Shown here piece after piece: positions 1 through 64,000 of a stretch of 64,000 nucleotides of DNA; within the stretch, counting starts at the first letter, position 1; every line of letters starts with the position of its first letter. Both the position numbers and the translations under genes were made by a program. The DNA is from a virus: IMG/VR virus record IMGVR_UViG_3300032315_000647, positions 32,001 through 96,000 of that record. One strand, given 5' to 3'. The notes beneath the pieces were generated by a model. That model saw nothing but the letters and a program-made list of their open reading frames with translations. It was not told where the DNA came from and searched no databases.

Positions 1-571
1 TAAGAAGGTGCTTGATGGTGAGGTGGGTGATAGTTCTATTGGTAAAAAGGCTGTATTGAATAGCAATGCCTATCCTAAGCTTAAGACAGCTCTATCTGCA
101 AAAGATGTATGTGTTATAGTGATTAGTCAATATCGTGAGAAGATTGGTGTGATGTTTGGCAATCCTACAACAACACAAGGTGGTCATGCTCTTAAGTTTT
201 ATTCTGATATTCGTGTAGAAGTGAGTAGATCTTTGGCTAAAGAAGGAGATGTCACTTATGGCAATCTTACAAAAGTGAAGGCTACAAAGAATAAACTCAA
301 TCCTCCTTATCGTGTAGCAAGTTTTGACATTGTTTATGGTGAAGGGATTGACAAAGTGGCAGAAGTGATGGAGCTTGGTAATGAATATGAGGTGCTTAAA
401 AAGTGGGGTCAAACTGTCACATTCAATGAAACCAAATATGATTTGGAAGATTTCAAAAGGATGTTGTTGGACAATCCAGAGTTTTACGATGCTATTAAAC
501 AATCAATTGTTAACAAAATAAAGAATATAGATGTCAAAGTTATTGAAGATTCAGTTCAAGAAAATTTATGA
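1..571 (+). CDS. recA: RecA/UvsX-like recombinase, C-terminal part (5'-truncated by window)
   Basis: RecA motifs SQYREKIGVMFGNPTTTQGGHALKFYSDIRVEV and KNKLNPPYR..FDIVYGEGID. Confidence 0.93.
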   Translation, partial: KKVLDGEVGDSSIGKKAVLNSNAYPKLKTALSAKDVCVIVISQYREKIGVMFGNPTTTQGGHALKFYSDIRVEVSRSLAKEGDVTYGNLTKVKATKNKLNPPYRVASFDIVYGEGIDKVAEVMELGNEYEVLKKWGQTVTFNETKYDLEDFKRMLLDNPEFYDAIKQSIVNKIKNIDVKVIEDSVQENL

Positions 572-980
572 GCAATCTAAACTACCTGTTAAGGGTAGTT
601 TAGGTGCTGCAGCTTATGATGCATACGCACACAGCATCACATTTGAAAAGAATAACACTGTTGTCATAGGGCTAGGATTTGCCACAGCTATTCCTATTGG
701 CTATAAAGGAATGGTTGTTCCTAGGAGCGGATTTACAAAGATGCCCTGGGTAATGAATAACAATGTGGGAGTGATAGATAGTGACTATCGTGGAGAGTGG
801 ATGATGAAAATAAAACCTTTACACGGAAGTATATCAGAAACTCCTCTTCCTTTCAGTGTTGGTGATAGGTGCTGTCAGATATACTTTGAAGAAGTGTTGG
901 ACGTAGAATTTGAAGAAGTGAAATATCTTCCTGAAACAGATCGTGGAGAAGGAGGCTTCGGTAGTACGGGGGTGTCTTAA
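531..980 (+). CDS. dut: trimeric dUTPase
   Basis: motifs AAYD, PRSG, GVIDSDYRGE, GDRCCQ, RGEGGFGSTG. Confidence 0.96.
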   Translation: MSKLLKIQFKKIYEQSKLPVKGSLGAAAYDAYAHSITFEKNNTVVIGLGFATAIPIGYKGMVVPRSGFTKMPWVMNNNVGVIDSDYRGEWMMKIKPLHGSISETPLPFSVGDRCCQIYFEEVLDVEFEEVKYLPETDRGEGGFGSTGVS

Positions 981-1008
981 TAATTTTACATTATTTTCCG
1001 TTTATTTT

Positions 1009-1040
1009 TTTGGAAATGTCAAATAATCTTTTTACATTTG
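1009..1040 (+). promoter_or_regulatory. Bacteroidota housekeeping-type promoter (-33 TTTG / -7 TAnnTTTG) for the HNH gene
   Basis: TTTG 1009-1012, 20-nt spacer, TACATTTG 1033-1040; in-frame ATG at 1055. Confidence 0.75.
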
Positions 1041-1054
1041 CCAAAATCTATGAT

Positions 1055-1687
1055 ATGAATGTAAAAATAGGCTCTCAAGTAGGTAACTGGGAGGTTACTT
1101 CTGAGAAGTATAAAAAGGACGGAATTTATGTAAATGACTGCATTTGTATCTGTGGAACAGCTAGACCTGTACCAACGTGGAGTTTAAACAATTCAAAATC
1201 AAAAGGTTGTGGATGTACTAATGTAAAAGGGCGATTCAAAGCTAAATGTGTTGGAGACCTATCAGCTTCATATTATACTAGCTTTAAACACAACAGAAAA
1301 GCTAAAGAAATTGAGTTTTCTGATGATTTAAGCATGGAGCATCTATGGTACTTGTATGAACAACAAGGAGGCAGATGTGCAATATCAGGAATACCGATCT
1401 CTTTAAATCCTCAATGGTCTCAACAGAATAAAGGAAGACCTACAAAGATAGTACAAACTGCATCTATTGATAGAATTGATAACTCCAAGGGATATGTTGT
1501 AGGCAATGTTCAATGGGTACATAAAGATATAAATTATATGAGAGGTGGTCTATCTATCATGGAGTTTATAATCTTTTGCAGACAAGTGGTAAAACACAAC
1601 ACTAACGTTAATCTTAGTGAAATTAATTTTGATGAAGTAACGTTCTCTGGAAAGAGAAAATACTTCGGATCTACAGGTAAAAACTAA
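1055..1687 (+). mobile_element. free-standing HNH-family homing endonuclease
   Basis: N-terminal C-x-C-x-CG...SKGCGC repeat; QGGRCAISG..ASIDRIDNSKGYVVGNVQWVHKDIN HNH-like core; own promoter; start taken as ATG 1055. Confidence 0.8.
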
Positions 1688-1691
1688 CAAC

Positions 1692-1919
1692 ATGGCTAAG
1701 TTGATAGTATCATTAGAAGAGGAGAATACAAGTTTGTTTTCTAAGCAATATCTCAGCCTTCCAGAGCTTCATGAAGAAATTGAGAATAAGTTAGAGGGTC
1801 TGAAGGTGATGGATAAGAGAAAGAAGAGAGAGATACAGAAAGCAAAGGATGATGTCAACTTTCTGATTAAAATGTATAATGCCAAGGCTAAGTTTAAGAC
1901 TTATGATATTGTAAAATAA
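1692..1919 (+). CDS. hypothetical protein
   Basis: 75-aa ORF in operon with A-rich leader. Confidence 0.7.
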   Translation: MAKLIVSLEEENTSLFSKQYLSLPELHEEIENKLEGLKVMDKRKKREIQKAKDDVNFLIKMYNAKAKFKTYDIVK

Positions 1920-1938
1920 AAACCTCCAAAAGTGTAAA

Positions 1939-2349
1939 ATGAGCACATGCCCCACATGTGGAGCAAAGTGTGAAGGATCACATTGTTTCAGGCACAAGCC
2001 AAGAAAACCACTACCTAAAACGTCCAGTAGATTTGTTAAAAAACAGGACAATTCTCGGAATATTTCCGAAATGAGAGACTTCTTCTTACAAGTTTGGAGG
2101 AGACGTTCTCATCATTCTGAAGTGAGTGGTAAATATTTAGGGTCTGAACCTTTGACAGTGTTCTTTCATCACATCCTTCCTAAGGAAAAATATCCTCAAG
2201 CTGCGCTAGATGAAGAAAACATCATACTTTTGACATTAGAAGAGCACGATCAAGTGGAGATGGATGTATATAGATATGAAGAAGTTAACACTAGACGTAA
2301 TGTTTTAAAACTGAAATATGAACCCACCGAAAAGAGAATACAAGAATGA
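1939..2349 (+). CDS. HNH/NinG-like nuclease-fold protein with N-terminal Cys/His Zn finger
   Basis: CPTCG..C..HC..H; SEVSG..FHHILPK...ENIILLT..EH pattern. Confidence 0.6.
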   Translation: MSTCPTCGAKCEGSHCFRHKPRKPLPKTSSRFVKKQDNSRNISEMRDFFLQVWRRRSHHSEVSGKYLGSEPLTVFFHHILPKEKYPQAALDEENIILLTLEEHDQVEMDVYRYEEVNTRRNVLKLKYEPTEKRIQE

Positions 2350-2974
2350 CATTAAGTATAAAGTCACTCTTAACGATGAACAAAAAGAGGCTAAGAGACT
2401 CATCATTGAGAACCAGATAGTGATCATCACTGGTAGGGCAGGAAGTGGTAAGTCTCTTGTTGGTGCACAGTGCGCTCTTGACTTCTTGTTTAAGAAGCAG
2501 TGTGAGAAGATTTTTGTCACAAGAGCCACTATTGAGGTGGGTAATAGTTTAGGTTATCTTCCTGGTGGTATAGATGAAAAATTCAATCCTTATCTAGAAG
2601 CATTTCAAGAGAACCTTCTAAAGTGTCATGATCCACTGAAAATTCAAGAGCTCATTGCTGCAAAAAAGATTCTCACCTATCCTGTACAATTCATCAGAGG
2701 TAAAACTATTGATGATTTACTTATTGTAGAGGAGGCTCAGAACTTATCTAAAGCACAGATGTTGGCTATTCTTACACGCCTTGGTAAGACAGGAAAGATT
2801 ATTATCAACGGAGATTTGGAACAAACAGATATTCGTGATAATGGCATGAACGGACTATCGTATGTAATTGAGATGTCCAAAAGAATAGCTGATATCAAAT
2901 GGATTAAGCTGAAGGAAAATCACAGAAGTGACTTAGTTGGTAAAATATTGGATTATGAATATTCAAAGAACTAG
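2318..2974 (+). CDS. phoH: PhoH-family ATPase
   Basis: GRAGSGKS, LGYLPG, FIRGKT, EEAQN, TRLG, GDLEQTD, HRS. Confidence 0.93.
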   Translation: MNPPKREYKNDIKYKVTLNDEQKEAKRLIIENQIVIITGRAGSGKSLVGAQCALDFLFKKQCEKIFVTRATIEVGNSLGYLPGGIDEKFNPYLEAFQENLLKCHDPLKIQELIAAKKILTYPVQFIRGKTIDDLLIVEEAQNLSKAQMLAILTRLGKTGKIIINGDLEQTDIRDNGMNGLSYVIEMSKRIADIKWIKLKENHRSDLVGKILDYEYSKN

Positions 2975-2976
2975 TT

Positions 2977-3321
2977 ATGGAATTGTATAATTACAAAGCC
3001 ACTGTATTGAGAATACTTGATGGTGACACCATAGAACTCAATATAGATCTTGGATTTACAGTTCATTGGAAATCTACATGCAGGTTCTATGGAATAAACA
3101 CTCCTGAGCTAAAAAGCAAAGACGCTCAAGAGAGAAAAAGAGCAAAAGAGGCAAGAGACTTTACAAGTGAATGTCTTCCTATAGGAGCTTCAGTGATTGT
3201 GAAAAGTAAAGAGCTGGATAAGTATGGAAGACCTCTTGTGGATTTGTATTACGGAGAAGATAACATTCATTTAAATCAGCTTCTATTAGACAAGAAGCTT
3301 GCAAACATTCTTAATTATTAA
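2977..3321 (+). CDS. thermonuclease (SNase) family
   Basis: RILDGDT..DLGF..RFYGINTPE..DKYGR. Confidence 0.88.
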   Translation: MELYNYKATVLRILDGDTIELNIDLGFTVHWKSTCRFYGINTPELKSKDAQERKRAKEARDFTSECLPIGASVIVKSKELDKYGRPLVDLYYGEDNIHLNQLLLDKKLANILNY

Positions 3322-3334
3322 ACCAATAGAGTTT

Positions 3335-3685
3335 ATGACAGTAGAACAAGTGGCTCAAGTGGCTCACGAAATCAACATGGCTTATTGCCAAGCAATTGGT
3401 GATAATAGTCAACCAACGTGGGAAGATGCTCCTGAATGGCAAAAAAGTTCAGCAATTAAAGGTGTAGAGTTTCATCTAGCAAATCCAGATGCTGGTCCAG
3501 ACGCATCTCATGTAAGTTGGATGAAGCAAAAAACAGAGGAAGGCTGGAAATATGGCCCCATAAAGGATGCAGAAAAAAAAGAACATCCTTGTTATGTTCC
3601 TTATGAAGAACTTCCAACAGAGCAGAAAGCAAAAGATTATTTGTTTAAGCAAATAGTACATTCATTAAAAAACCAAATAGTATGA
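3335..3685 (+). CDS. RyR-domain protein
   Basis: H..W...K..EGWKYG..KD..KKEHPC.VPYEELP..QK.KD; ATG 3335 preceded by AAACCAA. Confidence 0.8.
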   Translation: MTVEQVAQVAHEINMAYCQAIGDNSQPTWEDAPEWQKSSAIKGVEFHLANPDAGPDASHVSWMKQKTEEGWKYGPIKDAEKKEHPCYVPYEELPTEQKAKDYLFKQIVHSLKNQIV

Positions 3686-3984
3686 GCAATCAATTTTTCT
3701 ACACTCGTAAAGAGTTGAAGAGCGGTACACCTGAGAATCCTGTGTACAATGTGTTTCGTGATAGCTTCAATGTGAACAAGGTGATACGCACCGTAGCTAT
3801 TGAAGATGGTAGAGTGATGGTGCTTCTGGATGATTTGCATGAGCGTGCACAAGATGTACCTGACATGGATGCTAAGACTAATAAGATTAAGGGGTATAAG
3901 CGTCAAAGGAACACCTTCCAGAGTGAGATATATTTGGAGGGAGAGGATGTCGAAAGGTTTTACATAACAACATCTATTAATTAA
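3682..3984 (+). CDS. hypothetical protein
   Basis: 100-aa ORF, translationally coupled on both sides. Confidence 0.75.
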   Translation: MSNQFFYTRKELKSGTPENPVYNVFRDSFNVNKVIRTVAIEDGRVMVLLDDLHERAQDVPDMDAKTNKIKGYKRQRNTFQSEIYLEGEDVERFYITTSIN

Positions 3985-4979
3985 TGAGACCTATTTTCTT
4001 CTACTGGGATGGTGGGATAAGCAATAGTAGGATGAAAGTCTTACAAGATTGTATGTATTCTACAAGAGTGCACAATCCTGAATGTCCTATTGTATTAGTG
4101 AGCAATAGTATATCAAGCAGTTCGTTTGATGACACTTATAGAATAAGTGTTATGAAATGGGACAGATCATTGATAATGCAATCTCCATTTCCAAAGGATA
4201 AGATTGATCTCTATCTGGATGGTGATAGGTGTATTACAGGTTATAGAGAGCTTTCTGATTTAATAAGATTGGCAGTTCTTTATAGATATGGTGGTTCCTA
4301 CATAGATACAGACGATCTTTGCATCAAACCTATTCCAGTAGAAGAAAATATTATTTGTCGTTCGTACGATCCTCACACTGCACATTACAATCTCGTAACT
4401 CCTGAAGATTGTATTCCTGGAGTGTACAGAGAAATACGTGGGTATGATCACATCAACTTCTTTCCAAGAAACGACTGTTGGTTAAACTTTGTACCAAAGC
4501 ATCCTTTGATACGTGATATATTAAGCAACCCTAAACTAAATGGGATAAACAAACCTGTTTATATTGGGGACGGATTCTCATGGCAATCTCTTACATTAGA
4601 GGCATGTATGAAATACATCATGCACATAAATGACATATTCAGAACATCTCTTACACTTCTCTATCTATTTGAGGATTTTGTGTCAGCAAGTTCTTTCTGG
4701 GACAGGTGTCATCATGGAGGAGAAATGTGTGATTTGTACAATGAAATATTTCCTGATCTTAAGGAATATGAATGGGGATTCTATAAGTGCACTAAAGACG
4801 TAGCAGAGAGATTCCTAGAAACAGTGATAGACAAATATCCTCATCTGTCACACATGTGGCTTCATAGAAAGGATGAGAATCCAGAATGGATGTTAGAAGA
4901 CCTAGATGCTGAAGGTAAGTATGCTGTATCTACATGGATTTATAAAATTCAAAAAGACAAAATAAAGAGCTATATATGA
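3984..4979 (+). CDS. DXD glycosyltransferase (GT32/Och1-like)
   Basis: IFFYW.G N-terminus; SDLIRLAVLYRYGGSYIDTD. Confidence 0.8.
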   Translation: MRPIFFYWDGGISNSRMKVLQDCMYSTRVHNPECPIVLVSNSISSSSFDDTYRISVMKWDRSLIMQSPFPKDKIDLYLDGDRCITGYRELSDLIRLAVLYRYGGSYIDTDDLCIKPIPVEENIICRSYDPHTAHYNLVTPEDCIPGVYREIRGYDHINFFPRNDCWLNFVPKHPLIRDILSNPKLNGINKPVYIGDGFSWQSLTLEACMKYIMHINDIFRTSLTLLYLFEDFVSASSFWDRCHHGGEMCDLYNEIFPDLKEYEWGFYKCTKDVAERFLETVIDKYPHLSHMWLHRKDENPEWMLEDLDAEGKYAVSTWIYKIQKDKIKSYI

Positions 4980-5668
4980 TTTCCGTATTGACACTAACAT
5001 ACAAGAGACCTCATCTTTTAGAAGAAGCTATTGAATCATTTCTTAGACAATACACCACTCATCCAAAGGAAATGGTTATCATAAACGATAACAAAGATGT
5101 AGACTATGTTTACAATCATCCTGATGTAACAATCATCAATTGTAAAGAAAGGTTCTCATCTGTATCTAAAAAACTTCAATGGGGATTTAGTCAGTGTAAG
5201 TATGATTACATTTACAGACTGGACGATGATGATTTGTTAACAGAAAATGGGTTACAGAAAGCTTGTGATTACATCATCAACAATCCAGGATATGATATAT
5301 ACAGAGCTTCTGGTTTCTATTTCTTTGTGAATAATAAACTAGATGGGTGGACAACTAGTATCAATAATGGAAACATCTATAGCAAAAGCTTTGTTGAAAG
5401 AATTGAGTTTCCTGATACATGTATAGGAGAAGATGCAGACATCACGTTCCATAAAGGAGGAACTTGGTGGGAACCAAAAGAGAAAGATGCAACAATGATC
5501 TACCGTTGGGGAATGGGAACACTTCACATATCAGGGATGGGGAATCAACCTAATGACATCATCTTAAACAAGGCTGATAAAGTGTTAGACAATAGAGTGG
5601 GTACAATAACGCTACATCCAAAGTTTTTATCAGATTATTATGAACAAATAAAAAAAGCCCCTATTTAG
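4976..5668 (+). CDS. GT2-family glycosyltransferase
   Basis: ISVLTLTYKR..L.EAIES; YIYRLDDDD; GED. Confidence 0.85.
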   Translation: MISVLTLTYKRPHLLEEAIESFLRQYTTHPKEMVIINDNKDVDYVYNHPDVTIINCKERFSSVSKKLQWGFSQCKYDYIYRLDDDDLLTENGLQKACDYIINNPGYDIYRASGFYFFVNNKLDGWTTSINNGNIYSKSFVERIEFPDTCIGEDADITFHKGGTWWEPKEKDATMIYRWGMGTLHISGMGNQPNDIILNKADKVLDNRVGTITLHPKFLSDYYEQIKKAPI

Positions 5669-5681
5669 AGGCTTTTCTTTT
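5651..5681. terminator. bidirectional intrinsic terminator between convergent operons
   Basis: AAAAAAGCC-cctatttaga-GGCTTTTCTTTT at the + / - convergence point. Confidence 0.7.
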
Positions 5682-5683
5682 AT

Positions 5684-5757
5684 ATTGCTTCCAAAGAATA
5701 GCTGTTCTAGACCAACTATTCACCCTGTTGTGCATCGTTGAGAGGCATGTGAAGCTA
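5684..5757 (-). ncRNA. candidate structured RNA in the late-transcript 3' UTR
   Basis: outer stem GCUUC/GAAGC enclosing hairpin UGC-CUCUCAACGAU-GCA and hairpin GAAUAGUUG/CAGCUAUUC. Confidence 0.35.
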
Positions 5758-5758
5758 A

Positions 5759-5896
5759 TTATTTAGAAAGTCTTTTCTGTTTCATAGGCCATTGAGGACT
5801 CTTGAGTCTGAGTTTCGTATCAGCCTCTTTCATATAATTGTCCTTTGGTCTAGGATTGTTCACCTTTGGAGCCTTTCTTGGTTTGCCACTTTTCAT
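5759..5896 (-). CDS. small basic protein (45 aa, not in ORF track)
   Basis: MKSGKPRKAPKVNNPRPKDNYMKEADTKLRLKSPQWPMKQKRLSK; TAATG coupling to upstream gene. Confidence 0.7.
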   Translation of the reverse strand: MKSGKPRKAPKVNNPRPKDNYMKEADTKLRLKSPQWPMKQKRLSK

Positions 5897-6288
5897 TAGC
5901 AACCATTTTTACACTTCTTCATACCACCTTTACCACTAGTGTTCTTACCAATAGTGCGACCATAAGTAGACAAACGAGTGGATGTGCTACTCTTAGAAGG
6001 AGAAAGAGTTGCTCCATTACGAGCTTTCTTAATCTTACCACCTTTACGCATACCTCCTACTTCAGGAACTTCGGGTCTCAGTTTAGCCATATTCTTCTGG
6101 AGATATTCTTTACCACGTTCTGAACGAGTTGCTCTTTCTACTACTCTTTTAGTGACACGTTCAGCCCTATCAGGATTCTTAGCACTCAACCTACCAATCC
6201 TTTTAAGTTGCCCACGCCTAAGGTAAACCTTCTTACCACCTTGAGCCTTTTCACCATCAGCTCCGCTTTTAGCAGCAGTCTTTTTCAT
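5896..6288 (-). CDS. Lys/Arg-rich small protein
   Basis: highly basic; KAQGG, MRKGG, KARNG, KCKNG motifs. Confidence 0.75.
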   Translation of the reverse strand: MKKTAAKSGADGEKAQGGKKVYLRRGQLKRIGRLSAKNPDRAERVTKRVVERATRSERGKEYLQKNMAKLRPEVPEVGGMRKGGKIKKARNGATLSPSKSSTSTRLSTYGRTIGKNTSGKGGMKKCKNGC

Positions 6289-6296
6289 TGTATATA

Positions 6297-6629
6297 TTAT
6301 TTAGATTTTTTTAGTTTACCACCATTCTTAATGACACCACGTCCTTTAAGAACATCAGCACGAGTCACTTTACCATCTCCTGTGAGATCAGGAAAGCTCT
6401 TTCCAGACTTAGCTTTCATTATACCACCACTCTTCATTTTCTTCTTAGGAGCAGGTTTAGCTTTGGCTTTAGTTTTATTATAAGTGCTAGGCCCTACCAC
6501 ATCTTGCAAAGCAGATCTAGGAATCATTTTACCAGGAAACATCTCACTAGGAACAGAATCTACAGCAGCCTTTTTCTTTGCAGGGCTCATTATCTTAGTT
6601 CCTTTCTGAGCCTTCTTAATTGTTTTCAT
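6297..6629 (-). CDS. Lys-rich small protein with EF-hand/dockerin-like DLTGDGKVTRAD motif
   Basis: FPDLTGDGKVTRADVL; KAQKG, MKSGG, IKNGG motifs. Confidence 0.75.
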   Translation of the reverse strand: MKTIKKAQKGTKIMSPAKKKAAVDSVPSEMFPGKMIPRSALQDVVGPSTYNKTKAKAKPAPKKKMKSGGIMKAKSGKSFPDLTGDGKVTRADVLKGRGVIKNGGKLKKSK

Positions 6630-6650
6630 TACTATCTATAATTTTAATTG

Positions 6651-6932
6651 TTAACAATTCCATTTACGAAGAGACTTATTAATCCTGCTGTTGGGATCAT
6701 TAGCAGTTTTAGCAGAGGTGAGGCGCTTCTTCATACCAGACATTCTAGCACAAAATGATTTACGTCTACTAGCAGCTTTACTTCCTGGTTTAAGTTTGGA
6801 AGGTTTAGTAGTGACAGCAGTTTTGAGTTTGGATCCAGGGTTAGCTTTTCTATAGGAAGCAACACCTTTAGCATTCAATCCTCCAGAAGGATTCTTACCC
6901 TCTTTTCTTTGCCAAGCTGGACTCTTTGCCAT
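6651..6932 (-). CDS. conserved phage basic protein (DUF6321-like)
   Basis: MAKSPAWQRKEGKNPSGGLNAKG...RRKSFCARM...LRKWNC, a recognisable widespread phage family. Confidence 0.8.
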   Translation of the reverse strand: MAKSPAWQRKEGKNPSGGLNAKGVASYRKANPGSKLKTAVTTKPSKLKPGSKAASRRKSFCARMSGMKKRLTSAKTANDPNSRINKSLRKWNC

Positions 6933-6934
6933 AT

Positions 6935-7093
6935 CTATTTCTTTTTAGCTTTAGCCATCTTCTTGAATGTCTTAGCAAGAGCCTTAGCTCTTCCTGTACA
7001 TCCAGGCTTTGTAATAGGGGTACATTTACCTTCAGTTCCTCTACGTTTAATAGAGGCTGTGGCTTTCTGTATCCACTTTTTGTCTGTAGCCAT
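6935..7093 (-). CDS. small basic protein (52 aa, not in ORF track)
   Basis: MATDKKWIQKATASIKRRGTEGKCTPITKPGCTGRAKALAKTFKKMAKAKKK. Confidence 0.75.
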   Translation of the reverse strand: MATDKKWIQKATASIKRRGTEGKCTPITKPGCTGRAKALAKTFKKMAKAKKK

Positions 7094-7095
7094 GA

Positions 7096-7242
7096 CTATT
7101 TCTTTTTAACCTTTCCACCCTTTTTCATATTACCAAGAGTGCGTTCTTGCACCTTTGTCCAAGCACCCTTGGGATCAACCATAGGGGCTTTCTTGGTGGT
7201 TTTTGTTACACCACCAGCTTGTGCCTTTTTTAACTTTGCCAT
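7096..7242 (-). CDS. small basic protein (48 aa, not in ORF track)
   Basis: MAKLKKAQAGGVTKTTKKAPMVDPKGAWTKVQERTLGNMKKGGKVKKK; TAATG coupling. Confidence 0.75.
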   Translation of the reverse strand: MAKLKKAQAGGVTKTTKKAPMVDPKGAWTKVQERTLGNMKKGGKVKKK

Positions 7243-7472
7243 TATGCTTCAGTTTTCAGGAGTTCGTCCTTGCTGTTAGTAAGGAAGTTTTTAGCCAAAT
7301 AAGCAACAGCTGCCTTACCAGCAACAACAGCAATATCCAGAAGTTGCTGTACAGTGGGAAGAGAACCTGCATCAAGAATAGTGTAAATGCCTTGTGTAAT
7401 AACAAGCAGTACAGCTACAACAATACCGTTAGACAGATCCTTAAAATTCAGATTGAGAAAACCGCTTTTCAT
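7242..7472 (-). CDS. small two-TM membrane protein, holin-like
   Basis: two hydrophobic segments, YLAKNFLTN C-terminus. Confidence 0.6.
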   Translation of the reverse strand: MKSGFLNLNFKDLSNGIVVAVLLVITQGIYTILDAGSLPTVQQLLDIAVVAGKAAVAYLAKNFLTNSKDELLKTEA

Positions 7473-7484
7473 ATATTATAGTTT

Positions 7485-7652
7485 TTATTTACCTTTTGCC
7501 TTTATCTTACGCTCCTGTTTGAGCATAGCTGCTGTAGGCTTTTTACCAGACTTACCAGCAGCTTTGTTTTTCTTAGCTGCTGCACGAATGTTATCCCAAA
7601 GTCCTCTTTGAGAAACACTTCCGTCAGCACGCTTCATCATTTGTTTTGCCAT
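7485..7652 (-). CDS. small basic protein (55 aa, not in ORF track)
   Basis: MAKQMMKRADGSVSQRGLWDNIRAAAKKNKAAGKSGKKPTAAMLKQERKIKAKGK. Confidence 0.75.
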   Translation of the reverse strand: MAKQMMKRADGSVSQRGLWDNIRAAAKKNKAAGKSGKKPTAAMLKQERKIKAKGK

Positions 7653-7658
7653 AACACA

Positions 7659-7904
7659 TTATTTAGACATGCTAAGAACTCTAGGTTCTTCAGCAGTTTC
7701 TTTAACAATACCAGCTTCTACAGCTGATGCAAGAGCACGTTCAACAGCTTGATTTGCTTCACTAATCTGAAGAATACGTGCAGCTTCTTCTGTGCTTAAT
7801 ATAGAACGAAATGCATTTAAAATCATACCGAATTCAGAACCTGTCAATTCAAACTTGTCTTGAGGAGTCCATGTGTACCTTTTACTTGGATCATAAGATG
7901 CCAT
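7659..7904 (-). CDS. hypothetical protein
   Basis: 81-aa ORF preceded by promoter and AAACCAA motif. Confidence 0.75.
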   Translation of the reverse strand: MASYDPSKRYTWTPQDKFELTGSEFGMILNAFRSILSTEEAARILQISEANQAVERALASAVEAGIVKETAEEPRVLSMSK

Positions 7905-7909
7905 AAAAT

Positions 7910-8233
7910 TTATTTTTTGGTTTGAACAAAATTATGTATAGGACTTGAATCTACCAAATTTATTTCAAAGGCTATTGTTGCAGACGTTTTGATACTCTTA
8001 GACAAGTTGAGCTTTATATGGAAGATGTTATGTAGTTTGAGTATTTCTTCCAATAGCATTGGGTTATATTTAGGAAGACTAGGTACTAGTCTAAAGTGAT
8101 ATGAAGTTGGTGTTTTGGTTATCTCAAGAGTGCTTAGTTCATCTACAGAGTCAATCACTCCCTCTAGATGTGCAAAATAAACCATTTCATTATCGGGCAT
8201 CACTTCAGGGAAGAACCTCTTGTTGACAACCAT
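7910..8233 (-). CDS. hypothetical protein
   Basis: 107-aa ORF, TAATG coupled to upstream gene. Confidence 0.7.
   Translation of the reverse strand: MVVNKRFFPEVMPDNEMVYFAHLEGVIDSVDELSTLEITKTPTSYHFRLVPSLPKYNPMLLEEILKLHNIFHIKLNLSKSIKTSATIAFEINLVDSSPIHNFVQTKK
7927..7958 (-). promoter_or_regulatory. Bacteroidota-type promoter driving the small basic protein cluster
   Basis: minus strand TTTG (7955-7958), 20 nt, TAATTTTG (7927-7934). Confidence 0.65.
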
Positions 8234-8637
8234 TAGGATAGAGTTAGTAGATATTTTGTTTTAGCTGCTTCTCCACTTAGCGCATCAGCTAAATTAGCTA
8301 TATCGTGATAGCTGTTTGATTCAGCATATCTTTTTAAGTTACTAGAGAAGTCCATAAGTGCTGTGACAACTGAATTAGAGTCTGCACTACTCAATGCTTC
8401 TATTGTATATACACCAGGACGCTTACCTGTATAACCCATAAGCTTTTCTATCACACCATCTTTAAAGTCATGTACATAATCATACAATCCTCCAAGAGCT
8501 TGATGCTCAGCATAACTCTTTGTCTGCCAATGCAATAGATGTAGTTGCTCATGGAAATATGTAAGCTTCCCAGCTATTGTTTCCAAGTTTAGTTCTCCTG
8601 ATTTCATCATCTCTTCAGGGAATAATGATTTTGCCAT
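8233..8637 (-). CDS. ferritin/Dps-like four-helix protein (DUF5856-like)
   Basis: QLHLLHWQTKSYAEHQALGGLYD...D..IE..MG; KTKYLLTL end. Confidence 0.75.
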   Translation of the reverse strand: MAKSLFPEEMMKSGELNLETIAGKLTYFHEQLHLLHWQTKSYAEHQALGGLYDYVHDFKDGVIEKLMGYTGKRPGVYTIEALSSADSNSVVTALMDFSSNLKRYAESNSYHDIANLADALSGEAAKTKYLLTLS

Positions 8638-8651
8638 GTTGTTTGGTTTTA

Positions 8652-8924
8652 TTATCCAGGACTAGTTGTTGTTGTAGTTGTAGTAACAGGTCTAGTTGTT
8701 GTTGTGGTAGTTGTGCTAGTAGAAGTGCTAGTAGTAGTAGTTGTACTTGTGCTACTAGTAGATGTTGTAGTTGTTGTTGGATTACAACACTCATAAGCAT
8801 CAATTTCCTCCCAGTTACCTACAGCAGGCTTAAACCTATTGAGGATTAAACTACCAGAGATTACACGACCTGTACCATCATAACGTACAAATGCTTTTAA
8901 CGGTCTTTTATTTATACTTGCCAT
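8652..8924 (-). CDS. small protein with poly-Thr/Ser mucin-like tail (paralog A)
   Basis: ~48-aa domain ending ECCNP followed by ~40 aa almost all T/S. Confidence 0.8.
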   Translation of the reverse strand: MASINKRPLKAFVRYDGTGRVISGSLILNRFKPAVGNWEEIDAYECCNPTTTTTSTSSTSTTTTTSTSTSTTTTTTTRPVTTTTTTTSPG

Positions 8925-8936
8925 ATTATATTAGTT

Positions 8937-9212
8937 TTAAAGGGCTGTTGTAGTTGTGGTGGTAGTGGTTAGTTCTGCAGTGGTTGTGGTAGTAGTGGTA
9001 GTAGGAGTTCTAGTAGTACTAGTTGTAGTAGTAGTAGGTACACCTGTGGTGGTAGTAGTGGTAGTAGGATTGCAGCACTCATATGCTGGTATCTCTACCC
9101 AATTACCAACCTTAGGTTTCTTTCTTCTTAGAATCAGGCTGCTAGGAACGATTCTCCCAGTACCATCAAAGCGTACATAAGCTTTGAGAGGGCGTTTGTC
9201 AATTGATGCCAT
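8937..9212 (-). CDS. small protein with poly-Thr mucin-like tail (paralog B)
   Basis: N-domain MASIDKRPLKAYVRFDGTGR...YECCNP nearly identical to 8652-8924; poly-Thr tail. Confidence 0.8.
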   Translation of the reverse strand: MASIDKRPLKAYVRFDGTGRIVPSSLILRRKKPKVGNWVEIPAYECCNPTTTTTTTGVPTTTTTSTTRTPTTTTTTTTAELTTTTTTTTAL

Positions 9213-9214
9213 GA

Positions 9215-10231
9215 TTAGTAATTTAAATTATACTTGTTAAATAATGTTTTCAGTTCATTTGCGTAATACCATGTGCATCTTTTCTTGGAATTCTCATCAT
9301 TTAGAATAACATCTAAATGAGGATCTTTTGAAGGATCTGCACCTGTATGATATTTACCTTTATAGAAACAGTTATAACCATCCATAAAGGTGTTTACAAT
9401 TCCTGCATTATGAAGAATAGGATGAGTTTCTAGTTTTTCCACCATGTCAGGACTCCAACTAAATCCCATTTCAGGAATAATCTTTACATCCTTTCCTCTC
9501 ACCCAAAGATTCCAAAGAACTGCCCACATATCTGCACACCAACTTTGAAATCCTTTATTCTCATTTTCAAAATACAACTTGTTTATATGCTGTAGATATC
9601 TCCTAATCAGTATGCAATCATTCATCACCTTGCTCCAAAAGTCTGCATCTATATTCTTAAGGAGATATTGAGCTCCACCACTATCATCATTCTTTCCCTC
9701 AGCTTCCTCTCTACTAATACCAATTACGCTACCTATCTCAGCAAGGATGTCTCTTGTTTTGTATTCATCAAGTTTTTCAGGAAGTACATCCCTCACCTTG
9801 CTATCAAAATAGGAAGCTCCAATGTAGCTCACTGTATCAGAAACATAACAAACATCATCATTAATAAACTGTTGAACATCAAACTTTTCTGTAAAAAGAA
9901 TGTCTGAGTCACAGTAGAATATAGCTTGGTTGCTTAATTCAGGATGTTCTCTCCAGTGTCTCCATAATGTATAAGGTCGTAACACTGGAATATACACACC
10001 TAATTGTGAACTAATTTGATGTTCATCTTTGTAAAAATGAAACTCAGCTTCTGGATATAAGTCCACTATCTGTTTCCAATTCTCATTCTTCTCTCTAAAG
10101 TTGGGAGTGAACACTAGAACAATTGCTTTGTCTGATTCATTCCTTTTCTTCAGACTTTCCAACCACAGATGCACTTGCCATGTGTAATAAGTGTCATCTG
10201 GCTGAACGCATACATACTTCAGATCCTTCAT
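9215..10231 (-). CDS. GT-A glycosyltransferase resembling plant HPAT/SERGT (GT95/GT96) peptidyl O-glycosyltransferases
   Basis: YYTWQ, VLRPY..W.HW, FYCDSDILF (DxD), WCADMWA, HNAG in the same order as HPAT/SERGT motifs. Confidence 0.6.
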   Translation of the reverse strand: MKDLKYVCVQPDDTYYTWQVHLWLESLKKRNESDKAIVLVFTPNFREKNENWKQIVDLYPEAEFHFYKDEHQISSQLGVYIPVLRPYTLWRHWREHPELSNQAIFYCDSDILFTEKFDVQQFINDDVCYVSDTVSYIGASYFDSKVRDVLPEKLDEYKTRDILAEIGSVIGISREEAEGKNDDSGGAQYLLKNIDADFWSKVMNDCILIRRYLQHINKLYFENENKGFQSWCADMWAVLWNLWVRGKDVKIIPEMGFSWSPDMVEKLETHPILHNAGIVNTFMDGYNCFYKGKYHTGADPSKDPHLDVILNDENSKKRCTWYYANELKTLFNKYNLNY

Positions 10232-10295
10232 AATGTAGTTTATTGGTTTATAAAAAATTTGCGAAAGATAGCGTTTTTCACTACTTTTCGCAAAA

Positions 10296-10442
10296 TTAAG
10301 GTGTTATTGTGGTGGTGGTTGTGGTGGTGAAGTTACCATTTGCTTGAGCTAGTTGACCAGAGATTTTCTCTAGCTGCTTACTAATTTGCCACAACAGATT
10401 CTCTGTAGTGCCCCAACCTATTCCTCTAGATGGTATTGGCAT
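10296..10442 (-). CDS. 48-aa Thr-tailed protein, paralog of the N-terminus of 10457-11041 (not in ORF track)
   Basis: MPIPSRGIGWGTTENLLWQISKQLEKISGQLAQANGNFTTTTTTTITP. Confidence 0.8.
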   Translation of the reverse strand: MPIPSRGIGWGTTENLLWQISKQLEKISGQLAQANGNFTTTTTTTITP

Positions 10443-10456
10443 TATCTTATATTTTA

Positions 10457-11041
10457 TTATCCAACATTAAATATGGAAAGGTTAACAGATGGAGATGCAG
10501 GTCTAGTTGGATTACTTCCTGCAGCAGTTGGTAAAAGTCTCATACCAGTGGCTTGTGACCACCAATAAAACTTAAGATATTGTCCAGCAGTCAATGGGAT
10601 TGTATCTGTTATTTTTGCAAGTGTCTGATCATTTTGTGCTCCAGTGGTAGTGAATGTAAATGCTGAATTAGGCACAATTACATCATTAACCGTATACCAA
10701 ACAGTTACATTATAATTTGATGCACCACCTGTAAATGCAAGTTGAAGACCAAGACTTAAAAAGTAAGTTCCTGCATTAATAACATCTATTCTATTACTAG
10801 TCAATGTAAACCCATTAGCAATTTGTGTTGAATTAATTAACACCTGATTAGCTGTGGTTGCTCCACCATTTGTTTGTAAGGTGGTATCAAAAAAGGTTGC
10901 AGAATAAAGACTAACTTTTGATGCAGCAATGTTGTCGTTAAGGGTACAGAGCTGACAGCTAGCTTGCTCCATTTGCTTAGCAATCTGCCACAACAGGTTG
11001 TCCTGTGTGCTCCAACCGATCTGTCTTGATGGAATAGCCAT
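10457..11041 (-). CDS. putative virion appendage protein with C1q/BclA-like beta-sandwich C-domain
   Basis: N-term MAIPSRQIGW..NLLWQI helix; AGTYFL..., L.AGQYLK, TRPASPS C-terminal pattern. Confidence 0.6.
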   Translation of the reverse strand: MAIPSRQIGWSTQDNLLWQIAKQMEQASCQLCTLNDNIAASKVSLYSATFFDTTLQTNGGATTANQVLINSTQIANGFTLTSNRIDVINAGTYFLSLGLQLAFTGGASNYNVTVWYTVNDVIVPNSAFTFTTTGAQNDQTLAKITDTIPLTAGQYLKFYWWSQATGMRLLPTAAGSNPTRPASPSVNLSIFNVG

Positions 11042-11048
11042 AAGTAAA

Positions 11049-11136
11049 CAAAACTATGATGTTTATAATAAAAAACAATGAACCTTAGTAAATTGTAATA
11101 ACGAAATAGGTTAAGCAACTCTAACTAAACTTATTA
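11049..11136 (-). promoter_or_regulatory. -7 promoter element with tandem TAAC-N7-GTTA boxes
   Basis: TAGTTTTG on minus (11049-11056); TAACgaaatagGTTA 11099-11113, TAACtaaacttATTA 11122-11136. Confidence 0.55.
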
Positions 11137-11259
11137 GCCTTGACCTCTATACTTAGACATGGGTTTATCTTTAGGACCCTTTCTCTTAGAAGCCTTTCCA
11201 TTCTTTCTTCTACCAAATGTAATCTTGTGTGATTCACTTGATCCTTTACCCTTTGCCAT
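11134..11259 (-). CDS. 41-aa basic protein ending KYRGQG (not in ORF track)
   Basis: MAKGKGSSESHKITFGRRKNGKASKRKGPKDKPMSKYRGQG; TAATG coupled to endolysin. Confidence 0.7.
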   Translation of the reverse strand: MAKGKGSSESHKITFGRRKNGKASKRKGPKDKPMSKYRGQG

Positions 11260-11678
11260 TATATTGATTTTAATTGGAAATGCATACCGTCCTTTCTAGC
11301 CCATGTGCCTCCCCAATCAAATCCATTGTCTGTGAAGCATTTAACAAATCCTGCACTGAGTTTTGGAGTTTGATTGAGACCGTTTTCAAAAGCGTTTACA
11401 TCTATGGCTATTCCCCAACTATGTAAACTCATGGAAGAAAGTCCACGTTTCTTACGAATGTTGAAACAACCATCCCAGGTTTTAAGTTCTTTTACATGCC
11501 CTGTAGCTATCAGAGCTTTGAAAGCCTTGGACAGAGGTAATACTAAATCTTTATTACAATATATCTTCTTAGGAATTACACCTATCTCTAGTTCTGTAGG
11601 AACATCCCACAGGATTAAATGTGGGTTGGAGTTTGAAGGTTGTCCGTATTTCTTAAGTGCCTGTGCTGATGATACCAT
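11259..11678 (-). CDS. endolysin, peptidase M15 family
   Basis: FNIRKKRG..SLHSWGIAID (SxHxxGxAxD), WGG.W..DGMHFQL. Confidence 0.9.
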   Translation of the reverse strand: MVSSAQALKKYGQPSNSNPHLILWDVPTELEIGVIPKKIYCNKDLVLPLSKAFKALIATGHVKELKTWDGCFNIRKKRGLSSMSLHSWGIAIDVNAFENGLNQTPKLSAGFVKCFTDNGFDWGGTWARKDGMHFQLKSI

Positions 11679-11681
11679 TTA

Positions 11682-12290
11682 TCATTTGAATTTAAGTTTC
11701 CAATAAGCATTCACACCATACATAGCATCTCCGTATGTGTTTATTCCAAAGGATCCTCCAATCATAAAGTCATTCTTTGTCTTTAGGATGCCTCCCACTC
11801 CAATCTGATGGTAGTTGAGGTTTGTTTGTAAAATGCCTCCTAAATATATCTGACTGGTTTTTCTCTCAGGCATCATTACTGTTTCAGTGATGGTGGGATA
11901 TTTAATGTTTAGTAGAGTGGATCTTCCTACTAACATATTATTCTGAACAGTGTCAATAATTTTTACATACCCATTGGTGTCAATTCTGATTGTATCATGG
12001 AATATGTTCATTGCGAGCAGTTTGTTTACCACTTCATAATACTGAGCTACGAGTTTTGAATAGTTTGTATCTGGTATGTAATTGTTCTGGATGATTGTAG
12101 TGTCATTAGAAGAAATAGATTCAGTGAATTGAGGCGTAGAGTATATAACTGTATCCTTTTCTATCCAAACTGTGTCTCTTTTTGTGATTGGTTCATCAAT
12201 TGTCTGGGGCTTTCTCCACCTATCAAGGAGAAGAAGAATTACCACGATGAGTATTAGAATCCCAATTATGTTATTCTTTAAGAATTTCAT
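11682..12290 (-). CDS. N-terminally anchored membrane protein, spanin-like
   Basis: N-terminal TM, DT-rich strands, beta-rich C-terminus; next to endolysin. Confidence 0.5.
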   Translation of the reverse strand: MKFLKNNIIGILILIVVILLLLDRWRKPQTIDEPITKRDTVWIEKDTVIYSTPQFTESISSNDTTIIQNNYIPDTNYSKLVAQYYEVVNKLLAMNIFHDTIRIDTNGYVKIIDTVQNNMLVGRSTLLNIKYPTITETVMMPERKTSQIYLGGILQTNLNYHQIGVGGILKTKNDFMIGGSFGINTYGDAMYGVNAYWKLKFK

Positions 12291-12607
12291 GCTTTTATAT
12301 TAGCATAGATACCACTTATGTACTGACCAAGTAGTAAAAGTCCTCCTAAGATAGCAATCACCCAATACACCTTTTTTTTAAACTCCTCATGTCCTTCCAC
12401 CTTCTTTTCCAAATCTTGGATTTTCTTTTTCAGAACATCAATGTCACTAACAAACCCTCCAGTTTTTGTCAGGGGGTTGCCTAAGATAGCATCCACTACC
12501 TGTGTTAACTTCGTATCTATGGATACAATCTTTTCCTCCATGTCATACAGACGCTGGTCCATACTTTTAAGTTCGCCTTTTACTTGTTCTTCAAAAAGAT
12601 TCTCCAT
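12287..12607 (-). CDS. coiled-coil protein with C-terminal TM (holin/lysis-associated)
   Basis: likely start MENLFEEQ at 12607; C-terminal hydrophobic helix. Confidence 0.55.
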   Translation of the reverse strand: MENLFEEQVKGELKSMDQRLYDMEEKIVSIDTKLTQVVDAILGNPLTKTGGFVSDIDVLKKKIQDLEKKVEGHEEFKKKVYWVIAILGGLLLLGQYISGIYANIKA

Positions 12608-12643
12608 AATATTGGTATCTATCACATGGATGATGAAAGATTT

Positions 12644-12691
12644 AAAAAAAAAAAACACGCCAATCCCTCTCCGAAACAGGAATCAGCGTGT
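12644..12691 (-). terminator. intrinsic terminator upstream of lysis cassette
   Basis: 14-bp stem ACACGCUGAUUCCU/AGGGAUUGGCGUGU (G-U pairs valid only on minus strand) followed by a run of ~12 U. Confidence 0.75.
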
Positions 12692-12723
12692 ATATAGTTT
12701 TTTGACAGAGTAGTGTCTGTGTG

Positions 12724-12773
12724 CAAACCTATGTAATTCTTTTGAAACTACCAAATATTTTTTTATACCTTTG
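12724..12773. promoter_or_regulatory. overlapping divergent Bacteroidota promoters
   Basis: plus: TTTG 12741-44, N21, TACCTTTG 12766-73; minus: TTTG 12752-55, N20, TAGGTTTG 12724-31. Confidence 0.75.
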
Positions 12774-12793
12774 TAACAGAAAACCAAACAGTT

Positions 12794-15700
12794 ATGCCTA
12801 ATAGTTATACATTCTTTAAAGCTGAAATTAGACAGTGGTTTATTGATAATATTCCTTCTGATACAAGGATTTTAGATGTTGGTCCTGGTCAAGGCACTTA
12901 TTCAGATTTACTTAGAGATCTTGGATATAGAATAGATGCTGTTGAGATATGGGCTCCCTATGTAGAACAGTTTAACCTCAGGGCCAAATATGATAATGTT
13001 TATGTAAAAGACATATTGAACTTTAATGTTAGCTCTTACGACTTTATTATTCTGGGAGATGTATTAGAACACATTCCTACAGAAGATGCTCAGGAACTTC
13101 TTACCAAGTTCGATTTGATGGAAAAGAGATTCATGGTTGCTGTTCCTTACATGATGCCTCAAGATGGAGCAGAATACGGGAATGAGCATGAAACTCATCA
13201 TCAGGAAGACCTTACGCCAGATGTAATGTTAGAACGTTATCCAGGACTAGAGAAACTTTATGATAATCAGTGGTATGGATATTATGTAAACGTTGACACT
13301 AGGTTTGAGAAAGCCTATGTTTTATATGCTACAGAGAGTTATAAAGACACTGTACAAGCATGTGTTTATTCTATAAAAGCATATAGTAAGATTCCTATAA
13401 TTGTTTACATGCTCAACTCAGATGAAGAGATCAATGGAGCTGTTACAATAAGTTGGGACTGCAAAGTTAAAAATGTTCCTCAGCAGAAGTATATCAATAG
13501 AGATGACAGAGATATATACAACATACTGATACAAAGACCAGCTATTGTAAAAGATGCTCTTAAATATGCTAAAACTGTAGCATATGTGGATAGTGATAGT
13601 GTAGCCACTAGGTTTGTAGATAGAATGTTTGATCTCTATCCTACTAAATCTACTCATCCATATTTTACAGAAGGTATTTATGAATGGATGCATCACAATG
13701 GTAGAGGAGGTGCTGAAAGTATGGATGATCTAAGTACAACGTTAGAGCATCCAGCTTGTGAGTTGTTTGGTGTAAACCAGTATGTTAGAAAGAAATACGT
13801 ACAGACAGGATATTTTGTAGCTGGACAATGGTGTAAAACATTCTTAGAAGAGTGGCAGTGGATGTGTAATCATCCTAAGGTTGTAAAAAATCCACAATAC
13901 TATGCCCCTTATCATGAAGAAACTATAGTTAATGTCCTCCTTTGGAAGTATGATGTAAATGATGGGCTTCCATACATATACATCAATGGGTCTTTGGACG
14001 TAGTGAATAGCTCAGAGTTTACAGGACAAAAAGAACACATAGGACATTTCATCGCCACTCCTGCAGAAAAGAAAGACCTGTTGTTCTATCATGGAGAAAA
14101 AGATCCTCTTACAATGTACAGAATGTTGGAACGTATGAAGAATAGACCTAATATATTGTTTCTAGCTCCTCATCTATCTACAGGTGGTATGCCAGCTTTC
14201 TTGTTAAAGAGAATAAAGGCATTGATGCAATTCACTGATGTAGAAATAGTTGTTGTGGAATATGCCAATCATAGCGATGATTATGTGGTCCAGAAGAACC
14301 AGATAAGAAACTTAGTGAAGTATTTCTATACACTAGGTGAGAACAAGATGGAAGTGATAGACATTATCAAAAAACATGGAATAGATGTAGTGCACATTGA
14401 TGAGATGGTAGAAGATGGTTGGAATAATTGGCCAGAAGAACTTAGGGAAGCTTTGTATGTAGATGACAGAGCTTGGAGAGTAGTGGAGACATGTCATAAT
14501 ATTGTATTCAATCCAGATATTGAAAAGCGCTATCACCCAGATGCATATGCATTCTGTACTCCCCATCACTTGAAAACATTTGCTAACATGCCTTCTAGAA
14601 AGGAAGTGATTGAGTTTCCTATAGAAAGGAAGGATGATATAGCTCTCAATTTTGGTAAAGGTTATCATGTATTGAATGTAGGACTATGGACCCCTGGCAA
14701 AAACCAAGGAGAAGCTGTAGAGCTGGCTAAACAAATGCCAGATGTACAGTTTCACTTTGTAGGTAATCAGGCTGGTAACTTCCAACACTATTGGGAACCA
14801 ATCATGAAAGATCTTCCTTCTAATGTGCATGTGTGGGGAGAGCGTGATGATGTAGGTAGCTTTATGAAAGGATGTGATGTCTTCATGTTCAACAGTACAT
14901 TTGAGTGTAATCCGTTGGTAATTAGGGAAGCTATAGGATATGGTAAACCAATTCTTGCAAGAAATCTTCCTCAGTATGGAGATATGTTCACTAAGTATAT
15001 TACACATCTAGAGCCTGATAGGATGAAAGAGCAATTGTATGACTTATTGAAAAATGATACCACTTACACTATTCCTGAGAATCAAACAGAGGAATTTGGT
15101 AAGCGTCACTTACAGTTATATCAGGAAGTTGTAAGTAATGGTTGTCAAACTGACGTTGAAAACATTACAATTGCTCATTATTTTGTTCATGAACCTTTCT
15201 TGGAAATAACAGGAAACTCTGATAGTAAGTTTACAGTGAAATATTTTGATGAGAGTGGTAAGTGTTATTATGATAATGTAATAGGAATTAATAGTTGGGT
15301 GAGAATCAACAGAAGATGGTTTACTAGATGGACAATAAAAATATGGAAGGATGAAGAGATGTATTATGAATACACTCTTAATTACGAGAATCAACGTGTT
15401 TATATATCCTTTGATAGTAAATCGTTAGGAGATACAATAGCATGGATGCCTTATGTTCTTAAGTTTAAGAAGAAACATAACTGTCATGTTATAGTGAGCA
15501 CATTCAAGAACTTCCTCTTTAAAGATGTCTACCCAGAACTTGAATTTGTAGATCCTGGTTCAAGAGTAGATAATATTTTTGGAATGTACACATTAGGTTG
15601 GTTTTATAATCCAGATAAAGAACCTGAACTTTGTAACACTATTCCTCTTCAGAAAGCAGCATCTAACATCTTAGGTGTTGATTATCAGGAACTCAAACCA

Positions 15701-16216
15701 CGGATAGCATTTACACCTAGTAACAAATTATATGATAAATTTGTTACAATAGCTACTAATTCCACAGCTGCTTGTAAGTTTTGGACTAAGGAAGGATGGC
15801 AAGAAGTTATTAATTTTCTCCACGAGAAGGGATATAAAGTGATAAATGTATCTATAGAAAGGAACTCATTTGACAACTGTGAGCAACTAGAAGATACATC
15901 TATGGAGAACACTATGAATACTATTCATCATAGTGAGTTTTTCATAGGACTTTCTAGTGGTTTGAGTTGGTTAGCCTGGGCTCTGGATAAGAAAGTGGTT
16001 ATGATAAGTAACTTTACAGAAGCTGATCATGAGTTCCAATGTATCAGGGTGAGTAAAAAGGATGTGTGTAATGGATGTTGGAATAAATCACACAACAGAT
16101 TCAATCCAGGAGATTGGTATTGGTGCCCTGAACATAAAGGAACAGACAGACAATTTGAATGTCACACATCAATAACAGCTAGTGATGTTATTAATCAAAT
16201 ACAACATTTGTTATGA
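12794..16216 (+). CDS. multidomain enzyme: class I SAM methyltransferase + GT-A + GT4-like + TibC/Aah-like O-heptosyltransferase
   Basis: LDVGPGQG and DVLEH; YVDSD; PHLSTGG..KNQ..ECNPLVIREA; SKSLGDTIAWMPY, FFIGLSSGLSWLAWA, CNGCWN..WCPEH..FEC. Confidence 0.8.
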   Translation: MPNSYTFFKAEIRQWFIDNIPSDTRILDVGPGQGTYSDLLRDLGYRIDAVEIWAPYVEQFNLRAKYDNVYVKDILNFNVSSYDFIILGDVLEHIPTEDAQELLTKFDLMEKRFMVAVPYMMPQDGAEYGNEHETHHQEDLTPDVMLERYPGLEKLYDNQWYGYYVNVDTRFEKAYVLYATESYKDTVQACVYSIKAYSKIPIIVYMLNSDEEINGAVTISWDCKVKNVPQQKYINRDDRDIYNILIQRPAIVKDALKYAKTVAYVDSDSVATRFVDRMFDLYPTKSTHPYFTEGIYEWMHHNGRGGAESMDDLSTTLEHPACELFGVNQYVRKKYVQTGYFVAGQWCKTFLEEWQWMCNHPKVVKNPQYYAPYHEETIVNVLLWKYDVNDGLPYIYINGSLDVVNSSEFTGQKEHIGHFIATPAEKKDLLFYHGEKDPLTMYRMLERMKNRPNILFLAPHLSTGGMPAFLLKRIKALMQFTDVEIVVVEYANHSDDYVVQKNQIRNLVKYFYTLGENKMEVIDIIKKHGIDVVHIDEMVEDGWNNWPEELREALYVDDRAWRVVETCHNIVFNPDIEKRYHPDAYAFCTPHHLKTFANMPSRKEVIEFPIERKDDIALNFGKGYHVLNVGLWTPGKNQGEAVELAKQMPDVQFHFVGNQAGNFQHYWEPIMKDLPSNVHVWGERDDVGSFMKGCDVFMFNSTFECNPLVIREAIGYGKPILARNLPQYGDMFTKYITHLEPDRMKEQLYDLLKNDTTYTIPENQTEEFGKRHLQLYQEVVSNGCQTDVENITIAHYFVHEPFLEITGNSDSKFTVKYFDESGKCYYDNVIGINSWVRINRRWFTRWTIKIWKDEEMYYEYTLNYENQRVYISFDSKSLGDTIAWMPYVLKFKKKHNCHVIVSTFKNFLFKDVYPELEFVDPGSRVDNIFGMYTLGWFYNPDKEPELCNTIPLQKAASNILGVDYQELKPRIAFTPSNKLYDKFVTIATNSTAACKFWTKEGWQEVINFLHEKGYKVINVSIERNSFDNCEQLEDTSMENTMNTIHHSEFFIGLSSGLSWLAWALDKKVVMISNFTEADHEFQCIRVSKKDVCNGCWNKSHNRFNPGDWYWCPEHKGTDRQFECHTSITASDVINQIQHLL

Positions 16217-16881
16217 GAGAGTTTCTATGGGAACCTGAATGTTATCCAGGATTTAGAGAGCATGTAGAAAAAGAAATCTTTGTAGATAGAATCTATGAGA
16301 GATATTTTGAGGTTGAGAAAGGGGATGTTGTGTTCGATGTTGGTGCTAGTCTAGGACCATTCACCTATTCAATACTTGAAAAACAACCTTCTCATGTCTT
16401 TGCATTTGAACCAAGCTTTGAGGAATATAAGACGTTAGTGTTGAACACTCGTAAAGGACCTGTTACACATATTAACAAGGGTGTATCAAATCATATTGGA
16501 GAATTCAATTTTGAATATGTGTTCAGTGTTGGTGAGAATGAAATACAGTATTCAACCACCTTCAAAAAAGTGATTGATGATTACAATATTCAAAAGATAG
16601 ACTTTCTAAAAACAGATTGTGAAGGAGGAGAATATGATATATTCAATCTGGAAAACCTTATTTGGATTAAACAGAATGTCAGAAAGATTGCTGGTGAGTG
16701 GCATTTAGGAACTCCAGAATTGAAAGATAAGTTCAGAGTGTTTAGAGACACCTATCTTAGGATGTTTCCTAATTTTAAGATTAGATCTTTCAATGGATTC
16801 AATGTTGAAGAAAATCTTTGGACAGAACCATTTATTGAAGTGTTCACTGAACTCATCATCTATATTGATAATAGGCACTAA
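16213..16881 (+). CDS. FkbM-family methyltransferase
   Basis: VVFDVGASLGPF, AFEP, IDFLKTDCEGGEY, GEWH. Confidence 0.88.
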   Translation: MREFLWEPECYPGFREHVEKEIFVDRIYERYFEVEKGDVVFDVGASLGPFTYSILEKQPSHVFAFEPSFEEYKTLVLNTRKGPVTHINKGVSNHIGEFNFEYVFSVGENEIQYSTTFKKVIDDYNIQKIDFLKTDCEGGEYDIFNLENLIWIKQNVRKIAGEWHLGTPELKDKFRVFRDTYLRMFPNFKIRSFNGFNVEENLWTEPFIEVFTELIIYIDNRH

Positions 16882-17320
16882 TCTTTTTGTAAACAAAATT
16901 GTTTACTAAGTGTAAACAATACTGTATAGGTAGGGAGGATGTATCAATATGTAGAACATCCTCCCCCTCTATTGGTTTTTCAAAATCTTTAACTTGATAA
17001 TCTTCTTTTTCTCTATCTTCTTCATAAGTCAAATAGATCCAAGAAACATCACTTGTTAAAGTTCTTAAATAGTCTCTGGCTTCCTTATAAGGATAGACAA
17101 GTGATAGGATTACATTCTTTCCTGTACTATTTAGGAAGTGGGCTATATCACTAGCCCTGTTCAGGTTCTTGATTCTTCCTTCTCTAGAATAGTCTTTGTT
17201 TGCAAACAATTCTCTCAAAGCATCACCATCTATATTCACATATGTACTATCGTTAGCCAATATCTGACTTGCTAATGTGGTTTTTCCACTACCAGGTTGT
17301 CCAAATAGTACGATTATCAT
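16856..17320 (-). CDS. cysC: adenylylsulfate (APS) kinase-like
   Basis: GQPGSGKTTLA, IDGDALR, DYSREGR.KN, SLVYPY..R, FEKP. Confidence 0.78.
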   Translation of the reverse strand: MIIVLFGQPGSGKTTLASQILANDSTYVNIDGDALRELFANKDYSREGRIKNLNRASDIAHFLNSTGKNVILSLVYPYKEARDYLRTLTSDVSWIYLTYEEDREKEDYQVKDFEKPIEGEDVLHIDTSSLPIQYCLHLVNNFVYKKISAYYQYR

Positions 17321-18132
17321 TTGTAGTTGAATCTATTAAAATACCATTGAAAGTTATCTTTTATCCATTTACAAACGTCAGCTCCTAATATTTTTTGAGC
17401 ATCGCTTCTTAAAGGTTCCACTTTCTTTCTAATTGTATGATCTCCAAAGATTCCATGAATTTCATCATCTTCCTGTGTCACTTGCTCTACATTATCAAAA
17501 TCATGAATGAAGTCTTCAATTCCAAGATATTGATATAACTGTGTCATTGTTGTCTGTGGATAGAGACACAAGTCTTCATACTTTATAAAATGAATATGTT
17601 TATCAATTCCTTGTCTGAATATTTCATTTAGTCTTTCAATTGCAAGTCCTACAGGAGGACCTGCTAACCATGCATCAATTCTTTTTGGTGTGGTAGTTCC
17701 TTGACCTGTTGTCCAGTTGAGAATCTTATCTTGCTTATCAGGATGTTTCCTAAAGTTTTTCTCCATGCTACAGAAGATATCTCGTAAGTCTCTTACCATA
17801 CAAACTATCTTAGGTTGAGGATATACAAAGTTGAGAAAATCATAATGTATTCCCCATCCTCTAGACTTGTCTAGAATATATCTTTTGTCTGTAATTGCAT
17901 TGTAATATCCTTTAAGACCTTCATGACAAAAGCCTTTAAAAGCTTCCTTCATAATAGCAGGATCTTGAGCTTTGAACTCACCGCTGTCTGTGTAATTAGA
18001 TCTTGCTGCATAAATCAGTTCAAGTACACCGCTGGTAGGAGTACAATAAAAATCAGGTCTCTGTGCAACAATGTTTTGCAAAAGAGTGCTACCAGTTCTT
18101 GGAAGTGAACTCTGAAAGAATATTTTCTCCAT
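17317..18132 (-). CDS. PAPS-dependent sulfotransferase
   Basis: LPRTGSTLL (5'-PSB loop), DKSR.W, VRDLRDIFCS (3'-PB), IKYEDL. Confidence 0.87.
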   Translation of the reverse strand: MEKIFFQSSLPRTGSTLLQNIVAQRPDFYCTPTSGVLELIYAARSNYTDSGEFKAQDPAIMKEAFKGFCHEGLKGYYNAITDKRYILDKSRGWGIHYDFLNFVYPQPKIVCMVRDLRDIFCSMEKNFRKHPDKQDKILNWTTGQGTTTPKRIDAWLAGPPVGLAIERLNEIFRQGIDKHIHFIKYEDLCLYPQTTMTQLYQYLGIEDFIHDFDNVEQVTQEDDEIHGIFGDHTIRKKVEPLRSDAQKILGADVCKWIKDNFQWYFNRFNYK

Positions 18133-19014
18133 TTAGTTGGTTTTGAGAGATTCAATTATCTCTTCAGCATTGAATATCTCTGTTTCATTATTATATGGAA
18201 ACTCTACTGGGTTTCCTACAATATTAAACTTCTGTAGGTAACTACCTCTTAAGTCAGGTTCTATAGTGAAAGGATTTGCAAGAATATTATGATTCCAATC
18301 ATATCCAAACACTGTAGGACTATTCACTATCCAACACACTGTTGAAGGAAGTTTATATGCAGCAGCTGTATGTTGAGCAAAGCTATCCATGAATAACCTC
18401 TTATCACTTCTTTCAATAACAGCAGCAATCTCTCTAAAGGTAGCAGTTAAAGTGGTTGTATGTGGAATAAAAGGTTGATTCTCTCTTCTAATTTGCATTA
18501 TAAAATAATCATCCTTCAGAGCATTAACAACATCTTGTGCCACTCCAAATGGAATATCTCTAGACCAACTATATAAAACATCTTGATTCTCAGCTCCTCC
18601 ATTAGTTTGAATAATCAATAGAGGCTTGTCAATATTGAAGTTACGAAGATAGAATTCTCTTTCTCTCTGTGTAATAAACAACTCAGGAGCTTCCCCATCA
18701 TAAGAAAGACCATACATCTCACACCATATTTTAATAAGATGCTCCTCACAATAGAGATGTTTTTTCTCTAGATAAGGATCTTGTAAAAAAAAGTGTTCTG
18801 TAAGTTTATCCTCAATAAAGTCTTTATAGAAATAAGATGTTTCACCAAAGTGTAGTATCCTGTCTATATTAGGGTTACCTCTAAAAACATCAGGAAATCC
18901 AGAAACAACAATCAACAGATGATTTGGATATTTCTTTTTAATAGCAGAGCATACAGCTGTTGCCATAATACTCTTTCCTATTCCTCCGTTAATCTGGAAG
19001 ATTATACGCTTCAT
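18133..19014 (-). CDS. GT9-like (heptosyltransferase-fold) glycosyltransferase
   Basis: GGIGKSIMAT, FRGNPNID, MDSFAQHTAAA..LPSTVCW..FGY. Confidence 0.7.
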   Translation of the reverse strand: MKRIIFQINGGIGKSIMATAVCSAIKKKYPNHLLIVVSGFPDVFRGNPNIDRILHFGETSYFYKDFIEDKLTEHFFLQDPYLEKKHLYCEEHLIKIWCEMYGLSYDGEAPELFITQREREFYLRNFNIDKPLLIIQTNGGAENQDVLYSWSRDIPFGVAQDVVNALKDDYFIMQIRRENQPFIPHTTTLTATFREIAAVIERSDKRLFMDSFAQHTAAAYKLPSTVCWIVNSPTVFGYDWNHNILANPFTIEPDLRGSYLQKFNIVGNPVEFPYNNETEIFNAEEIIESLKTN

Positions 19015-19048
19015 GTAGAAATTATTGGTTTTACAAATTTACAAAATA

Positions 19049-19396
19049 TTATACAGTTATAATATCTGGACGATTTACAAATTCTACAACTTGCGTACCA
19101 ACAGTATTTGCAATTGCTGTTAAAACTACACTATCATCTTCACCCCAATCAGAAAGCTGTTCTTGTGTAAGAACAATATATTGTTCATACACCACATTAA
19201 ATGGTGGTAATGCTGGATCTGCAGGGGTACCTCCGTTATTAAATATTCCAAATACCACTCTAAAATTAGTAGACTCTCCTCCTAAAATATATGGACGAGC
19301 ATAGGCACTCATATATTCAGCATCAACAACTTTAAATTCAAATGCTGAAGTTTGAAATACAATTTTTCCTGTAGGATTGATCTTAGCAAATAACAT
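19049..19396 (-). CDS. hypothetical protein (possible fibre assembly/accessory)
   Basis: 115-aa ORF downstream of fibre genes. Confidence 0.6.
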   Translation of the reverse strand: MLFAKINPTGKIVFQTSAFEFKVVDAEYMSAYARPYILGGESTNFRVVFGIFNNGGTPADPALPPFNVVYEQYIVLTQEQLSDWGEDDSVVLTAIANTVGTQVVEFVNRPDIITV

Positions 19397-19407
19397 AGTT
19401 TATGTTT

Positions 19408-20112
19408 TTAAATGATTCCAATACTAAACCTATTCTTAAATACATTGAAATTTTGTAACTCCTCATCAGGAGTTAGTGCTCTAGTATAAAAAAGAGCAGT
19501 TCCAATCCTTCCTCTTAGCTGAACACTACTTCCATTACTATTACGATTAATCATCCAAGCATTAGTGAAATTGACAGTTCCTAAGGATCCGTATGTGTTC
19601 GTAATCCTACTAGTATTATTTATTCTAATTGACATAGATAAAGTGGATGTGTCTCTCACTCCTGATACAAAATTCCAAACGTTTTGAGTTAATGTAGCGC
19701 TTGCAGACCTTCCACCACCGTCTGATACCATAGTGATATTACTAGGAGCAGTTGTTGTTAATCCAAATGTGTTCCCACCACTATTACTTGATGTAAATAG
19801 TCCAGCATTGTCATATTGTCCTTCTGTGTACATTATAACAACTTGCATAGTTAATCCTGAAAGACCAGTGTAAGATGCTGCACTGTTTATATTGAATACA
19901 GAAGAGAAAGGTGAGAAGTCACTGAAGTATATACCATTAAAAACATTGGGATAGAACGTAAATGTACCATTCATTGTGGCATCATAACCACTAATCAAAT
20001 CTTTCCAAGTTGTTCCTGTTCCTCCATAAGACCTTGTTTGGGCAGCATCGTACCACAATGCTAGTCCATTAGTAACCACTGGTATTCCTGAACTTGCTGC
20101 TATACCAAGCAT
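19408..20112 (-). CDS. LamG/concanavalin-like lectin-fold virion protein
   Basis: NGLALWYDA..SY.GTGTTWKDL; W.FV...; G.I....FYTRALT.DE..QNFN. Confidence 0.75.
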   Translation of the reverse strand: MLGIAASSGIPVVTNGLALWYDAAQTRSYGGTGTTWKDLISGYDATMNGTFTFYPNVFNGIYFSDFSPFSSVFNINSAASYTGLSGLTMQVVIMYTEGQYDNAGLFTSSNSGGNTFGLTTTAPSNITMVSDGGGRSASATLTQNVWNFVSGVRDTSTLSMSIRINNTSRITNTYGSLGTVNFTNAWMINRNSNGSSVQLRGRIGTALFYTRALTPDEELQNFNVFKNRFSIGII

Positions 20113-20121
20113 TTTTAAGTT

Positions 20122-23100
20122 TTAAGCTGTTAAGTTACCAATTAAATACCATTCGTCAGTAGCCACCTTCATAAGTGTTACAGCACCATATTGGGCATTG
20201 AGCTTACGCCAACTGTTAGCGCTTCGCAAAGTTACGCCAGCACAAGCACAAACAGTAGTTTGACCAGCACCATATTGCGTAACATTCAAACAAGTACCAA
20301 TTGGGAAAGCCACTTGACTACATGCTGGAACACATATGTTGTTTGCAGCTCCGACATTCATTTCAACCGTCTTACCAGAATCAGCCAAAACTAATGCATA
20401 AGAAGCAGCTTGTCTATTGAACTGTGTCAGTCCATTAAGTTTACCACAAGAACAAACGTTATTGAAATATGCTGTACAAGCATCAAGACCAGTGAGTCCA
20501 CAGCCCATAACAATTGTATAATTGTTACAAGCTAAACTGCTCTGACCAAATGCTAAGGATCCACAACAGAATGCCTTGTTTGATTGTCCTCCTATAATAG
20601 CACTACTTCTACCAAGAGCACAGTTGTCAAATCCTCCTCCTACACTAGCATAAACACCTGATGCAGAGTTAGCACTACCTCCTGCTACAGTTGCATAAGT
20701 GCCTGCAATATTAACTGCACCCCCACCGACAGTACCGTAGTTTGAACACACACAATTTCGTGATCCACCTCCAACTGTTGCTGCTACAGCTGAACCAGCA
20801 AATGGACATATTAATCTATTTCTGTCTCCACCACCAATAGATCCAAAAGGTGTGTTGACATCTATTATATTACAAAAACCTCCACTTATTACCGAACAAC
20901 AGCTGTTCAGTATATTACAATTACCTCCTCCTATTGTACTATGTACTACATTACAAAGCTTATTTGAAGATCCTCCAACAATAGCTGAATAATATCCACC
21001 GTCAATTGCATTAGTACATCCTGATCCTATTAATGAAAATTGTCCAAAAAGCATTGAGTTGCCCTGACCTGAACTTATTCCAGAACCATTACTGTAAGTT
21101 GATATAGTATTACCATAACCGCCTGATATTACTGATTGACCAGAGAAATTTAATATTAAGTTAAGACTACCTCCTCCAACAGTTGAATCAGTTGAATTAA
21201 TACTGACACAATTTCCACTACCTCCTGAGATTGTTGAATAGTATCCTGAGGCTGTGTTATTACATCCTCCACTAACAGTGGCATAATTTCCTGTAGTGGT
21301 GTTGAGTTGACCACAACGAACACTAGAACCAGTCCCTGCACCAAGTATAATTACAGGCGCACTTCCTGAAAATGATGTACCAGAACTTCCAGAAGTTCCA
21401 GACGTACCAGCCCCTCCAGTAACACCGCTTGTTCCACTAGTTCCACTAGTTCCAGTTCCACCATTAACTCCAGAAGTACCTGATGTACCGTTATTACCAT
21501 TAACTCCAGAGGTACCGCTAGTACCTCTAGTACCTGATGTTCCAGACGTACCTGAAGAACCAGCAGCACCATTAACTCCACTGGTTCCACTCGTACCACT
21601 TGTACCTGCTGCACCAGTTCCACCATTTACACCAGATGTACCTGAAGTTCCTGAAGAACCTGCTGCACCGTTGATTCCTGACGTACCACTAGTTCCATTG
21701 TTACCATTAACACCGCTAGTACCAGATGTTCCATTTACACCAGAGGTTCCAGACGTTCCATTATTACCGTTCACTCCAGAAGTTCCACTTGTTCCCCTAG
21801 TGCCCGATGTTCCTGATGTACCACTTGTTCCAGCAACACCGTTAACACCACTTGTACCTGAAGTGCCAGAACTACCTGCTACACCGTTAACTCCTGAAGT
21901 GCCAGAAGTACCACTGCTTCCAGCTGCACCATTTACTCCTGATGTTCCGCTTGTTCCTGAACTGCCAGCAGCTCCATTAACACCACTAGTCCCACTAGTA
22001 CCATTTACACCCGAAGTACCTGATGTGCCAGCTGCGCCATTCACACCAGACGTTCCACTTGTTCCGTTAACACCTGAAGTTCCTGAAGTTCCGTTCACTC
22101 CACTAGTTCCAGAAGTTCCGTTATTTCCATTCACCCCAGATGTACCAGAGGTTCCTCGTGTACCTGATGTACCAGAAGTCCCTGTTGTACCACTAGTTCC
22201 AGATGTACCAGATGACCCTGCTGCACCGTTAACACCTGATGTACCGCTAGTACCTGATGATCCTGCAGCTCCGTTAGCTCCACTAGTGCCACTTGTTCCA
22301 GATGTTCCATTCACTCCACTTGTACCACTAGTCCCAGAGGTGCCATTATTTCCGTTAACACCAGAGGTCCCAGAAGTCCCTGTAGTACCAGAGGTTCCAC
22401 TAGTACCAGATATACCTGACGTACCGCTACTACCATTTGCACCAGAAGTTCCAGATGTGCCATTCACACCTGAAGTACCGCTCGTTCCTGAAGTGCCGTT
22501 AGCTCCAGATGTCCCAGAGGTTCCATTTATACCAGAAGTTCCGCTAGTTCCATTGTTACCAGAAGTACCAGACGTACCTGTAGTTCCACTAGTGCCAGAC
22601 GTACCATTAATCCCTGAAGTACCACTTGTACCATTAATGCCACTAGTCCCTGATGTACCATTGATTCCACTGGTTCCTGAAGTACCATTGACACCAGAGG
22701 TTCCATTTGTACCGTTGATTCCACTAGTGCCACTCGTTCCTCTAGTTCCACTAGTTCCTGATGTTCCACTAGTTCCATTCACTCCAGAGCTACCCGAAGT
22801 GCCTGTGGTACCACTTGTACCTGAGGTTCCATTGATTCCTGAACTACCAGAAGTACCGTTCACTCCAGACGTACCGCTCGTACCATTAACTCCACTCGTA
22901 CCACTCGTTCCTGATGTGCCAGCTAAGCCTGAAGTACCACTAGTTCCATTAATTCCAGATGTGCCTGATGTACCAGTTGTACCACTAGTGCCATTTAAGC
23001 CTGAAGTTCCAGATGTTCCGTTCGTTCCATTAATTCCAGAAGACCCACTGGTTCCACTTGTGCCATTTATTCCTGACGTGCCACTTGTACCTGAAGAACC

Positions 23101-25527
23101 ATTATTACCAGAAGTGCCACTTGTACCATTTATCCCAGAGCTACCAGATGTCCCACTTGTTCCTGTAACACCACTAGTTCCAGATGTACCGTTTGCGCCT
23201 GAGGTTCCACTTGTTCCATTAGTTCCATTTGCACCTGAAGACCCACTAGAGCCAGATGTTCCGCTGGTTCCATTAGCCCCACTGCTTCCAGAGGTACCGC
23301 TAGTTCCTGTGGTGCCTGAAGTTCCACTGCTACCAGATATTCCACTAGAACCCGAAGTTCCAGAACTTCCACTTGAACCAGATGTACCATTAGTGCCATT
23401 ATTTCCATTAACACCACTAGTTCCACTTGTTCCATTTGCGCCTGACGATCCACTACTTCCACTAGTTCCTGAAGTCCCATTTATTCCTGACGTACCGTTA
23501 GTTCCAGATAAACCTGATGTTCCACTCGTACCTGTGCTGCCTGAAGTTCCAGAGGTACCGTTTATACCAGAGGTCCCACTAGTTCCGTTAATTCCAGATG
23601 AGCCAGAACTGCCAGATGTACCGTTGATTCCAGATGTACCAGACGTTCCGTTTATACCTGAACTACCTGCTGTTCCTGAAGATCCACTAGATCCAGAACT
23701 ACCGTTTGTTCCACTAACACCACTTGTACCTGAGCTACCGTTTGAACCAGAAGTTCCTGATGTCCCATTATTACCGCTAGTTCCAGAGGAACCAGATAAT
23801 CCTGAAGTTCCACTACTACCTGATGAACCACTTGTTCCTGATGTTCCAGGTAAACCATTATTACCTGAAGTTCCACTTGAACCTGAAGTTCCTGAGGTTC
23901 CAGAAGAACCGCTCGTCCCTGTTATACCTGAAGAACCAGATGTTCCTGAAACTCCACTAGTCCCTGAAGACCCACTTATACCAGACGTACCATTAGTTCC
24001 GTTACTACCAGATGTACCAGAAGTTCCGTTGTTTCCTGAAGTTCCACTTGACCCACTGGTTCCAGAACTACCATTTATTCCAGAACTGCCAGATGTTCCA
24101 TTTATTCCTGAGCTTCCGCTCGATCCTGAGGTACCATTTATTCCACTAGTACCAGACGTGCCATTCAATCCTGATGAACCTGAACTACCAGACGTACCAC
24201 TTGTACCATTAGTTCCTGAACTACCTGAGGATCCATTAGTCCCATTTATACCTGAGCTACCACTTGAACCAGATGATCCACTAGTGCCTGAAGTGCCGTT
24301 GTTACCACTCGTGCCAGATGAACCGTTTATTCCTGATGTACCTGAGGTTCCATTAGAACCACTTGTTCCTGAACTTCCACTAGTTCCTGCAGTTCCTGGT
24401 AAACCACTACTTCCACTTGATCCACTTGTTCCTGACAAACCAGATGTACCAGATGTACCATTGGAACCTGAAGAACCACTAGTTCCTGCTGTACCATTAA
24501 TTCCAGATGTCCCACTAGACCCTGAACTACCGCTCGTACCAGCACTACCGTTTATTCCACTTGAACCAGAAGTTCCATTTATACCCGAAGATCCTGATGA
24601 TCCATTAGTACCAGATATTCCACTGCTACCAGATGTACCATTGAGCCCACTTGTTCCAGAGCTACCAGATGTTCCTGAGGTTCCATTACCACCTGAGGTG
24701 CCACTTGATCCGCTAGTGCCAGAGGTTCCTGAAGTGCCACTAGTTCCTGATCCTCCACCACCTGTTATTACCACTTGAGCATCACCACCTCCCAAATCAT
24801 TCACTGTAGCACCTGAGAATGTAATTTTGTCAACGTTAGTCACTGTGGTTGTGCCATCAGTCACTTCAACTATTGAAGATGTCCCACTGCTACCAGAGGT
24901 GCCAGAGGTGCCTCTTGTTCCTGAACTACCTGAACTGCCTGAACTTCCATTTGTGCCTGATACTCCACTTGATCCTGATGTTCCATTGCTACCTGACACA
25001 CCACTAGACCCTGAGGTTCCGTTACTACCTTGTATTCCGCTTATTCCAGAGGATCCAGAAGATCCAGATGTACCATTAGAACCACTCAATCCAGAAGTTC
25101 CTGAACTTCCAGATGTTCCAGCTGTTCCTGATATACCAGAGCTTCCACTAGTGCCGTTAGACCCTGATGTTCCTGATGTTCCTGAGCTACCGCTAGTGCC
25201 TGAACGTCCAGAGGATCCTGATGTACCACTACTTCCTGAACCACCTGATCCTGAACCACCTGATTCACAAACAGCCTCTAGTTTTTGTAATATTACCTCA
25301 AGATTATCATTTGTTCTAATCCCTGTACAGATTAAATTGGGTCCTTCATAGAAGACACAAGTTGCGTTCAATATGACAGGGCATGGCTTTATGGAACACA
25401 GCACTGTAGGTGTTGTGGGTATATTTATAGGAGGGCAGTAAATAGGAACATGGATACTACCAGAAGTACCAGAGGATCCACTAGATCCTGAACCACCATA
25501 AGATAATATAGAAGGTAGTACGTTCAT
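20122..25527 (-). CDS. giant tail fibre/adhesin with ~1300-aa (Gly-X-X)n Ser/Thr repeat and YadA-head-like C-terminal repeats
   Basis: GTSGSS/GING triplets; ATVSGG.NN.ASG repeats; C-terminal FPIGT...Q.GAGQ..W.L.G.L domain. Confidence 0.8.
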   Translation of the reverse strand: MNVLPSILSYGGSGSSGSSGTSGSIHVPIYCPPINIPTTPTVLCSIKPCPVILNATCVFYEGPNLICTGIRTNDNLEVILQKLEAVCESGGSGSGGSGSSGTSGSSGRSGTSGSSGTSGTSGSNGTSGSSGISGTAGTSGSSGTSGLSGSNGTSGSSGSSGISGIQGSNGTSGSSGVSGSNGTSGSSGVSGTNGSSGSSGSSGTRGTSGTSGSSGTSSIVEVTDGTTTVTNVDKITFSGATVNDLGGGDAQVVITGGGGSGTSGTSGTSGTSGSSGTSGGNGTSGTSGSSGTSGLNGTSGSSGISGTNGSSGSSGINGTSGSSGINGSAGTSGSSGSSGTSGINGTAGTSGSSGSNGTSGTSGLSGTSGSSGSSGLPGTAGTSGSSGTSGSNGTSGTSGINGSSGTSGNNGTSGTSGSSGSSGSSGINGTNGSSGSSGTNGTSGTSGSSGSSGLNGTSGTSGINGTSGSSGSSGINGTSGSSGINGSSGTSGSSGTSGNNGTSGTSGSNGTNGTSGISGSSGTSGVSGTSGSSGITGTSGSSGTSGTSGSSGTSGNNGLPGTSGTSGSSGSSGTSGLSGSSGTSGNNGTSGTSGSNGSSGTSGVSGTNGSSGSSGSSGTAGSSGINGTSGTSGINGTSGSSGSSGINGTSGTSGINGTSGTSGSTGTSGTSGLSGTNGTSGINGTSGTSGSSGSSGANGTSGTSGVNGNNGTNGTSGSSGSSGTSGSSGISGSSGTSGTTGTSGTSGSSGANGTSGTSGSSGSSGANGTNGTSGTSGANGTSGTSGVTGTSGTSGSSGINGTSGTSGNNGSSGTSGTSGINGTSGTSGSSGINGTNGTSGTSGLNGTSGTTGTSGTSGINGTSGTSGLAGTSGTSGTSGVNGTSGTSGVNGTSGSSGINGTSGTSGTTGTSGSSGVNGTSGTSGTSGTRGTSGTSGINGTNGTSGVNGTSGTSGINGTSGTSGINGTSGTSGINGTSGTSGTTGTSGTSGNNGTSGTSGINGTSGTSGANGTSGTSGTSGVNGTSGTSGANGSSGTSGISGTSGTSGTTGTSGTSGVNGNNGTSGTSGTSGVNGTSGTSGTSGANGAAGSSGTSGTSGVNGAAGSSGTSGTSGTTGTSGTSGTRGTSGTSGVNGNNGTSGTSGVNGTSGTSGVNGTSGTSGVNGAAGTSGTSGVNGTSGTSGVNGAAGSSGTSGTSGVNGAAGSSGTSGTSGVNGVAGSSGTSGTSGVNGVAGTSGTSGTSGTRGTSGTSGVNGNNGTSGTSGVNGTSGTSGVNGNNGTSGTSGINGAAGSSGTSGTSGVNGGTGAAGTSGTSGTSGVNGAAGSSGTSGTSGTRGTSGTSGVNGNNGTSGTSGVNGGTGTSGTSGTSGVTGGAGTSGTSGSSGTSFSGSAPVIILGAGTGSSVRCGQLNTTTGNYATVSGGCNNTASGYYSTISGGSGNCVSINSTDSTVGGGSLNLILNFSGQSVISGGYGNTISTYSNGSGISSGQGNSMLFGQFSLIGSGCTNAIDGGYYSAIVGGSSNKLCNVVHSTIGGGNCNILNSCCSVISGGFCNIIDVNTPFGSIGGGDRNRLICPFAGSAVAATVGGGSRNCVCSNYGTVGGGAVNIAGTYATVAGGSANSASGVYASVGGGFDNCALGRSSAIIGGQSNKAFCCGSLAFGQSSLACNNYTIVMGCGLTGLDACTAYFNNVCSCGKLNGLTQFNRQAASYALVLADSGKTVEMNVGAANNICVPACSQVAFPIGTCLNVTQYGAGQTTVCACAGVTLRSANSWRKLNAQYGAVTLMKVATDEWYLIGNLTA
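21370..25260 (-). repeat. degenerate 9-bp-period coding repeat (GGN-ACN/TCN-WSN)
   Basis: period-3 glycine with synonymous codon variation; produces antisense Pro-rich shadow ORFs. Confidence 0.9.
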
Positions 25528-25640
25528 AATTTGAGTGATGTATAATTTTTAATATATACGATGTATATATTAACAAAATTATCTGTTAGTAATATATATT
25601 CAATGACTTATGAAAAATTAAACTACATAATATAGCGATA

Positions 25641-28600
25641 TCATCTTCTACTTTCCTTCTGAATAGTAATGTCAAATTCTTTAGCGAATTCAGGATCCAG
25701 GATACCACCGTAGGTAAAGATAGATTTTGTGAAAGGAAACATCTTACCGAAATTCTTAATAGGTTGAGCTTTCTTTCTAACCTGTTCAACAGTGAGATCA
25801 GAATCTGATGTATCCACTCCAGTCATTTCCATCATAGCGTGATCAACAAATCTTCCCATGTCTGAGAATATACCAATCGCAGGGAACAGTGATCCACTAA
25901 GAATCTTTTGAAATTCAGCAGGATTGTAGAAGAACGAAAGCTCACTAATGAATTTATCAATTACACGAAGCTGATATCTATAAAAATTCTTACTAGCTCT
26001 ATCATCTTCATCATCAGGAGCAGCAAATCCTAAAGCAAACATTGCGCCAAACATAGACATGAGAATAGAAAGTTCCTTAACCTGGTTTCTGAGATTGATT
26101 CTAATCATGTCTATAAACTCATCTCTATCCATCTCCAAAGGTTTGCCTGTACGTTTTTCATACTTTTCAGCAAACTCTTCGTACATCTTATTCATCAATT
26201 CAACACCTTTATCATTGACAGCCAAGATGTTATAGATGTTAGTTGATCTGTCTCTTATAGATGTACCTAATACATAAGCAAAGAGTCTAATCCTACCAAT
26301 GTCATATTTCTGTCCTGTTGTTATTCCATCTTCTCCTATTTCTACAGAGAAGTCATCACTCACCTTTCTAAACTCTCCAAAACGTGTATCCACTAGTTTA
26401 GGAATCCAGTTTTTGAACACCATCATTGATTTTGTCCAGACACTCATTCCCATACGATTGAGATCACTATCTGAAAGTCCACCAGTAGCATTTCTTGATA
26501 TACGTCTGGTTAAGTTAGTAAGACGTTGAAGCTCATCTATATTAGATAAATCAAGACCAGGGATTACAAGTTTACCATTTTCAAGTTTCTTTGTAACACT
26601 TATGGCTTTGGTTTTCTTCAATTCTTCTATTTCTTCATTAATCTTTGAAGCCACTTCTTTATACTTTGAAGAAGAATCATACCTGTCTTTATACTTCCTT
26701 TTGACGAACTCACGAATGTTGACAATCTTTCCATTGTCTATCATTGTGTTATCAAGAAGAGTGAGGAATATAGACTTCTCAATGTGCTGTTCAGGATGCT
26801 TCATGAAGAAATATAGCATGTCTGAAAAGTTCTGTCTTGTGAGAACTGTTAAACCTGCCTCCTGAAGTTTGTCATACGTAGGATCATCTTTCAGAGGCAT
26901 AAATATATTCACAAGTTGAATAAACATTTCACGTTCTTCATCATTCTTGAACTTATTTCCAACAAGCTTTGTTTCATTAGCTAGCACTTCTCTAGCCTTG
27001 AAGTAGTTACCAGCTTGTGTAGCAATCTGTATGTTAGCACCAAATGCATTCACAGCACCAGAAACAAACTCAAGTCCAAGTGCTTTTAACTGAAATGCTC
27101 TGTTTGCAGCATCCATAGTTTTCACCAGAGATGTAGCAGAAGGATTCTCATCTATTTTGAACACCTCTCTATTGGCTACATTATTCACTGCACTCTTCAT
27201 AAAGTTCATCACCTTACCTACACCAAGTGGTGTGTCACTATCAGACAAGGGATACTTCTGTTCATATAGTAGTGCTCTAAGGAAGTCATTGAAGATTTTT
27301 GCATTACCCTCACTAGTAACTTCTCCTTTAGCCATTACCTTTGGTCCACGTTCATCGTAAACAACTTCACCAACATTATTTGTATTAAGATAGCCTTTGA
27401 AAGTTTCAATAGTTTTAACAAGCTGCAATTGATCCTCCACTTCAGAAAGATATTTGTACTTCTCCATGTGGTTGATGTACAATATCATATTCTTGAAGAT
27501 GTCCTCACTTACATCAGAATAGTCATTTGTACCATCTTCCTTACGAGTGAAGTCATACGTGTAGTATTTAGGAATTGCATTTTCCAATTCACCTGTTAAC
27601 TCGTTTATTTTTCCATATCCTACATCATCAGTTTGTATCTGTAGACTCTTACCAAAGTTCATTACAGCAGAGACATCAAAGTCCCATGCAAGACTTTCTG
27701 CCATTCCTTTCCTTATAAAAGGAAGGAATGTAGAAGCCACCTTATTACTAATATATCCAGACTCTTTAGCTTTATTATTCATCTCATTGATGAAGTTGTA
27801 AAGCTCAAACAGATCATTATCTTTTAGAAGTTCTTTATATTCTTCTGACTGCCATTTAGCTAGAGGATGTCTTTTAATAATGTAATTCTTCCAACCATTG
27901 AAATCTTTCCTATCAATATCCCATTTACGTTTTTCCTCAAGTATCATCTCATCCATTCTATCAGGATCATCATCATACAACTTTTTGATTCTTTCTATCT
28001 TCTTATCAAGCAGTTCTTTTGCTTCTTTCCTATATGCATCTACATCAATGTTATTTAACAACCAGTTTTTATCATGATTTCCTTCGAGTGCATTGTTATC
28101 TACACCTTCAAAGAATTCTTTCTTGAACTTGTATATTAGCTTGTTAACCGTTTTGTTTTTATCATCCTTCTGATAGATTTGTTGAACTAGTTTTCTAACA
28201 TCCCCACCTCTATCAACAAGTTTTTTACGAATAGCCATGAGTCTATCCACTTCACCAAGTGCATCTCTAGAGGCTCTTCCTTTTGCATTTGTGACAAGTT
28301 TGAACAACACTTCCAATGATGCCATAGGAAGTTCTGATATTCCTCTAAAGTTTGAAGACAAACCTTTTACAACAGCTTCAGCATTTAACAGTCCCTTTAC
28401 AAGATTTCGCTCACCTATGAATTTATCAGCAAACTTTCCAGACACCTCTCCAATTTGCTCTGCAGAAAGACGAATCTTTCTAGCTTCATCACTAATGTCT
28501 TTAAGTAGATTCTTGTTAAATGCAACACCCTCCTTAGCTTCTTCAGTGGTAGCATCTTTTTCCATTTGTTCATTATAGATGAGCTCACCGATTAAGTCAT

Positions 28601-30914
28601 CTATTCTACCAAATACAGTGGCAAACGCATTGTACTCTCGCATGTCTGCAGCCATTTCAGAGAGTTTCTCATCTGTAAAGTCTTCACCTTTTGTATTAGC
28701 GGGTCTATCCTTATAAATGGTGTTATAGTCATTGAGTATTCGTTGACCTTCTTTCTTCATCTCTTTAATTACATCTACAAGAGGAGCAATGTTGAGAGTT
28801 CCCTGGGCTGCACGAATTGCTTCCTTTAGAATGTTCAACCTATCACGTTTGAATTCACGCTCATCTTCATCTGTCACCACCTTCTTAGAAATCTGTTTGT
28901 AAGAAGCATTGAGTAGTGAGATGAGTTTATCAAGACGTTCAAAACCAGTGGTTTCTGTTTCTTCAGATACAGGAACCAAACGTAAGTCTTCAATCTCTTC
29001 TGTGTTTACAGATCCTATTGAAATTCCTGTAACCTTAACAGGAGATTTTTTATCTCTAGGATTTTCTTGTTTAATATCCATCAGAATAGGAATTGCCCTA
29101 TTCATCCCCATTTCTTTCACTCCATATCTATCACGAAGAATATCTTTATATCGTCCGAGCTGAACATTATATGCTCCTTGTTTATACCAAGCAACATCTT
29201 TAGCACCAGCAGCAACACTCATGAACTTCCAGTCAATGATATTACCTTTGCCATTCTCTTCTACAATCAACAAGTCTATTGTACCAGCTTCTTTCTCTTT
29301 AGGATCATATATAATCACCTCAGAGAACACAAGAGGATTCTTACCATCCTTTGAGAACTTAGCTATTAACTCAGTGTAATACTTCTCAAGTTTGTCATAT
29401 ATCTGTTCATCTACATCTGAAAGTTTTAATGTACGAGGTTCAGGATTTACCTTTCTTGTTCCATCAGAATTGAAATATCTTCCATGTATCTCTTCAAAAT
29501 ATCCATGCCCTTTAACACCAAACTCTCTTTTGAACTCATTGAATTTCTTCTCTTCTTCTGTAAAAGTCTTATCACCAAAACGTTGCCTATACCAAGCTTT
29601 TACACGATCAGTTACCCTTTTAGTAACACGTTGAAACGTACCATCAGGTTGCTTTACCTCATACCAGTTAGATGCTTCTTCAGTGTCTACCAAAAGAGGA
29701 TCAATAGATTTCTTATCTTCAACCTTCTTAATACTATCTTTTGTCTGAAGGATGCGTTGTTGTATTTCTTTTTGAGCATTAGAGATTTGATAATAAACTC
29801 CTTCTCCAACAAGTTCACCTTCAACACCTTCCTCTATAAGAGCAGCAGCTTCCTTGAACACATCAATGTTAGCTGCTTTATACATCCCTCTGAACCAATC
29901 AAGAATCTTCTGCCACCAGTTGTGTACAATGGTTCTGTTGGTCTCATTCATCAGTTCAGGGAATTCTGTAGTGCCCTGATTATTATTAATAATTAGTTCA
30001 GCAATCAGTTTATCAACAGCTTCTTTCTTAATCTTACGAATGTCTGGCTTTCCATTAGGAAGTTGATAAGCAGGATTGTTTTTGTATTGTTCAAATGTTT
30101 GTTTGTATATAGAAAATCTATCAATCTTGGATATCATTTCTGTAACTAGATTGGGATTCTTCTTCTCAATAATGGCTGTAGCTATGTGCACCATCTCTTC
30201 TGTAAGAGCAACATCCTCTTTACCCTCTGCAACAGCAATTATCCTACTTGTCAAATCAGCAATAGCATTAACACTATTTTCAACAGCAAGCTTTGTCCCT
30301 TTCAAATACTCAGAGAGATCCTTAACATCCACGCCCATTTTCTTCAAAAGCTCTTTCACTTTTGAAATAGTTTCTGGAGAAGCAATTGAGGAAGGCATTC
30401 CTTCCATTTGCATCATTGTCTGAGGAATAACCTCAAAGTAATCTCCTCTATCAACAGCTAAACCTTTATTTAATAAAGATTTCCAAACCCTATTTGCAGA
30501 ATTATTTATATCTTGTTTACCAAAAAATTCTGATTTTAAAGTTTTACCTTCTTTTGCTAATTTATTTGCAAGAGCTAAATAAACTTTTGTACCAAATCCT
30601 TTACCTTGAAATTCTTCATATAATTCTACTCCAGCCATTCCTATAGAAGAAGATATGTAACCTTCATTATCTACAGAAATAACTCCTGCATATCTACCAT
30701 TTATTTTAATAGGATAACTTGTTGCTTCTGGATTATCTGGATTAAATCTTGGGTTATCTAAAGTTAGATCAGGAGTTGAATCAAATAGTTCTTCCACTCC
30801 TTGTTTAATACCTTGCTGTTCCCTATCAACTTCTATCTCAGCCAATAAACGATTGCCCCCTGTTCTCTCAAGAGCAGCTTTGAATTCTGGGCTATTTGGA
30901 TTTATACATGCCAT
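25641..30914 (-). CDS. large virion (ejection/polyvalent) protein with GNAT-like and PD-(D/E)xK-like domains
   Basis: EEFQGKGFGT..Y..L (GNAT motif A); EAGTIDLLIV..NIIDWK..QLGRY; directly downstream of vRNAP as in crAss-like phages. Confidence 0.65.
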   Translation of the reverse strand: MACINPNSPEFKAALERTGGNRLLAEIEVDREQQGIKQGVEELFDSTPDLTLDNPRFNPDNPEATSYPIKINGRYAGVISVDNEGYISSSIGMAGVELYEEFQGKGFGTKVYLALANKLAKEGKTLKSEFFGKQDINNSANRVWKSLLNKGLAVDRGDYFEVIPQTMMQMEGMPSSIASPETISKVKELLKKMGVDVKDLSEYLKGTKLAVENSVNAIADLTSRIIAVAEGKEDVALTEEMVHIATAIIEKKNPNLVTEMISKIDRFSIYKQTFEQYKNNPAYQLPNGKPDIRKIKKEAVDKLIAELIINNNQGTTEFPELMNETNRTIVHNWWQKILDWFRGMYKAANIDVFKEAAALIEEGVEGELVGEGVYYQISNAQKEIQQRILQTKDSIKKVEDKKSIDPLLVDTEEASNWYEVKQPDGTFQRVTKRVTDRVKAWYRQRFGDKTFTEEEKKFNEFKREFGVKGHGYFEEIHGRYFNSDGTRKVNPEPRTLKLSDVDEQIYDKLEKYYTELIAKFSKDGKNPLVFSEVIIYDPKEKEAGTIDLLIVEENGKGNIIDWKFMSVAAGAKDVAWYKQGAYNVQLGRYKDILRDRYGVKEMGMNRAIPILMDIKQENPRDKKSPVKVTGISIGSVNTEEIEDLRLVPVSEETETTGFERLDKLISLLNASYKQISKKVVTDEDEREFKRDRLNILKEAIRAAQGTLNIAPLVDVIKEMKKEGQRILNDYNTIYKDRPANTKGEDFTDEKLSEMAADMREYNAFATVFGRIDDLIGELIYNEQMEKDATTEEAKEGVAFNKNLLKDISDEARKIRLSAEQIGEVSGKFADKFIGERNLVKGLLNAEAVVKGLSSNFRGISELPMASLEVLFKLVTNAKGRASRDALGEVDRLMAIRKKLVDRGGDVRKLVQQIYQKDDKNKTVNKLIYKFKKEFFEGVDNNALEGNHDKNWLLNNIDVDAYRKEAKELLDKKIERIKKLYDDDPDRMDEMILEEKRKWDIDRKDFNGWKNYIIKRHPLAKWQSEEYKELLKDNDLFELYNFINEMNNKAKESGYISNKVASTFLPFIRKGMAESLAWDFDVSAVMNFGKSLQIQTDDVGYGKINELTGELENAIPKYYTYDFTRKEDGTNDYSDVSEDIFKNMILYINHMEKYKYLSEVEDQLQLVKTIETFKGYLNTNNVGEVVYDERGPKVMAKGEVTSEGNAKIFNDFLRALLYEQKYPLSDSDTPLGVGKVMNFMKSAVNNVANREVFKIDENPSATSLVKTMDAANRAFQLKALGLEFVSGAVNAFGANIQIATQAGNYFKAREVLANETKLVGNKFKNDEEREMFIQLVNIFMPLKDDPTYDKLQEAGLTVLTRQNFSDMLYFFMKHPEQHIEKSIFLTLLDNTMIDNGKIVNIREFVKRKYKDRYDSSSKYKEVASKINEEIEELKKTKAISVTKKLENGKLVIPGLDLSNIDELQRLTNLTRRISRNATGGLSDSDLNRMGMSVWTKSMMVFKNWIPKLVDTRFGEFRKVSDDFSVEIGEDGITTGQKYDIGRIRLFAYVLGTSIRDRSTNIYNILAVNDKGVELMNKMYEEFAEKYEKRTGKPLEMDRDEFIDMIRINLRNQVKELSILMSMFGAMFALGFAAPDDEDDRASKNFYRYQLRVIDKFISELSFFYNPAEFQKILSGSLFPAIGIFSDMGRFVDHAMMEMTGVDTSDSDLTVEQVRKKAQPIKNFGKMFPFTKSIFTYGGILDPEFAKEFDITIQKESRR

Positions 30915-30915
30915 A

Positions 30916-33900
30916 TCAATAACATTCTTTTAGTTTTTTAATTGCCATCTGTCCTTCCAAAGTAATACATTCCATTATCTCTCCAAGAGCCTCATCTTCT
31001 GTCATTTTGTATTTAGCACTATAGTTTTTGAGGATTTGCTTTTGCCTCTCAGGAGAGAATGCTTTTTCAAATGTCAAAGGAACTCTAGGAGCTGTAGGAG
31101 CTTGTTGTGTGGGAACTGACCTCTTATAACTCTTAGGATCTTGCAAGAACTTGCTGATGATTACATTATTATCAACATCCTCCACTTGTATAAATCCATT
31201 CTCAATTACAGACTTGTGATCAACATCATAGAACTCATTAGCTCTGAAGCTGTCTCCCCATGCATTTACAGCTTTGTAGACAAAGTATTTCTTACCCTCT
31301 TGATCGGAATGTTCTAGAGGTGTACCAGAATTATCATACACTTTCCTGAACAAACCTTTATTCATAAAAGAGAAGTCTCCAGCTTTACGCATTTTAGCCT
31401 TCTTATCCTTTATCACTTTATACAATTCAATACCTCTAGCGTTTGCTTGTTCTATTTCTTCCTTTGTAAGAAGATCATTTTCCTTCTCCCAGGTGTACAC
31501 TATGTAATCAAAACTTGCTTCTCTGTTGTTCTTAGAACGTGTAAGTACAGGAGGAATCTCTCCTTTGGCTACAGCATCTTGTACAGGATTAGGCAAGAAC
31601 TTCATTGATGGATTGTAATACTTCTTACCTGTTTTCTTTGATGTAATCAATGCTGCTTTCAAATAAGGAGTGATATCATCATTGTTCCAGTTGTTCCTTT
31701 CAAACACACCAAGCTTATAGAAGTCATCTAAGTTAGACAATCCTTCCAACTTGGAGAGAGTTGCGTTATAAATTTTCTCAAAGTCTTCATAAGGAATAAG
31801 AGATGTGAATGATATTGGAGAACTTGACAAACCGCTTTGAAGAATTGCTAAGGTGACAATTCTGTCATACAGAGGATTCTTATCATCTTTCAAACGATCT
31901 CTAAGTTCACGGAAGGCATATATCACATTGTTCTGATCATACACCTTGTTCTCTGCCATGTTCAGCTTAACGTTATTCACCCCACCTTTTGCAGCTCTCA
32001 TGGAAGGAATACCCTCAATGATTCTTATTATTTCATTATTAGCAAGAGGATCGTTACTTTCTTTAAGCTGATTTACAAAGTTCACAACTTCCCTACCTAC
32101 ACCACCATCATTGATAAGGATGTCTGTAATTTGTTTATTAAGATTTTGGTCAGTTTGTACAGCCCAGTCAAACAAGTCAGCTACAGCTTTCTGAGCCACC
32201 TTCACAAAATCCCTATCACTCATATTTACATAAGGTTTCAACACCTTCTGTATTACTCCTCTCACCTTAGGACTATCAGACTTCAGAATTTGAGCAAATG
32301 CATCTCTCACTTGATTTATATTCTGAGCAAGCTTTCCAACAAAGGAATTTGAAAGCAATGTATCTACAGAACTGATGATGGTGTTCTGAGCTTTGATTTG
32401 CTGCATTTGCTTCTTGAAAATCAGATAGGGATCATTGAAACTAGCTGTATCATAGTTAGAGCCTTGAGTTACATGGAACATGTGTTCTGCCATCTTGGCA
32501 TATTTCAAGAACTCCTTCAGCATCAGGTATTGATCTGTCTTCTCCTGAGCACTCATGTCAGAAGGAAGCTTGCCCAGATTTTTCTCTAGTGCGGTTTCTG
32601 AAGGAATTTTGAATGACTGCAATCTTCTATCCAATTCAGTTTCAGACATCTCTTGTTCATATCTATAACCCATCAATTCAACAAAGTCATCAATAAACAA
32701 CCATGAATAACCAGCACTTTCTATTGTACGAAGGTAGTCACGAATAATAGGCTGGTTCATGAAATAAGCTACAGTGTTTACAGGAACACCAAGCTTAACC
32801 AAGAACAACCATGTGCTTGCTACATTGGGTGTAGCACCAAGTTCCATGATCCAAGGACCTTTGGAAATGTCCACATATCCATCAATGAACATACCAATGA
32901 TATCAGATATGTATTCACCAGCCTTGTTCTTAATCATGGATAAGGTGGGAACCATTTTACCGTCCACCTCAATAGTGTTGTACTTCTCAAATTTAATATC
33001 TGGATTATCTGTAAGCCAGAATCTATCATCTTCAGAAGCTCTATCAAGCCTATTCTTATCTATATAAATAGGTTGACGTTGATTGAGAGAGTGATTAGTC
33101 TGGTTTACAGCTGCAATACCAATTGCATATTTACCTGTTACAAATGCATGACGCAAGCTTGACATGAATGTTCTGTCAAGCATATTCTCAACATTCTTGT
33201 AATCAAATGTTTGACCTATAGTTTTCTGAGCAATCTTTGCAGAAAGCTTCTTAAGAACTTCTGCAGAGTTGGGCTTAATAAGGTTTTCATAGTTCTCATC
33301 ACTTGTGATGAGATTTTCCATACTCTGGATGTAACCATTCTCCAAGCTCTTTTTGTACAACTTCTTGACAATCTGATCTTTAGAACGAACATCTTTCATG
33401 AATTCTGCTGTAAGTTCTTCTTCAGAAAAGAAGTTTCCAAATATTGATTTTAAGAATTTACCAGCAGCATCATCCATCTCATCTTCCATGAGAAGAGTTT
33501 CTTCAGCAATATACCTATCAAGCTCTCTCATTTGTTCAGGAGATAGGAATTCTCCTTTGTCAAAGAGTTCCTTAAACTTGTCTATTGCTTGCTGACCAAT
33601 TCCAAAATAAGGAATCAGTTTAGGCTTACCGTTCTTAATATATACGTTCTTGAGATAGATGGAGAGTTTATCTATATCAAAGTCAGATCCTACCTTCTGA
33701 ACCAAAGCAGCAGGGATGACAACACTATCTTTGAATTCCTTAGGAAGGAACTTCTTGATAACAATAACATCAACAGAGTTTTGCTTTTGTGTAGGAATAC
33801 GATAACCTACACCAGACAATACCTTTTGTCCTTCTTCTGTATTATTTAAATAGTTAATAAGTTCTTCATCAGATAGTGGACTATCAAACCACCTACCAAG

Positions 33901-36900
33901 CATCACCTCAGCTACACGCTTACCGTCCTTCTCATAGAACTTGAGAACCTCAGACTCATAGAATCCATCTTTCAGCTTACGCACACCACTTTCAAGAAGT
34001 GTAGAAGGAATCTGAACCTTCATACCACCATTGATCTTTGGAGAGATGAATTGTTTGTCAGCTATGGAGTAGATAACGTTTCTCACTTGCTGATATGCAG
34101 GAGTGGCTTCAAGCACCACCTTACCCTGAAGAAATCCAGCAAGAGCATCTGATGCATTATCATTTATCTCCCTCTTCAGCATTTCATCACGAAGAGTTTG
34201 TGCAGCTTTAGAGAAGTCTGTTATCTCATATTTTCTTTCAATAATTTTACCATCTTTATCTTTAGTGATGGTTTCCTTAATACCCAGTCTCTCAAGAGTG
34301 GTTTTATATCCCTCCTCAATAAGAGCTTCAAGAAGGTCTTGATTCTCTTTTATATTTCTATAAAGCTTAGACCTCTCAAGTTTCTCACCGTCACTAAGTT
34401 TATACCAAGCTTTGTATCTGTTGTTAAATGGTTGACCAGGAAAGAAATCAACAGGTACACCAGCTTCCATGAAATCAAGAGTGATGAGCTTTGTAATCTG
34501 ACTACCTCTTGTAACATCAGATGTATCCTTAGAAGGAACTTCAGCCTGAATACTCATGATGGAGAAAGGAACGTTTGTAATGTTCTTTTCTGAATAAGGA
34601 GTATTGTTGAACTGCCCATCTATGTAGGTTTCGTGAGGATCTTGAGCTCCCACCTTTCTACTACTAGCAAACACTATGTAATCAATATCCTCTTTCTGCA
34701 TCTTTTCATAAAGCTTGATGGCATTAGCATCACTATTGATTTGCTTCATGATGCGATAGGACAAAGGATAAAGAGCGAACTTATCCAACATTACATTATT
34801 GTACGAGCTAGCTGTACCATTTTTAGCAAGCTTGCTACCAGATACAATAGGCTTAATTGGAGTGTATGCACTTTGAATGCCAGGATTACCAGCAGCCAAC
34901 AAAACCCTTTCCTCTGGACTCATGTCCAAACCCTTATCATTCTTTTCCCAAGCTACATCATATCTGTATTGACGCTCCTCATCACTATTCCAATCACTAG
35001 CTCTAATCCTGAAATGACGGTTTGCTCTCATGTTGATTATACCAGCACCATCAGTTTCTTTAAATTTTTCGTAGTTATGAAGATCAATTATTCCTATTAC
35101 ATCTGCATGTGTTGCTGTACGGAAATAGTCTCTTGTGAACTTTGTAAAACCAATGTCTCCACTACTGAAACCTTTATTCCAAATGTTATTAAAGGCTGTG
35201 TTCATCTTTGGAGAACTATTGATGATAGCCTGACGAGGAGAGTTGAAGTTTTTAATACGCTTGAGTTCATCCTCATATTGATAGGGATCAGAATACAGAA
35301 GCTTATGCATCTCAATATTTGCAATCATGTAGTTTGCAGTGAGAGCCATGAGTTCTACATTCAGCTCCTTTTCTGTCATGTTCTTAGGAAGCTCTGTATT
35401 CTCTATACTAAAACCTTCTTCTGTTTCTTTAAGAATACCATATCGTGAAAGTACAATTTTGAGTTTGTTCATGTCTGTAGTCATGAAGTCCTCAATCTTT
35501 CTGTTTATCTCCTTCTCAAAGTCTTTATAAACTTGTTCAGGTGTTCCAGTGGCACTCACCACTTTATTATGAAGATCTCCAAGAATACCCTTGAAGAAAC
35601 GCATTTCTTTAGATTTTCTACCTTTAGCAACAGGACGATCTTCTCTTACAAGTTCCAACTCAGACAGGAAATACCCTTTAAATATCTCATTGATATCTCC
35701 CATTCCTTTTCTTACAGAAGCTGCAGAAATTGCATTCCCAAGTTTTATCATCCATTCAAGAGATGCATCTCCAGGAACCAGATTCAAATACCAACCTTTG
35801 ACATTGAGATTGAGCTCTTGTACAAGCCTTTGTCTGTATGTGAGACGAGAGGATTCTTTACGCTTTCCTTTTGCCTCATCCACTGTACCACCAACATATC
35901 CAATCTCAAAGAGGTCTTCTGAACCTTCTTTTATCTTACCGTTGCTAGCAAACATCCTGCTAAGAATATTAGAGTTCTTAGCAAATGAGTCTGTCAGAAG
36001 GTAGCTATATTGTGTACCCCCTACAGATTCCTTATTGAACACTTTAACCTTAGAAAGGAATGTTCTTAAATCACTAGCAGCATTTGTACCAATATAAGAC
36101 TGTGTACGTTCACCAGACACACTGAAATATGTGCTGCTGAATTCAGGGTTACTAATAGCTGCTCTTACTAAAGCAAGTTCAAGAAGACGACCTCTCATTC
36201 CAAGAGCCTTACCAGAGAAGGTTGCTATCTTTTCAGTTTTAGCAATGCTTGCTTTAATACCAAGAGTGGCTTCCTTGAACTTTTTATATTGGTCAGAGGT
36301 CATTTTGTTTACATCCTCTACACTAAACGGAATACCAAGTTCCTTCAGAAAGCTAGTTAACCCTGCAGGAGTAGCTAAGTTAGTCACCTTTGCAAGCTTG
36401 CTAGGATCCCCCACAAATGCTTTTTCTTTTTCATTATATGTGAAGAATCCCTTACCCTCTTTTGCTTTGAACACAATAGAGTTGATGTATTCATTTCTAA
36501 TCTGTTCTCCAGCAGAAGCAAGATTTGCCTCACCAACAACCACTTCTCCATTCTCAAGGATGAATACATTCTTAACACTAGGATTCTGTTTTTTGAATGT
36601 ATTCCACAAAGAACTTATAAGTTGCAGTCCATGTTGTGTTTTGATTTGCCCTAAATCAACACCCTTCTCCTCCCAAGATCTTTTTGTAATCCTCTTATAC
36701 AGAGTTCTATAGTTTACATCATTCTCAGCCATCTTGCGAAGGTTCTCCAACATCTCTTCTATACTAGCAGAGTTGTGAAGATTATTCATCAAGCTGATGT
36801 ATGTCTTTCCTACAGGAAGAAGAAGTGCTCCACCAATAGAAGAAGGGATAATCTTACCTTGTGCATTCACTTGTGGAATAGTGGACAACAGAAGCTTTAT

Positions 36901-39900
36901 TGCAGAGCTTGCTTTCTTGAAATTGTCAATCTTTGAAGCGTCTTGATAATCACTTTTGCCACTGTTATGTTCATCTCTCACCATCAGATTTTCGTCCTCA
37001 TCAAATTCAATCTGATAGCTCTTTAAATATTCTTGATGTCTTTCAACAATTGTTTCCCATTGATCCTTAACATGTTGCATCAATTGAAGAACATTGGATA
37101 TATAAGGATTGACTTCTTCTTGTGTATTTTTATTCTCTCTAACAAGAGCTTGTGCTTTACGAGCTTTTTTAGCAATTGTTCTATATATTTGATATCTGAG
37201 ATTGTCGTAAATTTCTTTTTTATTACGTTTTTCAACTTCAAACAAACTCTCATCTGTCTTAATCATGTCAGTGAGAGTGAGATAGGTCATGTGTTGAATG
37301 ATGTCATTCCTCTCTCTATCATTGATTCCTGCAAGACTAAGTACAGCATCTGAGTCAGCAAATGCATCCTCTACATCAATGATGCCTTGTTTGGCATAAG
37401 CAAGACTGTTTACAAGAGGTAGATTGGATTTGTAATATCCTTTACCAATCTTGCTGAACATCTTCTCAACCTTGGAATCTGAATCACGACCAAGGAAGAA
37501 CTCTTTAATAGTTGTCAACATGTCAGCAAACAACTTAAGAATATAAGGTCTTCCCTTTGCAGGTTTTTGAGGAATCTTCTTAAACTGAATGTAATCTCTA
37601 AACTCTTCAGCCAATCTTTCTTCAAGTTGTTCTTCTGTAGCTTTAGAATAGCTCACATCCTTCAGAGATGCTCTATCAAAGAACTTGCCGCTCCTAGCCC
37701 TCATCTCATCCATTACAGACTTCTGTTCTGTAGGATCAGAGAACATCCTCCATACAGCATGGAACACTTCATGATAGACAGTGCCCACTTCAGCATTTTC
37801 ATAGATGTATATTGCACCATCCTTGAACATACCCCAGGCTTGTTTACCATTGGTAGCTTGAATGATGTTCTTTACACGATAGATAGGAACATTAGGGAAA
37901 TTGGCTTTCAGCCAAGTTTCCACTTGATTCCAGTTTTCAGGAACAAATGCTTTGAGTTCTTGTTCAACAATTACACGAAGAGCTTCATCACTCTCTCCAA
38001 TTATTTTTTCATTTACAGCATCTATTATAGACTGACTGATAGGTTTACCAACTTTAGCACTAGCATCAGCTACGGTTGCTTCTGGAACAGCTTCTGGAAT
38101 GGTGATAACAAGTTCTTCCTCTGTTGCTCTTATTTGATCAAGTGTAGGAGCAATAGCATTGAATATTGTCTTCTTAAGTATTTCTCCAGGATCCTTACCA
38201 GCAGCTTTTATTTTAGCAACCACTTCATCAAGATCACCACCCTTCAAGATTTTAATCTTGTCAATTAAATTTGCAGGTGTTGTATCAGAAGGTGCAACAA
38301 ATATTATTTGCTTTCCTTCTGGAGAAACATATATGTTTTTTGATTCTCCATCAAGAACATATCCACTAGTAGGAACAGCTACAGCTTCAGGAACTCCAAC
38401 AGTGACAGTTTCAAAAGGAGGTTCTTCTGTAGAAGCAGGGGTTGAGGGAATAACTGAGGGAGCTTCTACTTTAGGAGCAGCTGTAGGTGTTGCAGGAGCA
38501 CCAGGGGTGATTCTCTTAATGGTAGCCACCTTCTTCTTCTCAACAACAGGAATTACAAAATCATCAGCTGTATCTGTTGTATAGAAATAGATGTCTGTTC
38601 TGTTTATGTCTTCCTCATTAGCAACAGGACGCATGGTGGTTGCGAGAGGGAGCTCTTCACCACTTCTCTTCTTTCCATCAGGAGTGGTGTTTGAAAGCAG
38701 ATAGGATTGATAGTTCTTCCATGTTCTACTAATCACCTCACCTTTAGGAGATATGGACAATATCTCTTCGTAAGATTCGTTCAGTTGTTTTGTATAATGA
38801 GACTTAATGTTGTTGTACATGTTGGACAACAGAAGCATAATCTCATTCTTGTTTTCTTCAAGTGATGTAGGTGTGAAAGGAAAATCCTTACCTCTACCAG
38901 AAATAGAGAGCATAAACTTACCTGTCTCAGGATCTTTCTCAAAGAATATGCTATTATATCCTGCAGGCTTTCTTTCCTTATTCTGATCTACTGGAATACC
39001 CCAATAGACAACAGATTTCAACCAGTTGAGCAAACGCTCAGACTCAGGACTCTTGATTCCCACCTGAGGATTGAGCATGTTCTTAGCCAGCTGATGAATA
39101 ACCTGATAGATGGTTTCAGCTTCTTTCTGTGTATGTTTTCTGTTCTGAAGCTTAACAAGTCCATTAGGCAACTCAAGAACTACACTACCAATAGGTGTTC
39201 TGAGTGTTGTTGTACCTTGTTCAAGAACAGCAAGATTGCTTCCTTCAGAAGGAAGTGTGGGGATGTTAATCAGTTGGCTAGATTCTAGATCAGCAGTTGA
39301 GATGAGATTTGCATCTTCTACAGATGTTCTAGTTTCGTAGATGATTTTACCATCAGCATCTGTAACATTCTGAACTCTTCCAAAGGATGCACCAATCGCA
39401 TGGCGATCACGCAAACTAGGATTTTCAAGAACAGATGTTCTCCATGCCTTGTATTGAGCAGTTACAGAATCTACCACTTCTTTAGGAGTGTCCTTACGGA
39501 ACATACTTGCATTATCATACTCAGCACCCCATTTCAATTCAGCATCAGGGAACACTTGATATATTGCAGTGTCCAAAGGATTTGCACCTTCAGCAATAGG
39601 TTGTCCATCTTCTCCAACAAGAGATATGTTACCATCAGCATCTTCCTCCACCATTACCAGCGCAATGATTTCATCTTTCTTAATGTCCTCATTTATCTGA
39701 CCAGCCTCATCCATTCTCAGACGATCTGTTAAGCCAGGGATAATTTCATCTTCGTTTTTAGATGTTACATATACACCACGAATGTTTTCTCTGTTTGGAA
39801 ATCTCTCAAGATTGAATCCAAAAGTGTTAGCTCGTACTTGATGAGGTTTACCTCTCATCACTCCCGCTGTAGCTCTAGGAAGTATAATGGTAGATTTCTT

Positions 39901-42900
39901 AGCTGTAGGTTCATATTCCTTACTGAATGGTTCAGTTTGAACATCGTTATCAGCAGTGCCTAATGCTTCAGCAAGAAGTTGTTGATTCTTGAATAGTCTT
40001 TCTTCTTCAGCTTTTCTAAGTTGATAAGCATCTGCCACAGATTGAAATCTATCAAGAATCTGCTTCTTAGCATTATACTCATTTCCTAATTCATTCAACC
40101 TGCCATAAAGATCAGCTATCTCTTTATTTGCATCCTCAAGTTGTTTCTCACTAACAGCTACGTCTTTCTGTACATCCTGTAGAAGAGCATAATCAGCAAG
40201 ATATTCTTTCAGAGTCTTAACTTCTGAGAACACTGGGTTATCCTTCATCCTCTCCATGCTATCCTTTATGTAGGAAGGATAGTCAGCATCAAATTTCTGC
40301 AAAGCAGATTGCAGCATAGAGATGAACTCCTTGATGGCAGATTCAATATCACCAACCATCTTTGACAATGTATTAATATTGTCACCTGTTTCTTTGACAA
40401 GTAAGTCAATCCACTTAACTTGCTCTTTTAGTTCTTTAAGAAACTCTCCAGAGTTTTCAGGAAGCTCATCAAGGTTTTGTGCAAAGTCTTCAAAATAAGA
40501 GAGATTAAACTCAAGCTCATTTTTCTCAGCAGTGAGTTTAGCAATCTCATCTTCAGTGTCTTCCTTCATACGAGAAAGCTTAGTAAGAGCTTTACTAGTA
40601 GTGGATAGAATTTTACTAAACCTAATATTTTGACGACTGAGTTCAGGATACTTAGCTTCAATAGCTTTTTCTCTTTTTGTACGAGCTTCAGTTGCTTTTA
40701 CCTCACCTATCTTTCCTAAGTCATCTTGAATGCTTTGAAGATCTTTCTTCTTATTTTCAAGCTTACGATTCACTTCCTCAAGACGAGATCTGGTTTCCTC
40801 TTCAAGCTCTACAATAATTTCAAGACGATTACCTCTATTTCTTGCAAGTGTATCTTCAGTTTTCTGACGAGCAATCTCTTCAGGAGATGTAAATTCCTGT
40901 CTAGCTTCTGCTTGTTCAGAATTTTCAATTGTCCCTACAACTTTTATACGAGCCTCTTTAAATCCTTCCTGTACTTGGAAGTATTCATTCTTAAGAGCTT
41001 TTCTTTTGATTTGTCCTTTATCATTTTTATAAACAAAGAAAAGTTTACCATTATCATATTCTATTCTTCCTTGTTTCTTTCCTCCAAAATTTTTTCCAAA
41101 GTTGTATTCAAATATTTCGTTCTTGTGTCTACGGAAATAGTTAACGGTTTTATTACTACGAACTTCATCAGCCCTAGCAATTTTATAATCAAAAAGAACA
41201 TCTTTAGATATGTCTCTTATCTCTCCTTTGTTATCCTTAATCTTGATTGTACCATCTGCATTCTCACCAAGTATAGTGAGAGCACTTATAGTGATAGGCA
41301 CCTCAAGTCCATCTTTATCATAATCAAATGCCTTTCCTACAAAATACTCAACTCCTGTAGCAAGTAAACGATCTTTTTTATCACCTTTAATTGTAATGAG
41401 TTTTGCACCTTCAGGAGCTTTTTCTACATCTTCTTGTTCTTCAGCTTTTTCATCTTCTGGTGTACGCTCATACTCCTTGAATTTCTCAGGAGTCTTTTTT
41501 ATTTCGTTATATTCTTTCAGGAACTTATCCCTACGAATACTCATTTCAGCCACATCCTCAAGAGATTGAGCAATGTCATCTTTCTCAACGTCAGAGATGG
41601 TCTTCATGTTTGCAATGCTATCAATAGCAGCATTGAAACTATCCACCTTACCTTCAATAATATCCTGGACAACACTATCAATGTTAATACCTGCAGCAGC
41701 AAGTTTAGGAGTGAGTTTAGGGATACGAACATCATAATCAGCCACTTTAGAAGCAGCATACACCATCTGATCAATTACAGATGAAGGATATACACGTTTT
41801 CCTTGTTCATCTATTTGACCAGCATATCGTAAGTTGAGAGACTGATATAGAGATTTTACATTATCTGCAGTTTGTTGCAGCGATATAACACGCTGCAGAA
41901 ATGCCTCTCTTGTATCTGTAGGAAGAGCTTTTCCCTCAGCTACAAGTTGAGCAAATCCTTCATCTGTACTAGCCAGAGCTCTATAGTCATTGATATCAGC
42001 TTGCACCAAATCAAACCTACCATACTTAATACGAGGAGAGAGATAGTTAATTACATAATCTGCCTCCTTATCCTTACTATTCAATACATCACCTTTCTTC
42101 AGAAGTTCTTCTCTTTCTTGTTGAAGAACAGTTCCACGGTTGACAGAATCAATTGTATCTTTAGTAAAGTCTGAAAGTCTATATTTATTGAACTTCTGAA
42201 CAGCATCAACTGTATTCTTGCTTTGTTCTACATCCTCTTTATACTTTCCTCTGCCTTGCATAATTGCACCAGACAAGCCACCAATAATAACACTCTCAAT
42301 ACCTTCATCAGTTCCAAAGGTTTGTTGTAACCCTTCTGAAAGACTGCTGAGAAAGCTTGTAGGTTCATTATTGTTCTTCTTATTGAAATAGTCTTTAACA
42401 CTTACACCAATTGCATACTGAGCACCTTCTTCAAATGCTTCAGATGTAGAAAATGTATAAGGTCTGATTTTGTTAAGAGTTCCTAAAATCTTACCACCAA
42501 CAGAAGGTTTTGCAATATATTTTCCACCCTCTTCAACAATATTTTTTGTTTCTGATATAAGAGAATTAATCATTCCCTTTTCAGCAGTGAATGAAGAACC
42601 TAATATTTTAGGAAATTGAATATAGTTGGTTGCTGTAAGCAATCCAACATTAGCCCAGAAAGATGAATCACCTACTTGTTCAGCTTTTCTATTAATAGCG
42701 TCCATATCCTCACCTTGAGGATATACACCATTGTTCTCAGCCCTATATTCTTCAATTAATCTATCCCTTTCTTCATTTAGATTCTGCAAAGCTTCAAACC
42801 CAGCTTCACCTGTTGTAGCTAGTCCAGAAACAACAGCTCTTCCTCCAGGGTTTAATACTTTATAAGAGCTGAGGAATTTATCAGAAAGAGATTTAATTTT

Positions 42901-43686
42901 ACCATACGTATCAGCCACCTTATTAGCAGAAGCAAGTCCTGCTTCTGTAGCAGCTAACACTTCAGCTTGTTTTCCAATTGATACAAGACGAGATATACCA
43001 GGAAGTGCACTAAGTCCTTTGATACCAGCAGCATATACACCTCCTGACAATGCTGCACCAGCAGCGTAGCCAAGATTTTTTACAATACCATTCCAAAGGA
43101 AGTTTGCTGTAAAAAGATTATCAGGAGAATACCAAGCTGCATCTTTCTCAACATTAGTGTAATAGTTAGGAAGAAGATTATTATCAAGTTCTTTATTAAG
43201 ATTATCTAGTGCCCTGTTCATTTCATTATCGTAGAAAGAAGAGGGGTTACCAGTGGCTATCCAATTACCAACACCATTAACAAGTCCCACCGTACCTTGT
43301 AAAAAGGTGGTACCTGTAAGAACAATTCCTTTCCCAACACCATTGACCATTTTCTCAGCCCAAGTCTGACCTTGAGCATATGCATCTTCATTGTTATAAT
43401 CACCAGGTACAAATGAATTATATCTAGGATTAGACATTTCACTAAGAGGACGCATGATAGATCCGCCTCTCATTTGACCTGTGGAGGATTTTCTAACAGA
43501 AGCATCAAGTGCCTGAAGAGCAGATACTGATTCAGTTCCTCTACCAGGACCTTCAGGTGTAGGATTATTAAGACCTCTAAAGTCAACATTAGGAAGTGGC
43601 TCTGGAGCACCACTAGGTTTATATCCACCAAATTGTTGTTCTAAACCTGATCTATCAAGTAACGGTCCTTGTGGATTCTCTGCCAT
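30916..43686 (-). CDS. crAss-like virion-packaged single-chain RNA polymerase with zincin domain
   Basis: RIPTQ..S and GSDFDIDK catalytic loop (DFDID 33670-33684); HEVFH (37759-37773) with EERLAEEF; 4256 aa. Confidence 0.88.
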   Translation of the reverse strand: MAENPQGPLLDRSGLEQQFGGYKPSGAPEPLPNVDFRGLNNPTPEGPGRGTESVSALQALDASVRKSSTGQMRGGSIMRPLSEMSNPRYNSFVPGDYNNEDAYAQGQTWAEKMVNGVGKGIVLTGTTFLQGTVGLVNGVGNWIATGNPSSFYDNEMNRALDNLNKELDNNLLPNYYTNVEKDAAWYSPDNLFTANFLWNGIVKNLGYAAGAALSGGVYAAGIKGLSALPGISRLVSIGKQAEVLAATEAGLASANKVADTYGKIKSLSDKFLSSYKVLNPGGRAVVSGLATTGEAGFEALQNLNEERDRLIEEYRAENNGVYPQGEDMDAINRKAEQVGDSSFWANVGLLTATNYIQFPKILGSSFTAEKGMINSLISETKNIVEEGGKYIAKPSVGGKILGTLNKIRPYTFSTSEAFEEGAQYAIGVSVKDYFNKKNNNEPTSFLSSLSEGLQQTFGTDEGIESVIIGGLSGAIMQGRGKYKEDVEQSKNTVDAVQKFNKYRLSDFTKDTIDSVNRGTVLQQEREELLKKGDVLNSKDKEADYVINYLSPRIKYGRFDLVQADINDYRALASTDEGFAQLVAEGKALPTDTREAFLQRVISLQQTADNVKSLYQSLNLRYAGQIDEQGKRVYPSSVIDQMVYAASKVADYDVRIPKLTPKLAAAGINIDSVVQDIIEGKVDSFNAAIDSIANMKTISDVEKDDIAQSLEDVAEMSIRRDKFLKEYNEIKKTPEKFKEYERTPEDEKAEEQEDVEKAPEGAKLITIKGDKKDRLLATGVEYFVGKAFDYDKDGLEVPITISALTILGENADGTIKIKDNKGEIRDISKDVLFDYKIARADEVRSNKTVNYFRRHKNEIFEYNFGKNFGGKKQGRIEYDNGKLFFVYKNDKGQIKRKALKNEYFQVQEGFKEARIKVVGTIENSEQAEARQEFTSPEEIARQKTEDTLARNRGNRLEIIVELEEETRSRLEEVNRKLENKKKDLQSIQDDLGKIGEVKATEARTKREKAIEAKYPELSRQNIRFSKILSTTSKALTKLSRMKEDTEDEIAKLTAEKNELEFNLSYFEDFAQNLDELPENSGEFLKELKEQVKWIDLLVKETGDNINTLSKMVGDIESAIKEFISMLQSALQKFDADYPSYIKDSMERMKDNPVFSEVKTLKEYLADYALLQDVQKDVAVSEKQLEDANKEIADLYGRLNELGNEYNAKKQILDRFQSVADAYQLRKAEEERLFKNQQLLAEALGTADNDVQTEPFSKEYEPTAKKSTIILPRATAGVMRGKPHQVRANTFGFNLERFPNRENIRGVYVTSKNEDEIIPGLTDRLRMDEAGQINEDIKKDEIIALVMVEEDADGNISLVGEDGQPIAEGANPLDTAIYQVFPDAELKWGAEYDNASMFRKDTPKEVVDSVTAQYKAWRTSVLENPSLRDRHAIGASFGRVQNVTDADGKIIYETRTSVEDANLISTADLESSQLINIPTLPSEGSNLAVLEQGTTTLRTPIGSVVLELPNGLVKLQNRKHTQKEAETIYQVIHQLAKNMLNPQVGIKSPESERLLNWLKSVVYWGIPVDQNKERKPAGYNSIFFEKDPETGKFMLSISGRGKDFPFTPTSLEENKNEIMLLLSNMYNNIKSHYTKQLNESYEEILSISPKGEVISRTWKNYQSYLLSNTTPDGKKRSGEELPLATTMRPVANEEDINRTDIYFYTTDTADDFVIPVVEKKKVATIKRITPGAPATPTAAPKVEAPSVIPSTPASTEEPPFETVTVGVPEAVAVPTSGYVLDGESKNIYVSPEGKQIIFVAPSDTTPANLIDKIKILKGGDLDEVVAKIKAAGKDPGEILKKTIFNAIAPTLDQIRATEEELVITIPEAVPEATVADASAKVGKPISQSIIDAVNEKIIGESDEALRVIVEQELKAFVPENWNQVETWLKANFPNVPIYRVKNIIQATNGKQAWGMFKDGAIYIYENAEVGTVYHEVFHAVWRMFSDPTEQKSVMDEMRARSGKFFDRASLKDVSYSKATEEQLEERLAEEFRDYIQFKKIPQKPAKGRPYILKLFADMLTTIKEFFLGRDSDSKVEKMFSKIGKGYYKSNLPLVNSLAYAKQGIIDVEDAFADSDAVLSLAGINDRERNDIIQHMTYLTLTDMIKTDESLFEVEKRNKKEIYDNLRYQIYRTIAKKARKAQALVRENKNTQEEVNPYISNVLQLMQHVKDQWETIVERHQEYLKSYQIEFDEDENLMVRDEHNSGKSDYQDASKIDNFKKASSAIKLLLSTIPQVNAQGKIIPSSIGGALLLPVGKTYISLMNNLHNSASIEEMLENLRKMAENDVNYRTLYKRITKRSWEEKGVDLGQIKTQHGLQLISSLWNTFKKQNPSVKNVFILENGEVVVGEANLASAGEQIRNEYINSIVFKAKEGKGFFTYNEKEKAFVGDPSKLAKVTNLATPAGLTSFLKELGIPFSVEDVNKMTSDQYKKFKEATLGIKASIAKTEKIATFSGKALGMRGRLLELALVRAAISNPEFSSTYFSVSGERTQSYIGTNAASDLRTFLSKVKVFNKESVGGTQYSYLLTDSFAKNSNILSRMFASNGKIKEGSEDLFEIGYVGGTVDEAKGKRKESSRLTYRQRLVQELNLNVKGWYLNLVPGDASLEWMIKLGNAISAASVRKGMGDINEIFKGYFLSELELVREDRPVAKGRKSKEMRFFKGILGDLHNKVVSATGTPEQVYKDFEKEINRKIEDFMTTDMNKLKIVLSRYGILKETEEGFSIENTELPKNMTEKELNVELMALTANYMIANIEMHKLLYSDPYQYEDELKRIKNFNSPRQAIINSSPKMNTAFNNIWNKGFSSGDIGFTKFTRDYFRTATHADVIGIIDLHNYEKFKETDGAGIINMRANRHFRIRASDWNSDEERQYRYDVAWEKNDKGLDMSPEERVLLAAGNPGIQSAYTPIKPIVSGSKLAKNGTASSYNNVMLDKFALYPLSYRIMKQINSDANAIKLYEKMQKEDIDYIVFASSRKVGAQDPHETYIDGQFNNTPYSEKNITNVPFSIMSIQAEVPSKDTSDVTRGSQITKLITLDFMEAGVPVDFFPGQPFNNRYKAWYKLSDGEKLERSKLYRNIKENQDLLEALIEEGYKTTLERLGIKETITKDKDGKIIERKYEITDFSKAAQTLRDEMLKREINDNASDALAGFLQGKVVLEATPAYQQVRNVIYSIADKQFISPKINGGMKVQIPSTLLESGVRKLKDGFYESEVLKFYEKDGKRVAEVMLGRWFDSPLSDEELINYLNNTEEGQKVLSGVGYRIPTQKQNSVDVIVIKKFLPKEFKDSVVIPAALVQKVGSDFDIDKLSIYLKNVYIKNGKPKLIPYFGIGQQAIDKFKELFDKGEFLSPEQMRELDRYIAEETLLMEDEMDDAAGKFLKSIFGNFFSEEELTAEFMKDVRSKDQIVKKLYKKSLENGYIQSMENLITSDENYENLIKPNSAEVLKKLSAKIAQKTIGQTFDYKNVENMLDRTFMSSLRHAFVTGKYAIGIAAVNQTNHSLNQRQPIYIDKNRLDRASEDDRFWLTDNPDIKFEKYNTIEVDGKMVPTLSMIKNKAGEYISDIIGMFIDGYVDISKGPWIMELGATPNVASTWLFLVKLGVPVNTVAYFMNQPIIRDYLRTIESAGYSWLFIDDFVELMGYRYEQEMSETELDRRLQSFKIPSETALEKNLGKLPSDMSAQEKTDQYLMLKEFLKYAKMAEHMFHVTQGSNYDTASFNDPYLIFKKQMQQIKAQNTIISSVDTLLSNSFVGKLAQNINQVRDAFAQILKSDSPKVRGVIQKVLKPYVNMSDRDFVKVAQKAVADLFDWAVQTDQNLNKQITDILINDGGVGREVVNFVNQLKESNDPLANNEIIRIIEGIPSMRAAKGGVNNVKLNMAENKVYDQNNVIYAFRELRDRLKDDKNPLYDRIVTLAILQSGLSSSPISFTSLIPYEDFEKIYNATLSKLEGLSNLDDFYKLGVFERNNWNNDDITPYLKAALITSKKTGKKYYNPSMKFLPNPVQDAVAKGEIPPVLTRSKNNREASFDYIVYTWEKENDLLTKEEIEQANARGIELYKVIKDKKAKMRKAGDFSFMNKGLFRKVYDNSGTPLEHSDQEGKKYFVYKAVNAWGDSFRANEFYDVDHKSVIENGFIQVEDVDNNVIISKFLQDPKSYKRSVPTQQAPTAPRVPLTFEKAFSPERQKQILKNYSAKYKMTEDEALGEIMECITLEGQMAIKKLKECY

Positions 43687-46283
43687 TATAACGGTTTTTT
43701 AGAAGCCTTTTCCAATAGTTGCAAATCGTTTCTAGTAGCTTGTCTACCATCATTCAGTAATTCATGAATAGCCGCATCTGTAAGTTGCGACATGATAGGA
43801 ACTACTTCTTCCTCACTAAGCATTCTAGGATAGCCAATATCATTATGGTAGGTTTTTGTAATAGGATCGTACATGTTAAGTCTTAATGAGTATGTCCTCC
43901 CACCGTCATTACTAATCACTGCACCAGTAACTCCATAACTTCTTATATTAGGAAAGTCAATTGCTTTAAGATTTGAATTCTGATATGTTATATCCCCTTT
44001 TGTAGGATTAGTTGATAGAAAAGAACTATTAGGATCACTAAACTTTTGCATCATCCTTTGATAAGGTCTGAATGCTCTCACTGCTGGAGAAGGTTCAAAT
44101 CTATCACCAAACATAGCATACTTCTGTTCAGGAGTCATATTGAAAGTGGTAGTACCAGCTTTACCTCTGGCTGTAATTTGATATATAGGAGGACTAAATT
44201 CTGTACCTTCTATTATTGTTACACTGCCTTCAGCGTCCCCACCCTCTGAAATTCCTCTTAATATGTCTTTGTTTAGTGATGGAGATTCAGCAATTGCTCC
44301 TTTTTGAGAATCAGCAAGGTCTGCTACTTTACCAAATAAGGATGATAAACTCTCTTTCTGTGCTTTTGTAGTTGTAGGAATATTATAAGAAACACCTTGT
44401 GCGCTCAACACTCTTCTTTTAACTTCCTCTTCTATAAACTCGTTTTTCTTCTTAAGAACATCATTGTATTTGACATTCACATTTTTTGAATAATAGTTCA
44501 AGTTATCTGTTAACACTTTATCTGCCTGAGTAAATCCTTTTCCAAGAAATCTTGCTTTTTCTGCTTCATAAAGCCTATACTCTTTTTGAGAAAGTTCATT
44601 TTTTGCTCTATTGTCATCAAACGTAACATTAGCTCTACCTCCAGCTTCTGCCGAACTTACAATTTTGTAATTATTAATTTTTGAATTAAAGTCAACTAGA
44701 TCTTTTGGAGTGTAGGTGAATCTGTTTCCTTTGTTATCAGTATAGTTAAGATTGGGAGCATTTTTAGGAATACCGCTATACACATCGCCATACACTCTAT
44801 CAGCTTCTGAACTAATTTTACCAATCATCACTTTATTCTCTTCAGCAACTCTTCTTAATCGTTCTGTATTATCAAAATGCTGTTTTACTACAGGATCCAC
44901 TCCATTTGGAGATCTTAAATAAGCTTCTCTTTGTTGATTCAACCAAGCTTGATCTTTTCCTTTACTAGCTGCAAAATCAGCATCTGATTTTGCAATAGCT
45001 GATGAATAATTCTCTGTTTGGTTTACTACAGTACCTAAAACAACTTTTGGGAGAGTGTTAGGATCAACAGGACCAGGAAGACCACCGTAACCTTCAAGTT
45101 CAGTTCTTTTCAAACGGTTCTCTTCTTTTTTCTCAAAAAGTTCTTGTTCTCTAAGAGAAAGATTCTTTTTAGACAAATCATAATCAAGAAGAAATTTCTT
45201 CCAATCCTGTTCCTTCTTTTCTCTTTCTAATGCAATTTGTGCAAGAGGGTTATTTTCATATGTCTGAGAAGTTTCTGTGAACGAGAATGCATTAGAAAAT
45301 CCATTCATGAAATCAGAAGTGAACAATCTTGCTTTTGCAGAATCTATATCTCCACTAGCAAATGTTTTTGAAATATTACCATATTCAGTGGAGATGTTAT
45401 TTAAGATTTTATCAAGATCTTTTATCTTCCTATCCAGCTGTGCCTTTTCTACAGCAGATGATGTAGAGCTTTTAGCATTCTCAAGAACATTACGTTGTTG
45501 AGCAAATGAATCGTATTTGTTTTTATAGGAAGAGTTAACAGATTTTACAAATTGTTCACCGTCAAGATTTGCATAACTATACCTACCATCAATTTCCATC
45601 TGTTTCCAGTCAGAAGGAGTGAGTCCTGCAAGAAGAGCTTGTTGAATTTTCTCAGGAGAAATACCTGCCATCTTCTCTCTTAGAATAGCATCTTGAATTA
45701 CCAAATTACCTTTACTATCTATTCTGAAGGCATCATCTCTAATACTTGAATCTTTTGTAAGACTCTTTATTACCTCAAGTGCATTCTTTTTGTAATTAGT
45801 GTAAGGGTTATAAGTTCCGTTAAATGTGTCATCTAAACTTTTGCTGTTCAGCCATTTACTAGCTCTATCTTTAAAATCCCAATCATTTGAAGGAGACCCT
45901 TTACCTTCTTTATTGAAGGTTGCCATATCATTCAAACCCTTTCTATAGGCTTGTGTAGAAGACAAAGCATTTACAACATTACGATCTTTGACAATCTGAT
46001 TTGTCATACCTGCTACAGAGTTAACCAACTGAAAGTTGGAAAAGTCACCAGCTGCTACTGTTTTGAGATTGTTCCCAAGTTCATTCAACTTAGATTGCAA
46101 ATATGCTTTATCTATATCACGAACTACGTCTAGTCCAGCAATATTATCTATCTGAGATTGAATCTTCTGAACGCCTTCATCATAGCGCTTTTGCTTTTCC
46201 ATACCAACTTTCACCATAGCTTCCACAGGAAGCTGCTGGATGTATGGATTAAATTGCGGTATAAGATCTGTAAATGAAGCCAT
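43686..46283 (-). CDS. virion ejection/cargo protein
   Basis: helical 865-aa ORF coupled to vRNAP; crAss-like gene order. Confidence 0.6.
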   Translation of the reverse strand: MASFTDLIPQFNPYIQQLPVEAMVKVGMEKQKRYDEGVQKIQSQIDNIAGLDVVRDIDKAYLQSKLNELGNNLKTVAAGDFSNFQLVNSVAGMTNQIVKDRNVVNALSSTQAYRKGLNDMATFNKEGKGSPSNDWDFKDRASKWLNSKSLDDTFNGTYNPYTNYKKNALEVIKSLTKDSSIRDDAFRIDSKGNLVIQDAILREKMAGISPEKIQQALLAGLTPSDWKQMEIDGRYSYANLDGEQFVKSVNSSYKNKYDSFAQQRNVLENAKSSTSSAVEKAQLDRKIKDLDKILNNISTEYGNISKTFASGDIDSAKARLFTSDFMNGFSNAFSFTETSQTYENNPLAQIALEREKKEQDWKKFLLDYDLSKKNLSLREQELFEKKEENRLKRTELEGYGGLPGPVDPNTLPKVVLGTVVNQTENYSSAIAKSDADFAASKGKDQAWLNQQREAYLRSPNGVDPVVKQHFDNTERLRRVAEENKVMIGKISSEADRVYGDVYSGIPKNAPNLNYTDNKGNRFTYTPKDLVDFNSKINNYKIVSSAEAGGRANVTFDDNRAKNELSQKEYRLYEAEKARFLGKGFTQADKVLTDNLNYYSKNVNVKYNDVLKKKNEFIEEEVKRRVLSAQGVSYNIPTTTKAQKESLSSLFGKVADLADSQKGAIAESPSLNKDILRGISEGGDAEGSVTIIEGTEFSPPIYQITARGKAGTTTFNMTPEQKYAMFGDRFEPSPAVRAFRPYQRMMQKFSDPNSSFLSTNPTKGDITYQNSNLKAIDFPNIRSYGVTGAVISNDGGRTYSLRLNMYDPITKTYHNDIGYPRMLSEEEVVPIMSQLTDAAIHELLNDGRQATRNDLQLLEKASKKPL

Positions 46284-46298
46284 TTTATATCAAGTTAG

Positions 46299-46373
46299 CA
46301 AATGTATTATTAACGATTATATTTTCCAAGAGAAATAACAATTTTTGGTAAACGGCTATAACTGAATTAGTTA
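46299..46373 (-). promoter_or_regulatory. promoter for ejection/vRNAP operon with tandem TAAC-N7-GTTA boxes
   Basis: minus: CTTG (46327-30), N20, TACATTTG (46299-306); boxes 46336-46350 (one mismatch) and 46359-46373. Confidence 0.65.
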
Positions 46374-49136
46374 TAGATTTTTAAGAGCTTTTACAATCGA
46401 ACCGTTCTTACCTTTCTTTTTAGGAACTAAAGGAGGTGTTGCAAGACTTGGTTGTTCACTATCACCTGTGTAAATAGTTGGGATGTTGAACTGACCAAGT
46501 TGGAAATTCTGAGTTCTAAAATTAGGACTGTAACGATAATTGTACATGTTCTCATAAACTTGCAACTCTCTATTCTGCAATTTGTTCTGAGCATATTTAG
46601 AAGCAATTGAATTGAGAGCAGCCTGTGTTGTAGCCTTTGTTTTACTCATAGCTTCAGACTGCCTTACATATTGCTTATCAAGAATTTCTAGATTTTGAAG
46701 CTGTGTTTTATTCAGAAGATCTCTGTTCTCTCTTGAGATTTGATCTCTCACAGCTTGATTTATACGGAATTGCTCACCTAATACCTTCTGGTTTGCAGCA
46801 TATTTTTGAGCAGCTAATTGATTTTGAAGAGCTGGATTGTAACCAACAATTCTCTGTTGTGATCTGAAGGTAGCTTCGTTTTCATTTAACACATCCTGAA
46901 GAGATACATTATAAGGAGTGCTTAATTGAGGCTGGAACTTCTGGGCCTGAACAGGTTGTAGTTGATTGGTAGATAGTGCAAACATTTCACCACGCAACTG
47001 ATTAGGATCCAATTCTTCAACATCACTAGGTCTTATGTATGGAAGAACTTGACTGATTAAATCTGAAATTTTAGATGTTCCGTATTGAGGAATTTTAATG
47101 TTATCTCCAGGTTTAATAGTGGTTGTTCCAATTGTTGTAACAAGTGGAAAATCTGGTATGCCTGAAGTTCCATCTTCATATTCAACTGCTGCACTAGCAG
47201 TTTGTTCTCCTAATTTACGATCCTCTAGAAGCTGTACATTACTATTAGTTTCTTTGGCAAGTTTATCAAAAGCTTTTTGAAACTTTAAAACATCAGCTTT
47301 ATTCTTAGGATTGAAGTTTGTCCAATCATACCACGGATTATTTTTCTTCAATGTTTCAATATCGTCAAGTGTTACATTTCCATAAGCAATGTTTGTTTGT
47401 CTTTGTCCTTTAGGAACTTCAGCCAATGCTGTTGCTCTTTTTGGTTTTTTTGTACCAGCTTGAGCTTTTGAAATAAATGCACCTTCTCTAGCCATAATTG
47501 TTCCTTTATCTGTGGCTTGTAGTCCAAATTCCTCAACAGTGTCGTTCATAGCTGTTTGCAAAGCTGCAGCATCCATTTTATTCTGAGCTATGTCTTTAAG
47601 CTTTTGATTTCCACCATCTATCTGAGCTTTCAATGTATTGAAAGCCAATTGATCATAAGGAGTAATTACATCAAGCTCATCAAGTTTATTCACTGCACTG
47701 TTCACCTTCTGATTAATCTTATTTTCATTCTTTGAAAGATCAGCAACGTATTTCTTAAAATTGAGACCGTCAGCACCAGGAAGCATACCTTTAGGAACTT
47801 TTAGATTACCAAATACTACTAAACTACTATCACCACCAGAACCATCTTTCATCTTCATAGCTGGCTCATTACGCTCAACTTCTACAGGACTATTACCAAA
47901 TGTTACACCTATACCAGTGTTACCTTTTCCATCAGATTCTTCATGAGACTGACCTTTGAACATAATTGTTTCTCCATCCTCAGGAAGATATGGATTGTAA
48001 GACATAGGTTCAGCATATCCACCCCAATGGGTTTGGAGTTCTCCACCTTCTTGCATCATCGGTCTTTCTGTAGACATAGCTCTTGCACTAGGGGGAGTGT
48101 AATCTTTTAAGTGTCCACCAGCCCTAAGCATATCAGCATCCTTAGGAGACTTCAGCAAGTCTTTCAATTTATGTTCTCCAAAGGTAGTGATTACTTGAGG
48201 TTGCCATGAATTACTCACCCATTTATACTCATCATCAATGTTCACAGTTCCACCATCTTTCATGAACGAACCAAACTGACTAGCGAGTGCTTGATTCATA
48301 GCACCTTGTTCCATATTTTGTAAACCTTGCTCCATGTACTTTTTGGTATCTCTACCAATAAAATACTCTGGTATAGCACGTTGTAACCCTAGTCCTAAAT
48401 CTAACACTTGCATTCCAGCATCTATCATTGTGCCAGTTTGAGCATCTTGAATATATCCTCCTTCTTCAAACTGTTTAAGTCTACTACTTTCATCAAGAGG
48501 TTCATATCCAAGATTGTCATACAAAGTCCCAGGACTATAAGTATTCTGTATTTCAGCACCATTCTTCGCCATACCAAGAACATCATATCCTCCACCATAA
48601 GGCATCACTCCCATTTGATCAGCCTCAATAGGATTGTCTTCAGGTCTTACATATTGACGTTTTGCAAGATCAGGAGTTTGTGAAGCGGCTTGTTTAACTA
48701 TTTTACTAATATCTAAAAACTTCTTAGCCTCTTTTCTTTGTTTAAAAGCATCAACAACAGCTCCTACATTTTGAATAGTTTTAGCTAAAGGGGTTCCTCC
48801 AAGAGCACCAAAGTTGAACTTTCCAACATTTTTTGTTTCTTGAGGAGTCATTCCTGTAATATCATATGCAGTGGGACTCACCTGACTTTCTAAACTAGGA
48901 AGACCTTGTGGCGTATAATTTAGAGAAGGTGTTCCACCGAACTCTACAGGCTGCATGAACTTAGGGGCAGAAGCATTATATTTAGGAAGTCCTTTTAAAC
49001 CCCACTGTTCAATGCCTGTTTGAGCTTTTTTAAACTCTTTACCATGAGCTTTCATGAATGCCTCTTCTGTAGGATATTTCTTATAGAATTCCTTTTCAGA
49101 CTTTACACCAGCGAGTTTGAGCATTTTTGCTTTCAT
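46371..49136 (-). CDS. cargo protein with repeated [AFM]xxG(G) motifs
   Basis: G.SHE..G..VEVE..E motif typical of crAss-like cargo proteins; Gln-rich helical C-terminus. Confidence 0.6.
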   Translation of the reverse strand: MKAKMLKLAGVKSEKEFYKKYPTEEAFMKAHGKEFKKAQTGIEQWGLKGLPKYNASAPKFMQPVEFGGTPSLNYTPQGLPSLESQVSPTAYDITGMTPQETKNVGKFNFGALGGTPLAKTIQNVGAVVDAFKQRKEAKKFLDISKIVKQAASQTPDLAKRQYVRPEDNPIEADQMGVMPYGGGYDVLGMAKNGAEIQNTYSPGTLYDNLGYEPLDESSRLKQFEEGGYIQDAQTGTMIDAGMQVLDLGLGLQRAIPEYFIGRDTKKYMEQGLQNMEQGAMNQALASQFGSFMKDGGTVNIDDEYKWVSNSWQPQVITTFGEHKLKDLLKSPKDADMLRAGGHLKDYTPPSARAMSTERPMMQEGGELQTHWGGYAEPMSYNPYLPEDGETIMFKGQSHEESDGKGNTGIGVTFGNSPVEVERNEPAMKMKDGSGGDSSLVVFGNLKVPKGMLPGADGLNFKKYVADLSKNENKINQKVNSAVNKLDELDVITPYDQLAFNTLKAQIDGGNQKLKDIAQNKMDAAALQTAMNDTVEEFGLQATDKGTIMAREGAFISKAQAGTKKPKRATALAEVPKGQRQTNIAYGNVTLDDIETLKKNNPWYDWTNFNPKNKADVLKFQKAFDKLAKETNSNVQLLEDRKLGEQTASAAVEYEDGTSGIPDFPLVTTIGTTTIKPGDNIKIPQYGTSKISDLISQVLPYIRPSDVEELDPNQLRGEMFALSTNQLQPVQAQKFQPQLSTPYNVSLQDVLNENEATFRSQQRIVGYNPALQNQLAAQKYAANQKVLGEQFRINQAVRDQISRENRDLLNKTQLQNLEILDKQYVRQSEAMSKTKATTQAALNSIASKYAQNKLQNRELQVYENMYNYRYSPNFRTQNFQLGQFNIPTIYTGDSEQPSLATPPLVPKKKGKNGSIVKALKNL

Positions 49137-49137
49137 G

Positions 49138-51054
49138 TTATTGATATTTGTCTAACCAGCCACCTTTTGTAGGCTTGTTATAATTTGTAAAGTTAAGAAG
49201 TTGATCAAGCTTTTCAATGGGTTTAGCATCAGCTTGATTTATGCTAATTCCTTTTTTAGCTATAGGAAACTCTGTAACGTATTCACCATCAAATTCATAA
49301 TCCTCTCCAGGTTCCATATATTGCATATCTCCTGTATTGGATATTCCTATTAATGGTTCATACACATCCTCCATAGTGATGTCTGTGGAAGGGATGATGA
49401 CAGGGTTGCCCCAGTTCTCAGGGTTCCAATATCCTTCAGGGTCTACAGCAATTTCTCCACCATCTTGAAAAGATTTTGGTTGTTTACCTAAATCAAATAT
49501 AGTGGGAACATTAGATGTAAATTTTTTAGATTCTTCAGGTTGTTCATAGAGTTTTGTGTATGGAGAAGTTTTGATTGCCTCTTGAAACTCTTCTTCAAAC
49601 CCAGGGTCTTTATTAAGTAGTATCTGATTTATATATGTAGATGTTTCTTTAGGAAGCATCTTCATCCAATCTAATGATTTATATATATCTGTATTTTGTT
49701 TTGCTTTATCAAGAGCTTTGGTCAAATTACCCATTCCCCAATTATAACCAGCAAGAACTTTAGCTAGTTTAACCTCTTCCGATTGATTAGGATTATTTAG
49801 AGCTTTTCTATTATACAAATCATCCATTACCCACTTCTGCACTTTTACAGAATATTCAGGATCAGTAAGGTCTCCAGGTTTTTCTTTTGTAGCATTGAGA
49901 TAGTGCTTGTGTGTAATAGGCATTATTTGTGTAAGTCCAACCGCACCTACAGGAGAAACAGCTTCAGGATCAAGTCCTGACTCTCTGAATGCTTGTTTAA
50001 TCAAAATATCTTTTGGTACACTTTTTCCATCTTGTGCTATCTCTACACCATCTCTACTGATAGTTTTAGGCTCAAAATCAAGTCCTGCTTGATAGTAGGA
50101 CATCATTTTACCACCGTTATTATACTCTTTAGTGTTCTTACTAATGCTTTTAATTTTCTCTTTAAGCAAAGGTTCAATTATGCTATGAGCTTCATTCTCT
50201 ACAGTTCCTTTTTTAGTATATGGTGTTGATGTTTTCAATTCCGCAAAGTCTATGTCAGAATAGTCTAAAGGAGAAGTATCCTTACCATATTTCAACTTGT
50301 TCTTCAGGTCTATGATAGGTTTCTTTACATATTGTGGTAAATCATTGTTTAACCATTGCGTTCCTTTTTCAATAAAATTATCTTTCATTTGTACATGATG
50401 TGCCATTTCAGCAATCCATGTATCAATATTGTTTGCGTATATAGTTTTTGTCAAAGGGTTATAATGCCCTGGGACATTTTTAAAAAGTCCTTCTCTAATT
50501 GCAGGATTGACTTTTGGAAAACCATATTGTTTACCAAGAGCCATTATTCCTGAGTACGTTCCCATCTCACTATCATATTCTGATTCTGGATTACCTACTT
50601 CTTTTCTGATTTCATCTAATATGTTGTTATAAAAATCTCTTGTCTGTTTATCTTTTGATCCAACAATAGTTATTTCAGGAAGATTTCTTGAATCAGTAAA
50701 AGTTTCTTTTTCAGTGATGATTGGTTGTTTAACTCTTGTTGAATCTGCAACAGCTTTTTGCTTTATTCCATTCTGAGCACTAGCCTTTGTCTTCTTAGCA
50801 TAAGGACCATTACTAGGAGCTCCATGTCTTGCATACATATTTCCTACAGCACCTGGAAGATTACCACCCATTGCAAACTGTCCACCCCATGCAGGACTGT
50901 AATTACGTCCTTTAATATTGTTACCCATCCCTACAAATCCTGGAGGTAATGTAGCATCAACATCATTGGGATTGGGCTTTTTGCCATAGTTATCCTTGGT
51001 CTTTTGCTTTAATACACCACCACCATTTTCATATTTATCAAGCCAGTTGTTCAT
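49138..51054 (-). CDS. modular cargo protein with zincin-like and lytic transglycosylase (SLT) domains
   Basis: GHYNP..IY..AEMAHHVQ..ENEA; RESGLDPEAVSPVGAVGLTQIMP..LAGYNWG..PKET..Y. Confidence 0.75.
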   Translation of the reverse strand: MNNWLDKYENGGGVLKQKTKDNYGKKPNPNDVDATLPPGFVGMGNNIKGRNYSPAWGGQFAMGGNLPGAVGNMYARHGAPSNGPYAKKTKASAQNGIKQKAVADSTRVKQPIITEKETFTDSRNLPEITIVGSKDKQTRDFYNNILDEIRKEVGNPESEYDSEMGTYSGIMALGKQYGFPKVNPAIREGLFKNVPGHYNPLTKTIYANNIDTWIAEMAHHVQMKDNFIEKGTQWLNNDLPQYVKKPIIDLKNKLKYGKDTSPLDYSDIDFAELKTSTPYTKKGTVENEAHSIIEPLLKEKIKSISKNTKEYNNGGKMMSYYQAGLDFEPKTISRDGVEIAQDGKSVPKDILIKQAFRESGLDPEAVSPVGAVGLTQIMPITHKHYLNATKEKPGDLTDPEYSVKVQKWVMDDLYNRKALNNPNQSEEVKLAKVLAGYNWGMGNLTKALDKAKQNTDIYKSLDWMKMLPKETSTYINQILLNKDPGFEEEFQEAIKTSPYTKLYEQPEESKKFTSNVPTIFDLGKQPKSFQDGGEIAVDPEGYWNPENWGNPVIIPSTDITMEDVYEPLIGISNTGDMQYMEPGEDYEFDGEYVTEFPIAKKGISINQADAKPIEKLDQLLNFTNYNKPTKGGWLDKYQ

Positions 51055-51920
51055 TACTTATAAGAAATTTGAGCAGGTGTATAAATGAATTGACTAACGA
51101 GATGAGCATCATGTCTGTTATCAAGGATGTGCCTAACCTTCAGTTCTTTAGCCCTTAACGGTTCCTTCTTAAAGGATCTTTTGCCATAGTCCATATTGGA
51201 TTGGTTTACCACCTTATCTATAGACAATGATTCGCATGTACGTACAAACAGAGGTTCTTGTTTATTCTTCACCAATGACCAGAAAGTATTGTATTGGTAG
51301 AAGTTATCACTCTTAGTGAATGTTATGGTTTTACTTTCTGTTCCATAGATTGGATATTTCATATAATCTTTCAGGTTGTTGATTGGTTTTGCAACCAGTT
51401 CAAGCACTCCTGTAGATTGTTGACCGTTGTACAACACTGCCTTATTAAACCAAGCATTGTCAGTTTCTACCTTGCGATTGTCATCAGATACGCCATCTGT
51501 ATCAGGAAAATACTTATATGCCTTTGTGTAATCCTTAACACACTGCAATATCTCGTCATGATATTGATATGCAAAAGGATATTCAATGATGTAGGGTTCT
51601 ATGTTCCCATAGAAGTAGTTATATATCACTGGATTTTTCAGGTGTCTCCAGATACAAGCTGTTGTTGTCTGCTTATATCCTGCAAATGCTAAATCATATG
51701 ATGTCACTGTTCCAATTGGAAAAGTTTTCTTCTTTTTACATTTTCCAGTGGACTGTAAAGTGATTAGTGTAACATCATCACTAACACTGTAGCTAGTTCC
51801 ATCAATCATTTTTTCTTTAGAAACATCACTTGCTATGATGTTTCCAAATTGATCACTGATTGTGAATGGGCCAACATTTGCTGCTGAACTAGTTAATTTT
51901 ATGATGATTGTTTTTGACAT
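51054..51920 (-). CDS. Ig-like N-domain plus C-terminal part of tail stabilisation (muzzle-like) protein
   Basis: IWRH...YNYFYG..PYIIEY, FNKAVLYN..QSTG.LEL. Confidence 0.55.
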   Translation of the reverse strand: MSKTIIIKLTSSAANVGPFTISDQFGNIIASDVSKEKMIDGTSYSVSDDVTLITLQSTGKCKKKKTFPIGTVTSYDLAFAGYKQTTTACIWRHLKNPVIYNYFYGNIEPYIIEYPFAYQYHDEILQCVKDYTKAYKYFPDTDGVSDDNRKVETDNAWFNKAVLYNGQQSTGVLELVAKPINNLKDYMKYPIYGTESKTITFTKSDNFYQYNTFWSLVKNKQEPLFVRTCESLSIDKVVNQSNMDYGKRSFKKEPLRAKELKVRHILDNRHDAHLVSQFIYTPAQISYK

Positions 51921-51931
51921 CTTATTCTATT

Positions 51932-54900
51932 TTAACATGATAGGGTTCCACAACTATTAGCAGAAGATTGTGCTGTAACATAAGGAGAAGTTGGTGAAGT
52001 CTCTGGACCAAGTTCATATTGGTATCCATCATCACCACAAACCCAAGATTGTGTAATAGGTGATAGGGAGTATATAATTGATTCATTCACCCCACCATTC
52101 TGTACACAGTTCAAGTATTGTGTAGCAAGATAGTAACGTTCTCCAGCAGTTGTAGTTGTTGTAGTTGTGGGTGGTTCTGTTGTAGTGGTAGTGGTAGTTG
52201 TTGCAGAACAATCAAACACACTTATTATTACACCACTTGAATTAGTTTCATAACAAATATTGTTGTATGTATAAGCTATTGTCTGATAGGGTGTTCCATT
52301 TGAATTATACAATATACAACCTAATACAGGAACCTGACAGTTTGAATATTTATCACCTGTTGGAATTCTTGCTAATGGTACAGGGCAACAATTTAAGTTC
52401 TTACCTATATATCCATCAACTAATAAATACAACACTGTTGTAGTTGTAGTGGTTGTTGTAATATTACTATTTTCACAATCTACACAAGTCTCATATACTG
52501 TCGATGGTACATTTGCAATTGGTTCACCACTAGATGTGTCAGTGATGAGCCAACATTTTCCATCATAAAAGAAACTCTGTCCAACAATTCCTCCATCATT
52601 TGATAAGAAGAGCGCATTTTCAAGAGGATTGCTACACCATTGAGCGTTATAAATATATTCAATTAGTTCTGTAGTAGTTGATGTGGTTGTAGATGTGGAA
52701 CTAGAAGTTGTAGAACTTGTTGTTGTAGTTGTTACTTCAATAGTTGTTGTAGTGGTTGTGGTCGTAGGTTCAGTGGTGGTTGTTGTGGTGGTTGTGGGAG
52801 ACTCAGTAGTGGTGGTAGTAGTGGTTACAGGTTGTGTGGTTGTAGTGGTGGTAGTTGTTATAAATTCTGTAGTTGTAGTTGTTGTAGTGGTAATAGGTTG
52901 TGTTGTACTAGTTGTTGTTGTTACAGGTTCAACAGTGGTGGTGGTTGTTGTAGTTGCAGGTTGAGTTGTAGTGCTAGTGGTTGTAGTTGTGATAGGTTCA
53001 GTTGTGGATGTAGTAGTTGTAGTAGTAATGAGTTCTGTAGTTGATGTAGTGGTGGTAGTAGAAGGAGGTTCAGTGGTAGTAGTAGTTGTAGTGGTTGGTA
53101 ATTCTGTTGTTGTAGATGTTGTTGTAGAGGGCATATTAGTTGTTGATGTAGTGGTTGTAGTGGTTGATGATGATGTACTTGTGGTAGTTGTTGTTACACA
53201 ACTATTTTGACATTCAGTCGTACCACCTGTAATGATCAAACCTGTACCTGAAGGAATGTCCCTACTACATACATTTATAGATGAACCATTGTCAAGAATC
53301 TCAGTTGTGGTTACACCTGAACAACAATCAGTCCACTGAGCAGTTTGTTGCACACCACTTGAATTCAGGATGCTGTATTCATAGCAAACTAAAGGTGCTT
53401 CGGTGGTAGTGGTAGTGGTTGTAGTTGGTGTTTCTGTTGTGGATGTGGTTGTTGTTGTGGGTGTTTCTGTAGTGCTACTAGTTGTTGTTGTAGTGATAGG
53501 TGCGATGGTTGTGGATGTAGATGTAGTGGTGGTGGTGATTGGTGGAATTGTTGTAGTTGTTGTTGTGGTTGGTTCTATAATTGTGGTTGATGTGGTAGTA
53601 GTGGTAATTGGTGATTCAGTTGTACTTGTAGTGGTTGTGGTTGGAACTTGAGTTGTTGTTGTACTAGTTGTAGTGGTAGAAGAGGATGTAGTTGTTGTGC
53701 TTGATGTGCTAGTGGTAGTAGTGGTGGTGCTGCTTGTAGATGTTGTAGTAGTTGTAGATGTACTACTGGTTGTAGATGTAGATGTGTACTGTATAGCAGT
53801 GGTTGTGCTCGTGGTACTAGGAATAGGACCAGGAGTTCCCAATATTACATCAAAATCATCACAACATCCATTTATACCAGAATAGAAGAAATTGTTTTCT
53901 CCTATGTACCAGTTTGGCAGATAGCTATGGAAGCTTATCCAACTTTTTGTATTAAAGTTAAAAGATACTGTCCAACTTTTATTACAGAAATATCTGTCAT
54001 CTGTTAGATATATCACCTCACGTATGGAAAGTGAATCGTACATTTTATCAATGTAGAATTCATTCTCTTCAGCATCATATTTTACATCAGTGGTCTTTGG
54101 AATATAATCAAGTTTTGTAATAATCACCCTATCATACTTACTATCATATACACCATGTAAACCAACTCCTGTGAAATGATTATCTGTAGGTACATTAGGA
54201 AAGTAACGCAATATTTCAAAAGCAAGATGGTCTGTAAAGAACCTGTTCATTCCTGATCCGAATGCAGATAGATCTACAGCTTGTGTACCAGTGATTAAGA
54301 AAACTTGACCACGTTTAGCATCTATTGTCACTTGTCCTTGAGGAATCTTCAGTAACATTTTGTTCTGTGTTCCTACATATCCCAAATCTGTTTCTGCAAA
54401 ATCAATAGGAGGTGCACCTCTAAAGAGTGTAGGGCTTCCTACGTATGCAGCTTGAGGATTGCTTGTATCTATCGTAAGGAGGTTATTATACATAAGTGTC
54501 TTGTTCTCAAAGCGAGCAAGAACAGCTTTGTTTTGAATTCCATCTAACGATATAAGATTGCCATAGTTTTGAGGAAAGTCATAATAAGACAGAGGTCTGT
54601 ATATCAACCAACTATTCACTCTGTTATCAGAATCAATGTTCTGAGGATCAGAATACACTGCTCTGAAGGGATAATATGTGAAACAAGGTTTATCCCAATC
54701 AACTGGCAGATGAGTGAATGTGTTTTCTCTATTCTGTTTAGAATATGTGGTGTTATAGTAATACGTATTGTCCTGAGCAATGGGTACAGAAGTTTCTTGG
54801 AGCCAACTATCAGGAATTGCTGAACTAACACGAGGCCAGAAGTCTCCTTCTGCATTGTTGAATGCTTGGCGTAAATCTACGTTTACAGAGGATTCACAAT

Positions 54901-57900
54901 AGAAGTTAGGGATACCGTATGCAAACAGATACATCTTTCCATCATAAAATGTTCTGTCAGGGTTTAATACTGGAGGAGTGGCGTTAGGATCAGGCTTGGG
55001 AAATTGACTATTTGGACAGTCAAAATAATGTGCCTTTATAGATATGATGTTAGTTAATGGATCAAGTGCTACAGTGGGATCAAAATTAAAAAGTACAGAC
55101 CTTGCTGAAAACCAATATTTAGGATAGGCCACATTACCTATTTCATCATAGAATATATCACTGTCATCAGGAGCTCCCACTCTATTGTCTATAAAGAAAG
55201 GAAGCTTTGTCTTGAATGTAAATCTATTAATAAATGTATCACCACCAAACACAACATCGGTGTTAGGAGTGGTGTTATCAAGAAGTTGTTGATATCCTGT
55301 ATCTATTGTTTCATAAGAATATATCTGTCCCCATTGGTTAGGGAAGATAGTTTTCATACTTCCGTAATAAGAAACAACCTTTATTTCAGACTGTTTCTCT
55401 GGTGAGGAGCATAGATTTCTTTGTGAAACCGTATATCTAGAATCATCAGTGATAGCAGGAGTTATTCCTCCAACAAGAAGGTTTGGTGTGTTTTGTGCAT
55501 ACGGTAGTGCAGATAACGTTTCCTTTGTTTTTATATATACAGAGGATTCTCTATTGTAATTGTTTACATCAAGATCATCTCCTGTGTTTTGAACACCTGG
55601 AATCAAATATCTAGCAATGTCTAGAGATCTTTGTTTAACTCCTAAGTTGTTATCAACGTTTGCTGAATAGTCATAGTTAGCTATGCTATTGAATGAATAA
55701 GTGTAGTTCCTTCTAGTGATGCCGTTGATGTATATAGAGAGATATGCTTGATATGCAGTGAATAGTGCAACAATATCAGTGCCTGCTATATTTTCACTAG
55801 ATGTTAAAGCATCTAACTGAGCTTGGTATGAAAGAAGTTTGTACAAAGCATGTTCTTGCACTTGTACATGATGACCTCTTCCTGCACCAAATATAGCACT
55901 CTCAATCTTCAGAACATTTCCTAAGAAAGGTTGTCCAAAGGATGTTTCAGGAGAATTGAATACATATCTATATTTAGAGGAATCAGTATCGAAAGCCTTC
56001 AGTTGATTTGGAAGACAGTATTCATTAGCACCAACACTTCCATCAGACAGTTGTCTAATAGTGTACCCTCCTACATGCGATCCTACACTAGGGGATGTTC
56101 CAATTTTAACTTGTAAAGTTCTGTTCTGTCTTGTAAGTAGTAAAAATGATTGTACATTATTGTATATATCTACATACGAGAAGTTTGCAAATATACCATC
56201 ACATGATACATAATATGTATCGTATTGTAGTACAATTGGATCTGCTAAAAATGTACCACCGCTACCAGGAACAGGAACAGGTGTGGTTGTTGAACACTGT
56301 GTATATTTTTGGTTAGCAAACATTTCTGCTGTCTGCAAACTATTGTCAGAACAGCTTGTATATTCATAATATCCACTTGTTGCACAAGTGAATTCAAATG
56401 TCAGACATTCTTCATTGTAAGCATTGTTTTCCTCTAACAAGAAAGGATCTTCTCTAAGATCATTATATGGATAGTTAGGAAAGTAGTATTCTGTTTCTTC
56501 TCTCTTATACTTACCAATATTCCTCAGTATTCCCTTTGCTACAATAGATTTATTAGTGGATCTGTTACCTCTAACTATCTTGAATCCAGCAATGTTTTCT
56601 TTTTGTTCAACTGTAAGATTTGATAGAGAAATCAAAGATTCTATCTGACTGATGTCAATCTTCACTCCTATTGGGAATACACTCACATCCTGCATAACAA
56701 CAGGAATATTTGGAGAAAGAGTGTAAGCCCCACTTTCAAATATAGGACTAACAAGAACATCAGGAAACTTGTGGTGTCTGATGGGAGTGTTTGCAAGATC
56801 ACCCCACACTTCCTTATTGCAAGGGTAGAGATCTGTGGATTCCCAATATGCAAAATCTCCATATTGATATGGAGTGGCATTACCAATATTAACTCCTGTT
56901 GCAGACCCTGTTACAGATGCAGTGTTATAGATCTTCCAATAAGGAGAATATCCCACACCACCAGATGTGTAATCAGGAGTGCCTATGAAATCAGGATTTG
57001 TATCAGGAACATCTGGTTGAGAAAGCTCATTTGCATTCTTTATTCTTCCTGGGATGTGGAATCCGTCTGTTTGTTTACCATTCTTAAGTAGGAACACTAT
57101 TTCAAAAGCATACACTTCATCTCTTAGATAACCTCTAAGATTAGTGGCATTCAACTCATCTGCATAGTTTTCATCTGCAGGAAGTTTGTATGTTTGCCAC
57201 TGAAGAGATATTTGATTAGCAATGCCTTGATAGTTTACACGATCAATAGATGTAAGATTGTCCCATATCAAAACATCTTGTGCATTAGTGATGTCTTGTG
57301 CAACATCATAGTATGGGAACTTTTCAAATACATCATCAATACTTAAACGGATCTGTGTAACATTCTGACCTGTGTAAGTGATTTGTCTTTGTACGTCATT
57401 AATATCATACGTTCCTACCAACTCTACAGAGGTGATAGCATTTATTGTTTTAATGACAGCCAGATTGAAATTCTGGTAGAGACCAGTGTCCTCAAGATTT
57501 GAAACATTGATAATAATGGACTTTCCAACAGGATAGTTGAAATTCGGTGTTGTTATGAACTCATCAGCAATTGGTGTTGGGTTTGTAATAGAATAATATG
57601 ATGTATAAGGATTGCCTTGAGCATCACTATATTGTATTGCAAATTGATAAGTACCAGCAATTAGATTTCCTGTACTCGTAACATCAACTATTTCTAATTG
57701 AGGAATCTTGAAATTAGGTTGAATCTTGAGTTGATTACAATCAAGATCATCTGTGTAACTAGCGCTACAGAAGGGAGTTCCAGACTTTAAGATCTTTGGA
57801 ACATTATCAATATCTAAGTATCTTCTAGAATTATATCCGTCAGTCCAATATATTTCAGTGCTACAGTTTGTTATTCTGTGCGCCACCTTATGAATTGGAT

Positions 57901-58261
57901 AGTCAATATTAAAATTAAGGCAAGGAGCATTTACAATGACACGATAGACACAATCATTATTCTCCATATATCCAATCTGACTGTCTCCAGTATCTGGATT
58001 GGTGACAAAGAATATATGTTTATTCTTCTCTTGGATGAAATGTTTACCTATAAGTATAAATCCAGAAGGGAATGTAACACAAAGCTCATTCCCTGGTTCA
58101 TTCTGATAGTTTACAGAATTGGCATCAAAGTTCTCAACAGCTGCATTTAGTGCATAAGTGAGCGATCCCTTTTGAACTTGATTAAGGGTCTGGTCCATGT
58201 TAAGACCAGTGGTAGCATTGTTATACTCCTGTCTAACGTTACCTTGTTCTTGTTCAGCCAT
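51932..58261 (-). CDS. tail stabilisation/muzzle-like protein (P22 gp10-like position) with Thr-rich/Cys-rich C-terminal extension
   Basis: GLNMD, YALNA, NEPGN, GYLRDEVYAFEI, FGGDTFI, SWISFHSYLP; start taken as ATG 58261. Confidence 0.7.
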   Translation of the reverse strand: MAEQEQGNVRQEYNNATTGLNMDQTLNQVQKGSLTYALNAAVENFDANSVNYQNEPGNELCVTFPSGFILIGKHFIQEKNKHIFFVTNPDTGDSQIGYMENNDCVYRVIVNAPCLNFNIDYPIHKVAHRITNCSTEIYWTDGYNSRRYLDIDNVPKILKSGTPFCSASYTDDLDCNQLKIQPNFKIPQLEIVDVTSTGNLIAGTYQFAIQYSDAQGNPYTSYYSITNPTPIADEFITTPNFNYPVGKSIIINVSNLEDTGLYQNFNLAVIKTINAITSVELVGTYDINDVQRQITYTGQNVTQIRLSIDDVFEKFPYYDVAQDITNAQDVLIWDNLTSIDRVNYQGIANQISLQWQTYKLPADENYADELNATNLRGYLRDEVYAFEIVFLLKNGKQTDGFHIPGRIKNANELSQPDVPDTNPDFIGTPDYTSGGVGYSPYWKIYNTASVTGSATGVNIGNATPYQYGDFAYWESTDLYPCNKEVWGDLANTPIRHHKFPDVLVSPIFESGAYTLSPNIPVVMQDVSVFPIGVKIDISQIESLISLSNLTVEQKENIAGFKIVRGNRSTNKSIVAKGILRNIGKYKREETEYYFPNYPYNDLREDPFLLEENNAYNEECLTFEFTCATSGYYEYTSCSDNSLQTAEMFANQKYTQCSTTTPVPVPGSGGTFLADPIVLQYDTYYVSCDGIFANFSYVDIYNNVQSFLLLTRQNRTLQVKIGTSPSVGSHVGGYTIRQLSDGSVGANEYCLPNQLKAFDTDSSKYRYVFNSPETSFGQPFLGNVLKIESAIFGAGRGHHVQVQEHALYKLLSYQAQLDALTSSENIAGTDIVALFTAYQAYLSIYINGITRRNYTYSFNSIANYDYSANVDNNLGVKQRSLDIARYLIPGVQNTGDDLDVNNYNRESSVYIKTKETLSALPYAQNTPNLLVGGITPAITDDSRYTVSQRNLCSSPEKQSEIKVVSYYGSMKTIFPNQWGQIYSYETIDTGYQQLLDNTTPNTDVVFGGDTFINRFTFKTKLPFFIDNRVGAPDDSDIFYDEIGNVAYPKYWFSARSVLFNFDPTVALDPLTNIISIKAHYFDCPNSQFPKPDPNATPPVLNPDRTFYDGKMYLFAYGIPNFYCESSVNVDLRQAFNNAEGDFWPRVSSAIPDSWLQETSVPIAQDNTYYYNTTYSKQNRENTFTHLPVDWDKPCFTYYPFRAVYSDPQNIDSDNRVNSWLIYRPLSYYDFPQNYGNLISLDGIQNKAVLARFENKTLMYNNLLTIDTSNPQAAYVGSPTLFRGAPPIDFAETDLGYVGTQNKMLLKIPQGQVTIDAKRGQVFLITGTQAVDLSAFGSGMNRFFTDHLAFEILRYFPNVPTDNHFTGVGLHGVYDSKYDRVIITKLDYIPKTTDVKYDAEENEFYIDKMYDSLSIREVIYLTDDRYFCNKSWTVSFNFNTKSWISFHSYLPNWYIGENNFFYSGINGCCDDFDVILGTPGPIPSTTSTTTAIQYTSTSTTSSTSTTTTTSTSSTTTTTTSTSSTTTTSSSTTTTSTTTTQVPTTTTTSTTESPITTTTTSTTIIEPTTTTTTTIPPITTTTTSTSTTIAPITTTTTSSTTETPTTTTTSTTETPTTTTTTTTEAPLVCYEYSILNSSGVQQTAQWTDCCSGVTTTEILDNGSSINVCSRDIPSGTGLIITGGTTECQNSCVTTTTTSTSSSTTTTTTSTTNMPSTTTSTTTELPTTTTTTTTEPPSTTTTTSTTELITTTTTTSTTEPITTTTTSTTTQPATTTTTTTVEPVTTTTSTTQPITTTTTTTTEFITTTTTTTTQPVTTTTTTTESPTTTTTTTTEPTTTTTTTTIEVTTTTTSSTTSSSTSTTTSTTTELIEYIYNAQWCSNPLENALFLSNDGGIVGQSFFYDGKCWLITDTSSGEPIANVPSTVYETCVDCENSNITTTTTTTTVLYLLVDGYIGKNLNCCPVPLARIPTGDKYSNCQVPVLGCILYNSNGTPYQTIAYTYNNICYETNSSGVIISVFDCSATTTTTTTTEPPTTTTTTTAGERYYLATQYLNCVQNGGVNESIIYSLSPITQSWVCGDDGYQYELGPETSPTSPYVTAQSSANSCGTLSC
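52140..53820 (-). repeat. poly-Thr (ACN) mucin-like coding tracts punctuated by Pro/Glu and Cys-rich domains
   Basis: TTTTTTTEP-type repeats. Confidence 0.9.
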
Positions 58262-58266
58262 TGTAA

Positions 58267-59238
58267 TCAATTATTTCTACGCCATCCGTACCTATTGGTT
58301 CGGTTAGGTAGTTCATACCTATTAAACCTGTTCAAATCATTCTTAATCCTACGTTGCTTAGTCCAAGCATCCTGCTTCTTAATCTCAATATCAGCCATGA
58401 TGAATGCTTCATCAGCTTGCTGCTTGTAGAAAACAAGCTTTGATTGAAGCTGATTGAATGTTTCATCATTAGTCTGATGTGTGAGAGTTTCTATCACCTT
58501 ATATTTAATAAAGGCCTCAACATACTCTCTGATACGATAGTTATCAGGAATTAACTGATTACCCACTTTATCATATTCTGTAGCATAGAACAATAAATGA
58601 ACAATACCATTTCGGAAGTTTGTTACAAATTTATTATCTCTAATATCAAATGAATCGTATCCTGAAGAACCAGGAGTGAACTGGTTAAGAGGTGGGGCTT
58701 CTTGATAGAATTCCCAATTACTTGTATAATCAACACCACAGTTTTTCTGTGCGGAGATATTACCAGGTTTGAGTAGATATTCCTTTCGATAGACAACAGC
58801 TGCTTGGTTATTACTTTTGTACACAGCTTGCACTAGATTGGGCATGCACTTAGGGCAAAACTCTTGACCACAATTTCCTGCTTCACAAGGATTACCGTGC
58901 ACAATTACAGGACTCACCTGAATTGTTGTAGAACTAGCAGCTTGTGAATAGAAAGAGTTAGCTTGTTGATATGGATAACCATTTACAGCTGTGCAAAGCC
59001 AAGCTTCACGAACAGCATAGAAGTTATCTGGAAGTCTGGCTTGATAGTCAGATATATGAAGGATGTCTTCAGAAATTACATATGTTGTCCTGCCTAACTT
59101 TCTGAGACATTTGTCTAGATAAGTGGGGAACATCAAGTCATCAACAGCACCTGTATCAAAATAGCTTTTGAATTCCTCTTTAACAATGGAATACACAGGT
59201 TCTGGGCTGACAAAATTATATTTGTAATAGTATGACAT
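58267..59238 (-). CDS. tail ring/tubular protein (crAss-like)
   Basis: position in ring-IHF-ring-muzzle block; TNFRNG.V.L..YA...IPD..EAFIKYK. Confidence 0.6.
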   Translation of the reverse strand: MSYYYKYNFVSPEPVYSIVKEEFKSYFDTGAVDDLMFPTYLDKCLRKLGRTTYVISEDILHISDYQARLPDNFYAVREAWLCTAVNGYPYQQANSFYSQAASSTTIQVSPVIVHGNPCEAGNCGQEFCPKCMPNLVQAVYKSNNQAAVVYRKEYLLKPGNISAQKNCGVDYTSNWEFYQEAPPLNQFTPGSSGYDSFDIRDNKFVTNFRNGIVHLLFYATEYDKVGNQLIPDNYRIREYVEAFIKYKVIETLTHQTNDETFNQLQSKLVFYKQQADEAFIMADIEIKKQDAWTKQRRIKNDLNRFNRYELPNRTNRYGWRRNN

Positions 59239-59245
59239 TGTTTAT

Positions 59246-59719
59246 TTACTTTTTCCATTCGTGATACATGTGTTGGTATTTATCACTAACTTTTAAATAA
59301 TGGGATAGAAGTCTAGAAGTGTTTCTTGAAGGTTTAAAATACCACAGATTAGATTGTCTAAATCTAGCCGTATCTTTAAACCACATCCATCCAAAGAAGT
59401 AACCTTCAGTGTGAAAATTGAAATTGTAAATTCTCTTCCCTTTCTCTTTTGTCTTTTTCCAGTCAATAGGAAGATTTACAAACTCATCGTTAGAACCTTT
59501 TAGTTTCCTTCTCTTCTTTTTATTGATGGAAAATTCACCAAACCCAAAAGGAAGTTTTGCTCTTTCTCCTGTTTCAAGAATGTATTCCTTGAAAGCATCA
59601 TTGAAGGAGTAGACGATGTTTCTCCACTCGTCAAAGGTGAGCTTTATAGACGGATGTTTCTTACAGAAACTGTTGTAGTTTTCTTTACTAGCGCTTCTCC
59701 AATCAATCTTCACTCTCAT
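59246..59719 (-). CDS. IHF/HU-like protein of crAss-like tail module
   Basis: ILETGE..KLPFGFGEFSI.K, IDWKKTK, Y.FKPSR. Confidence 0.65.
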   Translation of the reverse strand: MRVKIDWRSASKENYNSFCKKHPSIKLTFDEWRNIVYSFNDAFKEYILETGERAKLPFGFGEFSINKKKRRKLKGSNDEFVNLPIDWKKTKEKGKRIYNFNFHTEGYFFGWMWFKDTARFRQSNLWYFKPSRNTSRLLSHYLKVSDKYQHMYHEWKK

Positions 59720-59722
59720 GTA

Positions 59723-64000: not shown

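What the first reader, a model, noticed from the sequence alone, without database searches (positions are those of the whole stretch)
8652..10442. Plant HPAT/SERGT-like peptidyl O-glycosyltransferase flanked by three Thr-tailed mini-proteins
Seen: 9215-10231 carries YYTWQ, VLRPY..HW, DSD and WCADMW. From memory these follow the order of the plant hydroxyproline O-arabinosyltransferase and peptidyl-serine galactosyltransferase motifs (Y..WQ, NRP/NKP..W, DxD, W..EMY). It is directly flanked by two paralogous ECCNP-poly-Thr proteins and an unannotated 48-aa Thr-tailed protein. Inference: an enzyme-plus-substrate cassette for mucin-type O-glycosylation of phage proteins, which would be unusual for a bacteriophage.
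Basis: partly seen in the sequence, partly recalled or inferred. Interest (0 to 1): 0.85.

Follow-up and report, generated by a model that had tools for sequence, protein, structure and literature searches.

The report
Phage sugar-transferase with poly-threonine carrier proteins
A crAss-like phage encodes an uncharacterised sugar-transferring enzyme wedged between tiny proteins that are little more than an anchor plus a run of threonines, and across unrelated phages this enzyme family travels with such threonine runs on capsid, tail and fibre proteins, so it very probably sugar-coats the virus particle, although nobody has shown this at the bench.

Summary
All four ORFs, the quoted motifs and the Thr tails are at the stated coordinates.

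- **HPAT link.** This is weak. One relative scores just under the Pfam HPAT cut-off. The window protein does not hit that model at all.
- **Enzyme-plus-substrate reading.** This is well supported by comparison:
  - In 129 loci, 51% of the genes flanking the enzyme carry poly-Thr, against 3.9% of the other genes.
  - The pairing recurs in 9-11 of 12 enzyme clusters, from Bacteroidota-type phages to Enterococcus, Lactobacillus and Lactococcus phages. In the Firmicutes phages the Thr tails end major capsid and tail proteins.
  - Enterococcus capsid orthologues with the Thr tail have the enzyme next door. Orthologues 81-84% identical without the tail lack it genome-wide.
- **This window.** The carriers are two modular anchor families, ECCNP and a helix shared with a BclA/C1q-like fibre. 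More glycosyltransferases, methyltransferases, an APS kinase and a sulfotransferase lie nearby.

No paper was found on this family. This scan has already reported the same pairing in at least eight other genomes. No biochemical evidence exists.

The parts
9215..10231 (-). 338-aa soluble GT-A glycosyltransferase of phrog_4417, with DxD at D108-S-D110. Proposed initiating O-glycosyltransferase for poly-Thr tracts.
8937..9212 (-). 91-aa carrier protein: a 49-aa ECCNP N-module followed by a 42-aa Thr-rich tail.
   Evidence: The ECCNP module family has 117 distinct proteins in 85 loci. In 81 of them a Thr run follows AYECCN[PY] directly, and 65 end right after it.
8652..8924 (-). 90-aa paralogue of the ECCNP carrier, with a Thr/Ser-rich tail.
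   Evidence: 76% identical to 8937-9212 over 49 aa. T-run codons are mixed.
10296..10442 (-). 48-aa carrier: a 37-aa helical N-terminal anchor module plus a TTTTTTTITP tail.
   Evidence: 62% identical to the N-terminus of the 194-aa protein. The module family has 112 distinct proteins. In 71 a Thr run follows. Others carry collagen-like GTS repeats or globular domains.
10457..11041 (-). 194-aa fibre protein: the same N-terminal anchor helix plus a C1q/TNF-like (BclA-like) trimeric knob.
51932..58270 (-). 2112-aa crAss-type muzzle (tail) protein. Its C-terminal third holds about 400 aa of poly-Thr blocks and is a likely further acceptor.
   Evidence: PF25731 crAss_MUZ E 1.1e-29 on residues 16-340. 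Thr blocks at residues 1485-2041. T7-run hits.
61882..62979 (-). 365-aa Cys-rich protein with a roughly 100-aa poly-Thr/Ser linker after an ENCC motif. A likely further acceptor.
   Evidence: No PHROG or NCBIfam hit.
12794..16216 (+). 1140-aa fusion of methyltransferase, GT-A-like region, GT4 and GT9-like domains. Candidate glycan-extending and modifying enzyme.
   Evidence: Pfam: Methyltransf_11/23, Glycos_transf_1 E 1e-10, Glyco_transf_9 E 1e-8. Its GT-A-like region is not a paralogue of the 338-aa enzyme (hhalign probability 3%).
16213..16881 (+). FkbM-family methyltransferase. Candidate sugar O-methyltransferase.
   Evidence: TIGR01444 E 4.7e-15. PF05050 E 2e-8.
16856..17320 (-). APS kinase (PAPS supply).
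   Evidence: PF01583 E 2.3e-13.
17317..18132 (-). Sulfotransferase. Candidate glycan sulfation enzyme.
   Evidence: PF13469 E 7.6e-19 and PF00685 E 1.5e-10. NoeE-like, E 3e-8.
3984..5668 (+). Two further glycosyltransferases: DXD Gly_transf_sug (3984-4979) and GT2 (4976-5668).
   Evidence: PF04488 E 1.5e-11 and PF00535 E 4.2e-15.

Best explanation
The 338-aa protein is a soluble, cytoplasmic, metal-dependent GT-A glycosyltransferase. During late infection it puts the first sugar, from a host nucleotide-sugar pool, onto the hydroxyl groups of threonine runs in phage virion proteins.

In this phage the acceptors would be:
- three minimal carrier proteins encoded around the enzyme: two ECCNP-module proteins and a 48-aa protein that shares its anchor helix with a BclA/C1q-like fibre;
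- the poly-Thr blocks of the tail muzzle protein;
- the poly-Thr linker of a 365-aa Cys-rich protein.

The other glycosyltransferases, methyltransferases, APS kinase and sulfotransferase encoded within about 10 kb plausibly extend and decorate these glycans. The result would be a mucin-like glycan brush on the particle.

What is shown: the fold, the conserved DxD/His residues, and the tight, repeated genomic coupling of enzyme and poly-Thr tract.

What is inferred: that Thr is the acceptor, that the enzyme initiates the glycan, that the linkage is alpha (retaining), that the neighbouring enzymes work on the same glycan, and that the carriers sit on the virion.
For: Fold and active site:
- AF2 pLDDT is 97.2. 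The first beta-strand starts at residue 4, so there is no room for a signal peptide or membrane anchor.
- Best solved-fold matches are retaining GT-A enzymes: AgtA 13.9, glycogenin 13.8, LgtC 13.6, UGGT 13.2, GlyE 12.8 (Foldseek).
- D108, D110, H274, Q229 and K291 are invariant in 57 diverse members.

Coupling to poly-Thr:
- In 129 loci, 130 of 256 genes flanking the enzyme have at least 7 Thr in 12 residues, against 73 of 1887 other genes. 100 of 129 loci have such a neighbour.
- The pairing holds in 9 of 12 enzyme clusters at 50% identity. Two more (Semele, SAC12B) were missed only by the gene-picking or the Thr threshold.
- In the window's own clade the neighbour is mostly less than 50 nt away, and its size varies from 44 to 688 aa.
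- In Firmicutes phages the Thr runs sit at the C-termini of the major capsid protein (4995_1, iLp84, phiFL1A gp45, 1706 orf10), the major tail protein (phiFL1A gp50, iLp84_14) and small decoration-like proteins. The enzyme gene follows directly.

Gain and loss contrast:
- Four Enterococcus capsid genes with the tail all have the enzyme immediately downstream.
- Four orthologues, 81-84% identical but without the tail, and two distant ones lack it. The four genomes lack it entirely.
- The family is present in only 1 of 401 sampled Bacillota genomes.

Initiating role:
- Five of these phages have no GT2 or GT4 gene, so the enzyme is the only recognisable glycosyltransferase there.

Glycan-building context:
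- Family members occur fused to GT2, GT6, GT7C, GT25, GT29, DXD-GT and methyltransferase domains.
Against: - There is no biochemical evidence anywhere for this family. No glycan has been detected on any of these proteins.
- Fold similarity does not identify the acceptor. LgtC (lipooligosaccharide) ties with the protein-linked enzymes.
- About a fifth of the loci show no adjacent poly-Thr gene. That includes a whole two-member cluster (L094/L095), several loci of the P0246 set (L122-L126) and phage bIL285, whose adjacent capsid protein has no tail.
- Many of the 129 loci are close relatives, so the raw counts overstate independence. The Enterococcus contrast is effectively one gain or loss event.
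- The background rate was taken from the same loci, not from phages in general.
- The neighbouring sulfation and methylation genes may serve another target.
Confidence: 0.7

Rival explanations
1. The poly-Thr tracts are glycosylated, but a host enzyme or another phage enzyme puts on the first sugar. The 338-aa enzyme only extends the glycan.
For: Several top fold matches (AgtA, GlyE, UGGT, LARGE1) extend protein-linked glycans and do not start them. This phage has at least four other GT domains.
Against: phiFL1A, 4995_1, iLp84, 1706 and Semele have no GT2 or GT4 gene, so this enzyme is the only recognisable phage GT beside the Thr tails. Virion proteins fold in the cytoplasm. From general knowledge, cytoplasmic poly-Thr O-glycosylation is not a general host activity in Enterococcus, Lactococcus or Bacteroidota. 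The enzyme and the tail are gained and lost together.
Confidence: 0.1
2. The Thr runs are plain flexible linkers or spacers that carry no sugar. The enzyme acts on a non-protein target such as host envelope polysaccharide, teichoic acid or LPS (for example for superinfection exclusion or receptor masking). Its position next to Thr-rich genes reflects shared late-operon modules.
For: Thr/Pro-rich linkers are common in Bacteroidota secreted proteins (general knowledge). LgtC and WbbM, which build LOS and O-antigen, are among the tied fold matches. Some loci lack an adjacent Thr tract.
Against: This does not explain why a C-terminal Thr tail on capsid and tail-tube proteins appears exactly where the enzyme gene is inserted, in Gram-positive siphophages, herelleviruses and crAss-like phages alike. 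It also does not explain proteins that consist only of an anchor and a Thr tail. A C-terminal tail links nothing.
Confidence: 0.12
3. The enzyme glycosylates phage DNA (a hypermodified base), as the T-even glucosyltransferases do.
For: Phage-encoded glycosyltransferases are classically DNA-modifying (general knowledge).
Confidence: 0.02

Closest known systems
Mycobacteriophage virion glycosylation (Che8, Corndog, Myrna; Freeman et al. 2023, Cell Host Microbe 31:1216, as summarised in PMC12363180 and PMC12582341)
   Same: Phage-encoded glycosyltransferases modify the phage's own virion proteins. In the Firmicutes relatives of this enzyme, the presumed acceptor is a C-terminal extension of the capsid and tail-tube subunits. 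From memory, that is where the mycobacteriophage glycans sit.
   Different: The enzyme family differs. tblastn of the 338-aa protein finds 77 phage records, none from a Mycobacterium phage. Here the tag is a near-pure poly-Thr run. In this window it sits on dedicated mini-proteins, a fibre family and the tail muzzle, not on the capsid. Nothing here has been shown experimentally.
Plant and algal hydroxyproline O-arabinosyltransferases (HPAT; CAZy GT95; Pfam PF23452) and peptidyl-serine alpha-galactosyltransferase SGT1/SERGT1 (GT96)
   Same: Both are proposed to put the first sugar directly on a hydroxy-amino acid in a repetitive, extended, mucin- or extensin-like tract. Both have a GT-A fold with DxD. 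HPAT is the only glycosyltransferase Pfam family to reach E 1e-4 on the catalytic domain of any scanned member: P0242, 21.9 bits, aligned over 220 of 307 profile positions. One neighbouring ESM Atlas cluster has HPAT on 10% of its members.
   Different: The window protein does not match PF23452 at all. The model also misses the Enterococcus prophage member. The phage enzyme is soluble with no N-terminal anchor, whereas the plant enzymes are Golgi type II membrane proteins (general knowledge). The presumed acceptor is Thr, not Hyp or Ser. No structure of either plant family appeared among the listed matches to compare with.
Retaining GT-A enzymes of the GT8-like structural group: glycogenin, LgtC, GlyE (GT8), the UGGT catalytic domain (GT24) and AgtA (Skp1 alpha-galactosyltransferase)
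   Different: Sequence identity is 9-13% and no Pfam GT8 hit is found. TM-scores are only about 0.45. About 80-100 extra residues of helical insertions are present. These are fold neighbours, not family members.
BclA / F-BclA exosporium and ENA-tip glycoproteins of the Bacillus cereus group
   Different: The anchor and the enzymes differ. The setting is a phage, not a spore. The 48-aa member has no knob at all.

Membership tests
phrog_4417 (phage protein family of unknown function) | Significant full-length match to the family profile | tested here: met
   E 4.9e-54, residues 4-329 on profile positions 1-290 of 293.
Pfam PF23452 HPAT / CAZy GT95 | Score at or above the Pfam gathering cut-off (23.9 bits) | tested here: not met
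   No Pfam hit at E<=1 for the window protein. No HPAT hit in the whole phage genome at E<=10. The best family member, P0242, scores 21.9 bits, E 1.3e-4. In total 2 of 57 members (E<=1) and 1 of 84 (E<=0.01) reach the threshold used in each scan. The model finds nothing in 401 Bacillota genomes, including one that holds a family member.
Pfam PF23452 HPAT / CAZy GT95 | GT-A fold with a DxD metal and nucleotide-sugar site | tested here: met
   Model pLDDT 97.2. GT-A matches. D108-x-D110 invariant.
Pfam PF23452 HPAT / CAZy GT95 | N-terminal membrane anchor (type II Golgi protein) | tested here: not met
   The first Rossmann-type beta-strand begins at residue 4, and the whole chain is one compact globular domain.
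Pfam PF23452 HPAT / CAZy GT95 | Hydroxyproline acceptor and UDP-L-arabinofuranose donor | not testable with these tools
   Needs enzyme assays. The neighbouring tracts are Thr, not Pro/Hyp.
CAZy GT96 (SGT1/SERGT1) | Sequence or fold similarity to a GT96 member | not tested
GT8-like retaining GT-A group (GT8/GT24) | Fold similarity over the whole catalytic domain | tested here: met
   [not shown]
GT8-like retaining GT-A group (GT8/GT24) | Sequence membership (Pfam Glyco_transf_8 or similar) | tested here: not met
   No Pfam family at E<=1. No PDB sequence match with a single sequence or with the profile.
GT8-like retaining GT-A group (GT8/GT24) | DxD plus downstream His metal triad, and a retaining mechanism | tested here: inconclusive
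   D108, D110 and H274 are invariant, which fits the pattern. No residue-level superposition was available and stereochemistry cannot be computed.
Phage virion protein glycosylation system (mycobacteriophage type) | Phage-encoded glycosyltransferase encoded with virion proteins that carry a dedicated acceptor extension | tested here: met
   Adjacency statistics and the capsid contrast.
Phage virion protein glycosylation system (mycobacteriophage type) | Homology of the enzyme to the mycobacteriophage enzymes | tested here: not met
   tblastn against 50,697 phage records returns 77 hits, none from a Mycobacterium phage. More sensitive profile or fold comparison with Che8 gp110 was not done.
Phage virion protein glycosylation system (mycobacteriophage type) | Glycans demonstrated on virion proteins | not testable with these tools
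   Needs mass spectrometry or glycostaining of virions.
C1q/TNF-like BclA-type fibre knob (for the 194-aa neighbour) | Jelly-roll fold matching BclA-type C-terminal domains | tested here: met
   [not shown]

The most novel reading that the evidence does not exclude
This crAss-like phage builds a genuine virus-encoded mucin mimic. Minimal carrier proteins (a virion anchor plus a Thr tail), fibres and the tail muzzle would be O-glycosylated in the cytoplasm by a phage-specific initiating enzyme. That enzyme would be the viral sister of the plant HPAT/SGT1 extensin glycosyltransferases. The glycans would then be extended, methylated and sulfated by the phage's own toolkit, including its own PAPS supply. 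More widely, the poly-Thr tag plus this enzyme would be a mobile two-part cassette that has repeatedly converted capsid, tail-tube and fibre proteins of unrelated phages into glycoproteins.
Probability: 0.3. Interest if true: 0.85.

Novelty: new variant of a known kind. Interest (0 to 1): 0.75.

Why it matters
If the prediction holds, O-glycosylation of phage particles is not a peculiarity of a few mycobacteriophages. It would be a widespread trait that can be recognised from sequence. The trait would be marked by a simple tag (a run of threonines) plus one small enzyme, and it would occur in phages of lactic acid bacteria, enterococci, staphylococci and environmental Bacteroidota.

- **Interpretation of existing data.** It would change how capsid and tail masses, antigenicity, stability and adsorption are read for these phages. 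Dairy and therapeutic phages are included.
- **A possible tool.** It would provide a compact tag-and-enzyme pair for cytoplasmic protein glycosylation.
- **An enzyme family.** It would give a function to phrog_4417, which currently has none. The family has at least 758 clusters at 50% identity and at least 2726 at 90%.
- **This genome in particular.** It also raises the possibility of sulfated glycans on a phage particle.

Tried and rejected
- **Sequence searches for a solved relative.** Both the single sequence and the 57-sequence profile found nothing meaningful in the PDB.
- **NCBIfam.** It has no model for the enzyme or the carrier proteins.
- **Pfam HPAT model.** It finds nothing in the phage genome. 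It finds nothing in 401 Bacillota genomes either, even though one of them contains a family member. HPAT membership cannot be claimed. This tool also rang in none of its control genomes, so the negative result is weak.
- **Paralogy within the window.** I tested whether the GT-A-like region of the neighbouring 1140-aa fusion is a paralogue of the 338-aa enzyme. It is not (hhalign probability 3%).
- **IMG/VR scans.** The scan with the full 57-sequence alignment failed for lack of a conserved block. Three scans with single distant representatives (P0129, P0140, P0236) found no loci. These lineages therefore remain untested for the poly-Thr pairing.
- **Frequency in bacteria.** A sample of 401 Bacillota genomes yielded no new prophage copies beyond the one already known. 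That gives a frequency but no extra lineages.
- **Nucleotide-sugar synthesis.** No epimerase/dehydratase or nucleotidyltransferase gene was found in the phage genome. The identity of the sugar cannot be guessed from the gene content.
- **Promoters and terminators.** The scans around the cassette were no better than shuffled sequence.
- **Literature.** Seven searches found no paper on this family or on poly-Thr tags in phages. The primary paper, Freeman et al. 2023, is not held and is cited second-hand.
- **Not examined.** The ECCNP module was not folded and its place on the virion is unknown.
Full report
**1. What is in the sequence**

The window is bases 32001-96000 of a complete 114,745-bp virus record with direct terminal repeats. 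On the minus strand, packed head to tail with gaps of 2 and 12 nt, lie five genes in this order:
- a 194-aa gene (10457-11041);
- a 48-aa gene (10296-10442);
- the 338-aa gene of the finding (9215-10231);
- two paralogous genes of 91 and 90 aa (8937-9212 and 8652-8924).

The two small paralogues share a 49-residue N-terminal module ending in AYECCNP (76% identity) and then consist almost only of threonine. The 48-aa protein shares its first 37 residues with the 194-aa protein (62% identity) and ends in TTTTTTTITP.

A whole-genome scan for seven consecutive Thr codons gives 30 hits, all on the coding strand and in only five genes. These are the three mini-proteins, a 2112-aa protein and a 365-aa protein. 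The reversed-pattern control gives none. The runs use mixed ACA/ACT/ACC codons, so threonine is selected at the protein level.

**2. The enzyme**

The 338-aa protein has no Pfam, NCBIfam or PDB sequence match. It is a clear member of phrog_4417, a phage family of unknown function (E 4.9e-54).

The family is large. There are 2726 clusters at 90% identity and 758 at 50% identity. Records that name it call it a hypothetical protein.

With a 57-sequence alignment, AlphaFold2 gives a very confident model (pLDDT 97.2). It is a single compact domain whose first beta-strand begins at residue 4, so it is a soluble enzyme without a signal peptide or anchor.

Foldseek and an exhaustive structural search agree on a GT-A fold. 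The closest matches are retaining enzymes of the GT8-like group:

|---|---|
| AgtA (Skp1 alpha-galactosyltransferase) | 13.9 |
| glycogenin | 13.8 |
| LgtC | 13.6 |
| UGGT catalytic domain | 13.2 |
| WbbM | 12.9 |
| GlyE | 12.8 |
| LARGE1 | 12.7 |

They are ties, and sequence identity is about 10%. The result places the enzyme in a structural neighbourhood, not in a family.

D108, D110, H274, Q229 and K291 are invariant across the family. This fits a DxD-plus-His metal site.

Among predicted viral structures, the only close matches are other uncharacterised members, such as Lactobacillus phage LP65 Orf49. GT8-like proteins of giant viruses follow.

**3. The plant HPAT idea**

- HPAT (PF23452) is the only glycosyltransferase Pfam family to reach E 1e-4 on the catalytic domain of any scanned member. 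Only one of the 140 distinct members scanned (P0242) does so, at 21.9 bits against a cut-off of 23.9. The alignment is colinear over 220 of 307 profile positions.
- A neighbouring ESM Atlas cluster has HPAT on 10% of its members.
- The window protein itself gives nothing.
- The HPAT model misses the Enterococcus prophage member when searched over that genome.
- Neither plant family appeared among the listed structural matches, and no AlphaFold database was on hand.

I therefore treat remote kinship as possible but undemonstrated, and formal membership as not met. The phage enzyme also lacks the membrane anchor of the plant enzymes.

**4. The link to poly-threonine**

This is the strongest part of the case.

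*Cultured phages.* Homologues occur in 77 phage records from Lactobacillus, Enterococcus, Staphylococcus, Lactococcus, Clostridium, Chryseobacterium and others. The gene directly upstream of the enzyme ends in, or contains, a Thr run in each of these:
- phiFL1A major tail protein;
- Semele gp075;
- Chryseobacterium phage MA9V-3, a 429-aa protein;
- iLp84_8;
- 1706 orf13, a major structural protein;
- 4995_1 major capsid protein.

SAC12B has TTVKP repeats instead. Whole-genome scans of five of these phages show that runs of seven Thr codons fall in only a few genes, and most sit at the C-termini of capsid and tail-tube proteins or in the small protein next to the enzyme. Examples are phiFL1A gp45 (capsid position) and gp50, iLp84 capsid and tail protein, and 1706 orf10 and orf13.

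*Uncultured phages.*
- In 80 IMG/VR loci of the window's own clade, the enzyme is almost always flanked within 50 nt by Thr-tailed genes of very variable size.
- The same holds in two sets of distant lineages found with P0242 and P0246. There the neighbours are 1000-1330-aa proteins, 45-aa tails and again ECCNP-Thr proteins.

*Pooled counts.* Over 129 loci, 130 of 256 flanking genes are poly-Thr, against 73 of 1887 other genes in the same loci. Nine of twelve enzyme clusters at 50% identity show the pairing. Two more were missed only by my gene-picking or Thr threshold.

*A natural gain and loss experiment.*
- Enterococcus capsid genes ending ...LDISALG-TTTTTTKPTTTTTTTQA are followed at once by the enzyme (4 of 4).
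- Orthologues 81-84% identical that end ...LDITNLAPASK have no such gene downstream or anywhere in their genomes.
- The family is otherwise rare, found in 1 of 401 sampled Bacillota genomes.

*Caveats.* Many loci are close relatives. The Enterococcus contrast is one event. About a fifth of the loci, and phage bIL285, lack an adjacent Thr tract.

**5. What the small flanking proteins are**

Both belong to modular families.

*ECCNP module.* It occurs in 117 distinct proteins in 85 loci. In 81 of them a Thr run follows AYECCN[PY] directly, typically as blocks of seven Thr separated by AAP, VAP or ATP. 65 proteins stop there. The others continue into globular domains.

*Helical 'LLWQISKQLE' module.* It occurs in 112 distinct proteins. 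It is followed by a Thr tail (71 cases), by collagen-like GTS repeats, or by globular domains.

*The 194-aa member in this window.* It folds into an N-terminal helix plus a C1q/TNF-type jelly roll. The closest matches are:

These are therefore fibre-like proteins with a shared attachment module and exchangeable distal parts. The mini-proteins are the minimal version, an anchor plus a Thr tail. A Cys-Cys pair directly before the Thr run recurs (ECCNP-T, GKCCV-T, ENCC-T) and is unexplained.

**6. The wider setting in this phage**

The 2112-aa Thr-rich protein begins with the crAss-type tail muzzle domain (PF25731, E 1e-29). The phage is therefore crAss-like, and its tail carries about 400 residues of Thr blocks.

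Within about 10 kb of the enzyme lie:
- a DXD glycosyltransferase and a GT2 (3984-5668);
- a 1140-aa fusion of methyltransferase, GT-A-like region, GT4 and GT9-like domains (12794-16216);
- an FkbM methyltransferase;
- an APS kinase overlapping a sulfotransferase.

No nucleotide-sugar synthesis gene was found, so the donors must come from the host.

Elsewhere, family members are fused to GT2, GT6, GT7C, GT25, GT29 (sialyltransferase-like), DXD-GT, methyltransferase and radical-SAM domains. This is what one expects of an enzyme that starts a glycan which others extend. In five small or unrelated phages the enzyme is the only recognisable glycosyltransferase. That favours an initiating role over an extending one.

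**7. Most likely mechanism**

Late in infection the soluble enzyme binds a host UDP-sugar through its DxD/His site. It transfers the sugar, probably with retention of configuration, to Thr hydroxyls in extended Thr runs of newly made virion proteins. In this phage further enzymes would extend, methylate and perhaps sulfate the chains.

Likely benefits are a hydrated, protease-resistant, non-sticky or antigen-masking coat. These are speculative.

I put 0.7 on the core claim that the enzyme glycosylates the Thr tracts of phage proteins. The rivals are:
- extension only, with another enzyme starting the glycan (0.1);
- unglycosylated linkers with a non-protein target for the enzyme (0.12);
- DNA modification (0.02).

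**8. Comparison with what is known, and novelty**

Virion glycosylation by phage enzymes is established for mycobacteriophages Che8, Corndog and Myrna (Freeman et al. 2023, read second-hand in PMC12363180). The enzyme here is not detectably related to those, and the tag is a pure Thr run.

No paper on this family or on poly-Thr tags in phages turned up in seven literature searches.

Earlier notes of this same scan report the same enzyme-poly-Thr pairing in at least eight other genomes, with the same reading. Those are unchecked AI notes and are not independent evidence. My own tests agree with them.

What this window adds:
- the minimal carrier proteins and their two anchor families;
- the BclA-like fibre link;
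- the crAss muzzle acceptor;
- the sulfation genes.

I class the finding as a new variant of a known kind, with high interest because it is widespread, simple and directly testable.

Noticed in passing
window 16856-18132 (-): An APS kinase (PF01583, E 2e-13) overlaps by 4 nt a sulfotransferase (PF13469, E 8e-19; weakly NoeE-like). Together they would give a phage-encoded PAPS supply plus a sulfotransferase, next to the glycosyltransferase genes. Sulfated glycans on a phage would be unusual.
   Followed up: partly
window 51932-58270 (-): The 2112-aa protein starts with the crAss-type muzzle domain (PF25731, E 1e-29), which marks the phage as crAss-like. Its C-terminal third consists of Thr blocks interrupted by small Cys-containing domains.
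   Followed up: partly
window 8775-8790, 9065-9080, 62700-62740; loci L101-L104: A Cys-Cys pair sits directly before many Thr runs (ECCNP-T, GKCCV-T, ENCC-T), in lineages where the enzyme is only about 30% identical. Its role is unknown. It could be a recognition element, a metal site or a disulfide.
   Followed up: no
window 12794-16216 (+): A 1140-aa fusion of methyltransferase, GT-A-like region, GT4 and GT9 (heptosyltransferase-like) domains, transcribed divergently from the lysis genes. Its GT-A-like region is not related to the 338-aa enzyme (hhalign probability 3%).
   Followed up: partly
[not shown]
   Followed up: yes
proteins P0125-P0274 (family representatives): Family members occur fused to a GT29 sialyltransferase-like domain, to GT6, GT2, GT7C, GT25 and DXD-GT domains, to several methyltransferases and to a radical-SAM/SPASM domain.
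   Followed up: partly
L111 (Lactococcus phage bIL285), L094, L095, L122-L126: These are exceptions to the pairing. The enzyme gene is present but no Thr run lies in the flanking genes. In bIL285 the adjacent capsid protein has no tail. It was not checked whether Thr tracts lie elsewhere in these genomes.
   Followed up: no
window 5759-7652 (-) and 11134-11259 (-): A row of very small Lys/Arg-rich ORFs (41-130 aa) lies just downstream of the cassette. No family match was sought.
   Followed up: no
window 8233-8637 (-) and 11259-11678 (-): A Dps-like DUF5856 protein (E 2e-14; phrog_858, 'starvation-inducible regulator') lies directly after the carriers. A peptidase M15 endolysin (E 5e-15) lies upstream of the fibre gene.
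   Followed up: no
window 19408-20112 (-): A 234-aa protein with a concanavalin A-like lectin/glucanase domain (PF13385, E 1e-7) stands between the sulfation genes and the giant structural genes.
   Followed up: no
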